Program-made: the position numbers and the translations under genes
NCBI GenBank assembly: GCA_964371245.1
Contig: CAYJKP010000001.1
Coordinates: forward strand, 507,042-571,041
Direction: 5' to 3'
Length of the DNA stretch: 64,000 bases
DNA from: an uncultured Gammaproteobacteria bacterium
Lineage (GTDB): Bacteria > Patescibacteriota > Patescibacteriia > JAHIZJ01
Shown here: in pieces, positions 1 through 64,000 of the stretch
Layout: each line of letters starts with the position of its first letter
Numbering within the stretch: position 1 is the first letter of the stretch
The notes under the pieces: model-generated
Database searches by the model: none
What the model was told of the DNA's origin: nothing
What the model saw: only the letters and a program-made list of their open reading frames with translations

Positions 1-289
1 GCTTTATTGGCTTGTTTATACTTTCGTTCTAACGTGACGATCTTTCGATAGAGCCGGCGTATGCCGGTCATGATCGCCCGACCAACCGGGCTCAACACCT
101 TCAATACCTCGGCACCACCGCGGGTAAATTTACGTTCCAGTCGTCGCGAGATGATTTCGTTTTTCGTGGCCAACTCGCGTTCTTTTTTTAAACTTGTAAC
201 GTCAAGATGGCGCAGTTTATCCATTTTTCGTCTGGCGATATACCAAATGCCGATGAGTGCGGCCAGACCGATAATAATGAAAATAATAT
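1..289 (-). CDS. N-terminal fragment of a membrane-anchored protein running off the window edge (single TM helix then basic/coiled-coil region; RNase Y-like N-terminus possible)
   Basis: Hand translation of the minus strand from an ATG at ~289 gives MIDIIFIIIGLAALIGIWYIARRKMDKLRHLD... and stays open to position 1. It sits immediately downstream of the PSP1 gene. Confidence 0.35.
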
Positions 290-297
290 CAATCATG

Positions 298-1080
298 CTA
301 TTTTTTCATTGAAACTTCGATTATCGTATCGGCATTTACTCGAACATTCGCTGACTGGCGAAGCACGTTCAGACTCAGTACCTGCCCCGGTCCTTTGACG
401 GTTTTGATGGTTTCGCCAATTTGCGGGAGAGTTTTGGCGAGCTCCTGATATGTTTTCAGTTCAAAGGTTAAGCAACACTTCAACCGTCCGCAAATACCCG
501 ACAACCGTTCGCAACCGCGGTGTTCAACGCCTTGGATCTTCGCGTAATCAGATACCACGCTGGATAATTGTTTCAGAAAGCGCCGGCAGCATAACTCGCA
601 ACCGCACGGGCCAACATCGCCGCACAAACGCGCTTCATCACGGATACCCATCTGCTGGAGCCGTATCGTTTTCTGAAAATGCCTGGTCAGCTCCTTTACC
701 AACTCTCGAAAGTCGATCCGCTCCTCGGCGATGAAGCCGAAGATTATGCGACCGCCGTCATAGGCCACATGACAATCAACAAGCTTCATGTCGAGCTTAT
801 ACTTCTGGATCAATTCCTGGCAGTACTTCAATATCTCGTGGCGACGCTCGTTTTGCTGTTCTTGTCGCGTCAAATCTTCTGACGTCGCCTTTCTAAGAAT
901 CGTCTTTGGCATCGTCCGGGTATCATCAGCGTTCAATTCAACGCGTCCAACGACCTGAGCCAGGTCGATGCCGCATTCCATCTGAACCAAGACGCGTTCA
1001 CCCGGCGCAATCTCAAAATTGGGTTCGCTCGCGTAATGTAACTGGTCCCAGGGCTGGATTTGAAGAGCTATATGTTTCAT
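298..1080 (-). CDS. PSP1 C-terminal domain protein (YaaT/RicT-like)
   Basis: 260-aa ORF with a Cys-rich PSP1 signature (CGDVGPCGCELCC, GICGRLKCC). It follows tsf in the same orientation. Confidence 0.7.
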   Translation of the reverse strand: MKHIALQIQPWDQLHYASEPNFEIAPGERVLVQMECGIDLAQVVGRVELNADDTRTMPKTILRKATSEDLTRQEQQNERRHEILKYCQELIQKYKLDMKLVDCHVAYDGGRIIFGFIAEERIDFRELVKELTRHFQKTIRLQQMGIRDEARLCGDVGPCGCELCCRRFLKQLSSVVSDYAKIQGVEHRGCERLSGICGRLKCCLTFELKTYQELAKTLPQIGETIKTVKGPGQVLSLNVLRQSANVRVNADTIIEVSMKK

Positions 1081-1082
1081 CG

Positions 1083-1667
1083 TTAAATCGAGAAGTGTCC
1101 AATTGTTTTGAGGCGAATATTTTCGCCGAGTGAGGCAATGGCTTTCTTCATCAATTCATCAATGGTAACAGCGTCATCTTTTATAAATGGCTGTTTCAGT
1201 AAGCAATGTTCCGAATAATACTTTTCCATCTTTCCCAGAACGATTTTCTCGCGGATGTTGGCCGGCTTCCTCGGGTCGGCATCCTCTTCAAATTCTTTCT
1301 TTTTCTGCGCTTTCAACTCGTCCGGTACGTTCTCGATGTTCATGTAATCCGGCTTCGTCGCGGCGACTTGCATCGCTAAATCATGAGCCAGGGTCTGGAA
1401 CTGCTCTGTCCGGGCGACGAAGTCCGTCTCACAAAGCAGCACGACGACTGAGGCAACTTTTTTGTTGCTGTGAACATAAGTTTCAATCACGCCATGGGCG
1501 GTCGCACGGCCCGATTTCGACTCGGTAATTTTTTCACCGCGCTTGCGCAAATAGGCCAGAGCCTCTTTCATATCGCCGTCAGACTCTTGCAAGGCTCGTT
1601 TCGCTTCCATTATGCCGACGCCGGTTTTTTCTCTTATTTCCTGTATTTGTTGGGTTGTTATCGTCAT
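1083..1667 (-). CDS. tsf: Elongation factor Ts (short form)
   Basis: 194 aa with UBA-like N-terminus (IKELREKTGVGIMEAKRAL-like). The rpsB-tsf gene order is conserved. Confidence 0.85.
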   Translation of the reverse strand: MTITTQQIQEIREKTGVGIMEAKRALQESDGDMKEALAYLRKRGEKITESKSGRATAHGVIETYVHSNKKVASVVVLLCETDFVARTEQFQTLAHDLAMQVAATKPDYMNIENVPDELKAQKKKEFEEDADPRKPANIREKIVLGKMEKYYSEHCLLKQPFIKDDAVTIDELMKKAIASLGENIRLKTIGHFSI

Positions 1668-1684
1668 ATGATGATTGTTCTAAA

Positions 1685-2416
1685 TTATTCCTTTTTTTGA
1701 TCCTTTATTTCCGTCGCTGGCACTTGTTCAGCCCGATCCTTTTTCCCCTGCTGGATGCTCTCGCTGACCAGCCGGGTAATCAGCTCAATAGATTTGGTGG
1801 CGTCGTCATTGGCCGGAATCGGATAGGTCACCTGAGACGGATCATTGTTGGTGTCGATCATGGCCACGACTGGGATATTCTTTCGTTCCGCTTCTCGAAT
1901 GACGGTTTTTTCTATTTTTATATCTACGACAAATAACGCCTCGGGTACTTTCTTTAGATCAGCTAAGCCGCCGACAAGATTTTCCAACCGGTCGATCCGT
2001 TTTAAAAAGGTGGATTTTTCCTTTTTCGTATACTTTTCTAATTCCCCGCTCGCTTGCTGCTTTTTCAGGCCTGTCAGCTTTTCAATGAGTCGTTTTACAA
2101 TGCTGAAATTCGTGAGCAGTCCGCCAATCCAACGATTCACGATAAATGGCATGCCTGATTCTTTCGCATATTTCGTGATAATCCCCTGCGCCTGTTTCTT
2201 TGTCCCGATAAAAACAACAACCCCACCTTTTTGTGCGGTTTCTCGTAAAAATTGAAGGGCTTCGAGCAGCTTCTCCCGGGTTTTCTCAAGATCAATGATG
2301 TGAATGCCGCTTCGTTCGGTAAAAATGAAGGGCTTCATTTTTGGGTGCCATCGCGACCGCTGATGTCCGAAGTGCACCCCGCTCTGTAAGAGCTCGAGGA
2401 GTGTGATTTCTTGCAT
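1685..2416 (-). CDS. rpsB: 30S ribosomal protein S2
   Basis: 243 aa with N-terminus MQEITLLELLQSGVHFGHQ typical of S2, immediately upstream of tsf. Confidence 0.9.
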   Translation of the reverse strand: MQEITLLELLQSGVHFGHQRSRWHPKMKPFIFTERSGIHIIDLEKTREKLLEALQFLRETAQKGGVVVFIGTKKQAQGIITKYAKESGMPFIVNRWIGGLLTNFSIVKRLIEKLTGLKKQQASGELEKYTKKEKSTFLKRIDRLENLVGGLADLKKVPEALFVVDIKIEKTVIREAERKNIPVVAMIDTNNDPSQVTYPIPANDDATKSIELITRLVSESIQQGKKDRAEQVPATEIKDQKKE

Positions 2417-2586
2417 AATTCGTTCTTTTTAGCCTCTATCTCATTGTTACGTCGCGTTAAACCAGTGCTCAACGAGACTGGCAAGAACCGCGACATTTTC
2501 ACGTTTTACCGTGAAAATGAGATATGTGGGATATAAGTTTTTTAGACAACGGGTATCATATCAGAAATCCGATGAGCCGGCAAGTC

Positions 2587-2615
2587 TTGCCAAAAATGGC
2601 GCGGCCTGGTATACT
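2587..2615 (+). promoter_or_regulatory. Sigma70-like promoter TTGCCA-17-TATACT for rpmE-prfA-prmC
   Basis: -35 TTGCCA at ~2587-2592, 17-nt spacer, -10 TATACT at ~2610-2615, about 35 nt upstream of the rpmE start. Confidence 0.45.
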
Positions 2616-2648
2616 ACTTTCGTCTAATATTTATTGTTCCTGAGTGAA

Positions 2649-2879
2649 ATGAAAAAGAAACTTCATCCAACCTACTATCCAAAAGCGAAGGTTACCTGCG
2701 CGTGTGGGAATCAGTTTGAAACTGGTTCAACCGTCCCTGAAATTAATATCGAGGTTTGTTCGTCATGTCATCCCTTCTATACCGGCAAACAGAAGCTCGT
2801 CGACTCGGCCCGACGGGTTGATCGCTTCAAGCGTCTGGTGGAAAAGAAAACTCAATTCAAGCCGAAAAAATCGAAATAA
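2649..2879 (+). CDS. rpmE: 50S ribosomal protein L31
   Basis: [28 protein letters not shown]...[10 protein letters not shown] is the L31 zinc-ribbon signature. Start taken at the internal ATG of ORF 2634. Confidence 0.8.
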
Positions 2880-2931
2880 GGCGTTTCGACGACATCCCAC
2901 TGTTATCACCGGTGGGATTTTGTACAGGCCT

Positions 2932-3975
2932 ATGAAAAATGAATTGAAAGACATCCGAGCACGCCTTGCCTCCCTCGAACACGAACTTCAAAGTCCGGAG
3001 GTTATTCATAATCCTGAAGCATTGCGTAAAACTTCGCAAGAATACGCCCGCGTGACTCAGCTCGCTGAGCTGCTGGAACGACTTGATTCTATCCGTTCCC
3101 AAATTCAGAATTTGCACACAACGCTTTCAAAGTCGGAGGAGTCCGATCTGCACGAATTGGCAAACCAAGAATTACGCACGCTCGAAAAAGAACGGACTCA
3201 ATTGGAAACGACCATCGAAGATGAAATGCATCCGCCCGACCCGCGCGATCAAAAAAATATAATCGTTGAAATACGCGCCGGAACCGGTGGCGATGAGGCG
3301 ACATTATTTGCCGCCGAATTATTTCGTATGTATAGCCGCTTTGCCGAAAAACGCGGCTGGAAATCGCATATCATATCGTCAAATCGGACAGGGCTTGGTG
3401 GTTTCAAGGAAATTATCATGGAGATTATCGGTACCAACGTCTTTAGTCAATTGAAATATGAAAGTGGCGTTCATCGCGTTCAGCGCATTCCGGAAACAGA
3501 AAAATCAGGCCGGATTCACACTTCTGCCGCCACCGTCGCGATCTTGCCTGAAGCCGAGACAACCGATATTGAAATAAAGCCGGAAGACATAGAAATCCAA
3601 GCGTCAACCGCCGGCGGACACGGCGGTCAAAGCGTTAATACAACCTATTCGGCGATCCGGATATTGCATAAGCCGACCGGTATCGTCGTTCAATGCCAGG
3701 ACGAACGATCGCAATTGCAAAATCGCGAGCGCGCCATGCAGGTATTACGTTCGCGCTTGTTAGCGCGCGAGGAGGAACGAAAGCACCGCGAACGAGCCAC
3801 CGATCGTAAAAATCAAATCGGCAGCGGCGATCGTTCTGAAAAGATTCGTACCTATAACTTTCCACAAGATCGACTGACCGACCATCGGATCCAAAAGAAC
3901 TGGTACGGCTTGCAAGCGATTCTTGACGGCAATCTTGAGGAAATCATACGCAGTTTGCGAGAACCGAAAAAATGA
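2932..3975 (+). CDS. prfA: Peptide chain release factor 1
   Basis: GGQ motif ([14 protein letters not shown]), RF1-type tripeptide region ([23 protein letters not shown]) and [15 protein letters not shown]. Start at MKNELKD inside the longer ORF 2704. Confidence 0.9.
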
Positions 3976-4841
3976 CCATCGCTCAGACGCTCCAATATGC
4001 GCTGAAGCGGTGCCGCGCTACATCTCAACCAGCTCAGCTTGATGCTGAGGTTTTGTTATCGTTTGTTCTGGGACATCCGATAGAATACCTTTTGAGCCAT
4101 CCTGAACAGGTCGTCTCGACACTGCATAAAGTACGGTACGATCGGTTGCTTAAGAAGCGTGCTCTTGGCTGGCCGATTGCCTATTTGGTGGGCGAAAAAG
4201 AATTCTACAAGCTTCGTTTTTTTGTTTCACCAAACGTGTTAATCCCGCGACCGGAGACTGAACAATTGGTTGATTATCTAATAAACTACCCTTTATCTCA
4301 TCGGGCGAGAATCCGCATTGCAGACATCGGCACTGGTTCTGGCAATCTCGTTGTGACCTTGGCGCAATATCTAAAAAAAGCAAACTTTATCGCTACCGAC
4401 ATTTCGCGCGCCACCCTAAACATCGCAGCCAAAAATGCTCGGCTACACAAAGTTGCAAATCGGATACAGTTTCGTCATGGCTCGTTATTATCACCAATCC
4501 GACACTCTCGTGTTGACATCGTGGTTGCGAATTTGCCATATCTGACCAAATATCAAATTCGTCATTCGCCAACTCCTGAAATACGGTTTGAGCCGGGACG
4601 CGCCCTTGACGGCGGACGACATGGTTTTGAAAAAATTCATGCTTTCCTTCGGCAACTATCTAAAAGTAAAGTATTGGCCGGATTGATCGCTCTTGAGATT
4701 GACCCAGCGCAAAAAAAACTGTTATTTACAGCAGTTCAAAAATTGCTTCCATCCTATACGATTACGTTTCTGTCTGACTATTCTAGAAAAATACGTTTTG
4801 CTGTTTTACGGTCAACCGACCAAAAACAATTTCGGCCTTAA
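3972..4841 (+). CDS. prmC: Release factor glutamine N5-methyltransferase PrmC/HemK
   Basis: SAM-binding motif DIGTGSGNL, catalytic VANLPY (NPPY-like) motif and 4-nt overlap with prfA, the classic prfA-prmC pair. Confidence 0.8.
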
Positions 4842-6013
4842 AGGGACGATTCCGTATACAATATTTCACGATCTTCGGGGACTACTGAAACCCAGGTCGT
4901 GCCGCGATTAAGCTCAATTTCATTGCCTTGCGCATCATAGAAAAGGGTTCGGCTGAGGCGGTCTTTTTTTTGCCACGTCCCGACTATTTCCACACCGTCG
5001 CGAAAAACGAACGCGCGGCCTTGACCAGAAATATCCAGCGTTACCCTGCCCTTTTCGCCATATGAGGAAATTTTCGGAACAACGACAATGACCACGTTCT
5101 TCGCCATCAGCTGGTTGCCGGTTTCGGCATCGAGGTGCGGCTGGGCCGCGGCTTGGAATTTTGCGTAGACGTTTTTTTCGACATCGTAAACATAGCGTGA
5201 CGTCCAGGTCTGCCCGCTCGAAAAATGAATTTCAATCGTTTCCATTTTCAGCGGTCGTTGCGCCAGCGGCTGCTCGTCTTTAAATTTCCACGCTTGATAG
5301 GTGGCCGGCTGACTGTCGTATTTCAAATCCCGGCGGGCTCGATCGATCAATTCGAAACTCGTATAGACATTGTGCGGCGCGTACCGATCCGTCGACCGCC
5401 AGTAATATTGTCCGTTACGAAATTGGCTGAAATCCTTAATACCCAGGCCCGAAATCGCCGCCAATGCTTCTGGGCTACCGCCGACGTGTCCATACATGGC
5501 GTCATATTCGGAAACCCACTCGAGATAGCAGGGACGAGCCGAGCGCACTGGTCCGATTTTGTCCGACCGGCCACCGGCAAAAACCGCCATGATACGGGTC
5601 GCGCCGCCCTCAACCAGCGTTTCATATAAGACTGAGGCGCCCTCTAAACCGCTTTGCGGCCAGGCCGGCGGAATATTGTCGATCATGATGGCAACGGGGT
5701 ATGGGTTCGCATCTTCGGGCGAGACGAGCACCCCGTCAATCCGCCGCGGCACGAGATTAGAAGTCGGTTCGACAGTTTGACTCGGTGTGGTTGCTGGCGA
5801 ATCGGTAGCGGTATTTAGAATGCTAGGCGCATTTTCTTTTTCCGGCATTGCCCAAGCAAATGGTTTCCAGCTCCTCACGGAAAAGCCAAACAGCACCCCC
5901 CAGAGCAACGCGCTGCCGATGATCACAAAAGCAACGATCGCCAGCCAGCGCCGTTGCTTCAGATATTCGATTACTCGAAAAATGATTGTTTTGTTTTTTG
6001 TTTTTTCAGACAT
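4838..6013 (-). CDS. DUF3048 (YerB-like) membrane-anchored extracytoplasmic protein, copy 1
   Basis: N-terminal TM helix, then the conserved DUF3048 core (PVAVMIDN...RPQSGL...GGATRIMAVF...GPVRSARPYY). It is a paralog of the adjacent gene. Confidence 0.6.
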   Translation of the reverse strand: MSEKTKNKTIIFRVIEYLKQRRWLAIVAFVIIGSALLWGVLFGFSVRSWKPFAWAMPEKENAPSILNTATDSPATTPSQTVEPTSNLVPRRIDGVLVSPEDANPYPVAIMIDNIPPAWPQSGLEGASVLYETLVEGGATRIMAVFAGGRSDKIGPVRSARPCYLEWVSEYDAMYGHVGGSPEALAAISGLGIKDFSQFRNGQYYWRSTDRYAPHNVYTSFELIDRARRDLKYDSQPATYQAWKFKDEQPLAQRPLKMETIEIHFSSGQTWTSRYVYDVEKNVYAKFQAAAQPHLDAETGNQLMAKNVVIVVVPKISSYGEKGRVTLDISGQGRAFVFRDGVEIVGTWQKKDRLSRTLFYDAQGNEIELNRGTTWVSVVPEDREILYTESSL

Positions 6014-6017
6014 ATTT

Positions 6018-7100
6018 TTATTGGTAGGTTACGCTCCGATCGGTCGGGAGCACTTCAACCCAGGTCGTACCCCGATTAAATTCAATTTCTTTTCCGGATG
6101 AATCATAATAGCGGGTCCGTGATTCTCGGGTCGGTTTTTTCCAAGTCCCGACGATTTCATTTCCGTCAAAATACATTTTGGCATTACCCTCACCGATCGT
6201 CTCAATCGCCAAACGGTTTTCGTCATCAGCCAACCGTGTCTTGGTAAATTGGACAACAACATTTTTCGTACGAATGACGGCGTCATTTTCCATGACATGC
6301 TCAGCGCCGGCTTGATACCGAACATAGTCATTCGTTTCTGGATCGTACTTATATTCAACTTGGTAGCTATAGCTTGAAAAATTCAACGTCAACGTTTTGG
6401 TTGTTTCCGAGGGATGTTCCTTATTTTTGTATTCCCACGACTCGAATGACCCTGTTGGACCCCATTTCTTTGAGACGACCGCACGCGCTAACAATTCAGA
6501 TGATGTGTAGAGGTTATGCGGCGCGGCGCGTTCTTTGGCCCGCCAAAAATTTGGGCTGTTATAAAACTGATTTAAATCAAGAATATCGTACTGCGGAATC
6601 AACCGAAGCGCCTCCGGACTACCACCGACGTGAATGTACGCGGCGCTCAGTTCTTTTGCCCAATCAAGATAATACGTCCGCGCCGATCGAACTGGACCGA
6701 TTTTTTCTATTTCCTCTCCGGAGGCAAAAACGGCCAAAAACCGTGTAATCCCACCTTCGGCCAGCGCTTCATACACCAGATTGGCCCGATCAAGGCCTGA
6801 CTGGGGGCGAGACGTAACCATATTTTCTATCATGACCGCGACTGGAAATTTATTCTCCCAGCCCGAAGGTATCATTTTGCCATCGATCATCCGCGGCAAC
6901 TGGGCTTTGTTCGTATTACTGTTGTTCAGATTGCTCACGTTTCCGTTCTGATTGGTGACAGTCTTTTCGCCACCGAATACGACCAGGCCGATGATCACGA
7001 CTATTGCTACTAAGACCGTAATTCCAACGGGAATGACAATTTTTTTATTCTTTTTTAATTTTTCAACGAATGATGTTTTTGACTCTCCATTTGTCGCCAT
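6018..7100 (-). CDS. DUF3048 (YerB-like) membrane-anchored protein, copy 2
   Basis: Same conserved core (FPVAVMIENMVTSRPQSGL, GGITRFLAVF, GPVRSARTYY). Start set at MATNGESK (ATG 7100), which removes the overlap with rplY. Confidence 0.6.
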   Translation of the reverse strand: MATNGESKTSFVEKLKKNKKIVIPVGITVLVAIVVIIGLVVFGGEKTVTNQNGNVSNLNNSNTNKAQLPRMIDGKMIPSGWENKFPVAVMIENMVTSRPQSGLDRANLVYEALAEGGITRFLAVFASGEEIEKIGPVRSARTYYLDWAKELSAAYIHVGGSPEALRLIPQYDILDLNQFYNSPNFWRAKERAAPHNLYTSSELLARAVVSKKWGPTGSFESWEYKNKEHPSETTKTLTLNFSSYSYQVEYKYDPETNDYVRYQAGAEHVMENDAVIRTKNVVVQFTKTRLADDENRLAIETIGEGNAKMYFDGNEIVGTWKKPTRESRTRYYDSSGKEIEFNRGTTWVEVLPTDRSVTYQ

Positions 7101-7104
7101 AATG

Positions 7105-7818
7105 TTATTTTGAAGTTTCTTTTGAATCAGTTTTTTGTTCTTTGGCTGGAGTCTCGCCTTCCGCCTCGTCTTCCTCAGCTTCCTTTTCTTTTTTCTCCAC
7201 TTTTTCGACTTCTTCAACCTTCTCTTCAACAACCTGGTCAAGTTCCTTTAATTCATCTTCACTGCGCGGCGGTTTGACGAGCGCAATGGTTTCATCGGCT
7301 TTTTCGACAACCGTGATATTGGCCGGTATGGCGATGTCTTTCACATAAATCATGTCTTCAAACGTTTTCAGCGGCGTTAAATCAACTTGGATCTCATGCA
7401 CAAGATCTTCAGGCAAACACTCGACTTTTATCCGATCCAAACTTTTGACGAGAACGCCACCCAGTTCTTTTACAGCCGGCGATTCGTTGATAAAGCTCAA
7501 TTCAATATCAGCCGTAATCTTCTTCTTGAGATCAACCTGATATAGATCGACGTGTTCAAAGCGCTCGGTTAAGGGATTGCGTTGGACCGCGTGGATCAAT
7601 ACTTTTACCGGTTTGCCGCTTTCAGTTGCCAAATCAACTAAACTAGACTCGCCGGCTTGCTTATACACCGTTTCAAATGTTCGATAATCGAGTTGTAACG
7701 GTTGCGTTTTGATTTTCGACCCGTACAGGATAGCGGGTATTTTCCCCTCCTTCCGCAAGGTGTGCACTTTTTTGCCAAGGACCTTCCGGGTTTGCGCCTG
7801 TAATACAAGTTCTGACAT
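7105..7818 (-). CDS. rplY: 50S ribosomal protein L25 / general stress protein Ctc with long acidic C-terminal tail
   Basis: 237 aa with N-terminus typical of L25 (LQAQTRKVLGKKVHTLRKEGKIPAILYG) and an EKVEEVEKVEKKEKEAEEDE tail. Confidence 0.8.
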   Translation of the reverse strand: MSELVLQAQTRKVLGKKVHTLRKEGKIPAILYGSKIKTQPLQLDYRTFETVYKQAGESSLVDLATESGKPVKVLIHAVQRNPLTERFEHVDLYQVDLKKKITADIELSFINESPAVKELGGVLVKSLDRIKVECLPEDLVHEIQVDLTPLKTFEDMIYVKDIAIPANITVVEKADETIALVKPPRSEDELKELDQVVEEKVEEVEKVEKKEKEAEEDEAEGETPAKEQKTDSKETSK

Positions 7819-7822
7819 GTGT

Positions 7823-8176
7823 TTAGACAGTAGATTTTAGATATGAAATAATACTGCGTTCAGATGTTAGTGTTGAATAAACGGTTAAGACATCATCGCT
7901 GGAAACCGGCTGATTGTTTTTTAATCGGATCGCATCATCGCTCGATAGATCAGTCAATAAGCCGATCGAACTGACACCCATTGCCCCGGCCATAATCAAC
8001 GCGACGATTGACGATCCGCACTTTCGGCATTGGATATGGATTAAATGAGCGCCTTCCTTTTCCTCTAAAATACGGGCTGATAATGGATTATATTGCGTGT
8101 TGCATAATGGACAATACGAAACAACGCGGATACTCTCATTTGGATACATTAACGGTAGTCCCGAGGCGCTTTTCAT
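7823..8176 (-). CDS. Hypothetical small protein with a four-Cys zinc ribbon and one hydrophobic segment
   Basis: 117 aa with CPLCN...CRKCG, then IVALIMAGAMGVSSIGLL. It is tightly packed between ftsW and rplY. Confidence 0.4.
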   Translation of the reverse strand: MKSASGLPLMYPNESIRVVSYCPLCNTQYNPLSARILEEKEGAHLIHIQCRKCGSSIVALIMAGAMGVSSIGLLTDLSSDDAIRLKNNQPVSSDDVLTVYSTLTSERSIISYLKSTV

Positions 8177-8244
8177 AGATATTTCGACCTATTTAGCAGT
8201 TTAATTATATCAAATTTTGAGATTTAGTCAACTGTAATCAGTTT

Positions 8245-9348
8245 TTAGGAGGTTGACCGGTGCGTAATAATCGCTTGAACAATCCCGACAGCGATACAAT
8301 TTGTCAGTAATGAGCTTCCGCCAGCACTGACAAACGGCAATGGAAGCCCGATAACCGGCGCTAAGCCAAGATTCATGCCGATATTTATGAGCATCTGCGA
8401 AAATATCATGATCATGATGCCAATTGTCAAAAAAAGCGAAAAATCATCGCGTGATTTTCTGACCACGCGCATAAAGCGAAAGAAAAGAAGCACAAATATG
8501 GTCAAGGTAAAGGTTGTTCCGACTATACCAAGTTCTTCACCAATGACAGCGAAAATAAAGTCTGTTTGCTGTTCGGGTAAGAATTTTAACTGGCTTTGCG
8601 TTCCAAAGCCGAGTCCCCGGCCGAATATTTGCCCCGAGCCAATGGCCACGATCGATTGTCGGAGATTATAGCCGGTTGACAGCGGATCGCGTGACGGGTT
8701 TAAAAACGTCACGATCCGATCTTTTTGATAATCTCGCAAGACAAAGGCCCAACCCAGGCTGGCGACAACGGCCACCATGAGCAACACAGCGACAATGTAT
8801 GATCGCCGTACATTAAGTAACATGAGAAAGCCGAGCCAGATGATAAAATATATTATCGCCGAGCCCAAATCCGGTTCAGCCAGAACCAAGCCAACATACA
8901 CGAGGGTTAATAAGCCGCTGACAATAAGTCTTTGTGGTCGATAAAAATCCTGACCATGCCGGGAGACATATTGGGCCAATACAATAATAAGGATTATTTT
9001 TACAAATTCGACCGGTTGGATACCATAAGAGCCGATAAATAACCAGCCCGTCGTACCATGAATCGTTTTTCCAAATACGAGCACGACCCCGAGCAAGGCT
9101 AGGCCGATCAGATACAAAATCGGACTGTAGGCGCGCAACTGTCGGAAATCAATCAAGCTGAGGCCGAACATACCGAAAATACCGACAATAACAAAGACGA
9201 GCTGCTTCGTAAATATCGTCCGCACCGAGGCGTCTTGATTCATTGTCGTGCTATAGATCGAAAGCAAGCTCAAACTCAGCAATAACAAAATAAGGCTGAA
9301 AATCAGCCAATCGGTCCTTTTTAGATACGCAAAATAGCGGAAAAACAT
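8245..9348 (-). CDS. ftsW: SEDS-family peptidoglycan glycosyltransferase (FtsW/RodA)
   Basis: 367 aa, polytopic membrane protein with conserved SEDS blocks (GSxxQPxEFxK, IGEELG, PFVSxGGSS). Confidence 0.8.
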   Translation of the reverse strand: MFFRYFAYLKRTDWLIFSLILLLLSLSLLSIYSTTMNQDASVRTIFTKQLVFVIVGIFGMFGLSLIDFRQLRAYSPILYLIGLALLGVVLVFGKTIHGTTGWLFIGSYGIQPVEFVKIILIIVLAQYVSRHGQDFYRPQRLIVSGLLTLVYVGLVLAEPDLGSAIIYFIIWLGFLMLLNVRRSYIVAVLLMVAVVASLGWAFVLRDYQKDRIVTFLNPSRDPLSTGYNLRQSIVAIGSGQIFGRGLGFGTQSQLKFLPEQQTDFIFAVIGEELGIVGTTFTLTIFVLLFFRFMRVVRKSRDDFSLFLTIGIMIMIFSQMLINIGMNLGLAPVIGLPLPFVSAGGSSLLTNCIAVGIVQAIITHRSTS

Positions 9349-9369
9349 GCTGGAAGCGTTATGTCAATG

Positions 9370-10218
9370 TTAGACCGGTATAATATTACTCTTATTGAGA
9401 TTATCAGTTATCACAAAAAGGTCAATCTTTGTGGCGGCGGTGAGGTCTTGGGTAAAACGAATGTCAATCGGACGCGTTTCGTGAAGCGCCAAATCTTGGA
9501 GCGTCGTGATGCTGACCGCGATCGGTTTGTTACCCTGCGATATTACCACGACGAGCTCTAGCGAGCGGAAACCGAACAAACTTAAATTCGTGAGCTTCCC
9601 GGTCACTCGGTGCTTGGTATATTGATCGCTTAAATCCTCGAGCAAGACATTGTCAGTCCGAAATTCAGGCAATAAATAATTTTCCGGATTATCGAGCATT
9701 TGCCAATCGGCGTTTCCAAATTGGACCGTGCTTTTCTCCGTTTCGCTCGCATCCGGGTCAGTGGTATGGAAGTTTCTGGTGACAATCACCCGCTCTTCAC
9801 CGGGCAAGAGATAGGTCGTCGCCGTGCTTGACTTCTGTCCGGCAAAAACCACCGAATATTCTATCGACCGAGCGTACCATTGTTCGTTTGGGTTTTTCAC
9901 CCAGGTAATCACGTCGTAGATACCAGAACCGGCCGGGACTACTTTTGATTCGCTGACGACGACGTTTTTGGGCGCAATCACTACTCGGGCTTTTGACCAA
10001 TTGACAGATTGATCAATCATTTGTTGCGGCCATGTTTTTGCCGCCGGTAAATAGGCCAGGTAGCTGATGATCGGATAAAACACTTTGAAGTAGATGAAGA
10101 CGTTCGCGACCAGCAACAAAATAATCAATCCACGACGGATGAATTTTTTTGACGTTAAATACCAGTAACTGAATTTAAGTTGTTTATCGGTGATATCTTG
10201 GGTTTCCGGCTGTGGCAT
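9370..10218 (-). CDS. Hypothetical membrane-anchored extracytoplasmic protein upstream of ftsW
   Basis: 282 aa with one N-terminal TM helix after a basic stretch. No recognizable motif; co-oriented with ftsW. Confidence 0.4.
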   Translation of the reverse strand: MPQPETQDITDKQLKFSYWYLTSKKFIRRGLIILLLVANVFIYFKVFYPIISYLAYLPAAKTWPQQMIDQSVNWSKARVVIAPKNVVVSESKVVPAGSGIYDVITWVKNPNEQWYARSIEYSVVFAGQKSSTATTYLLPGEERVIVTRNFHTTDPDASETEKSTVQFGNADWQMLDNPENYLLPEFRTDNVLLEDLSDQYTKHRVTGKLTNLSLFGFRSLELVVVISQGNKPIAVSITTLQDLALHETRPIDIRFTQDLTAATKIDLFVITDNLNKSNIIPV

Positions 10219-10344
10219 ATTGACCTTTCGCTATGTTTATAGTGTAGCAAATTTTTTCTTTTTCAACAAACGCGTGTTTATGCTATACTGGGTATGCAAT
10301 TTTTTTTATCACTATCGGCCGATCCGGCCAAAGGGGGTTTTTGT

Positions 10345-10650
10345 ATGTTCGACACCTCGAAAGACATTCTCAATTTGATTATTGCGGCCTGCGTCGCGGT
10401 TTTTACCTTTTTTCTCTGCTACCTCTTGTATTACATTATCTCAATGTTGAAGCAGGCCAATAAAACCGTCACGGAAATCCGACAACGAATTGAGTCATTT
10501 GACGCCTTGCTCGAGTCGGTCAAGGAAAAACTTACACACTCGTCGAATTATCTCGCTCTCCTCGTAAAGAGTATCGTCTCGCTCATGGAATTTGTTAAAG
10601 AACGCAAAGACAAAAAGTCGGCCAAGTCGAAAAAAACCTATACGCCATAA
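10345..10650 (+). CDS. Small membrane-anchored coiled-coil protein (DUF948-like), co-transcribed with dnaE
   Basis: GGGGG-type RBS 8 nt before the ATG. N-terminal TM helix then a helical region. TTCAAC-16-TATACT promoter at ~10262-10289. Confidence 0.4.
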   Translation: MFDTSKDILNLIIAACVAVFTFFLCYLLYYIISMLKQANKTVTEIRQRIESFDALLESVKEKLTHSSNYLALLVKSIVSLMEFVKERKDKKSAKSKKTYTP

Positions 10651-10657
10651 TACACGA

Positions 10658-13600
10658 ATGGATTTTGTCCATCTCCACGTCCACAGTCATTATAGCCTGC
10701 TCGATGGTCTGCCAAAAATTGACGAATTAATCGAGAAGGTTAAAAAGGAGGGTATGACAGCCGTGGCCATCACTGACCACGGTGTTATGTATGGAGCCGT
10801 TGAATTCTACCAAAAAGCCGTCAAAGCCGGCATCAAACCGATCATTGGAATCGAAGCCTACGTCGCCCGATCAAGTCGTTTCGATAAACGCGCGAAAATC
10901 GACGAGCGGCCGTATCATTTAATCTTATTGGCAAAGAATCAAACCGGCTATCAAAATTTGATAAAGCTCACCAGCCTTGCCCACTTGGAAGGTTTTTATC
11001 GGAAACCGCGCGTTGATTTTGAATTATTGGAAAAATATCACGACGGTTTAATCGCGCTTACCGCCTGCCTTCAAGGCGAACTCGCCTGTCATATTGTCGC
11101 GAATAATCTCTCCAAGGCCGAGGAAATGATCCAACGGTACCAAAGCCTCTTCGGCCCAGACAATTTTTATCTCGAAGTCCAGTACCATCCCGGCCTTACC
11201 CATCAGCCGGAAGTCAATGACCGTATTTTTCAATTTAGCGAAAAGTACGGCGTACCAGTCGTAGCTACGAATGACGTACATTATCTCGAGCCGGAAGATG
11301 CCGAGGCGCAGGATATCCTTCTCTGCATCCAGACAAAAGCGAAAAAGTCGGACCAAGAGCGTTTAACCTACTTGCCTAACGACTATTCATTTTTGCCGAC
11401 TGAGCGCGTCAGGGAGTATTTTCACGACCACCCTGAGGTGCTCGAAAATACGGTTAAAGTCGCGGCGCTATGCAATTTTGAATTAGAGCTTGGGAAAATC
11501 ACGTTGCCGCATTTCCCCGTTCCGTCAGGTCATACCGCCGATCAGTTTCTGCGCGATCTTTGCCTTGAGGGATTGAACACGCGCTACGGTCTGAGCGATT
11601 CCTCGAAGCCGAAAGACGAGCGTGAGCGCGCGATCGTTGAGCGCATGGATTTTGAGCTGTCGGTCATTGAGAAAACCGGCTTTGCCTCATATTTCCTGAT
11701 TGTTCAGGACTTTATTAATTGGGCGAAGAATAATTCTATCGTCGTCGGTCCCGGTCGGGGCTCAGCCGCCGGCTCGATTATTTCATATCTTACGAACATA
11801 ACGAATCTAGACCCCCTCACCTATGAACTCCTGTTTGAGCGGTTTCTAAATCCGGAACGCATCTCAATGCCCGATATCGACGTCGATTTTGCCGATGATC
11901 GCCGTGACGAGGTCATCCGCTACGTCGAGCAAAAGTACGGGGCCGATCACGTCGCGCAAATAATAACCTTCGGAACAATGGCGGCGCGGGCGGCCATCCG
12001 CGATGTCGGCCGGGTCATGGGCCTAAGCTATACCTACTGCGATCGCGTGGCCAAACTTATTCCCATGTTTTCATCCCTGACAGACGCCATAACCAACGTA
12101 TCCGAATTGAGGGAAATATATGCGAATGATGAGGAGGGTAAAAACCTCCTGGATAACGCAAAGAAACTAGAGGGCGTGGCCCGCCACGCTTCAACTCATG
12201 CCTGCGGCGTCGTCATCACGAAAGACGCACTCGATCATTATTTACCGATTCAATACGCCAGCCAAGACGACCGAACCATCATCTCGCAATATTCCCTTCA
12301 CCCGATTGAAGATCTCGGTTTGTTGAAAATGGATTTTCTCGGCTTAAAAAACCTTACCATTTTACAGCAGGCGATCCGCATCATCGAAAAAACGCGCGGC
12401 CAAGACATCAATCTTGATACGATTCCGCTTACTGACAAAAAAACATTTCGCCTGCTGCAGCGAGCCGAAACAACCGGCGTCTTTCAGTTGGAAAGTTCGG
12501 GCATGAAACGGTATCTGCGACAACTCCAGCCGACCGAGCTCGAAGATATCATCGCCATGGTTTCACTCTACCGGCCGGGTCCGATGGAGCTGATCCCCGA
12601 TTTTATCGCTGGCAAACACGGCCTGAAAAAAACCCACTACCTCCACCCCAAGCTCCAGCCGATTCTCGAAAAAACGCATGGCGTCGCCGTGTACCAGGAA
12701 CAGATCATGCAAATCGCCCAGTCGCTGGCTGGGTTTACCTTGGCCGAGGCTGATGTTCTGCGGAAAGCGGTCGGTAAAAAAATCGCCAAGCTTCTCAATG
12801 AGCAGCGCGAAAAATTCATCACCGGTTGCGTTACTAATAAAATTTCCAGAGAAACAGCTGATCGCATATTTCAATTTATCGAGCCCTTTGCCCGGTATGG
12901 GTTCAACCGCTCGCACGGCGCGTGTTATGCCCTGATTGCCTATCAAACTGCCTATTTCAAGGCGAATTACACGGAAGAATTTATGGCCGCATTATTAACC
13001 TCTGATCAGGAAAATATTGACCGCATTTCGGTTGAGGTTGCCGAGTGCGAACGTCTCGGCATCCAAGTGCTCCCACCAGATATAAATGAAAGTTTTGACA
13101 CGTTCACGGTCGTGACGAACCAGTCGCCCGAACACAAGCCGACGATTCGGTTTGGCCTTCGCGCGATAAAGAATCTCGGCACGAATATTGTTGAAACGAT
13201 TATTAAAGAACGCAAGGCCAAGGGTCCGTACGCCACGCTGGAAGATTTCCTCAGTCGGGTGCACACCAAGGATTTAAATAAGAAATCGCTGGAAAGCCTC
13301 ATAAAATGCGGCGCGGTTGATCGCTACGGCGAGCGCAACCTTCTCCTGCAAAATGCCGAGGTCTTACTCACCTACGCCAAATCCGCTGAAAAGGAAAGCG
13401 TCAACGGACAAACGAGCTTCTTTCGCTTTGCCCCGATCCACGATTCGCCGAAATTAAAACTCCGCCCGATTGAGCCGGCTCCAAAAGAACAACGCCTCGC
13501 CTGGGAAAAATCGCTGCTGGGACTCTATATCACCGAACATCCGTTTGCCGATTATTACGAGAAGATACAAAGTCACATAACCTTGATACGAGATTTAAAA

Positions 13601-14155
13601 GAGATCCGGGGTCGCCAAAAAGTGAAGTTTGGAGGTATAATTACGAATATCCAGCGCGTCTTGACCCGAAATCATGACACGATGCTGTTTGTCCGGCTGG
13701 AAGATACGAGCGGGATGGCTGAGGTCTTGGTTTTTCCGAGCATCCTACAAAATAATCCAGAAATCTGGCAGGAAGACAACATCGTGGTGCTGACTGGACG
13801 GCCATCCGACAAAGACGACGAACGGAAAATAATCGCTGACGAAGGTCGAACCATAACGCTTGATAATGCCGTCGAGGTCGTCCAGCAATTGACGGCCTTC
13901 TCCACCTCGGGACAATATGCTGCTCCAAAACAAAAAAATATTTACATTACCGTGCCGGCAGCCGTCCAGCCGGAAACGTACAATCAGTTAAAAAACGCGT
14001 TATCGAAGTATCCCGGAACCACGGACGTTTATCTCATCCTGCCTGGTAAAACGGGACAACGCATCGTCAAAACGCGCGTTCAAGCGCAGCTGACTGAGCC
14101 GCTGTCAAATGAAATCGCCTCCTTACTGGGCAATAACAGCGTTACTCTTCGTTAA
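10658..14155 (+). CDS. dnaE: DNA polymerase III alpha subunit
   Basis: PHP domain start MDFVHLHVHSHYSLLDG and polymerase core motifs. 1165 aa from an internal ATG of ORF 10592. Confidence 0.9.
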   Translation: MDFVHLHVHSHYSLLDGLPKIDELIEKVKKEGMTAVAITDHGVMYGAVEFYQKAVKAGIKPIIGIEAYVARSSRFDKRAKIDERPYHLILLAKNQTGYQNLIKLTSLAHLEGFYRKPRVDFELLEKYHDGLIALTACLQGELACHIVANNLSKAEEMIQRYQSLFGPDNFYLEVQYHPGLTHQPEVNDRIFQFSEKYGVPVVATNDVHYLEPEDAEAQDILLCIQTKAKKSDQERLTYLPNDYSFLPTERVREYFHDHPEVLENTVKVAALCNFELELGKITLPHFPVPSGHTADQFLRDLCLEGLNTRYGLSDSSKPKDERERAIVERMDFELSVIEKTGFASYFLIVQDFINWAKNNSIVVGPGRGSAAGSIISYLTNITNLDPLTYELLFERFLNPERISMPDIDVDFADDRRDEVIRYVEQKYGADHVAQIITFGTMAARAAIRDVGRVMGLSYTYCDRVAKLIPMFSSLTDAITNVSELREIYANDEEGKNLLDNAKKLEGVARHASTHACGVVITKDALDHYLPIQYASQDDRTIISQYSLHPIEDLGLLKMDFLGLKNLTILQQAIRIIEKTRGQDINLDTIPLTDKKTFRLLQRAETTGVFQLESSGMKRYLRQLQPTELEDIIAMVSLYRPGPMELIPDFIAGKHGLKKTHYLHPKLQPILEKTHGVAVYQEQIMQIAQSLAGFTLAEADVLRKAVGKKIAKLLNEQREKFITGCVTNKISRETADRIFQFIEPFARYGFNRSHGACYALIAYQTAYFKANYTEEFMAALLTSDQENIDRISVEVAECERLGIQVLPPDINESFDTFTVVTNQSPEHKPTIRFGLRAIKNLGTNIVETIIKERKAKGPYATLEDFLSRVHTKDLNKKSLESLIKCGAVDRYGERNLLLQNAEVLLTYAKSAEKESVNGQTSFFRFAPIHDSPKLKLRPIEPAPKEQRLAWEKSLLGLYITEHPFADYYEKIQSHITLIRDLKEIRGRQKVKFGGIITNIQRVLTRNHDTMLFVRLEDTSGMAEVLVFPSILQNNPEIWQEDNIVVLTGRPSDKDDERKIIADEGRTITLDNAVEVVQQLTAFSTSGQYAAPKQKNIYITVPAAVQPETYNQLKNALSKYPGTTDVYLILPGKTGQRIVKTRVQAQLTEPLSNEIASLLGNNSVTLR

Positions 14156-14163
14156 ATACCACC

Positions 14164-15324
14164 ATGCCAAAACGCGAGACTATTCACCGAACGAAAATCC
14201 AGCGATCGTATCGGACCATCGTGGTCGTATTCTTTATCGTCGCCATCCTGCTGGTCACCAGCATCGCCTATTTCTCATTTTCAAAAACCACCATTTCAGT
14301 CGTGGCTAAACCCGATCCGTATTCTACCACGATTACTTTTTCAATCGTTCAAAAAACTGAGCCTGAATCATTAAGCGATCAAACGGTGTTAGCGGGGGTT
14401 GTGCTTGAAACAACCCAAGAGGTCCAAAAAGAATTCCAAGCCCAAACTCAAAAGGACACGGTGCCAGCGAAAGCCACCGGCAGCGTCGTCATCTACAACA
14501 AGCAGAGTAAAGCCCAGCCGTTGGTTGCCGGAACGCGCTTGCTCTCGCCCGAGAATATACTTTTCCGGACCGATACGCGCGTTGATGTGCCGGCGAACGG
14601 CCAAGTCGAAGTGACCGTCACTGCCGATCAGCCTGGAAAAACAGGCGAACTCGGTGCCACCCACTTCACGCTGCCCGCGCTCTGGCCGGGACAGCAGGAT
14701 AAAGTCTATGCTGAGAATGCTGAACCGATGACCGGCGGCACGCGCAATACGACCGTCGCCACGCGTGAGGAAATCGCCAAAGCGAAACGTGAAACATTCG
14801 ATGAGTGCTATGCCAAAGCCCTCGACGTCATGGACACGGAACTAAAAAAACGAAACGCCGATTATACGATCCGGGCTTCGAAAAAGGAAGTGATCAGTGA
14901 GCTGTCATCGGTTGAGCCGGAAACAGCGACCACAACATATACGATTACTACAAAAATCCATGTGATCGGGGTGAGTTACGATGAACAAAACGCCAACGCT
15001 CAGGCCCTGAAACAGTCCCAAAACAAAGTATCATCAAACGCGACTTTCATCCTCTCGACTGATACACCCTATCGTTCCGAGGTTGACCAATACGATATGA
15101 CAAATCAGAGCGCGAATTTACGGGTAACTGTCTCCGGCTCGACGATCGTAAATCTCTCGCATGACATGTTTGATCGGAAAAAACTGATGAATATGGATCG
15201 CGAGGAGGTCGAACGGTACTTTGCCCAGTATCCCGAGATTGAATCCGTGGAAGTCCATTTTTCACCGTTTTGGCTGTTTCGCACGCCGTCGCTCGCCGAC
15301 CATATCGATGTTAAATTGCAATAA
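14164..15324 (+). CDS. Hypothetical membrane-anchored extracellular protein
   Basis: 386 aa with an N-terminal TM helix and a T/S/Q-rich beta-like region. No recognizable catalytic motif. Confidence 0.4.
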   Translation: MPKRETIHRTKIQRSYRTIVVVFFIVAILLVTSIAYFSFSKTTISVVAKPDPYSTTITFSIVQKTEPESLSDQTVLAGVVLETTQEVQKEFQAQTQKDTVPAKATGSVVIYNKQSKAQPLVAGTRLLSPENILFRTDTRVDVPANGQVEVTVTADQPGKTGELGATHFTLPALWPGQQDKVYAENAEPMTGGTRNTTVATREEIAKAKRETFDECYAKALDVMDTELKKRNADYTIRASKKEVISELSSVEPETATTTYTITTKIHVIGVSYDEQNANAQALKQSQNKVSSNATFILSTDTPYRSEVDQYDMTNQSANLRVTVSGSTIVNLSHDMFDRKKLMNMDREEVERYFAQYPEIESVEVHFSPFWLFRTPSLADHIDVKLQ

Positions 15325-15330
15325 GGATTC

Positions 15331-15359
15331 TTGACAGATCTGGGCTCTTTTTCTACTAT
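15331..15359 (+). promoter_or_regulatory. Sigma70-like promoter TTGACA-17-TACTAT for the thrS leader
   Basis: Consensus -35, a 17-nt spacer and a -10 directly upstream of the structured leader. Confidence 0.5.
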
Positions 15360-15365
15360 GTCAAT

Positions 15366-15530
15366 ACCGGGCGATTGACTAGGCTACCAACCTAGTTAGG
15401 ACTTCCTAGCCTTCACTGGCCTAAGCCAAGACAATTCAACGAGCGGTCGGTCAGCTGACCGGCAATTTGGGTGGAACCGCCCACGAAATATTGGGTCCCA
15501 ATCAGCGCATTGTTTGGGATTTTTATTTTC
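15366..15530 (+). promoter_or_regulatory. T-box-like riboswitch leader of thrS
   Basis: Conserved T-box core AATTTGGGTGGAACCGCC at ~15463-15484. An upstream hairpin CTAGG-CTACCAA-CCTAG presents the threonine codon ACC followed by A in its loop. A downstream intrinsic terminator follows. Confidence 0.5.
15496..15529 (+). terminator. Intrinsic terminator of the thrS leader (attenuator)
   Basis: Stem TCCCAA/TTGGGA with a 12-nt loop followed by TTTTTATTTT, sitting between the T-box core and the thrS start. Confidence 0.45.
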
Positions 15531-15543
15531 TATTAATACACGT

Positions 15544-17283
15544 ATGAAACCAAGCCAACTTGAAAAGATCCGCCATTCCCTGTCTCATCTTTTAGCTATG
15601 GCCGTACTCGAAAAATTTCCTCAAGCGAAACTGGCCATTGGCCCGACGATCGAGAATGGGTTTTATTACGATTTCGATCTTATGGAGAAAATAAATACCG
15701 AGGTGTTGCCCGCGCTTGAAAAAAAGATGAAGGCGCTGATAAAACAGAACCTCGAACTTGTCCAATCAATTGAAACGCCAGAGACAGCGAAAAAAATGAT
15801 GGCGTATCAGCCCTATAAAATTGAGCTGATCGAGGAGTTAATTAAAGGAAAATCTGACTTATCTTTCTACCGCTCGGGCAATTTTATTGATCTGTGCAGC
15901 GGTCCTCATGTGGCCACGACAAAAGAAATCAATTCTGACTCTTTTAAACTCATTTCGGTCGCTGGTGCCTACTGGCGCGGCGATGAGAAAAAACAACAGC
16001 TTCAGAGGATTTACGGCGTGGCATTTGCGACGAAAGCGGAGCTTGATGCGTATCTGGCCCAGCAGGCTGAGGCACTCAAACGTGATCACCGCAAGATCGG
16101 ACAAGAATTGGATTTATTTACCATCTCACCGTTGGTCGGCTCCGGCCTGCCCATGTATACGCCTCGTGGTGTTGTTATGTTCCGGGCGATAACCGGTTTA
16201 TTGAATGAACTGGAAACAGCGTATGGTTATGAGTTCGTCGATATCCCCCACCTCGGGAAAATTGACTTGTATAAGACATCAGGCCACTGGGACAAATACA
16301 AAGACTCCATTTTTACGGTGAAAGGCCATGGTGAAGATTTCGTGCTCAAACCGATGAACTGCCCGCACCACATGCAGATTTACGCCTCCCGGCCGCGCAG
16401 TTGGCGGGATTTACCGGTACGATATTCCGAGGTCACGAAGCAATATCGCGACGAAAAGGCTGGCGAGCTGCTGGGATTGTCCCGGGTACGTTCGATTTCA
16501 ATCGACGACAACCATATTTTCTGCCGTCCGGACCAGCTCCAGGATGAAATGGAGCACGCCTATCAGATCATCAAGAAATTCAGCGGTGTCTTCGGCTTTG
16601 AACACATGATCCGGTTGTCCATCCGCGACCCGAAGAAAAAGGCCAGTTATTTGGGTGACGATGCCACCTGGGCAAAAGCCGAAAAGGAGCTGGTAAAGCT
16701 ACTCGACCGGTTAGGCGAAAAATACGTTATTGGTGAAGGCGAAGCGTCGTTTTATGCCCCGAAGATCGATTTCATCCAGAAGGATTCCCTGGGCCGGTCG
16801 TGGCAGCTCTCGACGATCCAGCTTGATTTTGTCGAGCCTGAACGCTTCAACCTCGAATACGCAGACGACAAAGGCAATAAAACCCGGCCAGCCATTCTTC
16901 ATATTGCCGTGGCCGGATCCCTGGAACGATTCTTGTCCATCATGATCGAGCACTACGCCGGCGCCTTCCCGGTCTGGCTGTCTCCGGTTCAAGTCCAGCT
17001 CATTCCCGTCGGGTCGCGCCATGAGGCTGCCTGCCAGAAGCTCGCGCGCGAGTTCACAACGCTGGGCATACGAACCAATGTCGATGTACTGAACGAAACA
17101 GTGGGAAATAAGATACGCAAGGCTCTGAAAACGAAGGTGCCCTATCTTCTCGTGATCGGCGACAAAGAAGAAAAATCGACAAAGCTGCATATTCGCAAAC
17201 GTGGTGATGATACAGTTCATCTTCAATCGAAAAAACAGTTTACCGCGCAGCTACTCAAAGAAATTGCGGAGCGCCTGACGTAG
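15544..17283 (+). CDS. thrS: Threonine--tRNA ligase (short form without N-terminal TGS domain)
   Basis: Begins at the editing-domain-like region (HSLSHLLAMAV...GFYYDFD). Class II motifs and an anticodon-binding domain are present. 580 aa. Confidence 0.9.
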   Translation: MKPSQLEKIRHSLSHLLAMAVLEKFPQAKLAIGPTIENGFYYDFDLMEKINTEVLPALEKKMKALIKQNLELVQSIETPETAKKMMAYQPYKIELIEELIKGKSDLSFYRSGNFIDLCSGPHVATTKEINSDSFKLISVAGAYWRGDEKKQQLQRIYGVAFATKAELDAYLAQQAEALKRDHRKIGQELDLFTISPLVGSGLPMYTPRGVVMFRAITGLLNELETAYGYEFVDIPHLGKIDLYKTSGHWDKYKDSIFTVKGHGEDFVLKPMNCPHHMQIYASRPRSWRDLPVRYSEVTKQYRDEKAGELLGLSRVRSISIDDNHIFCRPDQLQDEMEHAYQIIKKFSGVFGFEHMIRLSIRDPKKKASYLGDDATWAKAEKELVKLLDRLGEKYVIGEGEASFYAPKIDFIQKDSLGRSWQLSTIQLDFVEPERFNLEYADDKGNKTRPAILHIAVAGSLERFLSIMIEHYAGAFPVWLSPVQVQLIPVGSRHEAACQKLAREFTTLGIRTNVDVLNETVGNKIRKALKTKVPYLLVIGDKEEKSTKLHIRKRGDDTVHLQSKKQFTAQLLKEIAERLT

Positions 17284-17378
17284 TCACAATCATCATTGAC
17301 AAAGTACCGCGCCTTGCTACCATAGGGGCACGCATCTCGCAACACGTCCACCTCGCCAGTAGAAGGAGGTGAACATCA

Positions 17379-17771
17379 GTGTCACCAGTAAAAAGCCGCG
17401 TTTCCTACCGTACCGATCTGTCCAAACTGCTTAAGGCTGCAAACGTCGATCTCGGGTGGCTGTATGCCCGGATTGACGCCAACGCACAGGGACGGATCAG
17501 TGCCAGACTCTCGCATCCGGCTTTTGGCCAGCCTGAGGAGCTGAGCCAAAACGGGTACCCGGCTGAACATGTCGCACAAGCTGAACGAACGGCCGAGATC
17601 ATTCTCCAAGAATCGGCGCGCTACATCATTTCTCTATTTGAAGAGACCAAACGGACCTGGGTCGAAAAGCCAGCCATGGAGGGGTTACATGAGGCGGAGG
17701 AATCTTCCGATCAGACGTCAGCACGGTCACAGACCGATTCGAGCCAACAGCAGTTGGGCGAGGTTGCCTAA
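17379..17771 (+). CDS. Hypothetical acidic protein (GTG start, strong SD), GC-richer than the backbone
   Basis: AGGAGG 9 nt upstream of a GTG start. 130 aa, acidic C-terminus. Followed by an intrinsic terminator. Confidence 0.45.
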   Translation: MSPVKSRVSYRTDLSKLLKAANVDLGWLYARIDANAQGRISARLSHPAFGQPEELSQNGYPAEHVAQAERTAEIILQESARYIISLFEETKRTWVEKPAMEGLHEAEESSDQTSARSQTDSSQQQLGEVA

Positions 17772-17777
17772 GAGATG

Positions 17778-17816
17778 CCCCCCTTTGTTTGGCCAACGAG
17801 CAAAGGGGTTCTTCTT
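17778..17816 (+). terminator. Rho-independent terminator
   Basis: Stem CCCCTTTG/CAAAGGGG with a 13-nt loop followed by TTCTTCTT. Confidence 0.5.
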
Positions 17817-17832
17817 ATAAGATTTCTTGCTT

Positions 17833-19197
17833 ATGAAATATTTTCTTCAAGTCTTTGGCTGTCAGATGAATCTTTCCGACGCCGAACGACTGCGGACCGT
17901 GCTTGAACGATCCGGCTACACCGCGACGGCAAATGAAAACAACGCCGACCTGATCGCCGTTGTTGCCTGTGCCGTTCGCCAATCGCCCGTTGACCGAATC
18001 TACGGCCGCGCCCGTCGCTGGCAGGAATGGAAAAAGAATAAACCGCTTATAACCGTGCTGACGGGTTGCGTTTTGAATTACGATCAGAAAAAACTTACCG
18101 GTGTTTTTGATTACCTTTTTCCAATCACTGATTTGGATGCTTTTGCTCTAACCCTAGCCGGGCAAACACCTGCTCACCAAGATGGGGGCAATCCGGCCGA
18201 TTATTTCTTTACACCACCAAAACATACCTCTGTCTTCCAGGCGTATGTTCCAATCTCGATCGGTTGTAATAAATTTTGCAGCTATTGTGCCGTCCCCTAC
18301 ACGCGCGGCCGCGAAACATCGCGCGATCCAAAGGACATCATCAATGAAATTTCAGAATTGATCCGGGCGGGATATAAAGAAATAACGCTCCTGGGACAAA
18401 ATGTTAATTCATACGGGAACGATTTTGAAGGCGTTGCGCTGAATCTTCCGGGCCGGACCGTCCATAAATATCAACGCGGCCACGATGGTCAACTTGAAAT
18501 TGCGAAGCGTTCGGTTTCGCAGCCGATGAATTTCCCCTGCTTACTCCAAACAATTGCTCAACTGCCTGGGCAATTTTGGTTGCGTTTTATTACGAGCCAT
18601 CCGTATGATCTTAGCGATGAGCTCATTTCTGTCATCGCTCAGGAAAAAAAGGTCACGCCCTACCTCCATTTGCCCATTCAATCCGGGAGCGACCGCGTTT
18701 TGCGTCGGATGAATCGTTTGTACTCGATTGAACAATATCGTGAACGCGTTAAAAAAATCCGTTCACTCATTCCGGCCGTTGTCTTGACGACCGATATTAT
18801 CGTTGGTTTTCCCGGTGAGACCGCTGATGATTTTCAAAAAACCTGCCTGGCGGTTCAAGAATTTAATTACGACTTGGCATATATTGCCCAATATTCGCCC
18901 CGACCCGGTACAAAATCCGCTGAGTTCCGCGATGATGTCCCGCGTTTTGAAAAGAAAAAACGCGAACAAAAAGTTAACGATATTTTGCGTCAGGTGGCGG
19001 CCCAACAGAACCTACGATTAGTAAACACCGAATCTGAGGTCCTCTTTGATCGATATAAAAACGGCTTTGCCTATGGAAAAACGTTTAGCGGGAAAAATAT
19101 TCGCGTGAAATCAGCCCACAATCTCGCTGGCACTTTTCGAAATGTTCTCATAACCAAGACCACTGCTTGGCATCTTGAGGGTACACTCCATGACTAA
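17833..19197 (+). CDS. miaB: tRNA-i6A37 methylthiotransferase MiaB (radical SAM)
   Basis: MTTase N-terminal domain with VFGCQMN, radical SAM motif CNKFCSYCAVP and a TRAM-like C-terminus. Confidence 0.85.
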   Translation: MKYFLQVFGCQMNLSDAERLRTVLERSGYTATANENNADLIAVVACAVRQSPVDRIYGRARRWQEWKKNKPLITVLTGCVLNYDQKKLTGVFDYLFPITDLDAFALTLAGQTPAHQDGGNPADYFFTPPKHTSVFQAYVPISIGCNKFCSYCAVPYTRGRETSRDPKDIINEISELIRAGYKEITLLGQNVNSYGNDFEGVALNLPGRTVHKYQRGHDGQLEIAKRSVSQPMNFPCLLQTIAQLPGQFWLRFITSHPYDLSDELISVIAQEKKVTPYLHLPIQSGSDRVLRRMNRLYSIEQYRERVKKIRSLIPAVVLTTDIIVGFPGETADDFQKTCLAVQEFNYDLAYIAQYSPRPGTKSAEFRDDVPRFEKKKREQKVNDILRQVAAQQNLRLVNTESEVLFDRYKNGFAYGKTFSGKNIRVKSAHNLAGTFRNVLITKTTAWHLEGTLHD

Positions 19198-20089
19198 TTA
19201 TACTAATACATTACTACTCGTCGTCGGCCCGACTGCATCTGGAAAATCGGCCTGGGGCGAGCGTCTGGCGAAAAAATACCGCGGCGCTATTCTTTCGGCT
19301 GACTCGCGACAGATCTATAAAGAATTGTCGATTGGCACCAACGCACCGACAAAGCAAATCCAACGACGCATTCCTCATTACTTTATCCAGACCCTCCAAC
19401 CAACAAAGGCGTATTCAGCTGGACAGTTTCAGCGCGAGGCGACGCGAGCGATACACCAGTGCTGGAAAAACCATCATTTGCCGATCGTCATCGGCGGGAC
19501 GGGCTTATACGTCGATGCGTTGGTGAGCGGTTTTTCTTTTCCTACAAAAAAAACCGACCCGGCGCTTCGTCAGCGTTTAAGCCGCTTATCGCTCAGCCAG
19601 CTTTTCACGACACTTCGGCGTCTCGCTCCAAAAACGGCCGCGACCATTGATCAACACAATCGGCACCGCTTGATCAGAACGCTGGAAATCGCCATGCGCA
19701 CGGGCCGAGAACCGATTACGCTGCGTCAGCGCCAGGACCGGTCGTGGAATATTTTGTTGATCGGTGTTTTAATGGATCGGCAAACATTATACCGCCGCAT
19801 CGATCAACGAGTTGACCTGATGATCCGCCGGGGCTTGATTGCCGAGGTACGTCGTTTATCGAAAAAATATTTATGGAAATCGCCGGCCCTGAGCGGTATC
19901 GGCTATAAACAAATCGGGCAATATCTCCGCGGTGCGATTTCCAAAGACGAAGCAATCCGCCTCATTAAACGTGACACTCGCCATTACGCGAAACGGCAGC
20001 TGACGTGGTTTCATCGAAATAAGCAGATACATTGGTTTTCTCATTATACCCAGGCCGAAAAAGCGGTCCGGGCGTTTTTAGTAAATTAA
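19190..20089 (+). CDS. miaA: tRNA dimethylallyltransferase
   Basis: P-loop VVGPTASGKS and ILSADSRQIYKELSIGT. Overlaps the miaB stop; together they form a coherent i6A/ms2i6A tRNA modification pair. Confidence 0.85.
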   Translation: MTNYTNTLLLVVGPTASGKSAWGERLAKKYRGAILSADSRQIYKELSIGTNAPTKQIQRRIPHYFIQTLQPTKAYSAGQFQREATRAIHQCWKNHHLPIVIGGTGLYVDALVSGFSFPTKKTDPALRQRLSRLSLSQLFTTLRRLAPKTAATIDQHNRHRLIRTLEIAMRTGREPITLRQRQDRSWNILLIGVLMDRQTLYRRIDQRVDLMIRRGLIAEVRRLSKKYLWKSPALSGIGYKQIGQYLRGAISKDEAIRLIKRDTRHYAKRQLTWFHRNKQIHWFSHYTQAEKAVRAFLVN

Positions 20090-20133
20090 AAAGGGAGGGT
20101 TTTGGATACCTCCCAGGAAAGAGCTGCGGGGTG

Positions 20134-21600
20134 TTAGGCGAACACCTCGTTTGTGTTGAAGGCCTGCTCGCAGTAGTGGCACTGGACGACTGGCGCGTCC
20201 CTGAATACGCGGAACCGGGGAAAACGAGCCGCCTGCGGATCGAGCCTGGTGATGCAGTTAGAGTTGGGGCAGCGTCCGACCGTGATCATCTCAGCATGCT
20301 GGACGCGCTGCTTGTGGAACTGGCCCTCGCGGAAGACGTTGAAAGTCGCATCCGGTGCGAGGACCCAGACGGCGGCCATTTGTTCAGGCTCGAGGTAACG
20401 GTGCGCCAGGACCAGCGTGTCTTTCCGCCCGCCGGCCACTCGGTGAGATTCGATCCCCTCGGTCAGAACCACGACTCCGTCCTGTTTCTGGCAGATGGAC
20501 TTGAGGACCGAACGGACCATCGATCCGACGCCGAACGGCAAATGATCGATGACCGTACCGTCAGAAATCCTCAGGAAATACCGTTCACGTTCCGCTTTCC
20601 TTTGAATCGCGTCGGCGATGGAACCACGGACTACCCCATCGATCAACGGGGCCGGTACGCTGATGTCGGTAACCTCGTCCAGGCTATTCAGCGAGTGGAG
20701 TAAAGCCGCCATGCGCGCTGGCACCCCCAGCCGCGCCTCCTCATCCATGATCACCTGCGGATGCATCCAGATCTCTGGATGGACTTCACCATCAGCGACT
20801 GGCTGTGGGTGCATAATCAGCACCTTGGGTCCAAGCATCTCAAGTACCGATGCGTTTACGACATAGCGTCCACGGACGCGGTCGTAATCGATCTGGCTGC
20901 CGAAACGTTCCCGCTGTACGCGCGTCACGTAGACGATGTCGCAGCCACGCAACGCCTCGATCGAGTCAGACACGATGACCCCAGGGTGGCCGTTAAGATA
21001 CCAGGGCTGAAGCGCGACCTCAGGCGAAGAAACGAGAACAATCCTGATGTCCGGGAACAACCAGAGCGCCTGGATGAGCGAGTGGATTGTCCGGCTGTTT
21101 TTCAGGTCACCGAGAAAACCGATGCTGAAATCCGACAGCCGGCCGAGCTTCCGCTTGATGGTCAGTAGATCGAGCAGCGCTTGGCTGGGATGCTGGTTGA
21201 TGCCGTCGCCGGCGTTATGCACGGCCGTGCGTAACCCATACCGACGATACATCTCGGCCAACCAGCGGGCCGAACCCTCAACCGGCATTCTCATGACGAG
21301 AACGCCAGCGTTGTAGCCCGATTCCATCCGCCCGAATGCCGACAGCGCCTCGCCTTTTGTCAGCGAGGTGCCCTCTTTGCCACTGATCGTCTTGTGCCTG
21401 AGCCGCAGCAACTGGGCCGCTTCGTCATACGAGTCGCATGTTCTCGTACTCGGTTCAGCGAAGAACAGCACCGCCTTCCGTCCGTCTCGCTGAGCCTGAG
21501 GTTTTCCGGAGAGCGCCGTGACGTCGCACGTTTCGGCTTCACTAAGAATCTGCTCGAGCCATTCGCGCGAAAAATCTGCCGCGCTGATCAGGTGTTTCAT
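20134..21600 (-). CDS. pyrB: Aspartate carbamoyltransferase catalytic chain fused to regulatory chain (PyrB-PyrI fusion)
   Basis: The N-terminal ~310 aa carry PyrB motifs (EPSTRT, NAGDGINQHPSQALLDL, GDLKNSRTIHSL, YVTRVQRER, HPQP). The C-terminal ~150 aa carry PyrI motifs (GTVIDHLP, CPNSNCI, CHYCEQ). The gene is visibly GC-rich. Confidence 0.75.
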   Translation of the reverse strand: MKHLISAADFSREWLEQILSEAETCDVTALSGKPQAQRDGRKAVLFFAEPSTRTCDSYDEAAQLLRLRHKTISGKEGTSLTKGEALSAFGRMESGYNAGVLVMRMPVEGSARWLAEMYRRYGLRTAVHNAGDGINQHPSQALLDLLTIKRKLGRLSDFSIGFLGDLKNSRTIHSLIQALWLFPDIRIVLVSSPEVALQPWYLNGHPGVIVSDSIEALRGCDIVYVTRVQRERFGSQIDYDRVRGRYVVNASVLEMLGPKVLIMHPQPVADGEVHPEIWMHPQVIMDEEARLGVPARMAALLHSLNSLDEVTDISVPAPLIDGVVRGSIADAIQRKAERERYFLRISDGTVIDHLPFGVGSMVRSVLKSICQKQDGVVVLTEGIESHRVAGGRKDTLVLAHRYLEPEQMAAVWVLAPDATFNVFREGQFHKQRVQHAEMITVGRCPNSNCITRLDPQAARFPRFRVFRDAPVVQCHYCEQAFNTNEVFA

Positions 21601-21667
21601 CCGTGTCTTCCCCCTTCCGTGATACTGTGTTTCGTGATGAAAAGATCAGGCTCGTCAGTCGACGGTC

Positions 21668-21698
21668 AAAAAAAATACCCCCGTATCGGGGGCTTTTT
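21668..21698. terminator. Bidirectional intrinsic terminator
   Basis: AAAAAAAA-ACCCCCG-TAT-CGGGGG-CTTTTT between the pyrBI start and the upstream gatB transcription unit. Confidence 0.5.
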
Positions 21699-21809
21699 CA
21701 CACCGTTCTGACTCCTCCTGGCGAGTTGTTTGGTCGTTTATTCACCATATCGAAGACAACGTACCATCTGCAACACCAGGCTGTCAAACTGCAGTTATCC
21801 ACATAACCA

Positions 21810-22049
21810 CTAGGCTGCTTTTCTGACTTCCGGTTTTTCGCCCTTCGCACCATCGTCTGTTTCTTCATCGAGTGGTATTTCATAGCTTCCGTCCGTTTTT
21901 TGACGGAGCCCTTCTTCCGCAAGCCTCTTTTTATGCAGCCGCCGGTTGGCCCGATCAAGCTTCGCCTTATCGATCGGCGTCGGATCGCTGGCACTCTCCG
22001 AAAATTGGCCGAGTTTATATTTTTCTAAACCATCTCCTCGTTCGCTCAT
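21810..22049 (-). CDS. Hypothetical small charged protein
   Basis: 79 aa, Lys/Glu/Asp-rich, immediately downstream of gatB. Whether it is coding is uncertain. Confidence 0.3.
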   Translation of the reverse strand: MSERGDGLEKYKLGQFSESASDPTPIDKAKLDRANRRLHKKRLAEEGLRQKTDGSYEIPLDEETDDGAKGEKPEVRKAA

Positions 22050-22050
22050 A

Positions 22051-23562
22051 TTATCTCAATTTATGGACTAGCATGTCATTAACGATTGCCGGATTCGCTC
22101 GACCGCGCGTTTCCTTCATGACTAAACCAATTAAGAATTGAAGCGTTTCGATCTTCCCTTTTCTATATTGTTCAACCGGTTTTGGATTTTCCGTGATGAC
22201 CTTGTCGATCGCCAGCTCAAGATCCTGAAGCGTGCCCAGCTGCTTGAGATCCTTCTCAACCACGATTTCCGAGGGGTCGCGGCCGGTCTCAAACATTTCT
22301 TTCAAAACTTCCTGCGCGCCGCGTGAGCCGATCTCGCCGCTGTAAATAAGCTTAATAAATTCAGCAAAGTTTTCAGCCGTTATTTTTATATCACCAAAAG
22401 ATCCTTTCGCGTCAATCACGAGCTTCGAGAGTTTATTGATCAACCAGCCAGCCGCTAATCGGATAATTTCTTGCCGGTTTTCCAAAAATTCGCGGCCGCG
22501 TTCCTTCGGTTTCTCGGCCACGAACCAGGCCTTTAATTCTGACACGACCGCTTCAAAATAATCGGCCAATTCTTTGTTTGAAATGACGTATTCGGTGTCA
22601 GCATCGGTTAATTTGAAATGCTCTTTGTACCGGGCATACCGTTGAGCCGGCAATTCCGGCATTTCTGACTGGATAACCTCGATATCTCTTGCTAACTCCA
22701 GCGGCGGGATGTCCGGTTCTGGAAAATACCGGTAATCCGATTCTTCTTCTTTGCCACGCTGTTCAATCGTCACGCCGTCTTTATCGTTCCAGCCTCGCGT
22801 CGTTTGATGATCGGGCGGCTGGCCTTCCTGCCAGAGCGCGGTTTGTCGTTTTTGTTCATAGATTAAGGCCTTTTCGACAGCCTTGAACGAATTCAAATTC
22901 TTTATTTCCGTTTTCGGATAAAATTTCAGGTCGCCGTTCGGTCGGAGCGAGATGTTCGCGTCGCAGCGCAAATGGCCCTTTTCCATATCGGCCCCGGAGA
23001 TATCGAGATAGCGCATGAGCAAGCGCAGTTCTTGAAGGAAAACGCGCGCCACTGTCGGGGTTCGAAAATCCGGCCGCGTAACGATCTCCAATAACGGCGT
23101 TCCGGAACGGTTAAAATCCACCAGGCTGTATTTCAAGCCCGGGGGATGCACCAGCTTGGCCGAATCTTCTTCGAGGTGGACCCGTTCAATACCGATGGTC
23201 GTTTCCTGCCCGTCAATCTTCATCGTATAGACGCCGTTGCTGGCAAGCGGTACGTCGTATTGCGAGATCTGATACCCTTTTGGGAGATCCGGATAGAAAT
23301 AGTTCTTTCGGTCAAACTTCGTCTGTTTCGCCACTTGGCAATTCAGAGCCAAGGCGGCCTTGATGCCCCAGCGCACGGCCGCATCGTTGACCACCGGCAA
23401 TGTTCCTGGCTGGCCGGTACAGATCGAGCAAATGGTCGAGTTCGGCGGCTGATCCTCGCCGGTATTATCGCAACGGCAAAACATCTTGCTTTTCGTTTTA
23501 AGCTGCACGTGTATTTCCAAACCGATGATCGTTTCAAGCTCAAGCGCTATTTTTTTTGCCAT
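22051..23562 (-). CDS. gatB: Asp-tRNA(Asn)/Glu-tRNA(Gln) amidotransferase subunit B
   Basis: N-terminus MAKKIALELETIIGLEIHVQL...MFCRC is typical of GatB, followed by a GatB/YqeY C-terminal domain. 503 aa. Confidence 0.9.
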   Translation of the reverse strand: MAKKIALELETIIGLEIHVQLKTKSKMFCRCDNTGEDQPPNSTICSICTGQPGTLPVVNDAAVRWGIKAALALNCQVAKQTKFDRKNYFYPDLPKGYQISQYDVPLASNGVYTMKIDGQETTIGIERVHLEEDSAKLVHPPGLKYSLVDFNRSGTPLLEIVTRPDFRTPTVARVFLQELRLLMRYLDISGADMEKGHLRCDANISLRPNGDLKFYPKTEIKNLNSFKAVEKALIYEQKRQTALWQEGQPPDHQTTRGWNDKDGVTIEQRGKEEESDYRYFPEPDIPPLELARDIEVIQSEMPELPAQRYARYKEHFKLTDADTEYVISNKELADYFEAVVSELKAWFVAEKPKERGREFLENRQEIIRLAAGWLINKLSKLVIDAKGSFGDIKITAENFAEFIKLIYSGEIGSRGAQEVLKEMFETGRDPSEIVVEKDLKQLGTLQDLELAIDKVITENPKPVEQYRKGKIETLQFLIGLVMKETRGRANPAIVNDMLVHKLR

Positions 23563-24164
23563 ATATCCTTGCCGCGTAGAAATTGTGAAACGATTTCGAG
23601 CACGTCTTCATGGACTTTATTTACGGTTTGATTGGCATTCACTATTTTCCAGCCGTACATTTCACCTAATTTCTGATGCCACTTGCGACAGCGAGCCATG
23701 AGGATATCATCAGTCTCGTGAAGATGATTTTTTTCTTTGCCGTTGGGAAAACGCTCGCCGTCAAATAGAATCGACAAGTCTTCCTTGATCAGCGGGGCGT
23801 TGATTTCAACCAGCCAATCGAGATTAGCGCCCTTGGTCGCGCCCCAGGCCAGCCCGGTGCCCGTATAGTCTTCAGCGACCACGATCTTACCGGCTTGCAG
23901 CTTCTTCTTCAAGGTCTGCTCATACTGAAATCTATTGACCGTGTACCACATCTGAAATTCTTCCTCGCAAATTGGCTGCTCGCTTGTTCGCCGCAAGATA
24001 TAGTTAATATACTCGCCCGATGGTTTCTGCCGATAGACCGGGTATTTCACGTATTCGGCCGGCCAATTGTTGCGCGTCAGAAAATCAACCAGACGCTTGG
24101 CTTGGGTGGTTTTGCCGAGATTATTTATTCCGTAAAACGTTATAAGATAACCGTGGCGTTTCAT
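23547..24164 (-). CDS. Thymidylate kinase-family (dTMP/deoxynucleoside kinase-like) P-loop protein
   Basis: P-loop FYGINNLGKTT, about 205 aa, LID-like region. Overlaps the gatB start by 16 nt. Confidence 0.55.
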   Translation of the reverse strand: MKRHGYLITFYGINNLGKTTQAKRLVDFLTRNNWPAEYVKYPVYRQKPSGEYINYILRRTSEQPICEEEFQMWYTVNRFQYEQTLKKKLQAGKIVVAEDYTGTGLAWGATKGANLDWLVEINAPLIKEDLSILFDGERFPNGKEKNHLHETDDILMARCRKWHQKLGEMYGWKIVNANQTVNKVHEDVLEIVSQFLRGKDIWQKK

Positions 24165-24191
24165 GACATTATTGTATCATTTAATAGAAAA

Positions 24192-24221
24192 TAAAAAAAG
24201 AGCGCATAGCTCTATTTTTTT
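24192..24221. terminator. Bidirectional intrinsic terminator
   Basis: A-run, stem AGAGC/GCTCT with loop GCATA, then T-run. Confidence 0.45.
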
Positions 24222-24229
24222 ACCTGTCT

Positions 24230-24664
24230 TTAGCGAAGAAAAAAGTACCAAATCAACGCAGTGATGCCAATAAATATGGGATAATGCACTGGCAGGGCAA
24301 ACCGACCGACCCGAAACCAGGGATACCACCACACTTTTTCAGGACGAAAATCCCTGAATGGAAATACCGGATTAATGACAAACCAGAGAAAATCTTCGAC
24401 CAATACGCCGACGCAATACGCACACGCGAGCGTGGCCATCATTTTTCCGCTATATCCGTACGCAATCAAAGGCAACAACGTAAACATGGGCAAGGTTACC
24501 ACGAAGAGCATGAAGTGATAGCCGGTTAGGCGCAACCCAAATATTCGCCAAACCCAACCAACCTGTTTCTCGGCTCCGCCGTGCCGGCCCTCGCTGTATG
24601 CCTCCCAGAACGAGATCGAGGCAAAGCCGATAATTATCCAGAAAAAAGTCAGGGTGTAGTTCAT
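24230..24664 (-). CDS. Hypothetical Trp-rich integral membrane protein
   Basis: 144 aa with about four predicted TM helices and no recognizable motif. Confidence 0.4.
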   Translation of the reverse strand: MNYTLTFFWIIIGFASISFWEAYSEGRHGGAEKQVGWVWRIFGLRLTGYHFMLFVVTLPMFTLLPLIAYGYSGKMMATLACAYCVGVLVEDFLWFVINPVFPFRDFRPEKVWWYPWFRVGRFALPVHYPIFIGITALIWYFFLR

Positions 24665-24795
24665 GTCTCCATTATAGCAAAAATAAAATGACTTTCACAC
24701 CCTCCGAGAAAATCATTTTCAGGTCAGGCAGTATTATTGACAGATATGGAGATTATAGTATACTGAAAAGAGTTCAAAATTAATTGTTTTTCTCA

Positions 24796-26295
24796 ATGAT
24801 GAAGAGAAAAATTTTCGTTTTTGGGGCAGTGATCGTCACCGGCCTCTTTTGTGTTGGCCAACGCGCGCAGGCTGTAACTACTGTTGATGCGACACGAACG
24901 CGGATCGATCGCGCCACGATCACCAAAGGCTTCACTGTTATCCATGAAAACGCTCTACGGTTCGCGATCACGCCGAATCAGGTCGACCAGCCAGTCAGGG
25001 TCGTACTCAAAGACGACACCATACGGAATACGCCGCTCCCAAGCGGCAAACGCGCCATCAGCGATTTCTACTCTTTTGATATGCGCGGTTTGGAATCAAA
25101 TCCGATAATCGTACAAAGGCCGTCATGGGTGGCCCTGCGCTACACCACTGACCAGCCGCAAGCTGCCAGGGCATTGTACAACTGGGATGACAACGCCCAA
25201 GCCTGGGTCCGGATGCAGTCGTATGATGTACCCGAGGCAAACGAAATTCGCGCCATTACTCACCTGCCCTACTCCCGAATTGTCGTACTTGAGGACGATA
25301 ATACGTTCATCGGCGCAGCCAGCTGGCTTCATTGGTCAAAAACTATGGCAGCCGCCTCGCGCGACTTCCCCTACGGCACAAGATTATCCGTCACGAACCT
25401 GGAGAATAATTCATCAATCACCGTAACCGTCTATTCCTACGGTCCGTCCCGGTTTGATCGCATCGTCGATCTCTCATCCGATGCTTTTGAAAAATTATAC
25501 CCGCTCTCGGAAGGCACCATCGAACGCGTCAAGGTTGAGCCGTATGTAGAAAAACCGGCCGCCCCAAATATTTCATCGCCCGCCGGTATTGTCATTAACG
25601 CCGACACGGGAACGATCCTGTGGGACAAGAACCTAAATGACGTCCGTTCTATTGCCAGCTTGACCAAATTGATGACTGGACTCGTTTTTCTCGATACAAA
25701 AACACCTTTTGATAAAGTCGTGACAATACCGTCTGCTGATAATGTTGAAGGCGGTAAGTTGTACGTTAGTCCGGCGGAAACATTGACCACGCGCGATTTA
25801 TTCTATTCCATGCTGGTCGGTTCAGCGAATAACGCCGCGCTGGCACTCGCCCGCTCAACCGGTTTATCGCGTGAGGAATTCGTCAGCCGCATGAACGCCA
25901 AGGCAAAGGCGCTGGGTTTGACGAAAACGCATTTTGTCGAACCGTCAGGCCTCGACGTCGGTAACACGTCGACGGCCGCCGAATACGCCATCTTGTCCCG
26001 AGCCGCGCTCAAAGACTTCACTATGCTCCAGGGCACAACCACAAAAGTCTATACCTTCACAACAATCAATACGAATAAGTTTCACAGCATCAAATCAACG
26101 AACGAGCTGTTGAACACCGATTTATACGTCACTGGCGGTAAAACCGGCTTTCTCAATGAATCGCTCTATTGCTTGATGACAAAAATCCGCTCGAAAAACA
26201 ACACCCAATACCTCGCCGTAGTGCTGGGCGCGCCCGATTCGGCCACGCGTTTTCATGAGACAGAAGCCCTGCTCCGTTGGGCCGCGAGTCTTTAA
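24796..26295 (+). CDS. Secreted RlpA-like DPBB domain fused to D-alanyl-D-alanine carboxypeptidase (S11 PBP5/6 type)
   Basis: Signal peptide. A DPBB-like block (YGTRLSVTNLENNSSITVTVYSYGPSRFDRIVDLSSDAF) is followed by SxxK (SLTK), SxN (SAN) and KTG motifs. TTGACA-16-TATACT promoter at ~24737-24764. Confidence 0.75.
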   Translation: MMKRKIFVFGAVIVTGLFCVGQRAQAVTTVDATRTRIDRATITKGFTVIHENALRFAITPNQVDQPVRVVLKDDTIRNTPLPSGKRAISDFYSFDMRGLESNPIIVQRPSWVALRYTTDQPQAARALYNWDDNAQAWVRMQSYDVPEANEIRAITHLPYSRIVVLEDDNTFIGAASWLHWSKTMAAASRDFPYGTRLSVTNLENNSSITVTVYSYGPSRFDRIVDLSSDAFEKLYPLSEGTIERVKVEPYVEKPAAPNISSPAGIVINADTGTILWDKNLNDVRSIASLTKLMTGLVFLDTKTPFDKVVTIPSADNVEGGKLYVSPAETLTTRDLFYSMLVGSANNAALALARSTGLSREEFVSRMNAKAKALGLTKTHFVEPSGLDVGNTSTAAEYAILSRAALKDFTMLQGTTTKVYTFTTINTNKFHSIKSTNELLNTDLYVTGGKTGFLNESLYCLMTKIRSKNNTQYLAVVLGAPDSATRFHETEALLRWAASL

Positions 26296-26326
26296 CCACC
26301 ATCGTCAAACATTATTAACGGCCGCT

Positions 26327-28273
26327 ATGCGCAAACCTGCCGTTTTTCCCCTGATCGTTCTGGCCGCCGGACTGATCGCGTCGGTACTCTGGTATGCCCG
26401 CTCACTTCAAGTGGGCTTCTTAGCTGACGACTACGACTTTCTCGAACACGTCGCGATTGCTGAAACGCAACCGCACCCGGTTTGGTCATTGGCGCGGACC
26501 TCGATCGGCGGCGCTTCTTTTTTTCGGCCGATTATCAATCTGTCGTTTTGGTCGGATTATCAACTGTATCAGTATCAGGCAACCGGTTTTCATCTCTCGA
26601 ATATCCTTCTCTTCGGCTTGTCCGTCGGCCTGACCGTCCTCTTGGTGGAAAAACTGACGCGACATAAGCCGACCGCCATTGCCGCCGGACTGATATTTCT
26701 CATCAATCCCTTTGCTTCGGAAAGCGTCACCTGGATCGCCGGCCGAACCGACCTCTGGATGCTCGCCGGTTTGGTTTTTACCCTCTATGCCTTTTCGCGC
26801 TATCGCTCCAAACCGTCGCTGGTCTGGTTTTTATTGTTTCTCTTGGGAAGCCTCGGCGCGTTATTCAGCAAAGAAAACGGCATCGTTTTTTTGCCGTTGA
26901 TTATTATTATCGACCTTTTTTTCTATCAGGCGTGGTCGACTTTTTGCCAGAACCTGAAGAACTGGCGCGCCCTGGTCAGATTTATCTTGCCGTATGCCGG
27001 CGCCATTATTTGCTTAGGACTATTTTTCCTGCTGCGCCGCCACATTTTGGGATTTTTACTGGCCAATACAAATTCATTTGGCAATTCATACTTCACCTAT
27101 CCGGCCCTCGCCGACCTTTGGTCGCTCGCCCAGTACCTCTCAGTCAAGATTCTCTCAACCATCGGGTATTCCTGGCTCGGCATTTCGAAAAAGCTGTTTC
27201 TCGGTTTATACGCGGCCGGACTGATTTCCGCTATTATTGTTTTTATCCGACTATTTGCCCGGAATAATCGCATGTTTATTCGGCGGGTGATTTTTGGAAT
27301 TGTTTGTACGCTCATCCTCGCGCTTCCAATATCGGGATTTTTCTCGTTTGTCGGCCCAGACCATAGCAATGTCAGGTTTCTCTATGTACCAATGACCGGA
27401 ATCGCAATCACCTTGGGCGTCTTATTCGGATCGTTGAGGCAACGATTTTGGCGGATCATATCGATGATCGGCTTTTTTGTAATATTCATCGTCTGGTCCA
27501 TCGGCTCGTGGCAGGGCCAGACGCGCTATGTGCTCGCACACACTGAAATGGAAAAAGTCTTTACCTCTTTTAACCAGCAGGTACGACCGGCGCTGGCTAC
27601 CCAAACGCAACCAGGCCTATTGTTGGCCAATTTGCCCGGCACTCGCGACGGCGTCCGCATCACCCCGGCGAACATTGATTTCGCGCTTGGCCTCCGTTTT
27701 CCCGAAACAAAGAAAGCGGTCATCCAAATGTACGGCATCGTGCCTATCCCGGATTCGCTGCTCTGCCAGCTGTCACCTGGTTCTCGCCAGGCAACCTCGG
27801 TTTTTTCATATGTCTGGAAAAACGAGGCATTCGCGACCGCAGATGTGCCGGGCCGTTTTCTGGCCAAACCAAAAAACAACGGGGTTTTGCTTAGCCCGCT
27901 GAAAACCGGCGTGGCTGATACCGCCTTTCCTTTTGTTATCCTCACTGGGTATAGACTAACCTGGCAGAATACCGACACCCCCTTTGAAACGAATGGTTTA
28001 CATCAACTGGTCATACCGATTGAATCAGTCAGCGGGAAGCTTTCTGCCGGCCAGCCGCATATTCGATTTGGTTTTAGCGAGACAACGCAAATCCAGAGCG
28101 ATGACATCATCGCCGTCCCGATCACTCAGGCCATGCTCGACCAAGGAGCGATCACGCTCGACCTCTGCCAATACCCCCGTTTCTATCAATTTCCTAGCCA
28201 TCGCGCTTTTTCCTGGGAATGGCGCAACCTGGGCAATCTGTCTCTCACCATTGATGCGCCGCGTTTTGAATAA
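26327..28273 (+). CDS. Large polytopic membrane protein, putative GT-C-fold glycosyltransferase
   Basis: 649 aa with more than ten TM helices and a DDYDF motif near the first periplasmic loop. Adjacent to an ArnT/PMT-family gene. Confidence 0.45.
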   Translation: MRKPAVFPLIVLAAGLIASVLWYARSLQVGFLADDYDFLEHVAIAETQPHPVWSLARTSIGGASFFRPIINLSFWSDYQLYQYQATGFHLSNILLFGLSVGLTVLLVEKLTRHKPTAIAAGLIFLINPFASESVTWIAGRTDLWMLAGLVFTLYAFSRYRSKPSLVWFLLFLLGSLGALFSKENGIVFLPLIIIIDLFFYQAWSTFCQNLKNWRALVRFILPYAGAIICLGLFFLLRRHILGFLLANTNSFGNSYFTYPALADLWSLAQYLSVKILSTIGYSWLGISKKLFLGLYAAGLISAIIVFIRLFARNNRMFIRRVIFGIVCTLILALPISGFFSFVGPDHSNVRFLYVPMTGIAITLGVLFGSLRQRFWRIISMIGFFVIFIVWSIGSWQGQTRYVLAHTEMEKVFTSFNQQVRPALATQTQPGLLLANLPGTRDGVRITPANIDFALGLRFPETKKAVIQMYGIVPIPDSLLCQLSPGSRQATSVFSYVWKNEAFATADVPGRFLAKPKNNGVLLSPLKTGVADTAFPFVILTGYRLTWQNTDTPFETNGLHQLVIPIESVSGKLSAGQPHIRFGFSETTQIQSDDIIAVPITQAMLDQGAITLDLCQYPRFYQFPSHRAFSWEWRNLGNLSLTIDAPRFE

Positions 28274-28282
28274 ACAACTTTT

Positions 28283-29935
28283 ATGATCACCCGGACCACA
28301 CTCAAAAACCATCTCATTCTGATCATCCTTTGTGGTATTATCCTAGCGGCGATAGTGACGAATGTCATCTGGATTTTGCGGGATCAAAGTCCGCCGCTGT
28401 GGGATATCGCCGCCCACTCGGCCCGGGCTGTCGACGTCGGCCACTTCATCAAAGAATTCCACCCACGGCTGATTTTCAATTACAATACGAACTATCCGCC
28501 CGTGTCATATCTTGTGACCGGAACCGCGTTTTTGTTTTTCGGCTACCACGATAAAATACCGCAACTCTCCCTGTTGCTGTACCTGCCCTTGTTGATGCTC
28601 AGCGTCTACGGTTTAGGTCGGAAAATATTTCATAATAATACGGCGGCGCTATTTGCAACGTTTTTAGCGATTACCTATCCGTTGTTGACCCATTTTTCGA
28701 GAATTTACGACCTGGATTTTCAGTTAACGGCCTTTGTCGCCAGCACAATATATTGTCTTGTAAAAACGCGCGGGTTTACTGATTGGAAATGGACCGTGCT
28801 CTTTGGCCTATCGTTCAGCTTGGGCTTGCTTACAAAGTGGACATTTGTTGTTTTTCTAATCGGTCCGGTCATCGCCGTTTTCATAACGGAAAAAGTCTAT
28901 CAAAAAAGTCGCCGAAAAAATGCCTGGAAACCGGCTTTGATCACTCTCGCGCTGATCGCCGCGCTGACCGTTCCCTGGTATCTGAAGCATGGCCGTGGCA
29001 TTTTGGCCTCCTCGGAAGCCACTCGATATAACGTTTTCTCTGTCCCATTCGAAAATATTTATAGCCTGGGTAACATCTTCTACTATCCGAATAAAATTAT
29101 TACCGGCCTCTCCTGGCCACTGGCAGCGATCGCTGGCCTGGGACTTATCGTCTTGATCGCCCGCCGTTGGAAAAAAGAACACTGGCTGTTGCTTTCCTGG
29201 ATCATTGTCCCGTACGCCATTATGACCTTCTACTTTTTGTCGAAAGAAACTCGTTACCTTCTGCCGCTCTATCCCGCCCTGGCCTTGGCGTCAGCGAGCG
29301 TCGTGGCGTACGTTAAGGCGAGGTGGATGAAGGCATCAATTATGACGTCTGGGGTTATTGTGGCGATGTTTTTCTGGCTGGCTTCAGCCTGGAACATTAA
29401 TCTTCTGCCCTGGGATGTCAATAAACAATTAGGCTTTTTCAAGGTCTACGGCTTATTTGATCCGTCGACCCAAGAAGTCGGCTATGGCTTTACGTACCCG
29501 ACGCAATATCAGACAAATATCCGCGAAATTCCGCAAGCGATCGCTGATGATGTTAAAATCCGCGGCCTCAGCGACACACAACAAAGAATCGCCGTCGTGC
29601 CGAACAGCATCTTCTTGACCGCCGCCGAAATCCAATATTACGGCAATCTTATCGGACTGAATGCCGACTACCGGCTCAGCTCGCTCATCCGTTCAAAGGA
29701 TTACCAAACATTTCTCGACCAGGCAGACTATATTCTAACCAAGACTGGGGATCAAGGACCAAAGGTGTGGGCGCCGTCTGTTTTAACGGACATTCAAAAA
29801 GCGGCTGACTCTTCATCAAGCGAGGTCTTCAAAAATTTTGAGGTAATAAAAACGTGGCGTGTTTCAGGTATTGAGGCGCGACCGCAAGAAGTCCGCCTCT
29901 ACCGACACAAAACCGGTTGTAACTGCAATAAATAA
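28283..29935 (+). CDS. ArnT/PMT-family (GT39/GT83-like) membrane glycosyltransferase
   Basis: 550 aa, polytopic, with the N-terminal periplasmic loop architecture typical of dolichyl/undecaprenyl-phosphate sugar transferases. Confidence 0.6.
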   Translation: MITRTTLKNHLILIILCGIILAAIVTNVIWILRDQSPPLWDIAAHSARAVDVGHFIKEFHPRLIFNYNTNYPPVSYLVTGTAFLFFGYHDKIPQLSLLLYLPLLMLSVYGLGRKIFHNNTAALFATFLAITYPLLTHFSRIYDLDFQLTAFVASTIYCLVKTRGFTDWKWTVLFGLSFSLGLLTKWTFVVFLIGPVIAVFITEKVYQKSRRKNAWKPALITLALIAALTVPWYLKHGRGILASSEATRYNVFSVPFENIYSLGNIFYYPNKIITGLSWPLAAIAGLGLIVLIARRWKKEHWLLLSWIIVPYAIMTFYFLSKETRYLLPLYPALALASASVVAYVKARWMKASIMTSGVIVAMFFWLASAWNINLLPWDVNKQLGFFKVYGLFDPSTQEVGYGFTYPTQYQTNIREIPQAIADDVKIRGLSDTQQRIAVVPNSIFLTAAEIQYYGNLIGLNADYRLSSLIRSKDYQTFLDQADYILTKTGDQGPKVWAPSVLTDIQKAADSSSSEVFKNFEVIKTWRVSGIEARPQEVRLYRHKTGCNCNK

Positions 29936-29946
29936 TTGCGACGTTT

Positions 29947-29971
29947 TACAACCGTAGGTGGTTGTTTTTTT
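29947..29971 (+). terminator. Rho-independent terminator
   Basis: Stem ACAACC/GGTTGT with loop GTAGGT followed by TTTTTTT. Confidence 0.5.
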
Positions 29972-30052
29972 ATACAAAAAAAGTGCCCGCAGATTGACTG
30001 CCAGGCACGCGCACGAAAGACGGAACAGTTGCGTTGATCAGGCCGAAACAGC

Positions 30053-30535
30053 CTAAGGGTTGATGATCTCGACGCCCTGGATACTCCCCTCGCCGACCGT
30101 ATACCGGATGGCGACTGGGCCTGGCGGACATCCGGTGACTTGTTCGGCCGCCTGGCGACCGCCGATGATGATCGCATTCGATGGCGCGTTGACCAGGAGT
30201 CTTGAGGCAGCTTCGAAATTGTCTTCGACCCCGGTGAAACACGTCATCGGCACACGATGCCCGCTGGCCAGACGAACCATGTCGTGCTCGGTCCGTCCTT
30301 CGAGATACTCTGGACCTCCGACCACCGGCGTCCAACGACCGACCATGAGTCCGAGCGCCTGAGAGATTTCTCGGAACCGGCGGCCGGTGCCGCAGATAAC
30401 GTGGCTCGGGCTCGATGGCAGTACCGCCTTCAATCGCCTGAGTTCGTAGAGGTCGGGCTCGGTCAATGCCGGATCGCCGCTCGGGCCCACCACAGCGCCG
30501 TGCGTGACGAAGTACACGTTACGGGTCTCGGCCAT
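30053..30535 (-). CDS. Hypothetical GC-rich protein (possibly histidine-phosphatase-like)
   Basis: 160 aa, N-terminus VYFVTHGA, markedly higher GC than the backbone. Functional assignment is weak. Confidence 0.35.
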   Translation of the reverse strand: MAETRNVYFVTHGAVVGPSGDPALTEPDLYELRRLKAVLPSSPSHVICGTGRRFREISQALGLMVGRWTPVVGGPEYLEGRTEHDMVRLASGHRVPMTCFTGVEDNFEAASRLLVNAPSNAIIIGGRQAAEQVTGCPPGPVAIRYTVGEGSIQGVEIINP

Positions 30536-30820
30536 TCGATCACCCCCTCCCTATTGAATAGCAGCGCCAACACAACTGGATAGACCCTCCATCCAGATTT
30601 CGCGCAGACAATGTACCGTATCATGCGCCCGTCGTCAATGCCTCACTATTGACACTGTCATATTTTCATGCTAATTTATCGCGTGATTCATATGCTCTTT
30701 CTCACCCGAACTCAGTAGTAACCAGGTTGTAACGTGAAGTTACTGCTTGTCGCTATAGAGATCACGGTCTAATAGGCTACCAACGTCTCACCGGAATCCA
30801 AAAGAGGGAGGTTCTTGGGT

Positions 30821-31585
30821 ATGCTAATTCGTTGTCAGGATCACCTGATCATCGTTTCTGAGGAAGGCGGCTCAATCCTGTACTGGCAGTGGGGACCGTA
30901 TGTCATTCTGGGTCCGACCCGGCTGGAGCGGATCGGCGATATTCTGAAGGTTCGCGGCGAATCCCATTGGTGCTTTCCCTATCACGGGACTGCGCCGGCG
31001 GGCAGCCCGTTCGAGGATGATCCGAAACACGGCTATCTGCGCGGCTTGCTCATGAATCCGGAGCGCCACCACAGCGAGCATGTCATTCACTCGGTAGCTT
31101 CGGTGATGAATGAGCTCTGGGACTGTCTCCTGCGCACCGAGGTGATGCTCCTGACCAACGGCCAGCCCGGTGATACGCTCGTTCATGGGCTGAAGTGCGC
31201 CTATCGGCAAGGCCGGTTTCCGCGATTCGCTGATCTGCCTGTCCTGCCGGCAGTTCATCCTTACTTCAGCACGGTCGGCGGGGCGACTGTTTCGATCGGC
31301 GGAAATAAGATCGGCCTGGACTGCGCGCAGCTTGGTCCGTTGCGGATCCCCCGTCGTGACCCGATTGTCGTCGAGCGTCCATTCGGACGGATCACGATGA
31401 TGGTCTCAGGCACCCACGACTGCGACTGGGTCGTGGTCTGGTCTGACCGGCCGGCTGACTATGTCTGCGTCGAGCCGATCTGGGCGGGTGAACCCGGCAC
31501 GTTCGGTACCCCTCAGCAGAAGACGTTCCTGAAGCCCGGCCAGACCATCGCGTGTGAGGTCCGGTACGAATTCGAGCCGAAGTAG
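30821..31585 (+). CDS. Aldose 1-epimerase-like (hexose-phosphate mutarotase-like) protein, GC-rich
   Basis: AGGGAGG SD 10 nt before the ATG. HWCFPYHG and beta-sandwich-like composition. Family assignment is tentative. Confidence 0.4.
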   Translation: MLIRCQDHLIIVSEEGGSILYWQWGPYVILGPTRLERIGDILKVRGESHWCFPYHGTAPAGSPFEDDPKHGYLRGLLMNPERHHSEHVIHSVASVMNELWDCLLRTEVMLLTNGQPGDTLVHGLKCAYRQGRFPRFADLPVLPAVHPYFSTVGGATVSIGGNKIGLDCAQLGPLRIPRRDPIVVERPFGRITMMVSGTHDCDWVVVWSDRPADYVCVEPIWAGEPGTFGTPQQKTFLKPGQTIACEVRYEFEPK

Positions 31586-31685
31586 CCGCACTGGCCGCCC
31601 CGAGGCAATTCACTTCTCCTGCTCCGTTCCTCCCCCGTTGCGTAGTATCCACTATGCCACGGGGTTTTCATTTTATTAAAAAACA

Positions 31686-31716
31686 AAGAAAATTTTTCTT
31701 TGTTCCTATATATGCT
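31686..31716 (-). terminator. Intrinsic terminator of the thyX-dut unit
   Basis: Stem AACAAAGAAAA/TTTTCTTTGTT followed on the minus strand by a T-run. Confidence 0.45.
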
Positions 31717-31722
31717 ACCATA

Positions 31723-33414
31723 CTACTTACGTAGCTTATCTTCCAGTTCACGCTCCTTCACCCGTTGCTTCGCTTCCGAATCAGCCCGCGCCCAATCATA
31801 TTGATTGTGGTCCACAAATTTCATATGCTCGGCTCGCCAAGCTGAACGCTCTTTTATTTTGTCATGAAGTGCCTGACAGACGCGGCGATAGGCAGGGTGG
31901 CCTTGCGGTCCGGTTCGCAATTCGAGCAAATGATAGGCTTCGCGTTCGTTAAACGCCAAGAGCCAGCGCACTTTTGATCCGTGCAGCGTGGCGTATTGCG
32001 CTTGCGTCGGGAAATCCTTTACTAAAACATTAAAAAGCGCGACTGACTTTTCGTGGCACGCTTGGATTTCTTTCTCAAACCCGGCCGTGACAATGTCCGG
32101 CGGCATGGTAAAGCCCAGCAAGGGTGAAAACTGCTGGCGCAATTGCGAAGTCATCCGATGCCGCATCAGATCCTTATAGACGCCGAAATCCGTGACCAAA
32201 TCAAAGGTGTAGGGATAGCCGGCTTCAAGCGCTCGATACGGCCGGTCGCGCCTGGTTTTCCGTTCGCCGACGTATCCTTGAATAACCCGGTTTTTCTGAT
32301 TATCGGTCATTTTTTCCACGATCTTCAGGATTTGCCGCAATGGCAGCCGGCAATACACATACAGCATCATTGCCAGGGTAACGGTATCAAAACGCTGCTG
32401 GAGGGCGTTTTTTACCTTATCAAGGGTGATATAGCCATCGTGAAGCTTGTGAGCAATGAAATTCTCACCATAATCGAGCATTGACACGTCTTCGTCTGTC
32501 ATCGGTTCAACAGGAGCAAAAAGCTCATCAGCCAGGTTGCGCATCGCCGTATCGTTCGCAGCCTGGTAATCGTTGACTCGAGCTCGGCGCACGTACGCTG
32601 GAATAATTTTTGCTAGTTCGCGGCTGCACGCCTCCCCGACGGTTCGCGCCTCAGGCAGCGGGCTGGAAATAAGGCTGCTGATCAGACTCTGGTAAAATCG
32701 GCCGTTACCGAACCAGCCGACATTTGTTTTCGTGGCCAAGGGCAGAATATACCGCAGGGTGTCGCAGGCGCGCGTCCGGATATCCATGTTGTAGGTGGTT
32801 TTGAACGCTTTCTGATCGGCCGGCTCTGTGAGATCATCATACCGCTGCTTGACCTTTGTCCCCTTGATGTCGTATTCAGCTTGTTTTAACGGTTTCAATT
32901 TCTGATAGAACTTTTTCATTGGCTCAATCAGGTCGCAATAGGTTTGAAAAAGAAAATCCATGGTTTCAACATAGGCCGGGCCGTGCTTCGAAGCAATGAT
33001 TTCCGGCGGACGGTAATACCGGTATTGGCCGTTTTCGTCCTGCTGGTCGTAAAACACATAGCGCGTCGACTGTTCAATCGGCGACCCGCCGATCCGGCAC
33101 TCCTCCAATTCCTTAGTCGCTAAGACTGAAATGTTTTCTGTTGACAAATGCGCGCCTTCCAGCTCGCCCACGGAATCGTCGCCGAACGCGATCAAGACGC
33201 GCTGGATCAATTCCTCGGCGTGGACCGGATCGACCACGCCTTCCTTGATGAATTCCTTGAGCAAGACTTCTCGAAACCCGCCCTTGGCTCGGCTGTAGCG
33301 CGCGTAGGCCGCACCCACCATGCCTTGCATCCCGGTCACGCAAAAAACGTCGCCGGTAGGGTCGGTTACGTATTTCTTGAGCAATTCAATTTCGTCTGGT
33401 TTGAAAAACGCCAT
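31723..33414 (-). CDS. thyX: ThyX-like FAD-dependent thymidylate synthase, long (~560 aa) form
   Basis: RHR-containing block LMRHRMTSQLRQQFS resembles the ThyX RHRxxS signature. The gene directly precedes dut. It is far longer than a canonical ThyX, so the call is tentative. Confidence 0.45.
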   Translation of the reverse strand: MAFFKPDEIELLKKYVTDPTGDVFCVTGMQGMVGAAYARYSRAKGGFREVLLKEFIKEGVVDPVHAEELIQRVLIAFGDDSVGELEGAHLSTENISVLATKELEECRIGGSPIEQSTRYVFYDQQDENGQYRYYRPPEIIASKHGPAYVETMDFLFQTYCDLIEPMKKFYQKLKPLKQAEYDIKGTKVKQRYDDLTEPADQKAFKTTYNMDIRTRACDTLRYILPLATKTNVGWFGNGRFYQSLISSLISSPLPEARTVGEACSRELAKIIPAYVRRARVNDYQAANDTAMRNLADELFAPVEPMTDEDVSMLDYGENFIAHKLHDGYITLDKVKNALQQRFDTVTLAMMLYVYCRLPLRQILKIVEKMTDNQKNRVIQGYVGERKTRRDRPYRALEAGYPYTFDLVTDFGVYKDLMRHRMTSQLRQQFSPLLGFTMPPDIVTAGFEKEIQACHEKSVALFNVLVKDFPTQAQYATLHGSKVRWLLAFNEREAYHLLELRTGPQGHPAYRRVCQALHDKIKERSAWRAEHMKFVDHNQYDWARADSEAKQRVKERELEDKLRK

Positions 33415-33421
33415 CCTGGTG

Positions 33422-33847
33422 TTACCGCCCGGTGCTGCCAAAACGGCCTTGTCCCCGCGCGGTTTCGCTTAATGTTTCGGTTTCAATGATGTCGACTCGC
33501 TCAACTGGCTGGATCAACAATTGGGCGATTTTATCGCCGGTTTTTATCTCGTGAACCTGCTGGCTGGTGTTTAACAGCACAATCACCAATTCGCCGCGAT
33601 AACCCGAATCAAGCACACCGGCCAAGCAATGAATGCCGTGTTTATGCGCCATTCCGCCTTTGTCCCAGATTAACCCGACGTATTTTTCAGAAAATTCAAA
33701 GGCTAAACCAGTAAAAAACGAACGGCGCTCGCCGGGCTGCAAGGAATAATCCTCACAGCTGCAAATGTCCAGTCCGGCATCACCGGGCTGGGCGTATTTC
33801 GGTATAATCGCCGCTGGTTTTAATTTCTTTACTTTCACCTTGGTCAT
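33422..33847 (-). CDS. dut: dUTP diphosphatase
   Basis: dUTPase motifs (DAGLDI, GLIWDKGGMA, GVLDSGYRGEL). Start at MTKVKVKK. Confidence 0.8.
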   Translation of the reverse strand: MTKVKVKKLKPAAIIPKYAQPGDAGLDICSCEDYSLQPGERRSFFTGLAFEFSEKYVGLIWDKGGMAHKHGIHCLAGVLDSGYRGELVIVLLNTSQQVHEIKTGDKIAQLLIQPVERVDIIETETLSETARGQGRFGSTGR

Positions 33848-33940
33848 AACTAGGTATAGTGTATCGGAAAAAACCGGTTTTGGCAAAAGAAAAACGGGCA
33901 GGTCACCTCTCAAAAGAGGTCTGCCCGTTGGTGCCGGTTC

Positions 33941-35080
33941 CTAGGAACGCGGCTGAAATCGGGGTAGCAATTGCTCCATGATCTTCTTGATGCCACCGTA
34001 CTCAAGCTCGCCATAGGGCAGCATGGCAGGGCCGAAGAACCCCTGCTGGCGAAGACCGAGGGCCTTCTCCTGGACCTTGCGCCTGACCTCGTCCCAGGCC
34101 GGGTTGCCGAAGACGTCTTCGGCGCTGCGGCTGAACGTTCCGCCCGGCGCGAGGGAGAACGACATCGCCGACACAATCGGTAGACAGTATGGTCCCGTCA
34201 CGGCCGTGTTCTTGGGCACGGGCATGAGCGGCATGACGTGGCTGCCGCGCGCGCCGCCGGCCACGTAATGGCCGATCACCCAGGGCATGACCACCTCTTC
34301 CAGCGCCGGGAAGATCCCCTGGATGCGCACGATCGCCACCGGATCGTCCTTGCCGGTGTACCGGCCGGCGATGTTGTGCAGGCGCTGGGCCGAAACGGCA
34401 ACGGCCTGCTGCTTCGGAAACGCGCGGGAGTAGATCGCATCGATCGCGAACCGCTCATTGTCACGCAGCAGCGCGGCGATCGCATACAGATCTTCCGGCG
34501 CCTGGAGCGTGATGAGTGAATCGTGATCAGCCTGATCCATGTCGATGATCTGGAACGTGTAGCCCTGGCTCTGCCGGTCGGAGAGGATGAGTCCGCTCGA
34601 GTACATCGGATCGGCGAAGGCCAAATAGAACGGAAGGTTGTACGCGCCGGGGCCGCACTTGTCGGCCGCGAACACGACGAACGACTCGGCCGGACGACAG
34701 GTGCCAGCCGCCGTCGGGTCATGTTCGAATGTCAGCTCGGCCACGGCCGGTCCGGCACCGCGCAGATTGCCGGAGGGCGCGTCGACCAGAAGGTCCTGGC
34801 CAGCTGCATAGAGACCGCGCTTCTGGGCGTTACGCGTTGCCCCCAGAAACGCGTGGTGAACCAGTTCGAGGTGCACCACCTGGCTCAGCGGCCCGTGCAG
34901 ATGGGCCAGCACGCAGTTGATGTCATCCCCGGTGAACATAGTCAGTCCATCGAGAATTGTCTTGCGGCTGACCGCCTCCCGCACTGCGCTCTGGACGGTG
35001 GCCATCATTTCCGATGATGGCCGCGTATGTCCACCGATTGATCCAACGTCCGCCTTGAGACAAGAAAGAGTGACCTTCAT
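33941..35080 (-). CDS. Fructose-1,6-bisphosphate aldolase/phosphatase (archaeal-type class V FBPase)
   Basis: N-terminus MKVTLSCLKADVGSIGGHT matches the FBP aldolase/phosphatase family start. About 380 aa, very GC-rich, strong AGGAGG SD. Confidence 0.7.
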   Translation of the reverse strand: MKVTLSCLKADVGSIGGHTRPSSEMMATVQSAVREAVSRKTILDGLTMFTGDDINCVLAHLHGPLSQVVHLELVHHAFLGATRNAQKRGLYAAGQDLLVDAPSGNLRGAGPAVAELTFEHDPTAAGTCRPAESFVVFAADKCGPGAYNLPFYLAFADPMYSSGLILSDRQSQGYTFQIIDMDQADHDSLITLQAPEDLYAIAALLRDNERFAIDAIYSRAFPKQQAVAVSAQRLHNIAGRYTGKDDPVAIVRIQGIFPALEEVVMPWVIGHYVAGGARGSHVMPLMPVPKNTAVTGPYCLPIVSAMSFSLAPGGTFSRSAEDVFGNPAWDEVRRKVQEKALGLRQQGFFGPAMLPYGELEYGGIKKIMEQLLPRFQPRS

Positions 35081-35111
35081 GAGAGTCACCTCCTCTGTCG
35101 TGGGCCGAGAA

Positions 35112-35143
35112 GCAAAATAACACACAACCCTTCTCTGAGGGTT
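35112..35143 (-). terminator. Intrinsic terminator ending the long ribosomal/dikinase-like operon
   Basis: Stem AACCCT/AGGGTT followed on the minus strand by a T-rich tract (GTGTGTTATTTTG). Confidence 0.4.
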
Positions 35144-35207
35144 TCGCTGCTATCTTACATGATTTTTGAAAATAAAAAAGAGGCAGGGTGTGAATAACTT
35201 TTTTCTG

Positions 35208-35723
35208 TTATTCGGCTGCCAAGTTCTTGTAGAGCGAGTGGACTTCTTCGCTAAAACAAGCGATTATTACTCTCTTTATGCTCGTATGTTTTTGAATGAA
35301 TTGACGAATCTCTCGCAGGGCAATCGGCGCCGCTATATCGACTGGAAATCGGTATGCTCCCGTGCTGATTGACGGAAAGGCGATCGTCTTCACTCCATTT
35401 TCCACGGCGAGTGTAAGTGAATTACGGTAGCACGAGGCTAATTGGTCTGCTTCGCCGCGCGTCCCGCCAGTCCAGACCGGCCCGACCGTATGGATGATGA
35501 ATTTCGCCGGCAATTTATAGCCTTTGGTAATTTTCGCTTCGCCAGTCGGACAGCCGCCGATTTTTTCGCATTCCTTCAATAGCTCTGGTCCGGCTGCCCG
35601 GTGGATCGCTCCATCCACTCCCCCGCCTCCCAACAAACTTGAGTTGGCTGCATTGACGATCGCATCAACATGAAGCGTGGTGATGTCGGCTTTAATAATT
35701 TCAATCCGTCTATTTGCCATCAT
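35208..35723 (-). CDS. Macro domain protein (O-acetyl-ADP-ribose deacetylase/MacroD-like)
   Basis: Motifs [23 protein letters not shown] and GEAKIT...HTVGP. 171 aa. Confidence 0.8.
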
Positions 35724-37228
35724 TATCGTATTTTCCTGACTAAGCCGTTCGCCGCGTCAATTTCAACCAGATCGCCGTCTTTTAAAACCCGCATGGCCAT
35801 GCGCGTTCCGACCACACAGGGTATTTTCAGCTCCCGGGCAATGATCGCCGCATGCGACGTCAGCCCGCCCTCATCGGTCACAATCGCTCCGGCTTTGTGC
35901 ATGTAGGGAACGAAATCAGGCCGCGTCATGTAGGTCAGCAGTATCTCCCCCGGCCGCAGATTCTTGCCATGCTTTGACGGCGTTTCGATTTTGCGAATAA
36001 TGCCACGCAGGACGCCTGGCGATGCACCGATGCCATGCAAAACCGTCGTGTTGGCCGGCACATTCATACCCGAAATCCGTTTCCAGATTCGCTCATACTG
36101 CTGTCCGCTGACCATGCCCTCGGCACCGTTCGTAAACGCATAATAGAGACAACCGTTTTTTCGGCGTTTCAATTCCGCGCTGGCCACACGTCTTCCTCGG
36201 TAGACGGCAAAGAGTTCATCCGGCGTGAGGTGCCAGATTTCTGTCCTGGTATAACCGAGCTGCTTGGCAAATACACTGATAAATTTCTGGCACCAATAGT
36301 TGGCGATCAGGTTAGCCTGTTTCCGCTCATCTTGCCAATGTCCGGCAAATCCGATCGAGCGCAGAATTTTTATTTCGGTCGTCGTTAGCCGCGTGTGGTT
36401 TTTTGCTTTCCGTTGTAGCGTGATCGTATGTTTTTGGTAGCGTTGTAATTCGCGCGCCCGCTGACGCAAAGCAGTACGTGGACGGGCAATGTAGGACCGC
36501 AGTTTTTGAAAAAAATGATCATTGGTTAATGGCACAGTGTTGCGATAATCAAAATAGATCCAAAAAAACTTTCGCTGAATATGCTCAAGCGCTCGATACT
36601 GTTTCGGCCATTGTTTTCGAAATTCATCCATTTTCCTCGGCAGCCGCTTCCCTTCCAATCCCAGCGCCAGTTCGAGCAGAGGCAGCTCGGCGCGTTGAAG
36701 AAATGATGGTTTCGGCGCGCGGGTAAAGATAACGATGTCGGAATCCAGTTGCTTGTACTCGGCGTAGCGCCGTTTTAGTTGCCGTACGAATTTATCCCCG
36801 CCCAGCGAATAATATTCAGTAATCAGCGGGAGGCTATATTCTCGAAGGTAAATATGATAAAAGCGCCGAAATTCTTTCGACGGCTGTTTTGTAATATCAA
36901 GGCGCTCCAACCGGCTGATTTCGCGGTAAAATTCCCGTTTGCGCTCCAACCAGCACCGGTAGACGCGCTGGACGTATTCGGGCTGTCGGAAGCACCAATA
37001 CCCTTTATCTTCAAATTCCTGCTCGTCGTAGATCCAATACGATTTCAGACCGTTCTGCGTGGAAACAACGGCGATTTTCTCAGCGCCCAATTTCGGAAAT
37101 TGCCGGCGGAGCACGGAGGTGATCGCCTGTCCGGGAATGATCGCCGTGAACGGCACGAAGACCCCGCCCTGGATCACCCAGTGCGTGGTACCGGAAAATA
37201 ATTTCTTTTCGGCCGCGGCAATATTCAT
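35723..37228 (-). CDS. Swivel-domain protein A: unknown basic/aromatic N-terminal domain plus C-terminal PEP-utilizing-enzyme phosphohistidine domain
   Basis: C-terminus GIGASPG...[25 protein letters not shown]...[10 protein letters not shown] matches the PpsA/PPDK/rifampin-phosphotransferase His domain. Its start overlaps the gene B stop (ATGA). Confidence 0.6.
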
Positions 37229-38250
37229 ACTTTTGTAATGATACCACGATTGGCGTCCACTTTGATCCGATCGCCGGTTTGTAAAACCTGCGTCGCTACT
37301 TTTGCCCCGATAATGCACGGGATTCGGAGCTCGCGCGACACGATCGCCGCATGGCAGGTTATTCCTCCTTCATCGGTAACGATCGCCGATGATTTTTTCA
37401 TGGCGCCAAGATAGCGTGGATCCGTCATCGGCGTTATAAGTATTTCTCCATTCTTTATCGAGCGCAGATCGCGCGGATGCAATATTATCCGCGCTTGTCC
37501 AAATACTTTACCACCATAGGCGCATTGTCCTGTTATCATGCTGGCATCGATAGTTCGTTCAATTTCTTGATATAATTCCTTAATTTTCTTTCTGGCATTG
37601 ATACCGGTTAACACCTTTTTCTTATTTCGACCATATATGACGCATGATTGTTTCCGACGTTTCTGAATATTTGTCGGCAATGTACCCGTAGCCAAATACC
37701 GATAATATTCTACGTCAATTAGGTATCGCAAGGTATCTTTTCCGAGCCCCCGTTCTTTCTCAAAACGCGCGAGCAACGTCGCGTGATGGCTGATCCCAAT
37801 TTTATGGACCAGCTCGTATTTTCTCCTTGTCCGCATCAGCGTTTGTAGCAGGGCCGCGCTGCATCGTTCTCTCAAGCGCGGCACGTAAGCGGCCACAAAA
37901 ATAATGTCAGTAAATTTGCGGATAAATTCTTCTGACTCCTTTAAGGCAGCGAGCGTGTTACCATGTTTTCCTCTGACGAAATTCTGAAAAGACATGCGCT
38001 CGCGTTCCCGTGCCGTAATAAGTTTGTTCAGATTATTTAAAGAATGATTTTTCAGCCAGCCAAGAGCATATCCGCGATAATCTGTTTCTGCCAGCCAGTG
38101 ATTGAACACGCCATTCTCAACGGTTACGTACATCGTATGCGGGACATAATGAAAATACCGGCACAACCGCTGAGACAATAATTCATCCATGACAAAGGTG
38201 GTGGCTAGGACTGTATATGACCGACGATGTTTTTCATAACGCACGCTCAT
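37225..38250 (-). CDS. Swivel-domain protein B (paralog; unknown N-terminus plus PEP-utilizer His domain)
   Basis: C-terminus TDEGGITCHAAIVSRELRIPCIIGA...TGDRIKVDA. Confidence 0.6.
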   Translation of the reverse strand: MSVRYEKHRRSYTVLATTFVMDELLSQRLCRYFHYVPHTMYVTVENGVFNHWLAETDYRGYALGWLKNHSLNNLNKLITARERERMSFQNFVRGKHGNTLAALKESEEFIRKFTDIIFVAAYVPRLRERCSAALLQTLMRTRRKYELVHKIGISHHATLLARFEKERGLGKDTLRYLIDVEYYRYLATGTLPTNIQKRRKQSCVIYGRNKKKVLTGINARKKIKELYQEIERTIDASMITGQCAYGGKVFGQARIILHPRDLRSIKNGEILITPMTDPRYLGAMKKSSAIVTDEGGITCHAAIVSRELRIPCIIGAKVATQVLQTGDRIKVDANRGIITKV

Positions 38251-38263
38251 TATATTCCGACAA

Positions 38264-39712
38264 TTATCGTTTTATGATATTGCCCTTATTCGCATCCACC
38301 TCCACTCTGTCACCGTCTTTTAAAACGTGCGTTGCCGTTTGTGTCCCGATAACGCACGGAATGTTCAATTCGCGCGAGATGATCGCCGCATGACAGGTCA
38401 AGCCACCCTCATCGGTCACAATAGCCGCGGCGCGTTTCAATAACGGAACGTATTCCGGCCGGGTCATATGGGCGACGATGATATCGCCGGTTTTAAACTT
38501 TTTAAAATCCGCCTTCGTTTCAACGATTTTTACGCGGCCAATGACTGACCCTGCGTTTGCGATCGTGCCGTGGATAGCCTTTCCCTTATCGCTCTGGGTC
38601 ATGACATGGTACAGCTGCTTTGCTTCGCGTCCGTACAGCCAGCCGCATTTCTGGTCTGCGGTACAGAGGAAGGCACTGAAAGCCAGCCTCTTTTTCAGCG
38701 TCTGTTTTTGCGCCGATGTCAGACGCCAGCCCGTCAGATCGATTGGCGTTACCATGCCGGCTAGCTGCTGAGTAATATGGTTTTCTTTGGCTAACCGTTT
38801 GAGTATTTGGAACAGATGCGCGTTGGTAATATTTGTCGCGTATTTTTTGCGTTCATCGCGCCAGTCGCTCATTTGCCGAAAAAGATAGAAGACGTTGTCT
38901 AATTTCTTTGGTACGTGTTTCGCTTTCAAGATTTTCTGTATCTGCCGACGATTTTTCCTAATTGTACGGTTAATCTTTACCAGTTCAGTCTTCAAGGATT
39001 TCAATTTTTTTACGTCTTTTTGTATTATATGGTAGAAATATCGATCATCTAAAATATGCACATATGCCCAATTATTTTTGTACCAGCTGAATTTTTGACG
39101 ATGTCGTTTTACCCCCTGGGTAATGTCGCGATCAGTTGCCAACCGTTTCACGAGTTGCAGTCGTGATTCCAGTTCCTCCTGGACGAAACTCAATTTTGTC
39201 GGCGCAATCAGTGTTTGAATTTCTTTTGCGGATAAATTGCATTTTGCCAGCGTAATTTCTTGTTGAAGCGCCTTTTCCCCGTCGGGATCAGACCATTCGA
39301 TTAACACGGCGGTGATCCAGTGCGCCAAAACGTTTTTCATATGCCACGCTAAAAAACTCCGCAGCTCTGCGTCAGACCATGATGATATCGGCTTTTGGAA
39401 GCGTCTTTGATATTCGATTAAAACCCGCTGCATCTGTTCGCGCCATAATGCGATCCGGCGATCAATCGTTGCGCTATCCCGTTTTTGCCGTTGTATTACC
39501 TGCCAAAGCAAACGATATTCCTTCTCCCGATCAAAATACGCAATATTACGATCGCCGCATTGAAAATAAATATTTCGGTCATACCCCAATGTTTCATTCA
39601 TCGAGAGATACGGGGTAAAACCGTAGAATAGCCAAATCGCACCGCCTTGTTTATACCAGCGCCGTTTCGTAATTGTCCTGATGTTCGGTTTGATCTTGCT
39701 AATAATCTTCAT
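38264..39712 (-). CDS. Swivel-domain protein C (paralog; unknown N-terminus plus PEP-utilizer His domain)
   Basis: C-terminus TDEGGLTCHAAIISRELNIPCVIGT...KDGDRVEVDA. 482 aa. Confidence 0.6.
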   Translation of the reverse strand: MKIISKIKPNIRTITKRRWYKQGGAIWLFYGFTPYLSMNETLGYDRNIYFQCGDRNIAYFDREKEYRLLWQVIQRQKRDSATIDRRIALWREQMQRVLIEYQRRFQKPISSWSDAELRSFLAWHMKNVLAHWITAVLIEWSDPDGEKALQQEITLAKCNLSAKEIQTLIAPTKLSFVQEELESRLQLVKRLATDRDITQGVKRHRQKFSWYKNNWAYVHILDDRYFYHIIQKDVKKLKSLKTELVKINRTIRKNRRQIQKILKAKHVPKKLDNVFYLFRQMSDWRDERKKYATNITNAHLFQILKRLAKENHITQQLAGMVTPIDLTGWRLTSAQKQTLKKRLAFSAFLCTADQKCGWLYGREAKQLYHVMTQSDKGKAIHGTIANAGSVIGRVKIVETKADFKKFKTGDIIVAHMTRPEYVPLLKRAAAIVTDEGGLTCHAAIISRELNIPCVIGTQTATHVLKDGDRVEVDANKGNIIKR

Positions 39713-40794
39713 ATCTTCCTCACAATCCCCTTAGTAGCATCAACTACCACCCGATCGCCGTCTTTGAAAACCTTTGTGGCGAACTTTGTCCCGACAATGC
39801 CTGGGATGCCAAACTCACGGGTAATAACCGCCGCGTGGCTTAACATACCGCCTCCCTCATCTGTCACCACTGCCTTAACTCGTTTGAAATGCTTGACGTC
39901 ATCCGGCCGAGTCATATTTGTGACGTAGACTGGCCGAGTTGGCCAGCTTTGTCTGTTTAGGTTACACACCACAACGCCGACAATCCTGCCCGGTGAAACT
40001 GGCGTGCCCTGGATTAGTCGGCTGGCCGGTTTCTGAACCTGAAGCTGCCTTCGAACCCGACTGACAACGGCGCTATCGGTTTGAACAACTTCTCGGCTAG
40101 ATGCCCAAAGATAAACATAGCCTTTTCTACGGCGTCGAAGCTCATCCTTTGATACGGTCAGTCGTTTTTGCCGAAGTGTTTGCAATAACTCAGAACGCGT
40201 CATCATTCGACTGAGTGAGATATTGAGTCCGTATTCCGTAAATGCTCTCTGAAGTGCCCGCGTTATTAAGTGCTCGCAACGCGGATAGCTTTTCGCGCTA
40301 GTGTCGCGCTCCTTGCCTAATCTGGACAAATCAATCCGGGGAAAAGGACTTTGTCCAGACTTCGCAAAATCAAGGTATCTCCAAAATAAATTATATGTCC
40401 CGATTCCGCCTAACAGCTTTGGGTAATCCGTGAGAACAAACTGAATGAATTGAACTGGGTCAGTTTTTACGAGGCCTTCATATCTTTTAAGACCCACGGC
40501 AAAATCGTGGCACTGCTGAAACGCCTGACGACGCGTATTTCTAAGCCAGCCGGGTTGATGGGCTAATTTAGACGAAACCTCACGAACAATGTAGTCACTA
40601 TTAACTAATGAATGGAAGCCTCGATTGTTTCCGACGCCACCAAGATGCAAATATGACATCCCGGATATTTGACGAGCATTCGTACAAAATCCCTGAGCAA
40701 TGCAGCTCAGCGATACCAAAGGAAGCGCTCGATATACACCACCCTCCGATCGCAAGCCCATCTTTTCCAATCGTTGAGATAAGTCCAACATCAT
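39709..40794 (-). CDS. Swivel-domain protein D (paralog; unknown N-terminus plus PEP-utilizer His domain)
   Basis: C-terminus TDEGGGMLSHAAVITREFGIPGIVGTKFATKVFKDGDRVVVDATKGIVRKI. ATGA overlaps with both C and E. Confidence 0.55.
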   Translation of the reverse strand: MMLDLSQRLEKMGLRSEGGVYRALPLVSLSCIAQGFCTNARQISGMSYLHLGGVGNNRGFHSLVNSDYIVREVSSKLAHQPGWLRNTRRQAFQQCHDFAVGLKRYEGLVKTDPVQFIQFVLTDYPKLLGGIGTYNLFWRYLDFAKSGQSPFPRIDLSRLGKERDTSAKSYPRCEHLITRALQRAFTEYGLNISLSRMMTRSELLQTLRQKRLTVSKDELRRRRKGYVYLWASSREVVQTDSAVVSRVRRQLQVQKPASRLIQGTPVSPGRIVGVVVCNLNRQSWPTRPVYVTNMTRPDDVKHFKRVKAVVTDEGGGMLSHAAVITREFGIPGIVGTKFATKVFKDGDRVVVDATKGIVRKI

Positions 40795-41876
40795 ATTTTC
40801 CTCACAATCCCCTTGGTCGCATCCACTTCCACCCGATCGCCGTCTTTGAAAACCTTTGTGGCGAACTTTGTCCCGACAATGCACGGTATTTTCAACTCTC
40901 GAGCCACAATCGCCGCATGGCAGGTCAAACCGCCTTCGTCAGTGATGATTGTTTTGGCATTGCGCAGATACTGGGAAAACCGAACCGTCGTCATCGGTGT
41001 TACGATCACGTATCGCCCGCGGATCTTTTTCAGATCTCGCAATGTTCGGACCACCCGGGCAATGCCAATGACGGGCTTTCGCGCGGCGTACGCGGTTTGG
41101 CCATGGAGAGCATCAACATCGTTGCTTTTCCTGCCCGGTACTTCACGCTCGACTTGTTTCTGTATTTGTTTCGCGCGCTGGCCAATAAACAATTGTATTT
41201 TCCCACCGATCGCTTGCAATGCATACAGACGGTACCGTTTTTCAAGTTCTGACGCTGAAACCACTGATCTGTTTCGGCGCAACGACTCAACCAATTCCTG
41301 GCAATTCATAAACATGACTCGCTTTTTTTCTAGCCTCAGCGTAACACCGAGTGACGCCGCAAACGCCGGGATGACAGTATCGTCAATCCAGGTTAATGTC
41401 TTGCCACAATAATCTTTGGTGTAGCCGCAATCAGCGATTGTTGCGCGCGTAAAGGCATGGCGATGCGTATCGACGAGCGTGGGAAAGCGATAAACCGAAT
41501 ACATCTCTCGATAATATTTGTAGAATTCTATCAGTAATTCGCTCAGAACGGTGGTAGCTAGATTTTTTTCAAGCTGCATATAAATACGACGGATCTGACG
41601 GCTGCGTTTCGCAAAAATCCTTCGTATTTTAGAATTCAACTGGTTAATAGTTCTTCCTTGGCACGAGTGGAGGAACCGCAGGAACGAACGCGAATCGCGT
41701 TCCGAAAAATAACTTTTTTCAATATCCTTTTCAGAAATAAAAAGCTGGTCGCGATAGCCCCAGCCGAGCGCTTTCTTCATATCGCGGACATACCCCTCGA
41801 GACCGAGGCTCAGAATGAAATACGGAAAGCCCTCCCGGGTAAAGACGGGGGTCCATTGTATGCTTCTATTTCCCAT
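40791..41876 (-). CDS. Swivel-domain protein E (paralog; unknown N-terminus plus PEP-utilizer His domain)
   Basis: C-terminus [50 protein letters not shown]. Its last ~95 nt are about 90% identical to the gene D 3' end. Confidence 0.6.
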   Translation of the reverse strand: MGNRSIQWTPVFTREGFPYFILSLGLEGYVRDMKKALGWGYRDQLFISEKDIEKSYFSERDSRSFLRFLHSCQGRTINQLNSKIRRIFAKRSRQIRRIYMQLEKNLATTVLSELLIEFYKYYREMYSVYRFPTLVDTHRHAFTRATIADCGYTKDYCGKTLTWIDDTVIPAFAASLGVTLRLEKKRVMFMNCQELVESLRRNRSVVSASELEKRYRLYALQAIGGKIQLFIGQRAKQIQKQVEREVPGRKSNDVDALHGQTAYAARKPVIGIARVVRTLRDLKKIRGRYVIVTPMTTVRFSQYLRNAKTIITDEGGLTCHAAIVARELKIPCIVGTKFATKVFKDGDRVEVDATKGIVRKI

Positions 41877-43290
41877 GCGCCCCGATCCAATTAAATTCCT
41901 CGCCCATCATGTCCATCGGACGTAAGCCAAGGTTTTTCCGTTCAGCCGCAGGAACATAGCTTTCGTAAATTTCGAGGAGGGCGGGCTGAAGCAAATCTTT
42001 ATATTTCATCGCCAGAAGATGCTCGAGATAATCACGCGTCAGGCCGCCGTCATAGATCACGTCAAAGGCGTATTGATTTATAATTGCGTTCTGATCGTCA
42101 CGGGTATAGGTCGCAATCGTGCCGCCGATCAAACCCTTCGTATCAACAGATTGCACGCGCGCACGCTCATCGGGTTCGTCAGCTAAAACGGATAGCCACA
42201 CTTCCTTCATCTTGGTTAAATAATTACATGAGCCGTGACCAACCAGCGGCCGCACGCCCAGCCAAAACGTCAGATAGCCAAAAATGACGAACAAATTCGG
42301 GATGATTGCGCCGTCTGTAAGGCTTTTTATAACTTCGTCTTGATTACGTAAATCAAGCTCAAACTGACCATCGGTCGAACGCAAGAGCGATCCGTGCAGA
42401 AACATGGGCTTGGCCTCGTTTTTCGCATCGCGATACCAAAAGAAGTGGGTGCCCTTACCCTTCGCTTCGTTCCAACAACCGATCAGATCTTCAAAAGCGG
42501 TTAAAATACGAGCGCGAAAATCAGTATTGAAAAGACTGCGACTCAGGCTGTTATCCTCGGTCAATACCGGAGGCAGTAGCGTCCGCATAACATCTTCCTG
42601 GGTAACATACAGTAAGTCGGGTATCGTCTCCCGGATTGACTCGTGAAATAGTTTTTTCCACAAGAATGCGTTGATAATGCCTATTTGGTCGTTGTAGCTT
42701 TTGGCCTGGGAAAAATCCTGTCCGCCTATCTCCTGTTCTATGGCTTTCAAAAAATCCTGTTCCTCGCCGGTAAAATTGTTCCAGCTGTCGGTCTTTCGCA
42801 AATTCTCGGTAAAATTAAAGTCGCGCCGGCCGATAAAACAACTGGCTTGATGCATTTCCTTATTCGAAAAAAGAGGGATGCGTTTGCCGTGAAGCTGAAA
42901 CCCCTTGCGATTGAAAAAATTATTCGGTGGAACGACTGAACTTGTTAGAACGACGATCGGCTGTCGGTCGCCCGTGAGCAGGCGGTGGGCATTAGCGACA
43001 AGATTCGTCGCGAGAAGTATCGGGTGGTTGAGGATGGAATGATGGTCGACAATATTGAGGCTCAGCGGTGGAGTAACGTGTTCCTGGCCCTGAAAAACGC
43101 GCGCGGAGTACTCAGCGATCGTTCGAGCCAAAAACTCTTGGCGTTGCGTATGGACTGGGTCGGCCGTATACGTGTCGAGCTGATGTGAAAACTCAGTAAT
43201 TGTATCGTTGCAGTCGAAATATTCCGCCACCACCGGGGCGTATTTCCGTATCCCGTTTTTCAGTATGTCGACGTTTTTTGAGTCAGGCAT
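41866..43290 (-). CDS. Hypothetical 474-aa protein co-transcribed with the swivel-domain array
   Basis: Long ORF with no recognizable family motif (contains GHGSCNY). Its stop overlaps the gene E start by 11 nt. Confidence 0.45.
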   Translation of the reverse strand: MPDSKNVDILKNGIRKYAPVVAEYFDCNDTITEFSHQLDTYTADPVHTQRQEFLARTIAEYSARVFQGQEHVTPPLSLNIVDHHSILNHPILLATNLVANAHRLLTGDRQPIVVLTSSVVPPNNFFNRKGFQLHGKRIPLFSNKEMHQASCFIGRRDFNFTENLRKTDSWNNFTGEEQDFLKAIEQEIGGQDFSQAKSYNDQIGIINAFLWKKLFHESIRETIPDLLYVTQEDVMRTLLPPVLTEDNSLSRSLFNTDFRARILTAFEDLIGCWNEAKGKGTHFFWYRDAKNEAKPMFLHGSLLRSTDGQFELDLRNQDEVIKSLTDGAIIPNLFVIFGYLTFWLGVRPLVGHGSCNYLTKMKEVWLSVLADEPDERARVQSVDTKGLIGGTIATYTRDDQNAIINQYAFDVIYDGGLTRDYLEHLLAMKYKDLLQPALLEIYESYVPAAERKNLGLRPMDMMGEEFNWIGAHGK

Positions 43291-43295
43291 AGTGA

Positions 43296-43862
43296 CTACT
43301 TCACAAGGTCGCCTACGCCGATGTCCTTCAAGACATCGTCGATCTTTGCGTGTAATTCATCGATCGTGCCGTCATTGACGATATTATAATCCGCCAGCTT
43401 CCGAGCGGCCAAAAGCTGGGCCTGAGATCCCTGGCCGGTAATCTGAAATTCTTCCTGCTTGCAGAATTCCTCATAGGTCATTTTATCTTCGGGCCGGCCT
43501 CGATCTTTGATCCGTTGATAGCGAGTTTCAATCGGCGCATCGACGCTCACTAAAACAAAATCACCGCCTTCTCGTAACGCGGCAATTTCGTCAGGATGAC
43601 GCAAGCTGTCGACAATAACCAATTTCTCGCCTTTTGCCTCAATCTGTTCCAATAAGCGTTTCGGAATAATGCCAGCGCCGAATTGTGAGCGCAGGCTATT
43701 GCCAAGGGTAATAAGATTCTCAATCGTTTTCGGCCGGCCGAGCTTTTCCAGCTCACCGCGCAAATAGTCGGAACACGAATGATAGATGAAACCTTTCGTT
43801 TTCAAATATTCGCCGATTTCACCCTTGCCCGCGCCGAAATAGCCTGTGAGTCCGATAATCAT
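43296..43862 (-). CDS. P-loop nucleotide kinase (dephospho-CoA kinase/dNMP kinase-like)
   Basis: Walker A GLTGYFGAGKGE, about 188 aa. Adjacent to the dCMP deaminase gene. Confidence 0.5.
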   Translation of the reverse strand: MIIGLTGYFGAGKGEIGEYLKTKGFIYHSCSDYLRGELEKLGRPKTIENLITLGNSLRSQFGAGIIPKRLLEQIEAKGEKLVIVDSLRHPDEIAALREGGDFVLVSVDAPIETRYQRIKDRGRPEDKMTYEEFCKQEEFQITGQGSQAQLLAARKLADYNIVNDGTIDELHAKIDDVLKDIGVGDLVK

Positions 43863-43864
43863 GG

Positions 43865-44398
43865 CTAGGTATTCTTAATAACAACGTCGCCTTCAGCCGC
43901 TTTTTTCTCCTCGATTTCATCGGCAAACATTTTCCTCACTTCGGAATTCCAATCCTTGTTGTCAGCATAAAGGTCAACCTGCAAACCCGCTTCGCGGAGA
44001 TAGTCCGGCGCTTTTGAATTCCGGTATATTTTGGCATAGACAACGCGTTTCACCCCAGCGGCCACCACATATTTGCAACAATGGATGCACGGAATATATT
44101 TGGTATAGAGCGTTGATCCGTCCGTGCTCGCGCCCGGAATGACCGCCGCTTGAAGAATCGCATTATGCTCGCCGTGGATCGTTCGGACGCAGTGACCCTC
44201 TTCCATCATATGACCGACGTCGTCGCAGTGCGGCAAACCCGGCGGCGATCCATTGTACCCGGTGGAAATAATGCGGTTATCCTTGACCAGGACGGCGCCG
44301 GCGCGTAGCCGATCGCAGGTTGAACGCGACGCCACCACTCGGGCAATGGCCATGAAATAGTCGTCCCAGCCAGGACGATAATTTTCTTTGTTGGTCAT
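43865..44398 (-). CDS. dCMP deaminase (ComEB-like cytidine/deoxycytidylate deaminase)
   Basis: Zinc motifs HGEHNAI (HAE-type) and PCIHCCKYV (PCxxC). Confidence 0.8.
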   Translation of the reverse strand: MTNKENYRPGWDDYFMAIARVVASRSTCDRLRAGAVLVKDNRIISTGYNGSPPGLPHCDDVGHMMEEGHCVRTIHGEHNAILQAAVIPGASTDGSTLYTKYIPCIHCCKYVVAAGVKRVVYAKIYRNSKAPDYLREAGLQVDLYADNKDWNSEVRKMFADEIEEKKAAEGDVVIKNT

Positions 44399-44410
44399 GG
44401 GAAAGAGTAT

Positions 44411-45091
44411 TTACAGATTAATACGAAGACCTGGACCCATGGTCGAAGTCAGGGTAATACTCCGAATGAAGACGCCCTTTGAAGTGTCTGGTTTGGCACG
44501 TTTAATCGCTTCAATAAACGCCCGGATATTCGCTTCGAGCACGCTTGGTTCAAAAGACGCCTTTCCGATAATCTGATGGATATTGCCGGTATCGTCAGTG
44601 CGATATGCAATCTTGCCGCCCTGGAGATCTTTCAGCGTTTTCACGACATCGGGTGTAACCGTTTCGTTCTTCGGGTTTGGCATTAATCCCTTGGTACCGA
44701 GGATTTTTGCGATCGGACCAAGCTGACGCATCATTTCTGGTGTCGCCAGAGCGAGATCAAAATCAGTTTTTTCGGTTGTTTTTATCTCTTTGATGAGCTC
44801 GGCTCCGCCTGCCAACGCAGCTCCGGCGGCGAGCGCTTTTTTCTGATCGGCTTCATTAGCAAAAACAGCGATCCGAAGAGTTCGGCCGGTCGGATGCGGC
44901 AGCACGGTCGTCGACCGTATTTGCTGATCGGCTTTTTTCGGATCAATACCAAGATGCAGATGGACCTCAATTGACTCGTCAAATTTCGCCGTTGCGCTTT
45001 TCTTGACAAGTCCGATCGCCTCAGCGATGGCATAGTTTTTTTTCGGTTCTATCCCCTCACCGACTGCGCGATACCGTTTACTTCGGCTCAT
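44411..45091 (-). CDS. rplA: 50S ribosomal protein L1
   Basis: 226 aa, L1 signature, follows rplK. Confidence 0.9.
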   Translation of the reverse strand: MSRSKRYRAVGEGIEPKKNYAIAEAIGLVKKSATAKFDESIEVHLHLGIDPKKADQQIRSTTVLPHPTGRTLRIAVFANEADQKKALAAGAALAGGAELIKEIKTTEKTDFDLALATPEMMRQLGPIAKILGTKGLMPNPKNETVTPDVVKTLKDLQGGKIAYRTDDTGNIHQIIGKASFEPSVLEANIRAFIEAIKRAKPDTSKGVFIRSITLTSTMGPGLRINL

Positions 45092-45174
45092 GTTTCTTCT
45101 CCTTCGTGGTCCAGGCGACGGTGTCGTCCTGACCCGTCTCCCACAATGATGAGATATTAGATATGTATCTGACG

Positions 45175-45603
45175 TTATTTATCTTCAACCGTAATGCCCA
45201 TATTCCGGGCCGTCCCTTCAATGATCCGCATCGCTCCACCAATGTCTTTCGCATTTAAATCGGCCATTTTTCGTTCAGCAATTTCTTTGATTTGGGCTTT
45301 TGTCACCGTGCCGACCTTCGTGCGCAAGGGATCGCCTGATCCTTTTTCGATCTTGGCGGCTTTCTTGAGCAGGACCGAGGCCGGTGGCGTCTTCAATATA
45401 AAGGCGTACGTTCGATCTTCATAGACGGTTAATTCTACCGGGATAATATCACCGCCGAGGCCTTTTGTTCGATCGTTAAATTTTGAACAAAAATCCTGGA
45501 TGTTCAACCCATGCTGACCAAGGGCCGGACCGATCGGCGGCGCGGGCGTGGCTTTCCCAGCGGTTATTTGAAGTTTGATGACGGTCTTAATTTTTTTTGC
45601 CAT
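45175..45603 (-). CDS. rplK: 50S ribosomal protein L11
   Basis: 142 aa; N-terminus [29 protein letters not shown]. Confidence 0.9.
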
Positions 45604-45618
45604 AAGAGGTGTGTCGCG

Positions 45619-46164
45619 TTAGATTTTTTTGATCTGGAGAAAATCAAGTTCAACCGGAGTCTCGCGGCCAAACATCGAAACGAGTATTTTGACCTTCCCG
45701 CGAGCCTCATCGATTTCACTGACCCGTCCCTCGAAATCCTTAAACGGTCCATCGATGATTCGTACGGGTGTATTGAGACTAACGTCAATCTTGTATTTCG
45801 GTTCTTCGACGCCCATCCGCTTCTGGAGTGATTTCACCTCTTCATCGGATATCGGCGTCGGGGTTGTGCCGGAGCCGACGAAACCAGTCACGTTCGGCGT
45901 ATTCCGAACAACGTACCAGGAATCATCTGTTACAATCATTTCGACCAGCACATAGCCAGGGAATATCTTTTCGGTGACGATCTTCCGTTTCCCGTTTCTA
46001 ATCTTGATCTTTTTTTCCGTCGGTATGAGCACGTTATAGATTTTGTCTTCCATGTCCATCGACTCAATCCGTTGCTTCAAATTACGGGAAACGTTTTCTT
46101 CATACCCGGAATAGGTATGGAGGACGTACCAGCGTCGGCCCTGGGCACCAGTTTGTTTCGGCAT
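45619..46164 (-). CDS. nusG: Transcription termination/antitermination factor NusG
   Basis: NGN domain (WYVLHTYSGYEE) and KOW domain; 181 aa. Confidence 0.9.
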   Translation of the reverse strand: MPKQTGAQGRRWYVLHTYSGYEENVSRNLKQRIESMDMEDKIYNVLIPTEKKIKIRNGKRKIVTEKIFPGYVLVEMIVTDDSWYVVRNTPNVTGFVGSGTTPTPISDEEVKSLQKRMGVEEPKYKIDVSLNTPVRIIDGPFKDFEGRVSEIDEARGKVKILVSMFGRETPVELDFLQIKKI

Positions 46165-46179
46165 AGGATAATACGAAAA

Positions 46180-46377
46180 TTATTTCTGAATAATGCGTTG
46201 CAGTCCAAAATTGAGGATGTAATCCATCAGCCCGAGAAACAACGCCACGCCCAAGCTGATACCAATCACCAACAGGGTGTTGCGAACCGTTTCCTGCCGG
46301 GTTGGCCAGACGACCTTTTTAAGCTCGTCTTTGGACTCTTTGAGATACCGGGTAAGCCGGTTGTTTGCGAAATCCAT
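46180..46377 (-). CDS. secE: Preprotein translocase subunit SecE
   Basis: 65 aa with a single C-terminal TM helix. Canonical position upstream of nusG. Confidence 0.8.
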   Translation of the reverse strand: MDFANNRLTRYLKESKDELKKVVWPTRQETVRNTLLVIGISLGVALFLGLMDYILNFGLQRIIQK

Positions 46378-46431
46378 GGATAATACGTGGTTTTTAAAAT
46401 CCGCTGCGGGGCGGATAATTGATCTATCCCC

Positions 46432-46460
46432 AGTATATAATAGGTTTATTAACTTGGCAA
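46432..46460 (-). promoter_or_regulatory. Sigma70-like promoter TTGCCA-17-TATACT (minus strand) for secE-nusG-rplKA and downstream genes
   Basis: Reverse complement shows TTGCCA, a 17-nt spacer and TATACT, about 55 nt upstream of the secE ATG. Confidence 0.45.
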
Positions 46461-46488
46461 GTGCGTACGAAACGGGGTTAATTCCCCA

Positions 46489-47031
46489 TTACCAGCGGGT
46501 ATCCTTTATTTTCAAATAATACCCGATGTGGTTGGCAATGATATGCAAGGCAAACCCCACAATAACCGACATAATAATGATCTGAACGGTCAGCTGGACA
46601 AATAGACACGCGAAGATAAGGCCGCCGATGATATAGTCAATCTGGTCAAAGGGCAGCCAGCGCGCACCCGGCGCCAGACGAAAACGGCGCTTGAAAAACG
46701 CACGAACCAGATCACCAAACAAAGCGCCAAATCCAATCACAAAGCCATAGTATGACGGAATGTCAGGATAATTAAAAAAACTCAAATACTGAAACGAAGG
46801 AATGGCATAAACCGCTTGTTGCAGTATAAAAACGCCGCCCCCGGACAACGTGCCGATCAAAAAGCCGCGCCACGTCTTGTGTTCACCGAAGAGCGGCTGG
46901 CCTAATAATTTTTTCCCGCCGTCTACCGGCCGCGCCAAAACCTGCCATTGTTTTTTAACGATTGAGGCGCTGACGTTGGCCACGCCCATTGGCGCGATAA
47001 ACCAGAAGCATTGGAGAATAAATTGGACCAT
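46489..47031 (-). CDS. CTP-transferase-like integral membrane protein (CarS/DUF46-like, CdsA-related)
   Basis: 180 aa, polytopic. C-terminal block GDLVRAFFKRRFRLAPGARWLPFDQIDYIIGG resembles the CarS/CdsA cytidylyltransferase motif. Confidence 0.5.
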   Translation of the reverse strand: MVQFILQCFWFIAPMGVANVSASIVKKQWQVLARPVDGGKKLLGQPLFGEHKTWRGFLIGTLSGGGVFILQQAVYAIPSFQYLSFFNYPDIPSYYGFVIGFGALFGDLVRAFFKRRFRLAPGARWLPFDQIDYIIGGLIFACLFVQLTVQIIIMSVIVGFALHIIANHIGYYLKIKDTRW

Positions 47032-47034
47032 AGT

Positions 47035-47499
47035 CTATATAATCGCTAATCGGTAGATCCAATAGATAAGGAAAAACAACCTGAGTGGAAGAACGAGCGA
47101 ACGCTTGTACACATGGCTGGCGGTCGCCAGTGCGCAGTTGGTCGCCCACATGGCATACCACGGATACAAAAACGGAAAAAATATAATGCCTTCAGACAGA
47201 CGGTCGCTGACCGTATCGATTATCCAGCCGCGATAGCTGGAGCGATGATACTTCTCGGCAATTGCGCCGTCGATGATATCGAAGATCAGGTTTAACACGA
47301 GAAAGATTGTGGCCAGTAGGTATTTGTTTCCCAGATACGCGAGAGTGAATCCGATTGCCGCGCCGACGGAGACCGCGGACACAGCTGTTGGGTTTATATT
47401 CGGCCAGGGCAACGCGTGAAGCTTATGCACCGTTCGCGATCGAAGTCGAGCGACCCAATCGAACCGACGTGGTCTGGGGGTTCTTTCTTGCCAAGGCAT
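47035..47499 (-). CDS. CDP-alcohol phosphatidyltransferase family protein
   Basis: Signature D-x2-DG-x2-AR...G-x3-D-x3-D is present as DIIDGAIAEKYHRSSYRGWIIDTVSD. 154 aa, membrane protein. Confidence 0.7.
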   Translation of the reverse strand: MPWQERTPRPRRFDWVARLRSRTVHKLHALPWPNINPTAVSAVSVGAAIGFTLAYLGNKYLLATIFLVLNLIFDIIDGAIAEKYHRSSYRGWIIDTVSDRLSEGIIFFPFLYPWYAMWATNCALATASHVYKRSLVLPLRLFFLIYWIYRLAII

Positions 47500-47820
47500 G
47501 ATACTTTTGTTACAATTATCGGCCCTTCAATCTCCCAACCGGATTGACAACGAGAAAAGAGGTGATGAAAAATGTGGGAGACAATTGATAATTTCCTGGC
47601 ATCAGCATGGCGTTTCGTGTTTGGTACGTACCGGGATTTCCGTGATCATATCAACCGACTGGCCGTTGTTAACAAACAGTCTACCACCATCCAAATTACG
47701 AACGTCTTCTGGTCGGGCTGGTCGCTCTACCGATATCGTCTTGATCAGCGCACCACCCCACCCGCACAACCAGATCGATCTCACCGCTAGCAGCCGCTCG
47801 CGCATTACGCCGGGCGGATT

Positions 47821-52261
<4,441 letters not shown>

Positions 52262-52265
<4 letters not shown>

Positions 52266-52573
52266 GGCGCACGAAGAATTACTAAAACAACGACGGCTAC
52301 AAACAATAAGAGACCGATCGTAATAAACCCGATCATTTCAGCAATCTCAGCATGACGCCGCAGCTTTTCGGTGTTGGCTGTTGAGCGCGACGGTATGATG
52401 AATATCAAAACACCGAGCAATACACTATATAATAAGTCAAAAAGAAACGAGGCAGTCGTAAACTTTTCATCGGTGGCAAAATCGAAACCGACCGCTAATA
52501 TGGCAAACAAAATAAATCCCATGAGTGCATTGAAAAGACGTGTTTCGAAAATTGTTTTAAACTGTTCCTTCAT
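52262..52573 (-). CDS. Small hypothetical membrane protein between pheS and pheT
   Basis: About 103 aa with two or three TM helices. Start MKEQFK overlaps the stop of the upstream small gene (ATGA). Confidence 0.35.
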
Positions 52574-52887
52574 TTTATTTTCGTCATGTTTTGAATTAAT
52601 TTGAAAACCAGCAAGCCATAGAGTAAGACGGCTAACGCCAACTTGATGAAAAGATCGTGTTTTGGCTGGACAACCACCGGCTTGGCGCTTGTTTGCGCCC
52701 GCTCCCGACGTCGCGTCCGGACCATAAAAATGACGATGAAGCTGGTGTAGCTGATCACGCCGATGACAGACCAAAACTGGAGCGTATTATCAACCGCCAG
52801 ATCCCAGCCTAAACCGTAGAGTAATACCAACAGGAAATAGACGGGCAAATCGTAATTTCGGTCTCGGATTTTGGTGAGAAAATTCAC
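52570..52887 (-). CDS. Small hypothetical membrane protein between pheS and pheT
   Basis: 105 aa with two or three TM helices; co-oriented and coupled to the next small gene. Confidence 0.35.
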   Translation of the reverse strand: MNFLTKIRDRNYDLPVYFLLVLLYGLGWDLAVDNTLQFWSVIGVISYTSFIVIFMVRTRRRERAQTSAKPVVVQPKHDLFIKLALAVLLYGLLVFKLIQNMTKIK

Positions 52888-52891
52888 GGTA

Positions 52892-53929
52892 TTAAAATTG
52901 TGATAAAAATCTCAAATCTCCGGCATACGCTAAACGGATATCCGGGATCCCGTAGTAGAGCATCATCAGACGATCGATGCCGAGCCCGAAAGCAAAACCG
53001 CTGTATACTGTTGGGTCAATGCGCATGTTTTTTAAAACGATCGGATGAACCATCCCGGAGCCGAGCATTTCTAGCCAGCCGCGCTGTTTACATACCGAGC
53101 AGCCTTTTCCGCCGCATAAGATGCAGCTCATATCAACATCAAGTCCGGGTTCGACAAAGGGATAATACTCGGGCCGGACGCGAATACGCACCTGTTCGCC
53201 ATACACGCTCTGAAGGAACGCTTTCAGGGTACCAATTAAATCGGTAACGCGGATGCCCTTATCGATAACCAGGCCTTCACACTGATAGAAGGTGCATTCG
53301 TGCGATGCGTCCGTTGCTTCATGTCGGAACACGCGACCCGGCACAATGATACGGACCGGCGGGCGCCGCTCGAGCATGGTCCTAACTTGCACCGGCGAGG
53401 TATGCGTCCGAAGTAGCAATTGATCTTCTGCGCGGCCGCCGGTTGGCCTTTTCGGCGACGTCACATAATACGTATCCCAGAGATCGCGCGCCGGATGGTC
53501 GGCCGGTATGTTCAATAGGTCAAAATTATATTTCGCGGATTCAATCTCCGGACCATCAACTGTTTCAAAACCCATTGATTGAAATATCGACACAACCTTC
53601 CGTAAAAATTGACTGATCGGATGATAATGCCCGAGGCCGAGCGGCGTGCCCGGTATGGTTGCGTCAATTGATTGAAGGGCATTTTTTCGTGCCGCCACGG
53701 ACCGGCGCGAGGCAATGGCCCGCTCAATCGCTTGACGGACATCGTTTGCTTCCCGACCGACCTGGCGTCGCTGATCAACAGGCAGATTTTTCAGCTCACG
53801 CAGAAAAGCGGTGAATTTCGATTTTCGACCGAGGTAGCGAACCGAGAGTTCTTCGAGTTTCTGAGGCGATGACGACTGTTCAATTTCCGACAAGGCCTGA
53901 CGCTGGATGTGTTGAAGGAATTCGTTCAT
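52892..53929 (-). CDS. pheS: Phenylalanine--tRNA ligase alpha subunit
   Basis: Class II aaRS motifs (FRxE, GLGIDR). 345 aa. Confidence 0.9.
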   Translation of the reverse strand: MNEFLQHIQRQALSEIEQSSSPQKLEELSVRYLGRKSKFTAFLRELKNLPVDQRRQVGREANDVRQAIERAIASRRSVAARKNALQSIDATIPGTPLGLGHYHPISQFLRKVVSIFQSMGFETVDGPEIESAKYNFDLLNIPADHPARDLWDTYYVTSPKRPTGGRAEDQLLLRTHTSPVQVRTMLERRPPVRIIVPGRVFRHEATDASHECTFYQCEGLVIDKGIRVTDLIGTLKAFLQSVYGEQVRIRVRPEYYPFVEPGLDVDMSCILCGGKGCSVCKQRGWLEMLGSGMVHPIVLKNMRIDPTVYSGFAFGLGIDRLMMLYYGIPDIRLAYAGDLRFLSQF

Positions 53930-54310
53930 TTAGGAATAGCTTTTACGTGTCAGGAAAAACAGCTCAATCAGTGATAACGAGATGATAAATAAGGCAGCGT
54001 TCCACCAGGTAAATATCCGCATGCCCTGCAGGACAAACGCACCGATGACCAGCAAGGCAAACAAGAGCGCCTGTCGAAATGCGATCCCGACATGTTTGAA
54101 CACCATTTCGGTCTTTAAAAACCAGACCCGAAAAAAGAAACCAAGCAATGAAAACGTACCGATCAACGCGAAGAAGAGGCTGACGTAAAAAAGAAGCAGA
54201 CCGATGAACCCGGTTGAATATGGATCAATGTAAAAAACCACCGTAATCCAGCCAATCCAGCAAATCAGCGTTACGATCGTCATGAAAATGAGAAATCTTT
54301 TTAACGACAT
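53930..54310 (-). CDS. Small hypothetical integral membrane protein upstream of pheS
   Basis: 126 aa with about four TM helices; its stop abuts the pheS start. Confidence 0.35.
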   Translation of the reverse strand: MSLKRFLIFMTIVTLICWIGWITVVFYIDPYSTGFIGLLLFYVSLFFALIGTFSLLGFFFRVWFLKTEMVFKHVGIAFRQALLFALLVIGAFVLQGMRIFTWWNAALFIISLSLIELFFLTRKSYS

Positions 54311-54464
54311 CCTGCTTGTATTTCTACAATGATTTATTATTTATAAGCCAAAAAATGGGTCGTTTTCCCTACCCTTAGAGTACCATAAAAATGTGTTTTT
54401 TTCAATTAAAGTATCCCACTGGTTGGGGATATCTTTTTTACTATTATTAGCCAAATATTGGCTC

Positions 54465-57383
54465 CTAAACCTGGCGAAATTCGCAAATATCTCGAAAGTC
54501 GCAAAAACCGCAATGAAATCCAGGCGTGGCGCGGAAATCGCTCTGGCGTATCGCGTCAGCCGTGTTGCGGATTTTTTCCTTAACTTTTGTTAGCGACGCT
54601 TCGTCCGCGGAAAAAGTTACTCGTTGATTGTCTTCGAGAAAGTGGTAGCTTAATCGGCTTGGTTCGCGTTTTAAGCTTTCGCGCGCGGCGATGGCATAGA
54701 TTAAGAGCTGTTCCGGATCTTCAACCTTCTTTGCCGTCGGTTTTTTACCGGTTTTGTAATCGATAATTTCCACGGTTTTGTCGGACAACTCGTCCAGCCT
54801 ATCAATCACACCCTTAACTGAATACGTATCCACCTTAATAACGAAACCGCGCTCTAAATATAAAGGCGCGGGAAAGTTCCCATGATACGAGTCAAAATAT
54901 GCTCGAAGCGCTTTTTGGCCCTGCTTCTTCCGCTCAGCCATATGCTCAGGCGAATCATACCACTCTCCGATCCAATGCTCCTCATATAATTTTTTCAGCT
55001 GTTCCCAGGTCGGCGTCTGCCCGCGCTGCCGTAATTGGAAAAAATCCTTCAATGTATTATGGATTGTTTTCCCATAACTAAACGTATGTTTCGGTTCGGG
55101 CGGCACTCGGAGAATAAACATAAACCGATATTGGTACGGACAGGTCCAAAACGCCTTGAGTTGAGTAAAGCTCAATTGGGACGGCAAAACGTAGCGTTGC
55201 GCCGGTTGATGCTTTTCCGTTATCTCCTCGGGATAGTCAAGGCCAATTTTAAGTTTTTTCCCAACCGCTAGAACGTATTTCTCATACCGGATTTCCTTCA
55301 AAAAGCGTGAGGGTTTTTTCCTCTGTTTACCGCCGTATTCCTCCGCAGTCGTGAAAAAGAGTCCATCCTTTGCCCGCGTCATCGCTACATACAACAGACG
55401 ACGTTCTTCTTGGAGGTGAATATCTCCGCTCGGCAGGATTTCCCGGACGAGTGCGTCCGGCACCTCGATTTGCTCGCGGCGCTCAATCGATGGAAAGCGC
55501 TTGTCAACGAGATTAACGATAAACACGTAGCGGAATTCCAAGCCCTTGGCCGCGTGAACCGTCATGATCTTGATCGCCTCGGGTCCTTCGCGCATGACCG
55601 AGGGTGATGGGTCCTCGCCGATTTCAAGCATTAACGAGAGCTCGGCCATGAAATTCTTTACCGATTTGTCCTGGTTGCGGTTTTCGAATTCTGATATCTT
55701 TTTAAAAAACTTATTAATATTCAATATTTTCTCGGTATTGGCGAGCGATTCCGTGGCCGTGAGCTCTTTCAAATAGGTCGATTCTTTCAAAAAGCGGAAC
55801 AGAATCTGGCCGACGGATTTCCAGCGGGTCAACTCGGTGTGGTCGGAAATCAGTTTCACGATCGCATCGATCCTTTTGGCCACCGGAACGGTAACGCCAA
55901 ACTCACGGGCGCGCGGCAACACTTCAAAAAGCGATTGGCTGTATTGATGAGCGGCGTGAGTTATTTTGGCTATCTCGACCACCGGTATCTTAAATGCCGG
56001 CACAGACAACACCCGATAAACGGCCGAGCTCTCATGATAGTTATCGAGTAATTTCAAATACGCGATCAAGTCGAGAATCTCGGGCTTTTGAAATAATCCG
56101 CGCGTGGCGATAAATTGAAACGGCAGCCCTTGAGCGGTCAGCGTGGCGATAAACGGGTCAGCCATGTCATTTGCCCGAACCAGGATCGCGAAATCGTTCC
56201 AGCTGGCCTCTTCTTTTTTTCTCAATTCAAGAATTTTCTTTGAAACGGACGCGACTTCGCGCTCGATCGTTTCGCTATGGATATGTTCGATCATGGCTGG
56301 ACCGGTCCGCTGCGACCGTAATTTTTTCGAGAGCGGCGTTTTTCCGGGTCCTGAAAGTTGTGCTTCCAACCGATTCGGATTATTGAGCTGAATAAACTCA
56401 TAGGCGACGTCGAGAATATTCTGCTTGTTTCGGTAATTTTCCACCAGAACAACATTTCTCGCGTTCGGAAAATCTTCTTTGAATTTTAATATATTTGAAA
56501 TTGACGCACCTCGGAATTTGAAAATCGACTGGTCATCATCGCCGCAGACCGTTACGTTGTTTTGAGGGGCAGCCAGGAGTTTAACCAGCTCGTATTGGGC
56601 ATAGTTGGTGTCCTGAAACTCGTCGACGAGTAAATATTTAAACTGACGACGAAATTTTTCAAGAACGGTTTGGCGCGTTTGAAATAGCTTTAGCGTATAG
56701 AGTATCAAATCGCCGAAGTCCAACCAGCCCTTTTCGTGCAGCAAACTCTGATAGATAGCATAGGCGTTGGCCGCTTCCAGCGTCCGCTCAGCCTGTTCTT
56801 TTTCTTCCAGCGTGCCCGCTGCCTTCTCCTTGACCAGTTTTTTTGCGTAATCAAGATATTCCGATGGTTCAATGTGCTCATCCTTCAACCGCGAAAAATG
56901 TTTTACCAAGGCGTAAATGAACCGGTTCGGGTTGCCAAGCGGTTTATAATATTTGAGTTGAAAGCGTTCAAAATTCTGACGGACGAGAAACCACTGTTCC
57001 GGCGCAGTCAGTATTTTGAAACCGGGACTCAAGCCGATATCAAGCGCGTAATCTTTCAGCACCCGTTCGCCAAAAGCATGGAAAGTCGAGACCCAGAGAT
57101 CGACATAACCGTAGGGCAAGAGCAGGTCAACACGCTCCTCCATTTCATTAGCCGCCTTATCGGTGAATGTCAGCGCCAGGATTTCATCCGGCGACGCCTT
57201 TTTCTCGTAGATCAGCCAGGCCAGGCGGTTCGTTATGACCGTTGTTTTGCCCGTCCCCGCTCCGGCCACGATTAATAACGGCCCGTCGGAAAACGTGACC
57301 GCCTCATGCTGTCGAGCGTTTAAATTCTTGAATGACTCCGTATAGGCATCAGCGGTATATTCGGTTTTTTTCTTCCGTGGCAT
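54465..57383 (-). CDS. UvrD/PcrA-family helicase fused to a C-terminal PD-(D/E)xK (RecB/Cas4-like, 4-Cys) nuclease domain
   Basis: Walker A GAGTGKTT and UvrD helicase motifs. The C-terminus has CPYQYRF and a CGFCDFRDIC cysteine cluster typical of an AddA/Cas4-type nuclease. 972 aa. Confidence 0.8.
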   Translation of the reverse strand: MPRKKKTEYTADAYTESFKNLNARQHEAVTFSDGPLLIVAGAGTGKTTVITNRLAWLIYEKKASPDEILALTFTDKAANEMEERVDLLLPYGYVDLWVSTFHAFGERVLKDYALDIGLSPGFKILTAPEQWFLVRQNFERFQLKYYKPLGNPNRFIYALVKHFSRLKDEHIEPSEYLDYAKKLVKEKAAGTLEEKEQAERTLEAANAYAIYQSLLHEKGWLDFGDLILYTLKLFQTRQTVLEKFRRQFKYLLVDEFQDTNYAQYELVKLLAAPQNNVTVCGDDDQSIFKFRGASISNILKFKEDFPNARNVVLVENYRNKQNILDVAYEFIQLNNPNRLEAQLSGPGKTPLSKKLRSQRTGPAMIEHIHSETIEREVASVSKKILELRKKEEASWNDFAILVRANDMADPFIATLTAQGLPFQFIATRGLFQKPEILDLIAYLKLLDNYHESSAVYRVLSVPAFKIPVVEIAKITHAAHQYSQSLFEVLPRAREFGVTVPVAKRIDAIVKLISDHTELTRWKSVGQILFRFLKESTYLKELTATESLANTEKILNINKFFKKISEFENRNQDKSVKNFMAELSLMLEIGEDPSPSVMREGPEAIKIMTVHAAKGLEFRYVFIVNLVDKRFPSIERREQIEVPDALVREILPSGDIHLQEERRLLYVAMTRAKDGLFFTTAEEYGGKQRKKPSRFLKEIRYEKYVLAVGKKLKIGLDYPEEITEKHQPAQRYVLPSQLSFTQLKAFWTCPYQYRFMFILRVPPEPKHTFSYGKTIHNTLKDFFQLRQRGQTPTWEQLKKLYEEHWIGEWYDSPEHMAERKKQGQKALRAYFDSYHGNFPAPLYLERGFVIKVDTYSVKGVIDRLDELSDKTVEIIDYKTGKKPTAKKVEDPEQLLIYAIAARESLKREPSRLSYHFLEDNQRVTFSADEASLTKVKEKIRNTADAIRQSDFRATPGFHCGFCDFRDICEFRQV

Positions 57384-57394
57384 TGCTTTGCGAG

Positions 57395-58420
57395 CTATAA
57401 ATTACGTATCTTCTGAATCACAGCGTTATCGATATCAATGTATCCCCTTTTCCGGTTTCGGCGTTCGATCTCCCATGACTGTTCGCCCGGGATGTGAATG
57501 TCTTTCACGCCCCGAATCTTCCGTGCTGTCTTCACGTCTCGGATAAGCCGGTTCACGTCGGCTTGAAATTTCTGGCGCGTCGTAAAAGCCAGGGGGTTTA
57601 TGACAATAAAGAGAAAACCGCGATATAGTTTCGTACTTTTGCCTACGGCCGTGCGTACCAAAGGTCCGGTTAAAATCTCAAACGCCAACGCCAGGGCATA
57701 TCCTTTATATCCGCCGAAGGGCAGTACCGCCGCTACTTTGTTCGGATTTGTGGTCGGTCTGCCCAGACGATCGATCGCCCAACGCGGATCAATCTTCATG
57801 CCCAGCTCTTTTGCCAGTCGCACATGGTAGTACGCCCGCGCCGAGGTTGCCATATCGATCACGATCGGGTACGGTTTGTATGGTATGCCGATGCCGATCG
57901 GATTCGTCGAAAGGATGGGTTCTCGCGCTCCCGTGGGCGCCATGAGCGGCCCGCCGCCATAATTGAAACAGAGCGCGATCATTCCTTGCTGCGCCGCCTT
58001 TTCCGCCCAGGAACCGGGACGGAGAAACGCCTGAATTTTTCCGCCACCAACCATGGCGATGCCGCTCCTTTTTGCTTTTTGCACAACCAGTTTAATGGCG
58101 CGCTCGGCCACGAGTTGGCCGATATCATTGTGGCCGTCGATAAATGCATAGGCTGGTTTATCTACCGCTATCTTGAAATGGCGGCGTTTTTTTCTGTTTC
58201 GGAGCAGCTTCAAGTCACCCTGAGAGTCAGTGGACGCTTGGTAATCCCCTTTCATCCTCTGATAGGCGCGAATAAATCCGAACACGCCGTGCGACCGCTT
58301 GCCCTTTATTTCACCGACGATATATTCTTCGGCAATGATTACTGCTTCGCTTTTCGTAAACCCAACACGCAAAAGCTTGTTTTGGAGTAATTCACGAAGG
58401 TCTGCGATGCGTATCCTCAT
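57395..58420 (-). CDS. Ldh_2 family malate/L-sulfolactate-type dehydrogenase
   Basis: 341 aa with an SHG motif and general similarity to type-2 malate/L-lactate dehydrogenases (AllD/ComC-like). Confidence 0.6.
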   Translation of the reverse strand: MRIRIADLRELLQNKLLRVGFTKSEAVIIAEEYIVGEIKGKRSHGVFGFIRAYQRMKGDYQASTDSQGDLKLLRNRKKRRHFKIAVDKPAYAFIDGHNDIGQLVAERAIKLVVQKAKRSGIAMVGGGKIQAFLRPGSWAEKAAQQGMIALCFNYGGGPLMAPTGAREPILSTNPIGIGIPYKPYPIVIDMATSARAYYHVRLAKELGMKIDPRWAIDRLGRPTTNPNKVAAVLPFGGYKGYALALAFEILTGPLVRTAVGKSTKLYRGFLFIVINPLAFTTRQKFQADVNRLIRDVKTARKIRGVKDIHIPGEQSWEIERRNRKRGYIDIDNAVIQKIRNL

Positions 58421-58447
58421 GGCTATGTCGTTAAATATAATATACGT

Positions 58448-59149
58448 TCATTGTACCCTCTTTTTTTGTGGTTGCAAATGTATGATCTTCCTCGCGCTAA
58501 TCGGATTTGCCCGCCGCAATTTTGCCCAGGCGACGATCAGGGCGTGGAGTTCATTATAATAACACGCTTGCCTCGGCAAACCCCGCTCAAACCATTTTTG
58601 GCATTCATCATAGCTGTTGAACCGCAAACCCATTTCAGCGAGCAGGCGCTTGGTATACGCGTCCACGACAAATACCGGCTTGCCACCAGCGTATAAAAGG
58701 ATCGAGTCCACAGTTTCCGGGCCGACGCCCCATAATGATAAGAGCTCAGGCCTAGCGGCAGTCAGCGGTTTTCTGAAAAATGATTTCAAGTCACCCTGGT
58801 ATTCATTTAACAGCCAGCGGCAAAACACTTTCAGCTTCTTTGTCTTTTGATTAAAATAGCCGCTCGGTTTTATCGCCCGGGCCAGCCTTTTTGCATCTGC
58901 CTTGATTATTGCCGGTGGCGACAAAAGACGCATTTGTTTAAGTTGCGCCAGCGCGCGTTCCACGTTCTTCCAAGCGGCATTTTGGGTCAGGATCGCGCCG
59001 ACCGCGATTTCAAACATCTGCGATGACGTTAACCGCCCTCGTGTTTTGTAAACCGACTGCCACTCCCCTCGCCGCTTTTCCAAAATCGGCCACCAGCCTT
59101 GCGAGCCGAAGTGTTTGTAAAGACACCTGTCTAATTCAATAGGTTTCAT
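58448..59149 (-). CDS. HhH-GPD superfamily DNA glycosylase (endonuclease III-like)
   Basis: Helix-hairpin-helix LSLWGVGPETVDSILLYA and Gly/Pro-rich loop followed by Asp. No obvious FeS Cys cluster. Confidence 0.6.
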   Translation of the reverse strand: MKPIELDRCLYKHFGSQGWWPILEKRRGEWQSVYKTRGRLTSSQMFEIAVGAILTQNAAWKNVERALAQLKQMRLLSPPAIIKADAKRLARAIKPSGYFNQKTKKLKVFCRWLLNEYQGDLKSFFRKPLTAARPELLSLWGVGPETVDSILLYAGGKPVFVVDAYTKRLLAEMGLRFNSYDECQKWFERGLPRQACYYNELHALIVAWAKLRRANPISARKIIHLQPQKKRVQ

Positions 59150-59223
59150 GAAGATGTTATGCCACTTTTCTTTAGAATTAGATATGCAACTTTTCTTGAC
59201 CGCAAGAAAAGTGGCAATGAATC

Positions 59224-60234
59224 TTATTTATTATCCGTACGGTGGCGATTATTAGCTAATTGACCGCAGGCCGCTTTTATATCCTGCCCAAAGCTGAACC
59301 GCTGGGTGACCGGAACATGGTTCTGACGCAAGGTTTGAATAAATTCTTTTACCTTCTTTGAAGACGCTGGTTTGTATTTTCCGGTCGGATTGTATGGAAT
59401 GACGTTTACCATAAACAGCGGCTGATCCAATAATTCAGCCAGTTGCAGGGCGCATTCCTCGGTGTCATTCAAGCCGTCAATTAAAAGGTATTCGAACATC
59501 ACCCGCCGCTTTGTCGCCTTCACATATTCCGTGACCGCGGCCACAACTTGGCGCAACGGATAGGTGGAATTAATCGGCATTAATTGGCTGCGCAATCGGT
59601 CGTTGGCTGCATGCAGGGAAATGGCGAGATTCACTTCAAGATTTTCCCGCGTGAATTTTTCTATACCGGGGACGATGCCGCTCGTCGATATGGAGATGTG
59701 GCGGGCGCCGAGCCCGAACGCGTTGGGGTCGTTTAACAGCCGGATCGACGACAGCACCGCGTCATAGTTTAAGAACGGCTCGCCCATGCCCATATACACA
59801 ACGCTCTGAACGTGTTCATTGTCTTTCTTCAATAACCGCGCAAACACCAGCACCTGGCTGACGATCTCCCAGACAGTCAGATTGCGCTTGAAGCCCATCT
59901 GGCCAGTGGCGCAAAAACTGCAGTTGACCGAACAGCCCACTTGGCAGGAAACGCAAACGCTGTTTCGGCCGGGATATCGCATCAGGACGGTTTCAATCAC
60001 AGCGCCATCAGGCAGCGTCAGTGTCGCTTTGGTGGTCCGGTTATCTTTTGATTTATATAAATCGGTTTGATATGACAAGGGCACTGTCCCGGCACATTGC
60101 TGGCGTAGGGTCTTTGGTAACGCTGTGGCTTGCTCCCAGTCGCTAATACAGTCTTTAAAAACCGCCTGATACACTTGTTTCAGACGATACTCGGGCTGTC
60201 CGGGAAATTGAAATGGTAAAACGGGTTTCGACAT
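59224..60234 (-). CDS. rlmN: 23S rRNA (adenine2503-C2)-methyltransferase RlmN (radical SAM)
   Basis: CxxxCxFCATG radical SAM motif (CSVNCSFCATGQMG) and a conserved C-terminal Cys. 336 aa. Confidence 0.85.
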   Translation of the reverse strand: MSKPVLPFQFPGQPEYRLKQVYQAVFKDCISDWEQATALPKTLRQQCAGTVPLSYQTDLYKSKDNRTTKATLTLPDGAVIETVLMRYPGRNSVCVSCQVGCSVNCSFCATGQMGFKRNLTVWEIVSQVLVFARLLKKDNEHVQSVVYMGMGEPFLNYDAVLSSIRLLNDPNAFGLGARHISISTSGIVPGIEKFTRENLEVNLAISLHAANDRLRSQLMPINSTYPLRQVVAAVTEYVKATKRRVMFEYLLIDGLNDTEECALQLAELLDQPLFMVNVIPYNPTGKYKPASSKKVKEFIQTLRQNHVPVTQRFSFGQDIKAACGQLANNRHRTDNK

Positions 60235-60272
60235 CTTCTTGAGAATAGCACACCGCCGGACGAAAACAAAGC

Positions 60273-60301
60273 AAAAACCCCGGCGCGAGGCCGGGGTTTT
60301 C
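60273..60301. terminator. Bidirectional intrinsic terminator downstream of atpC
   Basis: AAAAA-CCCCGGC-GCGAG-GCCGGGG-TTTT. Confidence 0.55.
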
Positions 60302-60305
60302 TATG

Positions 60306-60770
60306 TTATTCGCTGGATTTTTTCTTTACCTCGTCTTCCTTGATGATTTGGTCCACCCGCTTGGTCCGGTGACGCTCAGCCACCCGTAAACGTGCCAATT
60401 CTTTCTCAATCTTCGTCATGACAGCTGTGAATTCCTTCTGATCAGTCCGGCGAGTTTTTAACAGCTCCTCCGCTTTTTGCCGCGCTTCCCGCGCCCGCTC
60501 AATATCAATCTCCTCGGCCCGCTCAGCCGTTTCCGCCAGCACGACGACTTTGGTCGGTTGAATCTCGGCAAAACCCGATGAGATGGCCATCGGTACGATC
60601 GTGTCGCCTTTTTTTACCCTGAGTTCTCCCGCCGCTATAGCCGTAATTAATGGAATGTGGTGCGGTAACACCGTAATCTCGCCCAGCGGCGTGGGCAACG
60701 ACACCTGGTCGATCTCAGCGCTGTAGACAACGCGTTCGGGGGTGACAATTTGAAAATTAATGGTGGCCAT
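60306..60770 (-). CDS. atpC: F0F1 ATP synthase epsilon subunit
   Basis: 154 aa; N-terminus INFQIVTPERVVYS is typical of epsilon. Last gene of the atp cluster. Confidence 0.85.
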   Translation of the reverse strand: MATINFQIVTPERVVYSAEIDQVSLPTPLGEITVLPHHIPLITAIAAGELRVKKGDTIVPMAISSGFAEIQPTKVVVLAETAERAEEIDIERAREARQKAEELLKTRRTDQKEFTAVMTKIEKELARLRVAERHRTKRVDQIIKEDEVKKKSSE

Positions 60771-60774
60771 GGTG

Positions 60775-62160
<1,386 letters not shown>

Positions 62161-62273
62161 TCAATGCAAAATTAATAATTCATAATGAAAAATTATGGTA
62201 GATTTTTTTATCTGGTGCAAGATAGCTGGATTATGCATATGTCCATCCTAAATTTTGAATTCTGAATTTTGAA

Positions 62274-63188
62274 TTAACTCGTTAGCACGGTGCGTGAAGC
62301 GGAAATCTCGGCTAAATCACGCGTGATCGCGGCCTGCCGGGCCTGATTAAACGATAAGACGAGATCATTGATATAATCCTCAGCGTTTTCGGTCGCGTTG
62401 CGCATCGCCATCATGCGGGCGGAATGCTCGGAGGCGTTTGATTCCAACACGGCCTGATAGATCTGAATCTCGACTAAGCGCGGTAAGATAGTTTGTAAAA
62501 CCTCATCAGGCGACGGTTCAAACAAATACTCTGAAAAATCCATTTTTGTTTCCGCGGTTATCGAAGCGTCGGCTGAAACCATACCCAGGCCATCAATTTG
62601 CTTCTCAATCGGCAATAACTGGCGCAAACGCGGCAGCTGTTTCAGCGCGGAGACAAAATCCGTATAGACCAGCGTGACGCGATCGTATTTTTCACCGCTA
62701 AAATCATCGATCAGTAGGCGCGACATCGGGGTAATGGCGGCAAGTTCGGTAACGACATCGACTTTCTCAAATTCAGCCACGATTGTGTAGCCGAGCTTGA
62801 GAACCGCCTCGCGGCCCCGTTTGCCGAGCACGATCAGATGGAAATTCGTATCGGGCCGTTCATTTTTACGCTGGGTAATATATTCAGAGATGGTTCGAAT
62901 AATTTGCTGATTGAAGCCACCGCATAACCCGCGGTTTGAGCTGATGAGGACAATCGCTTCGTTTTTCACCGGGCGGCTTTTCAGCAGCGGATAGCGTTCC
63001 CGATCGGTTTTCGACGCTAAATTCAAGACCATTTCCCACGCTAATGCCGCGTATGGACGCGTCGCCTGGACCGCTTTGATGGCCTTGCGCATCTTCGCAG
63101 CCGAAACCAGTTCCATTGCCTTAGTAATCTGTTTCGTGCTGGTGATGGAACGGATCCGCCGTTTTATGTCTCTCGTGCTGACTGCCAT
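62274..63188 (-). CDS. atpG: F0F1 ATP synthase gamma subunit
   Basis: 304 aa with gamma-subunit coiled-coil termini (MAVSTRDIKRRIRSITSTKQITKAMELVSAAKMRKA). Confidence 0.9.
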   Translation of the reverse strand: MAVSTRDIKRRIRSITSTKQITKAMELVSAAKMRKAIKAVQATRPYAALAWEMVLNLASKTDRERYPLLKSRPVKNEAIVLISSNRGLCGGFNQQIIRTISEYITQRKNERPDTNFHLIVLGKRGREAVLKLGYTIVAEFEKVDVVTELAAITPMSRLLIDDFSGEKYDRVTLVYTDFVSALKQLPRLRQLLPIEKQIDGLGMVSADASITAETKMDFSEYLFEPSPDEVLQTILPRLVEIQIYQAVLESNASEHSARMMAMRNATENAEDYINDLVLSFNQARQAAITRDLAEISASRTVLTS

Positions 63189-63205
63189 AGTGACAACGAA
63201 TTACT

Positions 63206-64000
63206 TTACGCTTGTTCAGAACTAAACATCTTTTTATATTCGTCAATCGCCGTTTTCAAACCCGATTCAACTTTTTCAGTCAGTTCGGCTGTTTTCTTCA
63301 GCTCGGCCAGGAAATCGGACTTTTGGCTGATTAAATACTGATGCAAACCTTTTTCAAATGCCGGTACTTTCTCAACCACGATATCATCGAGTAAACCGTT
63401 CACGACCGCGTACAGAATCGCCACCTGCAGACTGACCGGCTGCGGCACGTACTGCGGTTGCTTGAGAATTTCAGTAATCCGTTTTCCCCGTTCCAACTGG
63501 CGTTGAGTGGCTTCGTCCAAATCAGAGCCAAACTGGGCGAACGCCGCCAACTCGCGGTACTGCGCTAGGTCCAATCGCAGGCGGCCGGCCACCTTCTTCA
63601 TGGCTTTGATCTGGGCGGATGAGCCGACCCGGGAAACCGACAGGCCGATATTGAGCGCTGGCCGGATGCCCTGATAAAACAAGTCGCCTTCTAGAAATAT
63701 TTGGCCGTCAGTTATGGATATGACGTTGGTCGGAATATAGGCTGAGATGTCGCCGGCTTGCGTTTCGATGATCGGCAGGGCGGTTAATGATCCGCCGCCG
63801 TGCTTTTTATCCATTTTTGCCGCCCGTTCGAGCAAGCGCGAATGGAGATAAAAGATGTCGCCCGGAAAAGCCTCGCGGCCTGGTGGCCGACGGAGCAAGA
63901 GCGATACCTGCCGATAGGCGGCCGCGTGCTTCGACAAATCATCGTAGATCACGAGCGCGTCCTTGCCGGCATCCATGAAAAACTCTCCCATCGCGCAACC
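63206..64000 (-). CDS. atpA: F0F1 ATP synthase alpha subunit (C-terminal part; gene continues beyond the window)
   Basis: The frame is open to the window edge, and the alpha-subunit C-terminal region ([34 protein letters not shown]) is present. Confidence 0.9.

Follow-up and report, generated by a model that had tools for sequence, protein, structure and literature searches.

The window analysed here is the whole stretch of 64,000 nucleotides (64 kb), and the region under study is an intergenic leader bounded by an upstream open reading frame (ORF) at 14164-15324 and the thrS gene at 15544-17283, both on the forward strand. The thrS product, a ThrRS of 579 aa, was assigned to TIGR00418 with a score of 645 bits. 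The ATG at 15544 was taken as its start because ThrRS homologues align from residue 1-5. A domain search found no match to an N-terminal TGS domain in the protein, which together with its length supports the 'short form' named in the first-pass annotation of this DNA. The relatives of this ThrRS were found in Patescibacteria (CPR), the closest being 72% identical (MAG STA_36), and this places the host of the window in the same group of ultra-small bacteria. An identical ThrRS is encoded on a 918-kb contig, ENA ERZ13693045 NODE_11. The 'Gammaproteobacteria' label of several related assembled genomes looks unreliable.

The sole domain match of the upstream ORF was a weak one, Baseplate_J-like (E=2.5e-5). 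Within the same ORF, TGGGTGGCACCGA at 14651-14663 on the reverse strand carries one mismatch to the T-box core; it lies antisense in coding sequence with no gene downstream and was judged a chance occurrence. Elsewhere in the window, no T-box sequence was found upstream of pheS/pheT (49857-53929, reverse strand), and the synthetase genes of this genome are therefore not all under T-box control. The region 33941-40884 on the reverse strand holds a class V (archaeal-type) fructose-1,6-bisphosphatase (PF01950, E=4e-129), adjoining three tandem ORFs (391-531 aa), in each of which only a C-terminal PEP-utilising mobile domain was recognised.

The following elements were located in the leader and directly downstream of it:

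15331 to 15359, forward strand: sigma-70-type promoter, with -35 TTGACA at 15331-36, a 17-nt spacer and -10 TACTAT at 15354-59
15367 to 15372, forward strand: 5' strand of helix P0, of which GGC 15370-72 alone is paired in the window, with GCC 15425-27; the relatives show covariation
15373 to 15377, forward strand: junction motif GAUUG between P0 and P1; GAUUG in 11 of 13 leaders, with the variants GAACG and AAUUG
15378 to 15396, forward strand: P1, a reduced Stem I, ACUAGG 15378-83 pairing with CCUAGU 15391-96 (6 bp) around the loop CUACCAA 15384-90
15397 to 15408, forward strand: P2a, small hairpin UAGG-ACUU-CCUA from a constrained fold; a hairpin of variable sequence and length stands here in 12 of 13 relatives
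15409 to 15424, forward strand: P2b, GCC-UUCACU-GGC at 15409-20 from a constrained fold, then CUAA at 15421-24; C-Y-A-A in 13 of 13 leaders
15425 to 15430, forward strand: 3' strand of P0, closing a four-way junction; GCC 15425-27 pairs with 15370-72
15441 to 15465, forward strand: RRRNG motif GAGCG 15441-45, Stem III GUCGGUC-AGCU-GACCGGC 15446-63 and AA 15464-65, from the RF00230 alignment
15468 to 15500, forward strand: antiterminator; A1 UGGG 15468-71 with CCCA 15497-15500, bulge UGGAACC 15472-78, A2 GCCCA 15479-83 with UGGGU 15492-96
15496 to 15529, forward strand: intrinsic terminator; UCCCAA 15496-15501 pairs with UUGGGA 15514-19 and, inside this stem, 15503-04 with 15511-12; the U-run UUUUUAUUUU follows at 15520-29
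15544 to 17283, forward strand: thrS, the putatively regulated gene

The first-pass annotation had listed four elements for this region, and all of them are present, which confirms a T-box-like thrS leader at 15331-15543. The promoter matches the consensus at 10 of 12 positions and puts the start of transcription at about 15366; equivalent TTGACA-type promoters lie directly 5' of P0 in the relatives L001, L002, L004 and L005. In the hairpin, the Thr codon ACC lies at 15386-88 within the 7-nt loop CUACCAA and is followed by a purine (A at 15389). The conserved T-box sequence, AAUUUGGGUGGAACCGCC, was found at 15464-15481, downstream of the RRRNG motif as defined in PMC7778990; its 7-nt bulge contains UGGA (15472-75), complementary to a tRNA 3' end UCCA. 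The terminator, with its U-run, precedes the start codon. It had been missed by a simple terminator scan with a loop limit of 8, as its loop counts 12 nt.

At its gathering threshold (93 bits) the Rfam T-box model RF00230 gave no match in the whole 64-kb window. A permissive local search of 501 nt resulted in 27.4 bits (E=3e-4) for 15441-15500, corresponding to model positions 159-216 of 219, and the aligned part comprised GAGCG, Stem III, AA and the antiterminator. The first-pass annotation had named the lack of a significant RF00230 hit as a finding that would refute it. The outcome was divided: the match obtained covers the 3' domain, and it lies far under the gathering score with the 5' half unmatched, so that such a lack is only half the case. 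No likeness to a canonical Stem I was seen in the alignment of the window leader 5' of model position 159, and none of the K-turn, the internal specifier loop with S-turn, or the elbow platform of AG bulge and distal loop could be found in this leader, where the stretch from the inferred transcription start to Stem III is no longer than about 75 nt. The other short thrS leaders of Patescibacteria are of the same kind, scoring between 23 and 39 bits against the threshold of 93. With scores below the threshold, these leaders are missed by standard genome annotation. L049, run through the same tool as a positive control, matched the full model and reached 109.6 bits. This element (L049:106-332, labelled Thermoflexales (Chloroflexi)) is a full canonical T-box with UGGA, situated just past a tRNA-Val and 5' of an aminotransferase-like gene. 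One relative of the thrS leader, L003:1601-1796, showed a canonical-looking long Stem I, in which ACAGAGA forms the AG bulge and a distal loop is present; it has no Stem II region and scored 43 bits. Long and minimal forms of Stem I therefore both occur among close thrS orthologues.

For the comparative analysis, 80 related thrS loci of Patescibacteria were sampled. The sequence GGTGGAACCG was found upstream of the gene in about 17 of them, in all 17 cases with UGGA, while the T-box was absent at the remaining sampled loci (about 80% of the 80). Thirteen thrS leaders, that of the window included, have a common layout, in which P0 is followed by GAUUG, P1 with the ACC loop, a variable segment, CYAA and the second strand of P0; membership of this family was decided by regular expression and pairing checks. 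Across the 13 leaders the 5-nt junction can be summarised as G-A-N-N-G, with AAUUG listed among its variants. The P1 loop consists of 7 nt in every leader; ACC occupies its positions 3-5, position 6 is a purine, and nine of the loops read CUACCAA. ACC is invariant while the surrounding stem covaries: P1 is 96% paired across the 13 sequences and shows compensatory changes at all six pairs. P0, which has 4-6 bp in the relatives, covaries at all six positions.

When the fixed-length parts of the 13 leaders were aligned, 92.9% of the cells of P0 and P1 were paired, against 53.8% for shuffled sequences, and none of 500 shuffles reached the observed value. Changes on both sides were found at 12 of the 12 pairs, and pairing fell to 27-38% in a control where the 3' partners were slid by 1-3 columns. 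RNAalifold predicted the same two helices from the untouched sequences with no prior input. The recurrence of this layout in 13 orthologues, with compensatory changes in all pairs of two helices, shows that the leader element is real and far beyond chance.

With P0 and P1 enforced, the variable segment folded into two small hairpins in 12 of the 13 leaders, giving a four-way junction, which was the unconstrained minimum free energy (MFE) structure or lay within 0.5 kcal/mol of it in eight of 13. For the window the junction is 0.7 kcal/mol above the unconstrained MFE; here P0 is weak (3 bp) and a competing hairpin GGC-CUAA-GCC is possible, so that the P0 claim is carried by the comparative evidence and not by the window alone. 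The short Stem I with a specifier in its terminal loop, as it had been described in the first-pass annotation, was upheld as regards the ACC loop and its covarying stem, and has to be modified in one respect: it does not stand free and forms one arm of the four-way junction closed by P0.

Several further features of this domain were considered. P2b with CUAA bears a resemblance, and no closer relation, to the Stem IIA hairpin of canonical T-boxes and the 'UUA' that comes after it in the Rfam consensus. A K-turn or S-turn at the GAUUG/CUAA junction was rejected on inspection, as strand order and sequence fit neither consensus. The linker sequence CAAUU at 15433-15437 of the window is complementary to GAUUG at 15373-15377; L004 (CAAUC) shows the same, and L001 (CAAUA) does so in part. 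A family-wide pseudoknot pairing GAUUG with a linker CAAUY was discarded, being possible in these three leaders and absent in the other ten; judged from the sequences, the complementarity may represent a subgroup-specific pseudoknot. In three thrS leaders of the family (L033:1781-1810, L042:1886-1910 and L079:1819-1855) no Stem III is evident, and just a short, A-rich linker joins the P0 3' strand to the T-box sequence. A T-box-like match on the minus strand of L036 lies within coding sequence and was set aside.

A relic was considered as a rival explanation. Reduced genomes often lose regulation. The leader could then be a decaying canonical T-box that has lost Stem I and no longer regulates, acting as a constitutive leader or a plain attenuator, and the absence of a T-box from about four fifths of the sampled loci, like the canonical long Stem I kept in L003, would suit such a history. 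The ThrRS proteins of the family are only about 45-72% identical to that of the window, and still the compensatory changes in P0 and P1, the invariant ACC, GAUUG/CYAA and the matched terminators have been kept over this distance, which makes decay a highly improbable explanation.

The 3' part of the leader can adopt two alternative structures. Antiterminator and terminator share 15496-15500, the terminator 5' arm overlapping the 3' strands of the antiterminator (15492-15500), and this shared segment makes the two helices mutually exclusive. The mutually exclusive pairing that had been anticipated for the two alternative folds was thus found on folding. The terminator state has a predicted MFE of -34.2 kcal/mol compared to -21.6 kcal/mol for the antiterminator state. 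As the terminator is favoured by about 12.6 kcal/mol, antitermination needs a ligand, which is the off-by-default arrangement expected of a switch. The MFE structure of the terminator state also shows that the T-box 5' strand (15468-15483) can fold on itself as UGGGUG-GAAC-CGCCCA; according to this model, the hairpin would further disfavour the antiterminator. All 17 leaders have a terminator with a U-run overlapping the antiterminator, 12 of them identified by script and five read by eye. The terminator hairpin energies of the relatives range from -13.5 to -33.8 kcal/mol (for the 12 of 17 displayed by the script), and the L001 stem carries a compensatory change to CCCCAA/UUGGGG.

Whether the 3' hairpin serves transcription or translation has to be weighed at this point. 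A T-box acting mainly on translation like actinobacterial ileS, or on both levels, with the 3' hairpin as a sequestrator, would agree with published descriptions, in which a terminal-loop Stem I is to date known from translational T-boxes alone (bioRxiv 10.1101/2023.02.28.530422; PMC7583486), and the hairpin of the window, with a stem of only 6+2 bp and a 12-nt loop, is weak for a terminator. This hairpin is, however, directly followed by UUUUUAUUUU, no Shine-Dalgarno sequence that could be sequestered is recognisable in 15530-15543, and the terminator helix does not include the ATG. The relatives carry strong GC-rich hairpins with U-runs, at -21 to -34 kcal/mol. A mainly translational or two-level mode of action is accordingly regarded as improbable, and transcription attenuation is the preferred reading.

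No tRNA gene was detected in the 64-kb window, and tRNA-Thr was found neither there nor in the 80 thrS loci. After extension of the contig by 10 kb, a tRNA-Thr(GGU) gene was located on the same contig about 0.6 kb past the left end of the window (L087:11661-11736). It has the acceptor stem GCCGUUG/CAACGGC, U73, an encoded CCA and the anticodon loop AUGGUAA. Its anticodon GGU is complementary to ACC, and U73-CCA is complementary to UGGA. The pairing of UGGA with a discriminator U, which had been predicted before this tRNA was at hand, is therefore borne out by the one tRNA-Thr gene examined. The gene stands in tandem with a tRNA-Tyr(GUA) gene (L087:11661-11835, outside the window), and both encode CCA.

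A second group of leaders was found 5' of genes for non-discriminating AspRS in Patescibacteria. L040 carries, directly past a thrS gene that has its own T-box, a second T-box 5' of a non-discriminating AspRS gene (NF003483, 516 bits), and among five further AspRS loci with DNA three bear such a leader. All four have the bulge UGGC and strong terminators. Their positions and the hairpins aligned in the specifier region are:

L040:3805-3995: aspS leader, specifier hairpin CCGG-CUGACA-CCGG
L209:~2285-2480: aspS leader, specifier hairpin CCGG-CCGACA-CCGG
L212:~1298-1490: aspS leader, specifier hairpin ACUG-CUGACA-CAGU
L213:~1256-1490: aspS leader, aligned hairpin GCUG-UUAAACC-CAGC (within 1256-1300)

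Three of the four show the Asp codon GAC in the small hairpin loop C(U/C)GACA on a 4-bp stem, and RNAalifold backs this hairpin with compensatory changes. The fourth, L213, is ambiguous: the loop of its aligned hairpin offers AAC (Asn) or AAA in place of GAC, and CUGAC occurs in a neighbouring hairpin. Judging by its sequence, this leader might sense tRNA-Asn, since the AspRS enzyme also charges tRNA-Asn and the loop holds AAC. The discriminator base of tRNA-Asp is usually G, which matches UGGC. As the triplet changes from ACC to GAC and the bulge from UGGA to UGGC together with the gene, both the loop triplet and the UGGN base track the synthetase gene. Downstream of the specifier hairpin, the aspS leaders contain a purine-rich helix (GAAAGAA...AGUAGAA) like the canonical Stem II with S-turn, followed by Stem III, the bulge and the terminator; P0, GAUUG and the CYAA junction were seen in none of the four. 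A metagenome scan with the pattern GATTG-N6-CTNDCA-N{66,96}-GGTGGNACCG, the middle base of the codon being other than C, resulted in at least 120 matches. Among the matches listed, four passed a P1-pairing filter with at least five of six pairs, compared to about 3.6 expected by chance, and gave no evidence for a GAUUG-type scaffold serving other amino acids.

These observations also bear on a protein-based explanation. The thrS operator of E. coli mimics the anticodon arm of tRNA-Thr, shows the anticodon, is bound by the ThrRS protein and acts on translation. A similar ThrRS-binding operator, with the T-box-like sequence being incidental, would account for an anticodon-loop-like P1 loop (CU-NNN-AA) that stands invariant on a 6-bp stem 5' of thrS. 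The loop, however, shows the codon ACC and none of the Thr anticodons (GGU, UGU, CGU), and it is conserved along with the T-box bulge, Stem III and the terminator. UGGA matches U73 of tRNA-Thr(GGU), while the GAC triplet and UGGC bulge of the aspS leaders fit pairing with a tRNA and not an operator specific for ThrRS. The chance that the hairpin is such an operator is considered minimal.

Taken together, we hold with high confidence that the leader is a tRNA-Thr-sensing T-box riboswitch with a reduced decoding domain, controlling thrS by transcription attenuation. The overall T-box reading of the first-pass annotation, based on a terminal-loop ACC, UGGA and a terminator, is thereby supported through the 3' discriminator domain, the exclusive folds, the invariant ACC and U73. 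Starting from what is observed, namely the sequence elements, two covarying helices (P0 and P1), two mutually exclusive 3' structures, a tRNA of the same genome that fits and the change of triplet and UGGN base in the aspS leaders, the following course of events can be proposed. Transcription would start near 15366, and the first ~64 nt would fold as a four-way junction of P0, P1, P2a and P2b. The P1 loop CUACCAA, with its anticodon-loop-like sequence pattern (pyrimidine, U, three bases, purine, any base), would display the Thr codon ACC, and the anticodon GGU of tRNA-Thr would bind it by loop-loop pairing. With uncharged tRNA, the 3'-terminal U73-C-C-A would pair with UGGA at 15472-75, within the antiterminator bulge; Stem III would stack on the tRNA-UGGA helix, the antiterminator would be stabilised and RNA polymerase would read into thrS. 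With charged tRNA, the terminator (15496-15519), being the more stable structure, would form with its U-run, and transcription would stop 15 nt before the ATG. tRNA binding, the sensing of charging, termination and a role of the junction in compensating for the missing tRNA-elbow platform are what we infer. Transcriptional T-boxes generally need a long Stem I platform with an elbow-binding motif for fast capture of the tRNA (PMC7583486), and in view of this requirement the kinetic competence of the minimal thrS form is putative.

A full-text literature search, of incomplete coverage, found neither a report of a T-box in Patescibacteria or the candidate phyla radiation nor a leader of this type. 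The combination of a codon in a terminal loop with a terminator, on thrS or aspS, appears to be absent from the T-box literature searched. [quoted passage not shown] If so, this class would overturn both the need of transcriptional T-boxes for a long Stem I and the confinement of terminal-loop specifiers to translational ileS leaders, and it would be the smallest tRNA-decoding module in nature. For the reading of one structured RNA by another, the T-box riboswitch is the standard example. Functional leaders of this kind would widen the phylogenetic and structural range of T-boxes, adding two more synthetase genes from a separate bacterial radiation of very large size, and would represent a rare case of RNA-based regulation in Patescibacteria. 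A helix-closed decoding domain of ~64 nt, if functional, would also make an attractive target for structural studies and for the design of orthogonal tRNA sensors.

In comparison with known systems, the window leader resembles the canonical transcriptional T-box (RF00230; B. subtilis tyrS, thrS, glyQS) in the 7-nt UGGNACC bulge of its antiterminator, the order RRRNG-Stem III-AA, the competing terminator, the NNC specifier followed by a purine and the position 5' of an aminoacyl-tRNA synthetase gene. It differs from it in that the codon lies in a 7-nt terminal loop, a long Stem I is lacking and P0 encloses the decoding domain.

The ultrashort Stem I class carries its Specifier Sequence in a terminal loop, and all its members regulate ileS at the translational level (bioRxiv 10.1101/2023.02.28.530422). 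The window leader shares with these ileS T-boxes of Actinobacteria (M. smegmatis, M. tuberculosis, N. farcinica) the terminal-loop specifier, the lack of an elbow platform and the discriminator domain (bioRxiv 10.1101/2023.02.28.530422; PMC12990946). It precedes thrS with the specifier ACC, whereas the ultrashort class is limited to ileS and tRNA-Ile, and it possesses a terminator with a U-run in place of a Shine-Dalgarno sequestrator. The ultrashort class further depends on an S-turn in Stem II and on a IIA/B pseudoknot, which support the codon-anticodon helix; at this place the window shows P2a, P2b and CUAA, in a four-way junction closed by P0, with no AGUA/GAA by inspection. The likeness to actinobacterial ileS T-boxes that had been pointed out at first thus holds for the terminal-loop specifier and not for the 3' hairpin, which is a terminator; at the place of Stem II, no S-turn was seen on inspection of the sequence. 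The separation from the ultrashort class is drawn from published descriptions.

The aspS leaders of Patescibacteria, from the same organism group, are like the thrS leader in their terminal-loop specifier, discriminator-matched bulge and strong terminators. They differ from the thrS type by GAC/UGGC and by a Stem II-like helix, with no P0-closed junction seen. The leader also resembles the E. coli thrS operator as a hairpin in a thrS leader with a 7-nt anticodon-loop-like sequence pattern. Unlike the operator, the window loop shows a codon, and a T-box discriminator domain and a terminator are coupled to it.

What the first reader, a model, noticed from the sequence alone, without database searches (positions are those of the whole stretch)
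20134..21600. Single-polypeptide PyrB-PyrI (catalytic plus regulatory ATCase) fusion, GC-rich and without neighbouring pyrimidine genes
The 488-aa ORF carries all PyrB catalytic motifs. It is followed in-frame by a PyrI-like allosteric domain and the zinc domain CPNSNCI...CHYCEQ. Aspartate carbamoyltransferase catalytic and regulatory chains are normally separate polypeptides. The gene is conspicuously GC-richer than its flanks (miaA, gatB). It is not accompanied by pyrC/pyrD/pyrE/pyrF/carAB in this window. Small-genome CPR-like bacteria generally lack de novo pyrimidine synthesis. This therefore looks like a laterally acquired, architecturally unusual ATCase, and its role may be other than a full de novo pathway.
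Basis: partly seen in the sequence, partly recalled or inferred. Interest (0 to 1): 0.55.

Follow-up and report, generated by a model that had tools for sequence, protein, structure and literature searches.

The report
Single-chain regulated aspartate carbamoyltransferase in CPR bacterium
This gene really does join the catalytic and regulatory chains of aspartate carbamoyltransferase in one protein, but such fusions are already known, this one belongs to an old family found in tiny-genome (CPR) bacteria, and relatives carry it inside complete pyrimidine-synthesis operons, so it is most likely an ordinary first step of pyrimidine synthesis.

Summary
ORF 20134-21600 (-) encodes 488 aa with PyrB (2-301), a 38-aa linker and PyrI (344-486), all above Pfam thresholds. 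The identical protein occurs on 21 independently assembled contigs, so it is not a frameshift artefact. No other de novo pyrimidine gene lies in the 64 kb, and the gene is GC-rich (0.594 against 0.503).

Fused PyrB-PyrI has been known since 1998 (Thermotoga maritima; NCBIfam NF009916). This protein is not in that family. It belongs to a separate clade of at least 49 fused proteins named from CPR bacteria (94% bootstrap).

The gene sits in the same miaA-gatB slot in relatives down to 32% identity, so it is an old resident, not a recent insertion. Catalytic, aspartate-binding, zinc and most effector residues are invariant, and dN/dS is about 0.05.

In sister subclades the fused gene lies in pyrC-pyrBI-OTC-prs-pyrE-pyrF-pyrDK operons or next to carbamate kinase. 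It is therefore most likely a working allosteric ATCase of the de novo pathway.

Two points stay open: whether this genome holds the other steps, and why the GC excess appears in some relatives only. Replacement by an allele from another CPR lineage is possible.

The parts
20134..21600 (-). pyrBI: single ORF of 488 aa, fused aspartate carbamoyltransferase (catalytic plus regulatory chain)
   Evidence: ORF; four colinear Pfam domains; identical protein on 21 contigs; dN/dS 0.057 against the 85%-identical allele P0002
21154..21597 (-). carbamoyl-phosphate-binding domain (aa 2-149): S51-T52-R53-T54, S79, K82, R104, H137, Q140
20698..21129 (-). aspartate-binding domain (aa 158-301): R170, R227, Q229, H264-P265-Q266-P267
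   Evidence: PF00185, 60.7 bits; R170, R227, Q229 and P267 invariant; model matches ATCase catalytic chains at target-normalised TM-score about 0.9, rmsd about 2 A
20572..20685 (-). linker (aa 306-343), predicted strand 319-327 and helix 328-337
   Evidence: AF2 model, pLDDT 72-91 in this stretch; the gap between the two halves is 30-51 aa in 87 fused proteins; shared CPR linker pattern ending in YF.PI..GTVIDH; dN/dS 0.19, the least constrained part
20311..20571 (-). PyrI allosteric (nucleotide-binding) domain (aa 344-430): D352, H353, K393, T419, N421, K430
   Evidence: PF01948, 38.4 bits; aligned with E. coli PyrI D19, H20, K56, T82, N84 and K94; D352, K393 and K430 invariant; dN/dS 0.07
20143..20280 (-). 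PyrI zinc domain (aa 441-486): C444, C449, C474, C477 and the CPNSNCI interface motif
   Evidence: PF02748, 35.8 bits; four Cys invariant; aligned with E. coli C109, C114, C138 and C141
21607..21618 (-). purine-rich ribosome-binding stretch GGAAGGGGGAAG, 6 nt before the ATG (inferred)
   Evidence: read from the sequence; the homologues start at the same MKH(L/V/I)IS
21667..21693 (-). GC-rich hairpin GCCCCCG-ATA-CGGGGGT followed by a run of 8 T: probably the terminator of the upstream gatB-orf79 unit, abutting the pyrBI promoter region
   Evidence: terminator scan; a hairpin plus T-run stands 82-93 nt before the ATG in L001, L005 and L003 too; no Rfam match

Best explanation
What it is. The gene encodes a working, self-contained allosteric aspartate carbamoyltransferase. 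The N-terminal 305 residues are a normal ATCase catalytic chain, which would form trimers with active sites shared between neighbouring chains. A linker of about 38 residues tethers a normal PyrI regulatory chain, made of a nucleotide-binding allosteric domain and a four-cysteine zinc domain that docks on the catalytic chain.

What it does. The enzyme condenses carbamoyl phosphate with aspartate to give N-carbamoyl-aspartate, the committed step of de novo UMP synthesis. Nucleotide binding to the tethered regulatory domain tunes its activity.

Where it comes from. It is a member of an old clade of fused ATCases whose named members are CPR bacteria. This clade is distinct from the Thermotoga-type fusion. 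The gene has been inherited in the miaA-gatB locus and is transcribed as its own unit.

Shown: the architecture, the conservation, purifying selection, the synteny, and the operon association in relatives.

Inferred: enzyme activity, the effector, the oligomeric state, and that the remaining pathway genes lie elsewhere in this roughly 1-Mb genome.
For: - Domains: four colinear domains above Pfam thresholds. The best PDB relatives are ATCase catalytic and regulatory chains.
- Structure: AF2 model with pLDDT 90.6 and pTM 0.88. Its catalytic part superposes on solved ATCases at target-normalised TM-score about 0.9.
- Conservation: residues for carbamoyl phosphate (S51, R53, T54, R104, H137, Q140), for aspartate (R170, R227, Q229), K82, the four zinc cysteines and the effector-site residues D352, K393 and K430 are invariant in 27 homologues of 32-85% identity.
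- Selection: dN/dS is 0.049 (PyrB), 0.07 (allosteric domain) and 0.19 (linker).
- Not an artefact: the same ORF occurs in 21 assemblies.
- Synteny: it is conserved with relatives at 48-49%, 38% and 32% identity.
- Clade: 94% bootstrap for the clade of 49 fused proteins and 99% for the window's subclade.
- Pathway association inside that clade. L105, L100, L118, L121 and L128 (about 38% identical to the window protein) have dihydroorotase - pyrBI - ornithine carbamoyltransferase - prs - pyrE - pyrF - pyrD::pyrK. L122 has pyrK-pyrD-pyrF next to pyrBI. L110 has the window's synteny with carbamate kinase (TIGR00746, 373.6 bits, above cutoff) between pyrBI and gatB.
- Precedent: the fused T. maritima enzyme is described as an allosteric ATCase (title of Chen et al. 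1998, as cited in PMC4581275).
Against: - No pyrC, pyrD, pyrE, pyrF, carAB or carbamate kinase lies in this 64-kb window or within 10 kb of the gene in the window's own subclade (L001, L005, L129, L130).
- 93% of Patescibacteria genomes are reported to lack de novo nucleotide synthesis (bioRxiv 10.64898/2026.06.21.733656).
- The protein scores below the curated equivalog cutoffs for PyrB (219.6 against 236.95) and PyrI (76.1 against 148.55).
- Three positions depart from the canonical sequence: E. coli R56 is Cys, HPLPR is HPQPV, and the position of E. coli PyrI K60 is Val.
- No activity, effector or oligomer data exist for this clade.
Confidence: 0.7

Rival explanations
1. Orphan enzyme. The genome lacks the other five steps. 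The fused ATCase is kept for something else, for example making carbamoyl-aspartate that a host or partner completes, or running with a carbamate kinase or OTC as part of carbamoyl-phosphate metabolism.
For: - No other pyr gene lies in the 64 kb, nor within 10 kb in four relatives of the same subclade.
- Most Patescibacteria lack the pathway.
- The conserved neighbours are salvage and deoxynucleotide genes: tmk, thyX, dut, dCMP deaminase, and tdk or dcd in relatives.
- OTC and carbamate kinase sit next to pyrBI in some relatives.
Against: - pyr genes are scattered in many ordinary genomes, so missing neighbours say little.
- Strong purifying selection acts on both the catalytic and the regulatory residues.
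- Sister subclades put the same fused gene inside complete pyr operons.
- I know of no pathway that consumes carbamoyl-aspartate apart from dihydroorotase and its breakdown (own knowledge).
Confidence: 0.18
2. The allele, not the locus, was acquired laterally. A pyrBI copy from a GC-richer CPR relative replaced the resident copy in the miaA-gatB slot and is still shifting towards the genome's composition. This can be true together with the best explanation.
For: - GC excess of +0.093, mostly at third codon positions, about 3 sd above the control.
- The excess is sporadic. It is present in the window, L098, L001, L005, L012 and L003. It is absent in L105, L121, L122, L110, L102 and L129.
- A member of the same subclade sits in a genome stretch of about 64% GC (L129).
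- PyrBI of L012 is only 32% identical to those of L110 and L102, although flanking gatB and miaA are 50-64% identical.
- For the window the disagreement is mild: PyrBI is equidistant to L130, L001 and L005, while the flanks group it with L001 and L005.
Against: - The overall order of divergence of pyrBI follows the flanks.
- dS between the window allele and its 85%-identical relative is already about 1.7, yet both keep the excess. That fits a gene-specific constraint as well.
- No donor was identified, and only distance trees were made.
Confidence: 0.35
3. Recent transfer from outside the CPR: a foreign, GC-rich ATCase inserted between miaA and gatB.
For: - GC excess.
- The best PDB and HMM relatives of both halves are archaeal by small margins.
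Against: - The same slot is occupied in relatives down to 32% identity.
- The protein lies in a clade of fused proteins whose named members are CPR, with 94% bootstrap.
- Mean distances to all outside groups are alike, 1.30-1.35.
Confidence: 0.03
4. Assembly or annotation artefact: two adjacent genes, pyrB and pyrI, merged by a sequencing error.
For: Adjacent pyrB-pyrI pairs are the norm.
Against: - The identical 488-aa product occurs on 21 contigs from separate assemblies.
- At least 87 fused representatives have a gap between the halves of 30-51 aa.
- The linker is modelled with confidence.
Confidence: 0.01
5. A transcarbamylase with another acceptor substrate that keeps a PyrI-like domain.
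For: - Scores below the equivalog cutoff.
- Deviations at STRTC and HPQPV.
Against: - The aspartate-specific residues R170, R227 and Q229 are invariant.
- A separate, clear OTC (TIGR00658, 448.9 bits) sits next to the fused gene in relatives, so the two are not redundant.
- PyrI is known only with ATCase (own knowledge).
Confidence: 0.04

Closest known systems
Thermotoga maritima PyrBI, the fused allosteric ATCase (Chen et al. 1998, J Bacteriol 180:6389; NCBIfam NF009916 / PRK13376)
   Same: One polypeptide with PyrB at the N-terminus and PyrI at the C-terminus. The alignment to the 525-position model is colinear, 45-487 against 55-523. It is described as an allosteric enzyme (title as cited in PMC4581275).
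   Different: The score is only 123.5 bits against a cutoff of 800, lower than the score of the PyrB half alone against the generic TIGR00670 model (219.6). None of 10 other fused CPR or DPANN proteins reaches the cutoff either; the best is 265. It is therefore a separate lineage and probably a separate fusion event. I could not obtain a Thermotoga sequence to place in the tree, and the paper itself is not held.
Class B ATCase with separate chains (E. coli PyrB + PyrI; archaeal M. jannaschii, P. abyssi, S. acidocaldarius)
   Same: All four domains are present. Catalytic chains are 35-37% identical and the E. coli regulatory chain 33%. The catalytic and zinc residues and the CPNSNCI interface motif are the same.
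   Different: The chains are joined covalently by a linker of about 38 aa. E. coli R56 is Cys, HPLPR is HPQPV, and PyrI K60 is Val. In 30 of 30 ordinary loci checked the two genes are separate ORFs.
Fused PyrB-PyrI of DPANN archaea (Woesearchaeota TKJ17475.1, MBI4448927.1; Pacearchaeota MEM4703439.1; Nanoarchaeota MEK6845454.1)
   Same: Same domain order and length (490-540 aa), and also from small-genome organisms. The gene stands alone in the three archaeal fused loci examined: Woesearchaeota L094 and L096, and the unnamed L097.
   Different: Their linkers follow another pattern, '(W/F).ELP(I/V)...KKG'. Grouping with the CPR clade had 0% bootstrap support. These genes show no GC excess.
PyrB plus zinc-domain-only proteins of about 360 aa (e.g. 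Candidatus Cryptobacteroides CCX56582.1)
   Same: A PyrB fused at its C-terminus to part of PyrI.
   Different: They lack the allosteric nucleotide-binding domain and belong to ordinary Bacteroidales-type PyrB.

Membership tests
ATCase catalytic chain (PyrB; Pfam PF02729 + PF00185; TIGR00670) | Both Pfam domains above the gathering score, colinear | tested here: met
   84.7 bits (cutoff 29.9) and 60.7 bits (cutoff 29.4), residues 2-149 and 158-301
ATCase catalytic chain (PyrB; Pfam PF02729 + PF00185; TIGR00670) | Score above the curated equivalog cutoff of TIGR00670 | tested here: not met
   219.6 bits against 236.95; NF002032 gives 210.2 against 263. A divergent member.
ATCase catalytic chain (PyrB; Pfam PF02729 + PF00185; TIGR00670) | Carbamoyl-phosphate site: S-T-R-T, R105, H134, Q137, and S80 and K84 from the neighbouring chain (E. 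coli numbering) | tested here: met
   S51, T52, R53, T54, S79, K82, R104, H137 and Q140 are aligned and invariant or nearly invariant in the family. The fifth motif residue (R56) is Cys and varies across the family.
ATCase catalytic chain (PyrB; Pfam PF02729 + PF00185; TIGR00670) | Aspartate-specific residues R167, R229, Q231 | tested here: met
   R170, R227 and Q229 are invariant in 27 homologues
ATCase catalytic chain (PyrB; Pfam PF02729 + PF00185; TIGR00670) | HPLPR loop | tested here: inconclusive
   HPQPV here. H and the two P are kept, while the L and R positions vary within the fused clade (HPLPR, HPMPY, HPGPR).
ATCase catalytic chain (PyrB; Pfam PF02729 + PF00185; TIGR00670) | ATCase fold | tested here: met
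   AF2 model with pLDDT 90.6; Foldseek against PDB gives target-normalised TM-score 0.87-0.92 and rmsd 1.7-2.2 A to P. abyssi, Arabidopsis and E. coli ATCase
ATCase catalytic chain (PyrB; Pfam PF02729 + PF00185; TIGR00670) | Catalyses carbamoyl phosphate + aspartate -> carbamoyl-aspartate | not testable with these tools
   Needs an enzyme assay
ATCase regulatory chain (PyrI; PF01948 + PF02748; TIGR00240) | Both Pfam domains above the gathering score | tested here: met
   38.4 bits (cutoff 25) and 35.8 bits (cutoff 23.4). TIGR00240 gives 76.1, under its cutoff of 148.55.
ATCase regulatory chain (PyrI; PF01948 + PF02748; TIGR00240) | Four zinc-binding cysteines (E. coli C109, C114, C138, C141) | tested here: met
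   C444, C449, C474 and C477 are invariant
ATCase regulatory chain (PyrI; PF01948 + PF02748; TIGR00240) | Nucleotide-site residues (E. coli D19, H20, K56, K60, T82, N84, K94; list from own knowledge) | tested here: inconclusive
   D352, H353, K393, T419, N421 and K430 are aligned and conserved, but the K60 position is Val. Which nucleotide binds cannot be told.
Thermotoga-type bifunctional PyrB/PyrI (NCBIfam NF009916) | Single chain, PyrB then PyrI | tested here: met
   Colinear match 45-487 against 55-523 of 525
Thermotoga-type bifunctional PyrB/PyrI (NCBIfam NF009916) | Score above the curated cutoff (800 bits) | tested here: not met
   123.5 bits. It works like this family but is not a member.
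CPR-type fused ATCase clade (defined here) | The PyrB domain falls in one clade that holds only fused proteins | tested here: met
   Neighbour-joining with 100 bootstraps on 179 sequences: 94% for the 49-member clade, 99% for the window's subclade. Distance method only.
CPR-type fused ATCase clade (defined here) | Shared linker pattern ending in (Y/F)F.(P)I..GTVIDH | tested here: met
   Linker alignment. The window has RYFLRISDGTVIDH. A DNA pattern for this motif retrieved 18 further fused genes from metagenomes.
De novo pyrimidine gene set | Other pathway genes in the same genome or locus | tested here: inconclusive
   Absent from the 64-kb window. Present next to the fused gene in sister subclades. 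The rest of this genome could not be read.
Class B holoenzyme (two catalytic trimers bridged by regulatory dimers) | Quaternary structure and cooperative, nucleotide-sensitive kinetics | not testable with these tools

The most novel reading that the evidence does not exclude
In this organism the fused ATCase stands alone. The genome would have no dihydroorotase, dihydroorotate dehydrogenase, OPRTase or OMP decarboxylase, yet would keep a strongly constrained, nucleotide-regulated ATCase inside a cluster of pyrimidine deoxynucleotide and salvage genes. The enzyme would then serve a shared or non-canonical route, such as handing carbamoyl-aspartate to a host or managing carbamoyl phosphate. A related reading is that the fused gene, alone or with the compact pyr operon, moves between CPR lineages and restores pyrimidine autonomy.
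Probability: 0.18. Interest if true: 0.6.

Novelty: new member of a known kind. Interest (0 to 1): 0.3.

Why it matters
The finding shows that some Patescibacteria keep a fully regulated entry enzyme of pyrimidine synthesis, although this group is usually described as dependent on others for nucleotides. In relatives it sits in a very compact operon with further fusions (pyrD::pyrK), which marks the minority of lineages that make their own pyrimidines.

The clade is a natural single-chain version of a textbook allosteric enzyme. No fused chain appeared among the ATCase matches in the PDB. It could therefore be a handy model for how tethering the regulatory chain changes assembly and regulation.

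For annotation, these proteins fall under the curated cutoffs and are named inconsistently: 'regulatory subunit', 'catalytic subunit' or 'hypothetical protein'. If the genome turned out to lack the other steps, the interest would rise markedly.

Tried and rejected
It returned only ordinary pyrB-pyrI pairs and no CPR genome. I used those loci as controls and named references.
- A first BLOSUM-distance tree put 76 of 83 fused proteins, CPR and DPANN together, on one side of a split. With corrected distances and bootstrapping this grouping had 0% support, so I dropped the idea of one fusion shared by CPR and DPANN. The linkers also differ.
- My early reading that the GC excess was a clade-wide property was corrected when more loci showed it to be sporadic.
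- I looked for a leader or attenuator RNA. Rfam finds nothing. The conserved hairpin plus T-run is more simply the terminator of the upstream unit.
- I tested whether the gatB-pyrBI spacer is a decayed carbamate kinase. It has no similarity to one.
- I tried to detect other pyr genes of this genome by searching with a CPR PyrE and looking for hits on the 0.92- or 1.18-Mb contigs. The 120 listed hits were all at least 50% identical and none lay on those contigs, so this says nothing either way.
- The Chen et al. 1998 paper is not held.
- The Woesearchaeota gene table is cut before the nucleotide columns. Only the gene-gain lists could be used.
Full report
**1. The observation**

The minus-strand ORF 20134..21600 starts with ATG and encodes 488 aa. 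Pfam places four domains in order, all above their gathering scores:
- OTCace_N at 2-149
- OTCace at 158-301
- PyrI at 344-430
- PyrI_C at 441-486

Against PDB sequences, residues 1-301 match ATCase catalytic chains. The best are M. jannaschii and P. abyssi at about 170 bits, and E. coli scores about 129. Residues 338-487 match regulatory chains, best S. acidocaldarius, then E. coli.

The protein with exactly this sequence was called on 21 contigs from many independent assemblies, several of 0.2-1 Mb and two above 1 Mb. A sequencing frameshift that merged two genes is therefore excluded.

As a control, 30 ordinary pyrB-pyrI loci from named bacteria and archaea all have two separate ORFs.

The GC claim also holds:
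- The gene has GC 0.594 and GC3 0.726, against means of 0.503 and 0.568 for 55 genes of the window. It ranks fourth.
- Its excess over its flanks is +0.093. In 46 ordinary genomes pyrB differs from its flanks by +0.019 +/- 0.024.

Pfam scans of 55 ORFs show no pyrC, pyrD, pyrE, pyrF, carA, carB or carbamate kinase in the window. A tblastn search with pyr proteins taken from CPR relatives finds none either.

The window does hold thymidylate kinase, a long ThyX, dUTPase and dCMP deaminase. The statement 'no neighbouring pyrimidine genes' is therefore true only for the de novo pathway.

**2. What the protein looks like**

The following residues are invariant in the family, or in a few cases conserved in at least 90% of its members:

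| Function | Window residues | E. coli equivalents |
|---|---|---|
| Carbamoyl-phosphate site | S51-T52-R53-T54, R104, H137, Q140 | S52-T55, R105, H134, Q137 |
| Lysine lent by the neighbouring chain | K82 | K84 |
| Aspartate-specific residues | R170, R227, Q229 | R167, R229, Q231 |
| Zinc cysteines | C444, C449, C474, C477 | C109, C114, C138, C141 |
| Allosteric site | D352, H353, K393, T419, N421, K430 | D19, H20, K56, T82, N84, K94 |

There are three departures from the canonical sequence:
- Cys stands in place of the last Arg of STRTR. This position varies in the family.
- HPQPV stands in place of HPLPR.
- Val stands at the position of PyrI K60.

The protein scores under the curated equivalog cutoffs: TIGR00670 219.6 against 236.95, and TIGR00240 76.1 against 148.55. 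It is a divergent member.

An AlphaFold2 model built on the family alignment is confident throughout (pLDDT 90.6, pTM 0.88). This includes the linker, which is modelled as a strand (319-327) and a helix (328-337). The catalytic part superposes on solved ATCases at a target-normalised TM-score of about 0.9 and about 2 A rmsd. The matches listed were all catalytic chains of about 300 aa, none a fused chain.

Against the 85%-identical allele P0002, selection is purifying in every part:

| Part | dN/dS |
|---|---|
| PyrB | 0.049 |
| Allosteric domain | 0.07 |
| Linker | 0.19 |

Both halves are under strong purifying selection.

**3. How common the fusion is**

An exhaustive profile-free search of 1.84 billion representatives found 6,665 relatives. 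The gap between the halves is 30-51 aa.

Source names fall in two groups:
- CPR bacteria: Patescibacteria group, Kerfeldbacteria, Buchananbacteria
- DPANN archaea: Woesearchaeota, Pacearchaeota, Nanoarchaeota

Fused ATCase as such is not new. Two reviews cite Chen et al. [quoted passage not shown] NCBIfam has a curated model for it, NF009916.

The window protein reaches only 123.5 bits against that model's cutoff of 800. Ten other fused CPR and DPANN proteins reach at most 265. These proteins work like the Thermotoga enzyme but are not members of that family.

**4. Phylogeny**

I made a bootstrapped neighbour-joining analysis of 179 PyrB domains:

| Grouping | Bootstrap support |
|---|---|
| Window's subclade | 99% |
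| Clade of 49 fused proteins whose named members are CPR | 94% |
| CPR and DPANN fusions together | 0% |

An earlier uncorrected tree had suggested the CPR-DPANN grouping, and I withdraw it. The two sets also have different linker patterns.

The CPR clade sits on a long branch. Its mean distances to all outside groups are nearly equal, 1.30-1.35, so no donor lineage can be named.

**5. History of the locus**

The order dnaE - hyp - thrS - (hyp) - miaB - miaA - [pyrBI] - gatB - tmk ... thyX - dut of the window recurs in relatives of decreasing identity:

| Locus | PyrBI identity to the window |
|---|---|
| L001 | 48% |
| L005 | 49% |
| L130 | 49% |
| L102 and L110 | 38% |
| L012 | 32% |

PyrBI identities broadly follow those of gatB, miaA, thrS and dnaE. 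The presence of pyrBI in this slot therefore predates these lineages, and the gene was not recently inserted.

The GC excess is sporadic among relatives:
- It is large (+0.07 to +0.13) in the window, L098, L001, L005, L012 and L003.
- It is absent in L105, L121, L122, L110, L102 and L129. L129 is a stretch of about 64% GC from a genome of the same subclade.
- It is small in L130, L095 and the archaeal loci.

In L012 the PyrBI protein is only 32% identical to those of L110 and L102, although the flanking genes are 50-64% identical. For the window the disagreement between gene and flanks is mild.

Replacement of the resident allele by one from a GC-richer CPR relative is thus a live possibility. 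A gene-specific compositional constraint is the alternative. I could not decide between them.

**6. Function**

I scanned JGI metagenomes with a DNA pattern for the clade's junction motif, YFxP[IV]xxG...DH. The scan gave 30 loci, and 18 carry the fused gene.

- Six loci (L100, L105, L116, L118, L121, L128) belong to the subclade of P0019, and their fused protein is about 38% identical to the window's. In these loci an ornithine carbamoyltransferase follows pyrBI directly (TIGR00658, 448.9 bits in L105).
- In L105 the whole set lies on one strand: a short dihydroorotase, pyrBI, OTC, PRPP synthetase, PyrE, PyrF (TIGR02127, 271.8 bits) and a PyrD::PyrK fusion of 522 aa. L121 holds the same genes within about 12 kb, and L100, L118 and L128 hold parts of the set.
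- L122 has pyrK-pyrD-pyrF next to pyrBI.
- L110 has the window's own synteny, with a carbamate kinase (TIGR00746, 373.6 bits, above cutoff) between pyrBI and gatB. This suggests where the carbamoyl phosphate comes from.

These associations, together with the conserved active site, make the ordinary role the best explanation. The protein is the regulated first committed step of de novo UMP synthesis.

In the window's own subclade the gene always stands alone. It appears to have its own transcription unit. A strong hairpin plus T8 at 21667-21693, about 77 nt upstream of the ATG, probably ends the gatB-orf79 unit, and similar hairpins stand at the same distance in L001, L005 and L003.

**7. What remains uncertain**

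I could not read the rest of this genome.
- A recent preprint reports that 93% of Patescibacteria genomes lack de novo nucleotide synthesis and that the genes present are scattered across the phylogeny.
- For Woesearchaeota subgroup J, which includes the B3_Woes genome carrying a fused gene, pyrB, pyrI, pyrC, pyrE and pyrF all appear in the lists of genes gained along that lineage.

I put about 0.7 on a functional ATCase in a pathway completed elsewhere in the genome, and about 0.18 on a true orphan. The effector nucleotide, the oligomeric state and the activity are all inferred.

**8. Verdict**

But the architecture is a known kind, the gene is an old resident of a CPR-specific clade, and its relatives tie it to the normal pathway.

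- Novelty: new member of a known kind.
- Interest: modest, 0.3. It would rise to about 0.6 if the genome proved to lack the other steps.

Noticed in passing
window 35723-41876 (-), with 41866-43290: Five tandem paralogous ORFs (531, 341, 482, 391 and 361 aa) each end in a PEP-utilizers mobile phosphohistidine domain (PF00391). Their N-terminal parts have no Pfam hit. The next ORF (474 aa) has no hit at all. Similar genes lie near dut and thyX in relatives L001 and L005.
   Followed up: no
window 31723-33441 (-): ThyX is 572 aa with two Thy1 stretches, about twice the usual length. It is 569 and 565 aa in L001 and L005, and 431 aa in L012.
   Followed up: no
window 33941-35125 (-); 30053-30535 (-); 30815-31585 (+): The class V fructose-1,6-bisphosphatase (PF01950, the archaeal type) is the GC-richest gene of the window (0.63, GC3 0.78). 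Two nearby ORFs without a Pfam hit are also 0.61-0.63. Together with pyrBI these are the four compositional outliers.
   Followed up: no
window 46489-47499 (-): A CarS-like protein (CDP-archaeol synthase family, PF01864) lies next to a CDP-alcohol phosphatidyltransferase.
   Followed up: no
window 21810-22049 (-): A 79-aa acidic and basic ORF lies between gatB and pyrBI. It is called in every assembly of this species but is absent from L001 and L005. It is not a remnant of the carbamate kinase that occupies this position in L110.
   Followed up: partly
window 21667-21693 (-); L001, L005, L003 at 82-93 nt before the pyrBI ATG: A GC-rich hairpin followed by a T-run stands at a conserved distance upstream of pyrBI in four diverged genomes. 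The T-run runs into a TTGAC-like hexamer. It is probably a terminator abutting the promoter, and there is no Rfam match.
   Followed up: partly
L105 3469-10864 (-); L121 2703-14183 (+); L100, L118, L128: A compact pyrimidine operon in CPR-type contigs. It holds a short dihydroorotase (306-325 aa), fused pyrBI, ornithine carbamoyltransferase, prs, pyrE, pyrF and a PyrD::PyrK fusion of 522 aa. No CPSase is present, and the OTC next to the ATCase may relate to carbamoyl-phosphate supply.
   Followed up: partly
L110 4643-5578 (-): A carbamate kinase (TIGR00746, 373.6 bits) lies between pyrBI and gatB in a relative that has the window's synteny.
   Followed up: partly
P0286-P0405 (relatives of L105 5927-6610): The PyrE of that operon belongs to a family shared at 50% identity or more by CPR (Nealsonbacteria, WS5) and DPANN or other archaea (Micrarchaeota, Altiarchaeota). 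This hints at exchange of pyr genes between these small-genome groups.
   Followed up: no
P0040, P0042, P0125 and others (about 360 aa): PyrB fused only to the PyrI zinc domain, without the allosteric domain. It is common in Bacteroidales (Candidatus Cryptobacteroides, 432 contigs).
   Followed up: no
L012 10001-11599: This PyrBI (P0027, 532 aa) is only 32% identical to those of L110 and L102, although flanking gatB and miaA are 50-64% identical. It is 13 GC points above its flanks. It is a candidate for allele replacement at a conserved locus.
   Followed up: partly
L054 4474-10918: A contig binned as Candidatus Saccharibacteria appears from ORF sizes and order to carry an unfused pyrC-carA-carB-pyrB operon (ORFs of 415, 352, 1080 and 305 aa). 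Only the pyrB was confirmed by a profile. This would be a different solution from the fused clade, or a binning error.
   Followed up: no

What the first reader, a model, noticed from the sequence alone, without database searches (positions are those of the whole stretch)
35208..44398. Operon-embedded tandem array of five divergent phosphohistidine swivel-domain proteins
Five consecutive minus-strand genes (A-E, 341-531 aa) each end in a complete PEP-utilizing-enzyme mobile domain. The conserved block is G-x-G-A/S-x-G...TDEGG-x-T-S/C-HAAI-x-REL-x-IP-x-x-G...KDGD-x-V-x-VDA, and the catalytic His is intact in all five. Their N-terminal 240-430 aa are basic, aromatic-rich and barely alignable to each other. 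None carries the ATP-grasp or PEP/pyruvate TIM-barrel domains of PpsA/PPDK. The nearest described arrangement is rifampin phosphotransferase, whose His domain is also C-terminal. A/B, C/D and D/E overlap by ATGA, which suggests translational coupling. The array is directly preceded by a 474-aa unknown protein, a P-loop nucleotide kinase and a dCMP deaminase, and is followed by a macro-domain protein. All of these sit on one strand with gaps of 0-13 nt, downstream of secE-nusG-rplK-rplA, with an intrinsic terminator only after the macro gene. This pattern would fit a substrate-diversified family of phosphoryl-relay or dikinase-like enzymes, possibly phosphorylating nucleotide-related or small-molecule substrates, coupled to nucleotide salvage and ADP-ribose processing. 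I am not aware of this architecture having been described.
Basis: partly seen in the sequence, partly recalled or inferred. Interest (0 to 1): 0.85.

Follow-up and report, generated by a model that had tools for sequence, protein, structure and literature searches.

The report
Tandem swivel-histidine kinase modules, charger missing
Five neighbouring genes in an ultra-small (Patescibacteria) bacterium each encode a substrate-binding domain plus a phosphate-carrying histidine domain of a rifampin-phosphotransferase-like kinase, and the same modules recur in tiny bacteria and archaea as arrays or giant fusions tied to a single ATP-binding domain.

Summary
Five consecutive minus-strand genes (361, 361, 482, 341 and 501 aa) each end in a complete PF00391 swivel domain with the catalytic His, and none has an ATP-grasp or PEP/pyruvate domain. 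dN/dS against an 87%-identical relative is 0.11-0.23, so they are working genes, not ppsA fragments.

This single-unit architecture is already described: HpeH, CreH and PpsA of two-component small-molecule dikinases. What I found undescribed is the multiplicity. Across Patescibacteria and DPANN archaea the units form arrays of up to 10 genes. They also fuse into ORFs of up to 3,761 aa that carry one PpsA-type ATP-grasp and eight units. Three of three sampled stand-alone ATP-grasp genes sit beside such units.

The window itself has no ATP-grasp, so the charging step is inferred. The proposed link to nucleotide salvage and macro-domain processing holds only in close relatives. Verdict: new variant of a known kind, substrates unknown.

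The parts
40791..41876 (-). Unit A, short form (361 aa). It has a truncated helical N-domain and a swivel domain (residues 254-361 = 40794-41117). The catalytic His320 codon is 40917-40919.
   Evidence: PF00391 E 3.7e-22. The N-part matches only positions 22-143 and 305-385 of the long-form N-domain HMM. No W-x-D-x-R-K motif. dN/dS 0.23 against L007.
39709..40794 (-). Unit B, short form (361 aa from the ATG at 40794, with an ATGA overlap with A). The swivel domain is 39712-40017 and the His320 codon is 39835-39837. The His motif is atypical, DEGGGMLSH, with no Thr at -2.
   Evidence: PF00391 E 4.6e-20. Junction sequence. Motif. dN/dS 0.15. Its 3' 151 nt are 83% identical to those of A, against 62-64% to the other units.
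38264..39712 (-). Unit C, long form (482 aa, with an ATGA overlap with B). It has a full RPH-like N-domain with WRDERK at residues 284-289 (38846-38863). The swivel domain is 38267-38584 and the His441 codon is 38390-38392.
   Evidence: PF00391 E 3.2e-27. N-domain HMM positions 1-385 matched at E 1e-79. Motif. dN/dS 0.11.
37225..38250 (-). Unit D, short form (341 aa, 13-nt gap after C). The swivel domain is 37228-37542 and the His300 codon is 37351-37353.
   Evidence: PF00391 E 1.9e-25. Only positions 305-385 of the N-domain HMM are matched. dN/dS 0.16.
35723..37228 (-). Unit E, long form (501 aa from the ATG at 37228, with an ATGA overlap with D). It has an RPH-like helical substrate-binding domain with WQDERK at residues 298-303 (36320-36337). 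The swivel domain is 35726-36049 and the His459 codon is 35852-35854.

Best explanation
Each of the five genes encodes one acceptor module of a split, RPH/HpeH-type ATP-dependent dikinase. A module is a helical substrate-binding domain followed by a PpsA-type phosphohistidine swivel domain.

Proposed mechanism:
1. A separate PpsA-type ATP-grasp protein binds ATP and loads phosphate on the swivel His. This protein is not in the window, and the step is inferred from relatives.
2. The swivel domain swings back onto its own N-terminal domain.
3. In the long forms C and E, the D-x-R-K motif positions His~P, and the phosphate passes to a bound small-molecule hydroxyl. This motif is the counterpart of RPH E667/K670. 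The step is inferred from homology.
4. The products would be phospho-substrate, AMP and Pi.

The very divergent N-domains imply a different substrate for each module. The short forms A, B and D lack the motif, so they either use another acceptor site or act as carrier or regulatory modules.

What is shown: domain identities, fold, conserved motif, purifying selection, and the recurrent genetic linkage or fusion of such modules with one ATP-grasp in other genomes. What is inferred: the charging step in this genome, catalysis and the substrates.
For: - Swivel domains with an intact His are present in all five genes.
- The family profile aligns to RPH-Lm residues 608-866, placing W-x-D300-x-R302-K303 on Y665-R666-E667-Y-P-K670. 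R666 and E667 are essential for RPH's second phosphotransfer (PMC4844700).
- D300, R302 and K303 are 73-86% conserved in 61 long units.
- Rosetta-stone fusions exist: ATP-grasp + 8 units in a 3,761-aa ORF (L018), ATP-grasp + 4 (L026), + 3 (L036), + 2 (L020, L023) and + 1 (L024, L054). Stand-alone ATP-grasp genes abut arrays in L008, L009, L013 and L027.
- The reciprocal test held: 3 of 3 sampled stand-alone ATP-grasp genes are next to 2-5 PF00391-only genes.
- Array-associated ATP-grasps are a tight clade, with median 59% identity across CPR and DPANN against 40% to conventional PpsA N-termini.
- There is a precedent for a split enzyme. In HpeHI/CreHI/PpsAB, HpeH alone transfers phosphate between substrates and the His mutant is dead (PMC12167813).
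- All five genes and both of their domains are under purifying selection.
Against: - No ATP-grasp gene occurs in the 64-kb window or in the about 21-kb loci read from the three nearest relatives (L001, L003, L007), so the phosphate donor for this particular array is unknown.
- Only 5 of 14 loci with three or more units show an ATP-grasp within the sequence held.
- Three of the five units (A, B, D) lack the RPH-like catalytic motif.
- The swivel domains keep the PpsA-type Thr at -2, whereas RPH and HpeH have Met, so this is a separate lineage and the mechanistic transfer is by analogy.
- No substrate is indicated by any conserved neighbour.
- Some family members carry an N-terminal HTH domain, which fits a regulator better than a metabolic kinase.
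Confidence: 0.6

Rival explanations
1. The units are phosphorelay, sensor or regulatory modules rather than metabolic kinases. The swivel His~P would be a signal, passed between modules or to partner proteins, and the N-domain would be a ligand sensor. Short forms would be pure phospho-carriers.
For: - Some homologues fuse a Cro/C1-type or MerR-type HTH domain to the unit: P0051 and P0087, and L011:596-2269 and L016:2673-4421 with HTH_26 at E about 1e-15.
- Short forms lack the acceptor-site motif.
- His_Phos_1 proteins lie near all three sampled ATP-grasp/unit loci.
- A PPDK-derived swivel protein acting as a regulatory histidine kinase has a precedent in VadK (PMC13400623).
- Eight swivels behind one ATP-grasp in a single polypeptide could work as a relay.
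Against: - The long forms retain the RPH second-site catalytic motif.
- Most units have no DNA-binding or output domain.
- The extreme divergence of the N-domains fits substrate diversification.
- No conserved partner protein other than the ATP-grasp was found.
Confidence: 0.2
2. The array phosphorylates nucleotide-related substrates and works together with the dCMP deaminase, P-loop kinase, 474-aa protein and macro-domain protein in one salvage and ADP-ribose pathway.
For: - All are on one strand with overlaps or gaps of 13 nt or less.
- The block deaminase-kinase-F-array, followed by dUTPase and ThyX, is conserved in L007 and L001. L001 also has TK and thymidylate kinase nearby.
Against: - The association is confined to one narrow clade (68-87% identity).
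- Macro and FBPase are absent in L001, which has a Trp-repressor-like gene there instead.
- The clustering of non-family ORFs across the 35 family loci analysed found no recurrent neighbour.
- F homologues elsewhere sit in unrelated contexts.
- Array size changes (3 against 5 units) while the flanks stay put, which looks like an insertion into a conserved housekeeping neighbourhood.
Confidence: 0.1
3. The five genes are decaying fragments or duplicated pseudogenes of a PEP synthase or PPDK gene.
For: The best NCBIfam hits are PEP synthase models, and all are far below their cut-offs.
Against: - Each gene has a complete swivel domain of its own.
- The N-domains have an RPH-like fold, not an ATP-grasp or TIM barrel.
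- Lengths are identical in L007, except D at 341 against 342 aa, and dN/dS is 0.11-0.23 in both domains.
- The same two size classes recur in 89 units from many lineages.
Confidence: 0.02
4. The array is an anti-phage or other conflict system, with rapidly diversifying paralogues next to a deaminase and kinase pair that resembles the dCTP-deaminase defence protein.
For: - N-domains diverge very fast and copy number varies.
- The kinase and the deaminase hit the two halves of the PADLOC dCTPase model.
Against: - None of A-E hits PADLOC.
- No family member was found in 2.9 million viral contigs.
- The deaminase is 99% conserved with dN/dS 0.013 and is most similar to ComEB-type dCMP deaminase, though at 149.6 bits it is below that model's 219.45-bit cut-off. 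That fits a housekeeping gene.
- Short-term evolution of the units is purifying.
Confidence: 0.05

Closest known systems
HpeH / CreH / PpsA, the swivel-bearing component of two-component small-molecule dikinases (HpeHI, CreHI, phenylphosphate synthase PpsAB; PMC12167813)
   Same: The protein carries an RPH-type substrate-binding domain and a C-terminal swivel His domain but no ATP-grasp, which is supplied by a separate protein. [quoted passage not shown]
   Different: - There is one H component per system there, but 5 here and up to 10 or more, or 8 fused, in relatives.
- The units here are shorter (341-501 aa, against about 71 kDa for HpeH).
- The swivel keeps the PpsA-type Thr at -2, whereas HpeH and RPH have Met.
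- The partner ATP-grasp gene is adjacent there and absent from this window.
- The organisms here are CPR and DPANN, not aromatic-degrading Actinobacteria or Proteobacteria.
- The substrates here are unknown.
Rifampin phosphotransferase (RPH-Lm; PDB 5FBS, 5FBT, 5HV1) and the PigC/RedH/HapC ligases
   Same: The fold of the helical substrate-binding domain plus swivel domain is shared, in the same domain order with the swivel at the C-terminus. A catalytic acid/Lys motif sits at the equivalent helix: E667/K670 in RPH against D300/K303 in E.
   Different: RPH is one chain with an N-terminal ATP-grasp. Identity is about 18%. The Arg is at +2 of the acid here, not at -1. NCBIfam scores are 44-71 bits against cut-offs of 999 or more. 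The single-chain form does exist among relatives (L024, L054).
PEP synthase (PpsA) and pyruvate phosphate dikinase
   Same: The swivel domains are most similar to those of PEP synthases (8a8e, E 3e-25). The array-associated ATP-grasps of relatives match a PpsA N-terminal HMM at E about 1e-106 to 1e-121.
   Different: There is no PEP/pyruvate TIM-barrel domain and no ATP-grasp in these genes. The RPH-like helical domain takes the place of the pyruvate site. Annotating these genes as PEP synthase would be wrong.
VadK (Rv1127c), a PPDK-derived regulatory histidine kinase (PMC13400623)
   Same: It is a swivel-domain protein that has lost the PEP/pyruvate domain and been put to a new use.
   Different: By its NCBIfam model (PRK05878), VadK keeps its own ATP-grasp and has no RPH-like substrate domain. 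It is a single-copy gene.

Membership tests
PEP-utilising enzyme mobile (swivel phosphohistidine) domain, Pfam PF00391 | Domain match above the Pfam gathering score | tested here: met
   All five score 71-94 bits against a cut-off of 23.1, and cover essentially the whole 72-position profile, from position 1-6 to 72.
PEP-utilising enzyme mobile (swivel phosphohistidine) domain, Pfam PF00391 | Catalytic His in the G-G-x-T/x-S/C-H-A-A motif | tested here: met
   The His is invariant in A-E. B has a one-residue insertion and Leu instead of Thr at -2.
PEP synthase / PPDK | N-terminal ATP-grasp (PF01326) in the same protein | tested here: not met
   No PF01326 hit. My PpsA-N and array-type ATP-grasp HMMs find nothing in the window (best E 3.3).
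PEP synthase / PPDK | C-terminal PEP/pyruvate-binding TIM barrel (PF02896) and the NCBIfam equivalog cut-off | tested here: not met
   No PF02896 hit. PRK06464 and TIGR01418 score 76-130 bits against cut-offs of 598 and 740, and the matches are confined to the swivel region.
Rifampin phosphotransferase / PigC family (single-chain) | Helical substrate-binding domain followed by a C-terminal swivel domain (fold) | tested here: met
   [not shown]
Rifampin phosphotransferase / PigC family (single-chain) | ATP-grasp fused at the N-terminus, and the NCBIfam equivalog cut-off | tested here: not met
   No ATP-grasp. NF041857 scores 52-71 bits against a cut-off of 999.
Rifampin phosphotransferase / PigC family (single-chain) | Second-site catalytic residues (R666/E667/K670 in RPH-Lm) | tested here: inconclusive
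   C (WRDERK) and E (WQDERK) align D and K with E667 and K670. A, B and D, and the 28 short units as a class, have no conserved counterpart.
Two-component small-molecule dikinases (HpeHI/CreHI/PpsAB) | H component made of an RPH-like substrate domain and a swivel domain, without ATP-grasp | tested here: met
   for E, and for C. The short forms A, B and D meet this only in part.
Two-component small-molecule dikinases (HpeHI/CreHI/PpsAB) | Separate ATP-grasp component encoded beside the H component | tested here: not met
   Absent from the window and from L001, L003 and L007. Present or fused in L008, L009, L013, L018, L020, L023, L024, L026, L027, L036, L054 and L091-L093.
Two-component small-molecule dikinases (HpeHI/CreHI/PpsAB) | Met rather than the regulatory Thr two residues before the His (stated for HpeH, CreH, PpsA and RPH in PMC12167813) | tested here: not met
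   A, C, D and E have Thr (GGxT[CS]H), the PpsA/PPDK/EI type. B has Leu.
Two-component small-molecule dikinases (HpeHI/CreHI/PpsAB) | ATP-dependent phosphorylation of a (phenolic) small molecule through His~P, yielding AMP and Pi | not testable with these tools
   This needs biochemistry.
PTS Enzyme I | HPr-binding subdomain and C-terminal PEP-binding domain | tested here: not met
   Only the swivel segment matches (about 50-75 residues), at 33-44 bits against a cut-off of 342.

The most novel reading that the evidence does not exclude
CPR bacteria and DPANN archaea share a modular phosphotransfer platform that has not been described. One highly conserved PpsA-type ATP-grasp 'charger' would load phosphate onto many fast-diverging acceptor modules. 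These modules are encoded as arrays of 3 to 10 or more genes, or as polyproteins of up to 8 modules and 3,761 aa. The platform could give these minimal-genome symbionts a broad capacity to trap or inactivate host-derived small molecules by phosphorylation. Alternatively it could form a multi-step His phosphorelay. The window's array would be one instance whose charger is encoded elsewhere in the genome.
Probability: 0.35. Interest if true: 0.8.

Novelty: new variant of a known kind. Interest (0 to 1): 0.66.

Why it matters
- Annotation. These genes, and the stand-alone PPDK_N genes that accompany them elsewhere, are labelled 'PEP-utilizing enzyme', 'PEP/pyruvate-binding domain-containing protein' or 'pyruvate, water dikinase'. 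Such labels could wrongly credit CPR and DPANN genomes with PEP synthase or gluconeogenesis in metabolic reconstructions.
- Biology. Genomes of about 1 Mb spend 7-20 kb on these paralogues, which suggests an important function that is still unknown. That function may relate to scavenging or detoxifying compounds from hosts, as proposed for HpeHI.
- Enzymology. One ATP-grasp serving up to eight swivel modules in a single chain would extend the known repertoire of swivel-domain machines. It would also offer a natural library of substrate-binding domains.
- Evolution. The charger is 54-70% identical between bacterial and archaeal ultra-small lineages, which points to exchange between the two domains.

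Tried and rejected
2. Pseudogene fragments: rejected by dN/dS and conserved lengths.
3. Known defence system or phage origin: no PADLOC hit for A-E and no family member in viral contigs.
4. Conserved neighbours as a clue to substrate: none found beyond the ATP-grasp.
5. Basic pI as a clue to polyanionic substrates: rejected, because it follows the proteome of each lineage.
This is uninformative, because nearly all 8,000 candidates scored (7,992) reached E <= 1e-30.
7. The 160-aa ORF at 30053-30535 as a SixA-like phosphohistidine phosphatase: it has a homologue inside the L009 array, but no Pfam or PDB support. Left open.
8. The terminator and promoter scan gave nothing above shuffled expectation for terminators.
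9. The afdb50 fold library was unavailable.

Full report
**1. The observation**

The ORF list shows five consecutive minus-strand genes:

| Unit | Coordinates | Length |
|---|---|---|
| A | 40791-41876 | 361 aa |
| B | 39709-40794 | 361 aa from the ATG |
| C | 38264-39712 | 482 aa |
| D | 37225-38250 | 341 aa |
| E | 35723-37228 | 501 aa from the ATG |

Pfam finds exactly one domain in each: PF00391 at the C-terminus, with E 4.6e-20 to 3.2e-27. The catalytic His is present in all five. None has PF01326 (ATP-grasp) or PF02896 (PEP/pyruvate TIM barrel). NCBIfam PEP synthase, RPH, PigC and Enzyme I models match only at 5-20% of their cut-off scores.

Upstream lie dCMP deaminase, an AAA_18 kinase and a 474-aa protein with no family hit. 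Downstream lies a Macro protein.

The claim of a single terminator after macro is not backed. Terminator-like sites are no more frequent than in shuffled sequence, and the hairpin after macro is weak.

**2. They are real genes**

A contig with 87% protein identity (L007) has the same nine-gene layout, with identical lengths for every gene except D (341 against 342 aa). Nei-Gojobori dN/dS between the two is 0.11-0.23 for A-E. It is 0.11-0.30 for the N-terminal parts and 0.06-0.27 for the swivel parts. This rules out fragments of a decayed ppsA.

**3. What the N-terminal domains are**

Sequence search against PDB sees only the swivel domain. An AlphaFold model of E, built on 62 homologues, is confident (pLDDT 95.2, pTM 0.91).

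A profile of the family aligns to RPH-Lm residues 608-866. This places the family's most conserved N-domain motif, W-x-D300-x-R302-K303 in E numbering, on RPH Y665-R666-E667-Y-P-K670. In RPH, R666 and E667 are essential for the second phosphotransfer, from His825 to rifampin, and K670 belongs to the same hydrogen-bond network (PMC4844700).

Across 61 long units from many genomes, D, R and K are 73%, 86% and 77% conserved. C (WRDERK) and E (WQDERK) have the motif. A, B and D do not.

**4. Two size classes**

I cut 114 units out of the related loci. Their lengths are bimodal, at 320-380 aa (28 units) and 440-530 aa (61 units). Short units match only the first and last parts of the long N-domain HMM. 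In their N-part they keep just two conserved residues, the equivalents of E338 and R356 next to the swivel domain.

The window therefore holds two long units (C and E) and three short units (A, B and D).

**5. The family and its arrays**

E has more than 2,600 homologues. The full-length ones are annotated only as 'PEP-utilizing enzyme' or 'phosphohistidine swiveling domain-containing protein'. They come from Patescibacteria and from DPANN archaea (Woesearchaeota, Nanoarchaeota, Micrarchaeota). The N-domain of E alone finds 378 clusters at 50% identity among 1.84 billion representatives.

Tandem arrays are the rule:
- 3 units in the 68%-identical relative L001.
- 9 or more in L003.
- 10 in a Nealsonbacteria contig (L009).
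- About 8 in Falkowbacteria (L011).
- 7 in Woesearchaeota (L012).
- 6 in Buchananbacteria (L013).

Longer homologues have two PF00391 domains. Some ORFs are polyproteins: L018 (Woesearchaeota, 3,761 aa, 8 swivel domains), L064 (at least 2,937 aa, 8), L026 (1,994 aa, 4) and L036 (1,399 aa, 3). None of the three checked (L018, L064, L026) contains N or X.

N-domains of different units share only 20-28% identity, while swivel domains stay at about 50-60%.

**6. The missing domain turns up in relatives**

I built an HMM from the N-terminal 330 residues of 37 conventional PpsA proteins. It finds an ATP-grasp at E about 1e-106 to 1e-121 in two settings:
- At the N-terminus of the polyproteins L018, L020, L023, L026 and L036, and of the single-unit proteins L024 and L054. 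The latter two have the RPH domain order.
- As stand-alone genes of 312-357 aa directly beside units in L008, L009, L013 and L027.

Stand-alone PPDK_N proteins of about 315 aa are a very large Patescibacteria family. I looked up three of them on long contigs, and all three sit next to 2-5 PF00391-only genes.

These array-associated ATP-grasps are 54-70% identical to one another across bacteria and archaea. The median is 59% among themselves, against 40% to conventional PpsA N-termini.

Apart from this domain, no neighbour recurs across lineages.

**7. What is absent from the window**

No ATP-grasp is detectable in any frame of the 64-kb window (best E 3.3). None is found in the loci of the nearest relatives. 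The phosphate donor for this array is therefore unknown. I could not search the rest of the genome.

**8. The flanking genes**

The deaminase-kinase-F block and the dUTPase-ThyX genes accompany the array only in the window, L007 and L001. Macro and the FBPase_3 gene are absent from L001.

The array thus looks like a variable insertion (3 against 5 units) into a conserved pyrimidine-deoxynucleotide neighbourhood next to the rplK-rplA cluster. That gives no general evidence for a shared pathway.

**9. Comparison with what is known**

The combination of an RPH-like substrate domain and a C-terminal swivel domain, with the ATP-grasp on a separate protein, is exactly the HpeH/HpeI, CreH/CreI and PpsA/PpsB arrangement. 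It was described in 2025 as a subfamily of two-component small-molecule dikinases (PMC12167813). The unit architecture is therefore known.

The differences are:
- Multiplicity, in arrays and polyproteins.
- The existence of a short form without the acceptor-site motif.
- Swivel domains of PpsA type, with Thr at -2 where HpeH and RPH have Met.
- ATP-grasps of PpsA type.
- Restriction to CPR and DPANN.

Full-text searches found no paper that connects PF00391 or PEP-utilizing proteins with CPR or DPANN arrays. The library is incomplete, so this is absence of evidence only.

**10. Mechanism and confidence**

The best-supported model is a split dikinase in which one conserved ATP-grasp charges the His of many acceptor modules. 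The long modules would then pass the phosphate to different small molecules at the D-x-R-K site.

- Shown: domain content, fold, motif, selection, and genetic linkage or fusion in relatives.
- Inferred: charging in this genome, catalysis, and the substrates.

I give this model 0.6. A regulatory or relay role is the main rival, at 0.2. It draws on the HTH-fused members, the motif-less short forms, and nearby His_Phos_1 genes. The nucleotide-salvage reading gets 0.1, the defence reading 0.05 and the pseudogene reading 0.02.

**11. Verdict**

This is a new variant of a known kind. Interest is moderate to high because the multi-module form is widespread, unstudied and probably mis-annotated, and because its substrates are completely open.

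Noticed in passing
[not shown]
   Followed up: partly
window 43296-44398 (-): The adjacent dCMP deaminase and AAA_18 kinase match the two halves of the anti-phage dCTP deaminase models (NCBIfam NF041025, PADLOC dCTPase). Here they are separate genes in the reverse order. The deaminase is 99% identical to its L007 orthologue with dN/dS 0.013, which looks like a housekeeping gene.
   Followed up: partly
window 33941-35125 (-): The archaeal-type fructose-1,6-bisphosphate aldolase/phosphatase gene (FBPase_3, E 4e-129) has GC 63% and GC3 78%, against 50% for the window. Together with macro it is absent at this position in relative L001. It is probably a recent horizontal acquisition.
   Followed up: partly
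window 30053-30535 (-); L009:17196-17672: A 160-aa ORF with an N-terminal 'YFVTHG' motif, reminiscent of the RHG motif of histidine phosphatases such as SixA, has a 29%-identical homologue inside the Nealsonbacteria swivel array. No Pfam or PDB sequence match supports the phosphatase idea.
   Followed up: partly
L091:3490-4443, L092:11037-11615, L093:18747-19331: All three sampled ATP-grasp/swivel loci contain a His_Phos_1 (PF00300) protein within 10 kb, scoring 27-29.5 bits against a gathering score of 21.7. This may be a phosphatase partner or a coincidence.
   Followed up: partly
L018:2177-13462; L064:1-8814; L026:6932-12916: Giant uninterrupted ORFs of 3,761 aa, at least 2,937 aa and 1,994 aa carry 8, 8 and 4 swivel domains. 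L018 and L026 begin with a single ATP-grasp. In L018 three short units come before five long ones.
   Followed up: partly
L011:596-2269; L016:2673-4421; proteins P0051, P0087: Some family members carry an N-terminal Cro/C1-type (HTH_26, E about 1e-15) or MerR-type HTH domain in front of the N-domain and swivel unit. In L011 this is the first gene of the array, so it may be a regulator.
   Followed up: partly
window 38264-39712 (-) vs L007:7531-8979: The N-domain of unit C is 98% identical to its L007 counterpart (dS 0.105), whereas the other units are 80-86% identical (dS 0.32-0.78). The 491-aa gene at the same position in L001 is only 22% identical. This suggests recent exchange or replacement of single units within the array.
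   Followed up: partly
window 39709-39859 and 40791-40941: The last 151 nt of B and A are 83% identical, against 62-64% to the other three units. The encoded C-termini are almost the same (IVGTKFATKVFKDGDRV.VDATKGIVRKI). This probably reflects gene conversion between neighbours.
   Followed up: no
window 31723-33441 (-): The ThyX gene encodes 572 aa with two Thy1 (PF02511) stretches, about twice the usual length. The same is seen in L001 and L007 (567-569 aa).
   Followed up: no
L056:9224-11572: An Acidobacteriota MAG encodes a 782-aa protein with a permuted order: N-domain, swivel domain (418-523) and then a partial PPDK_N (596-709).
   Followed up: no
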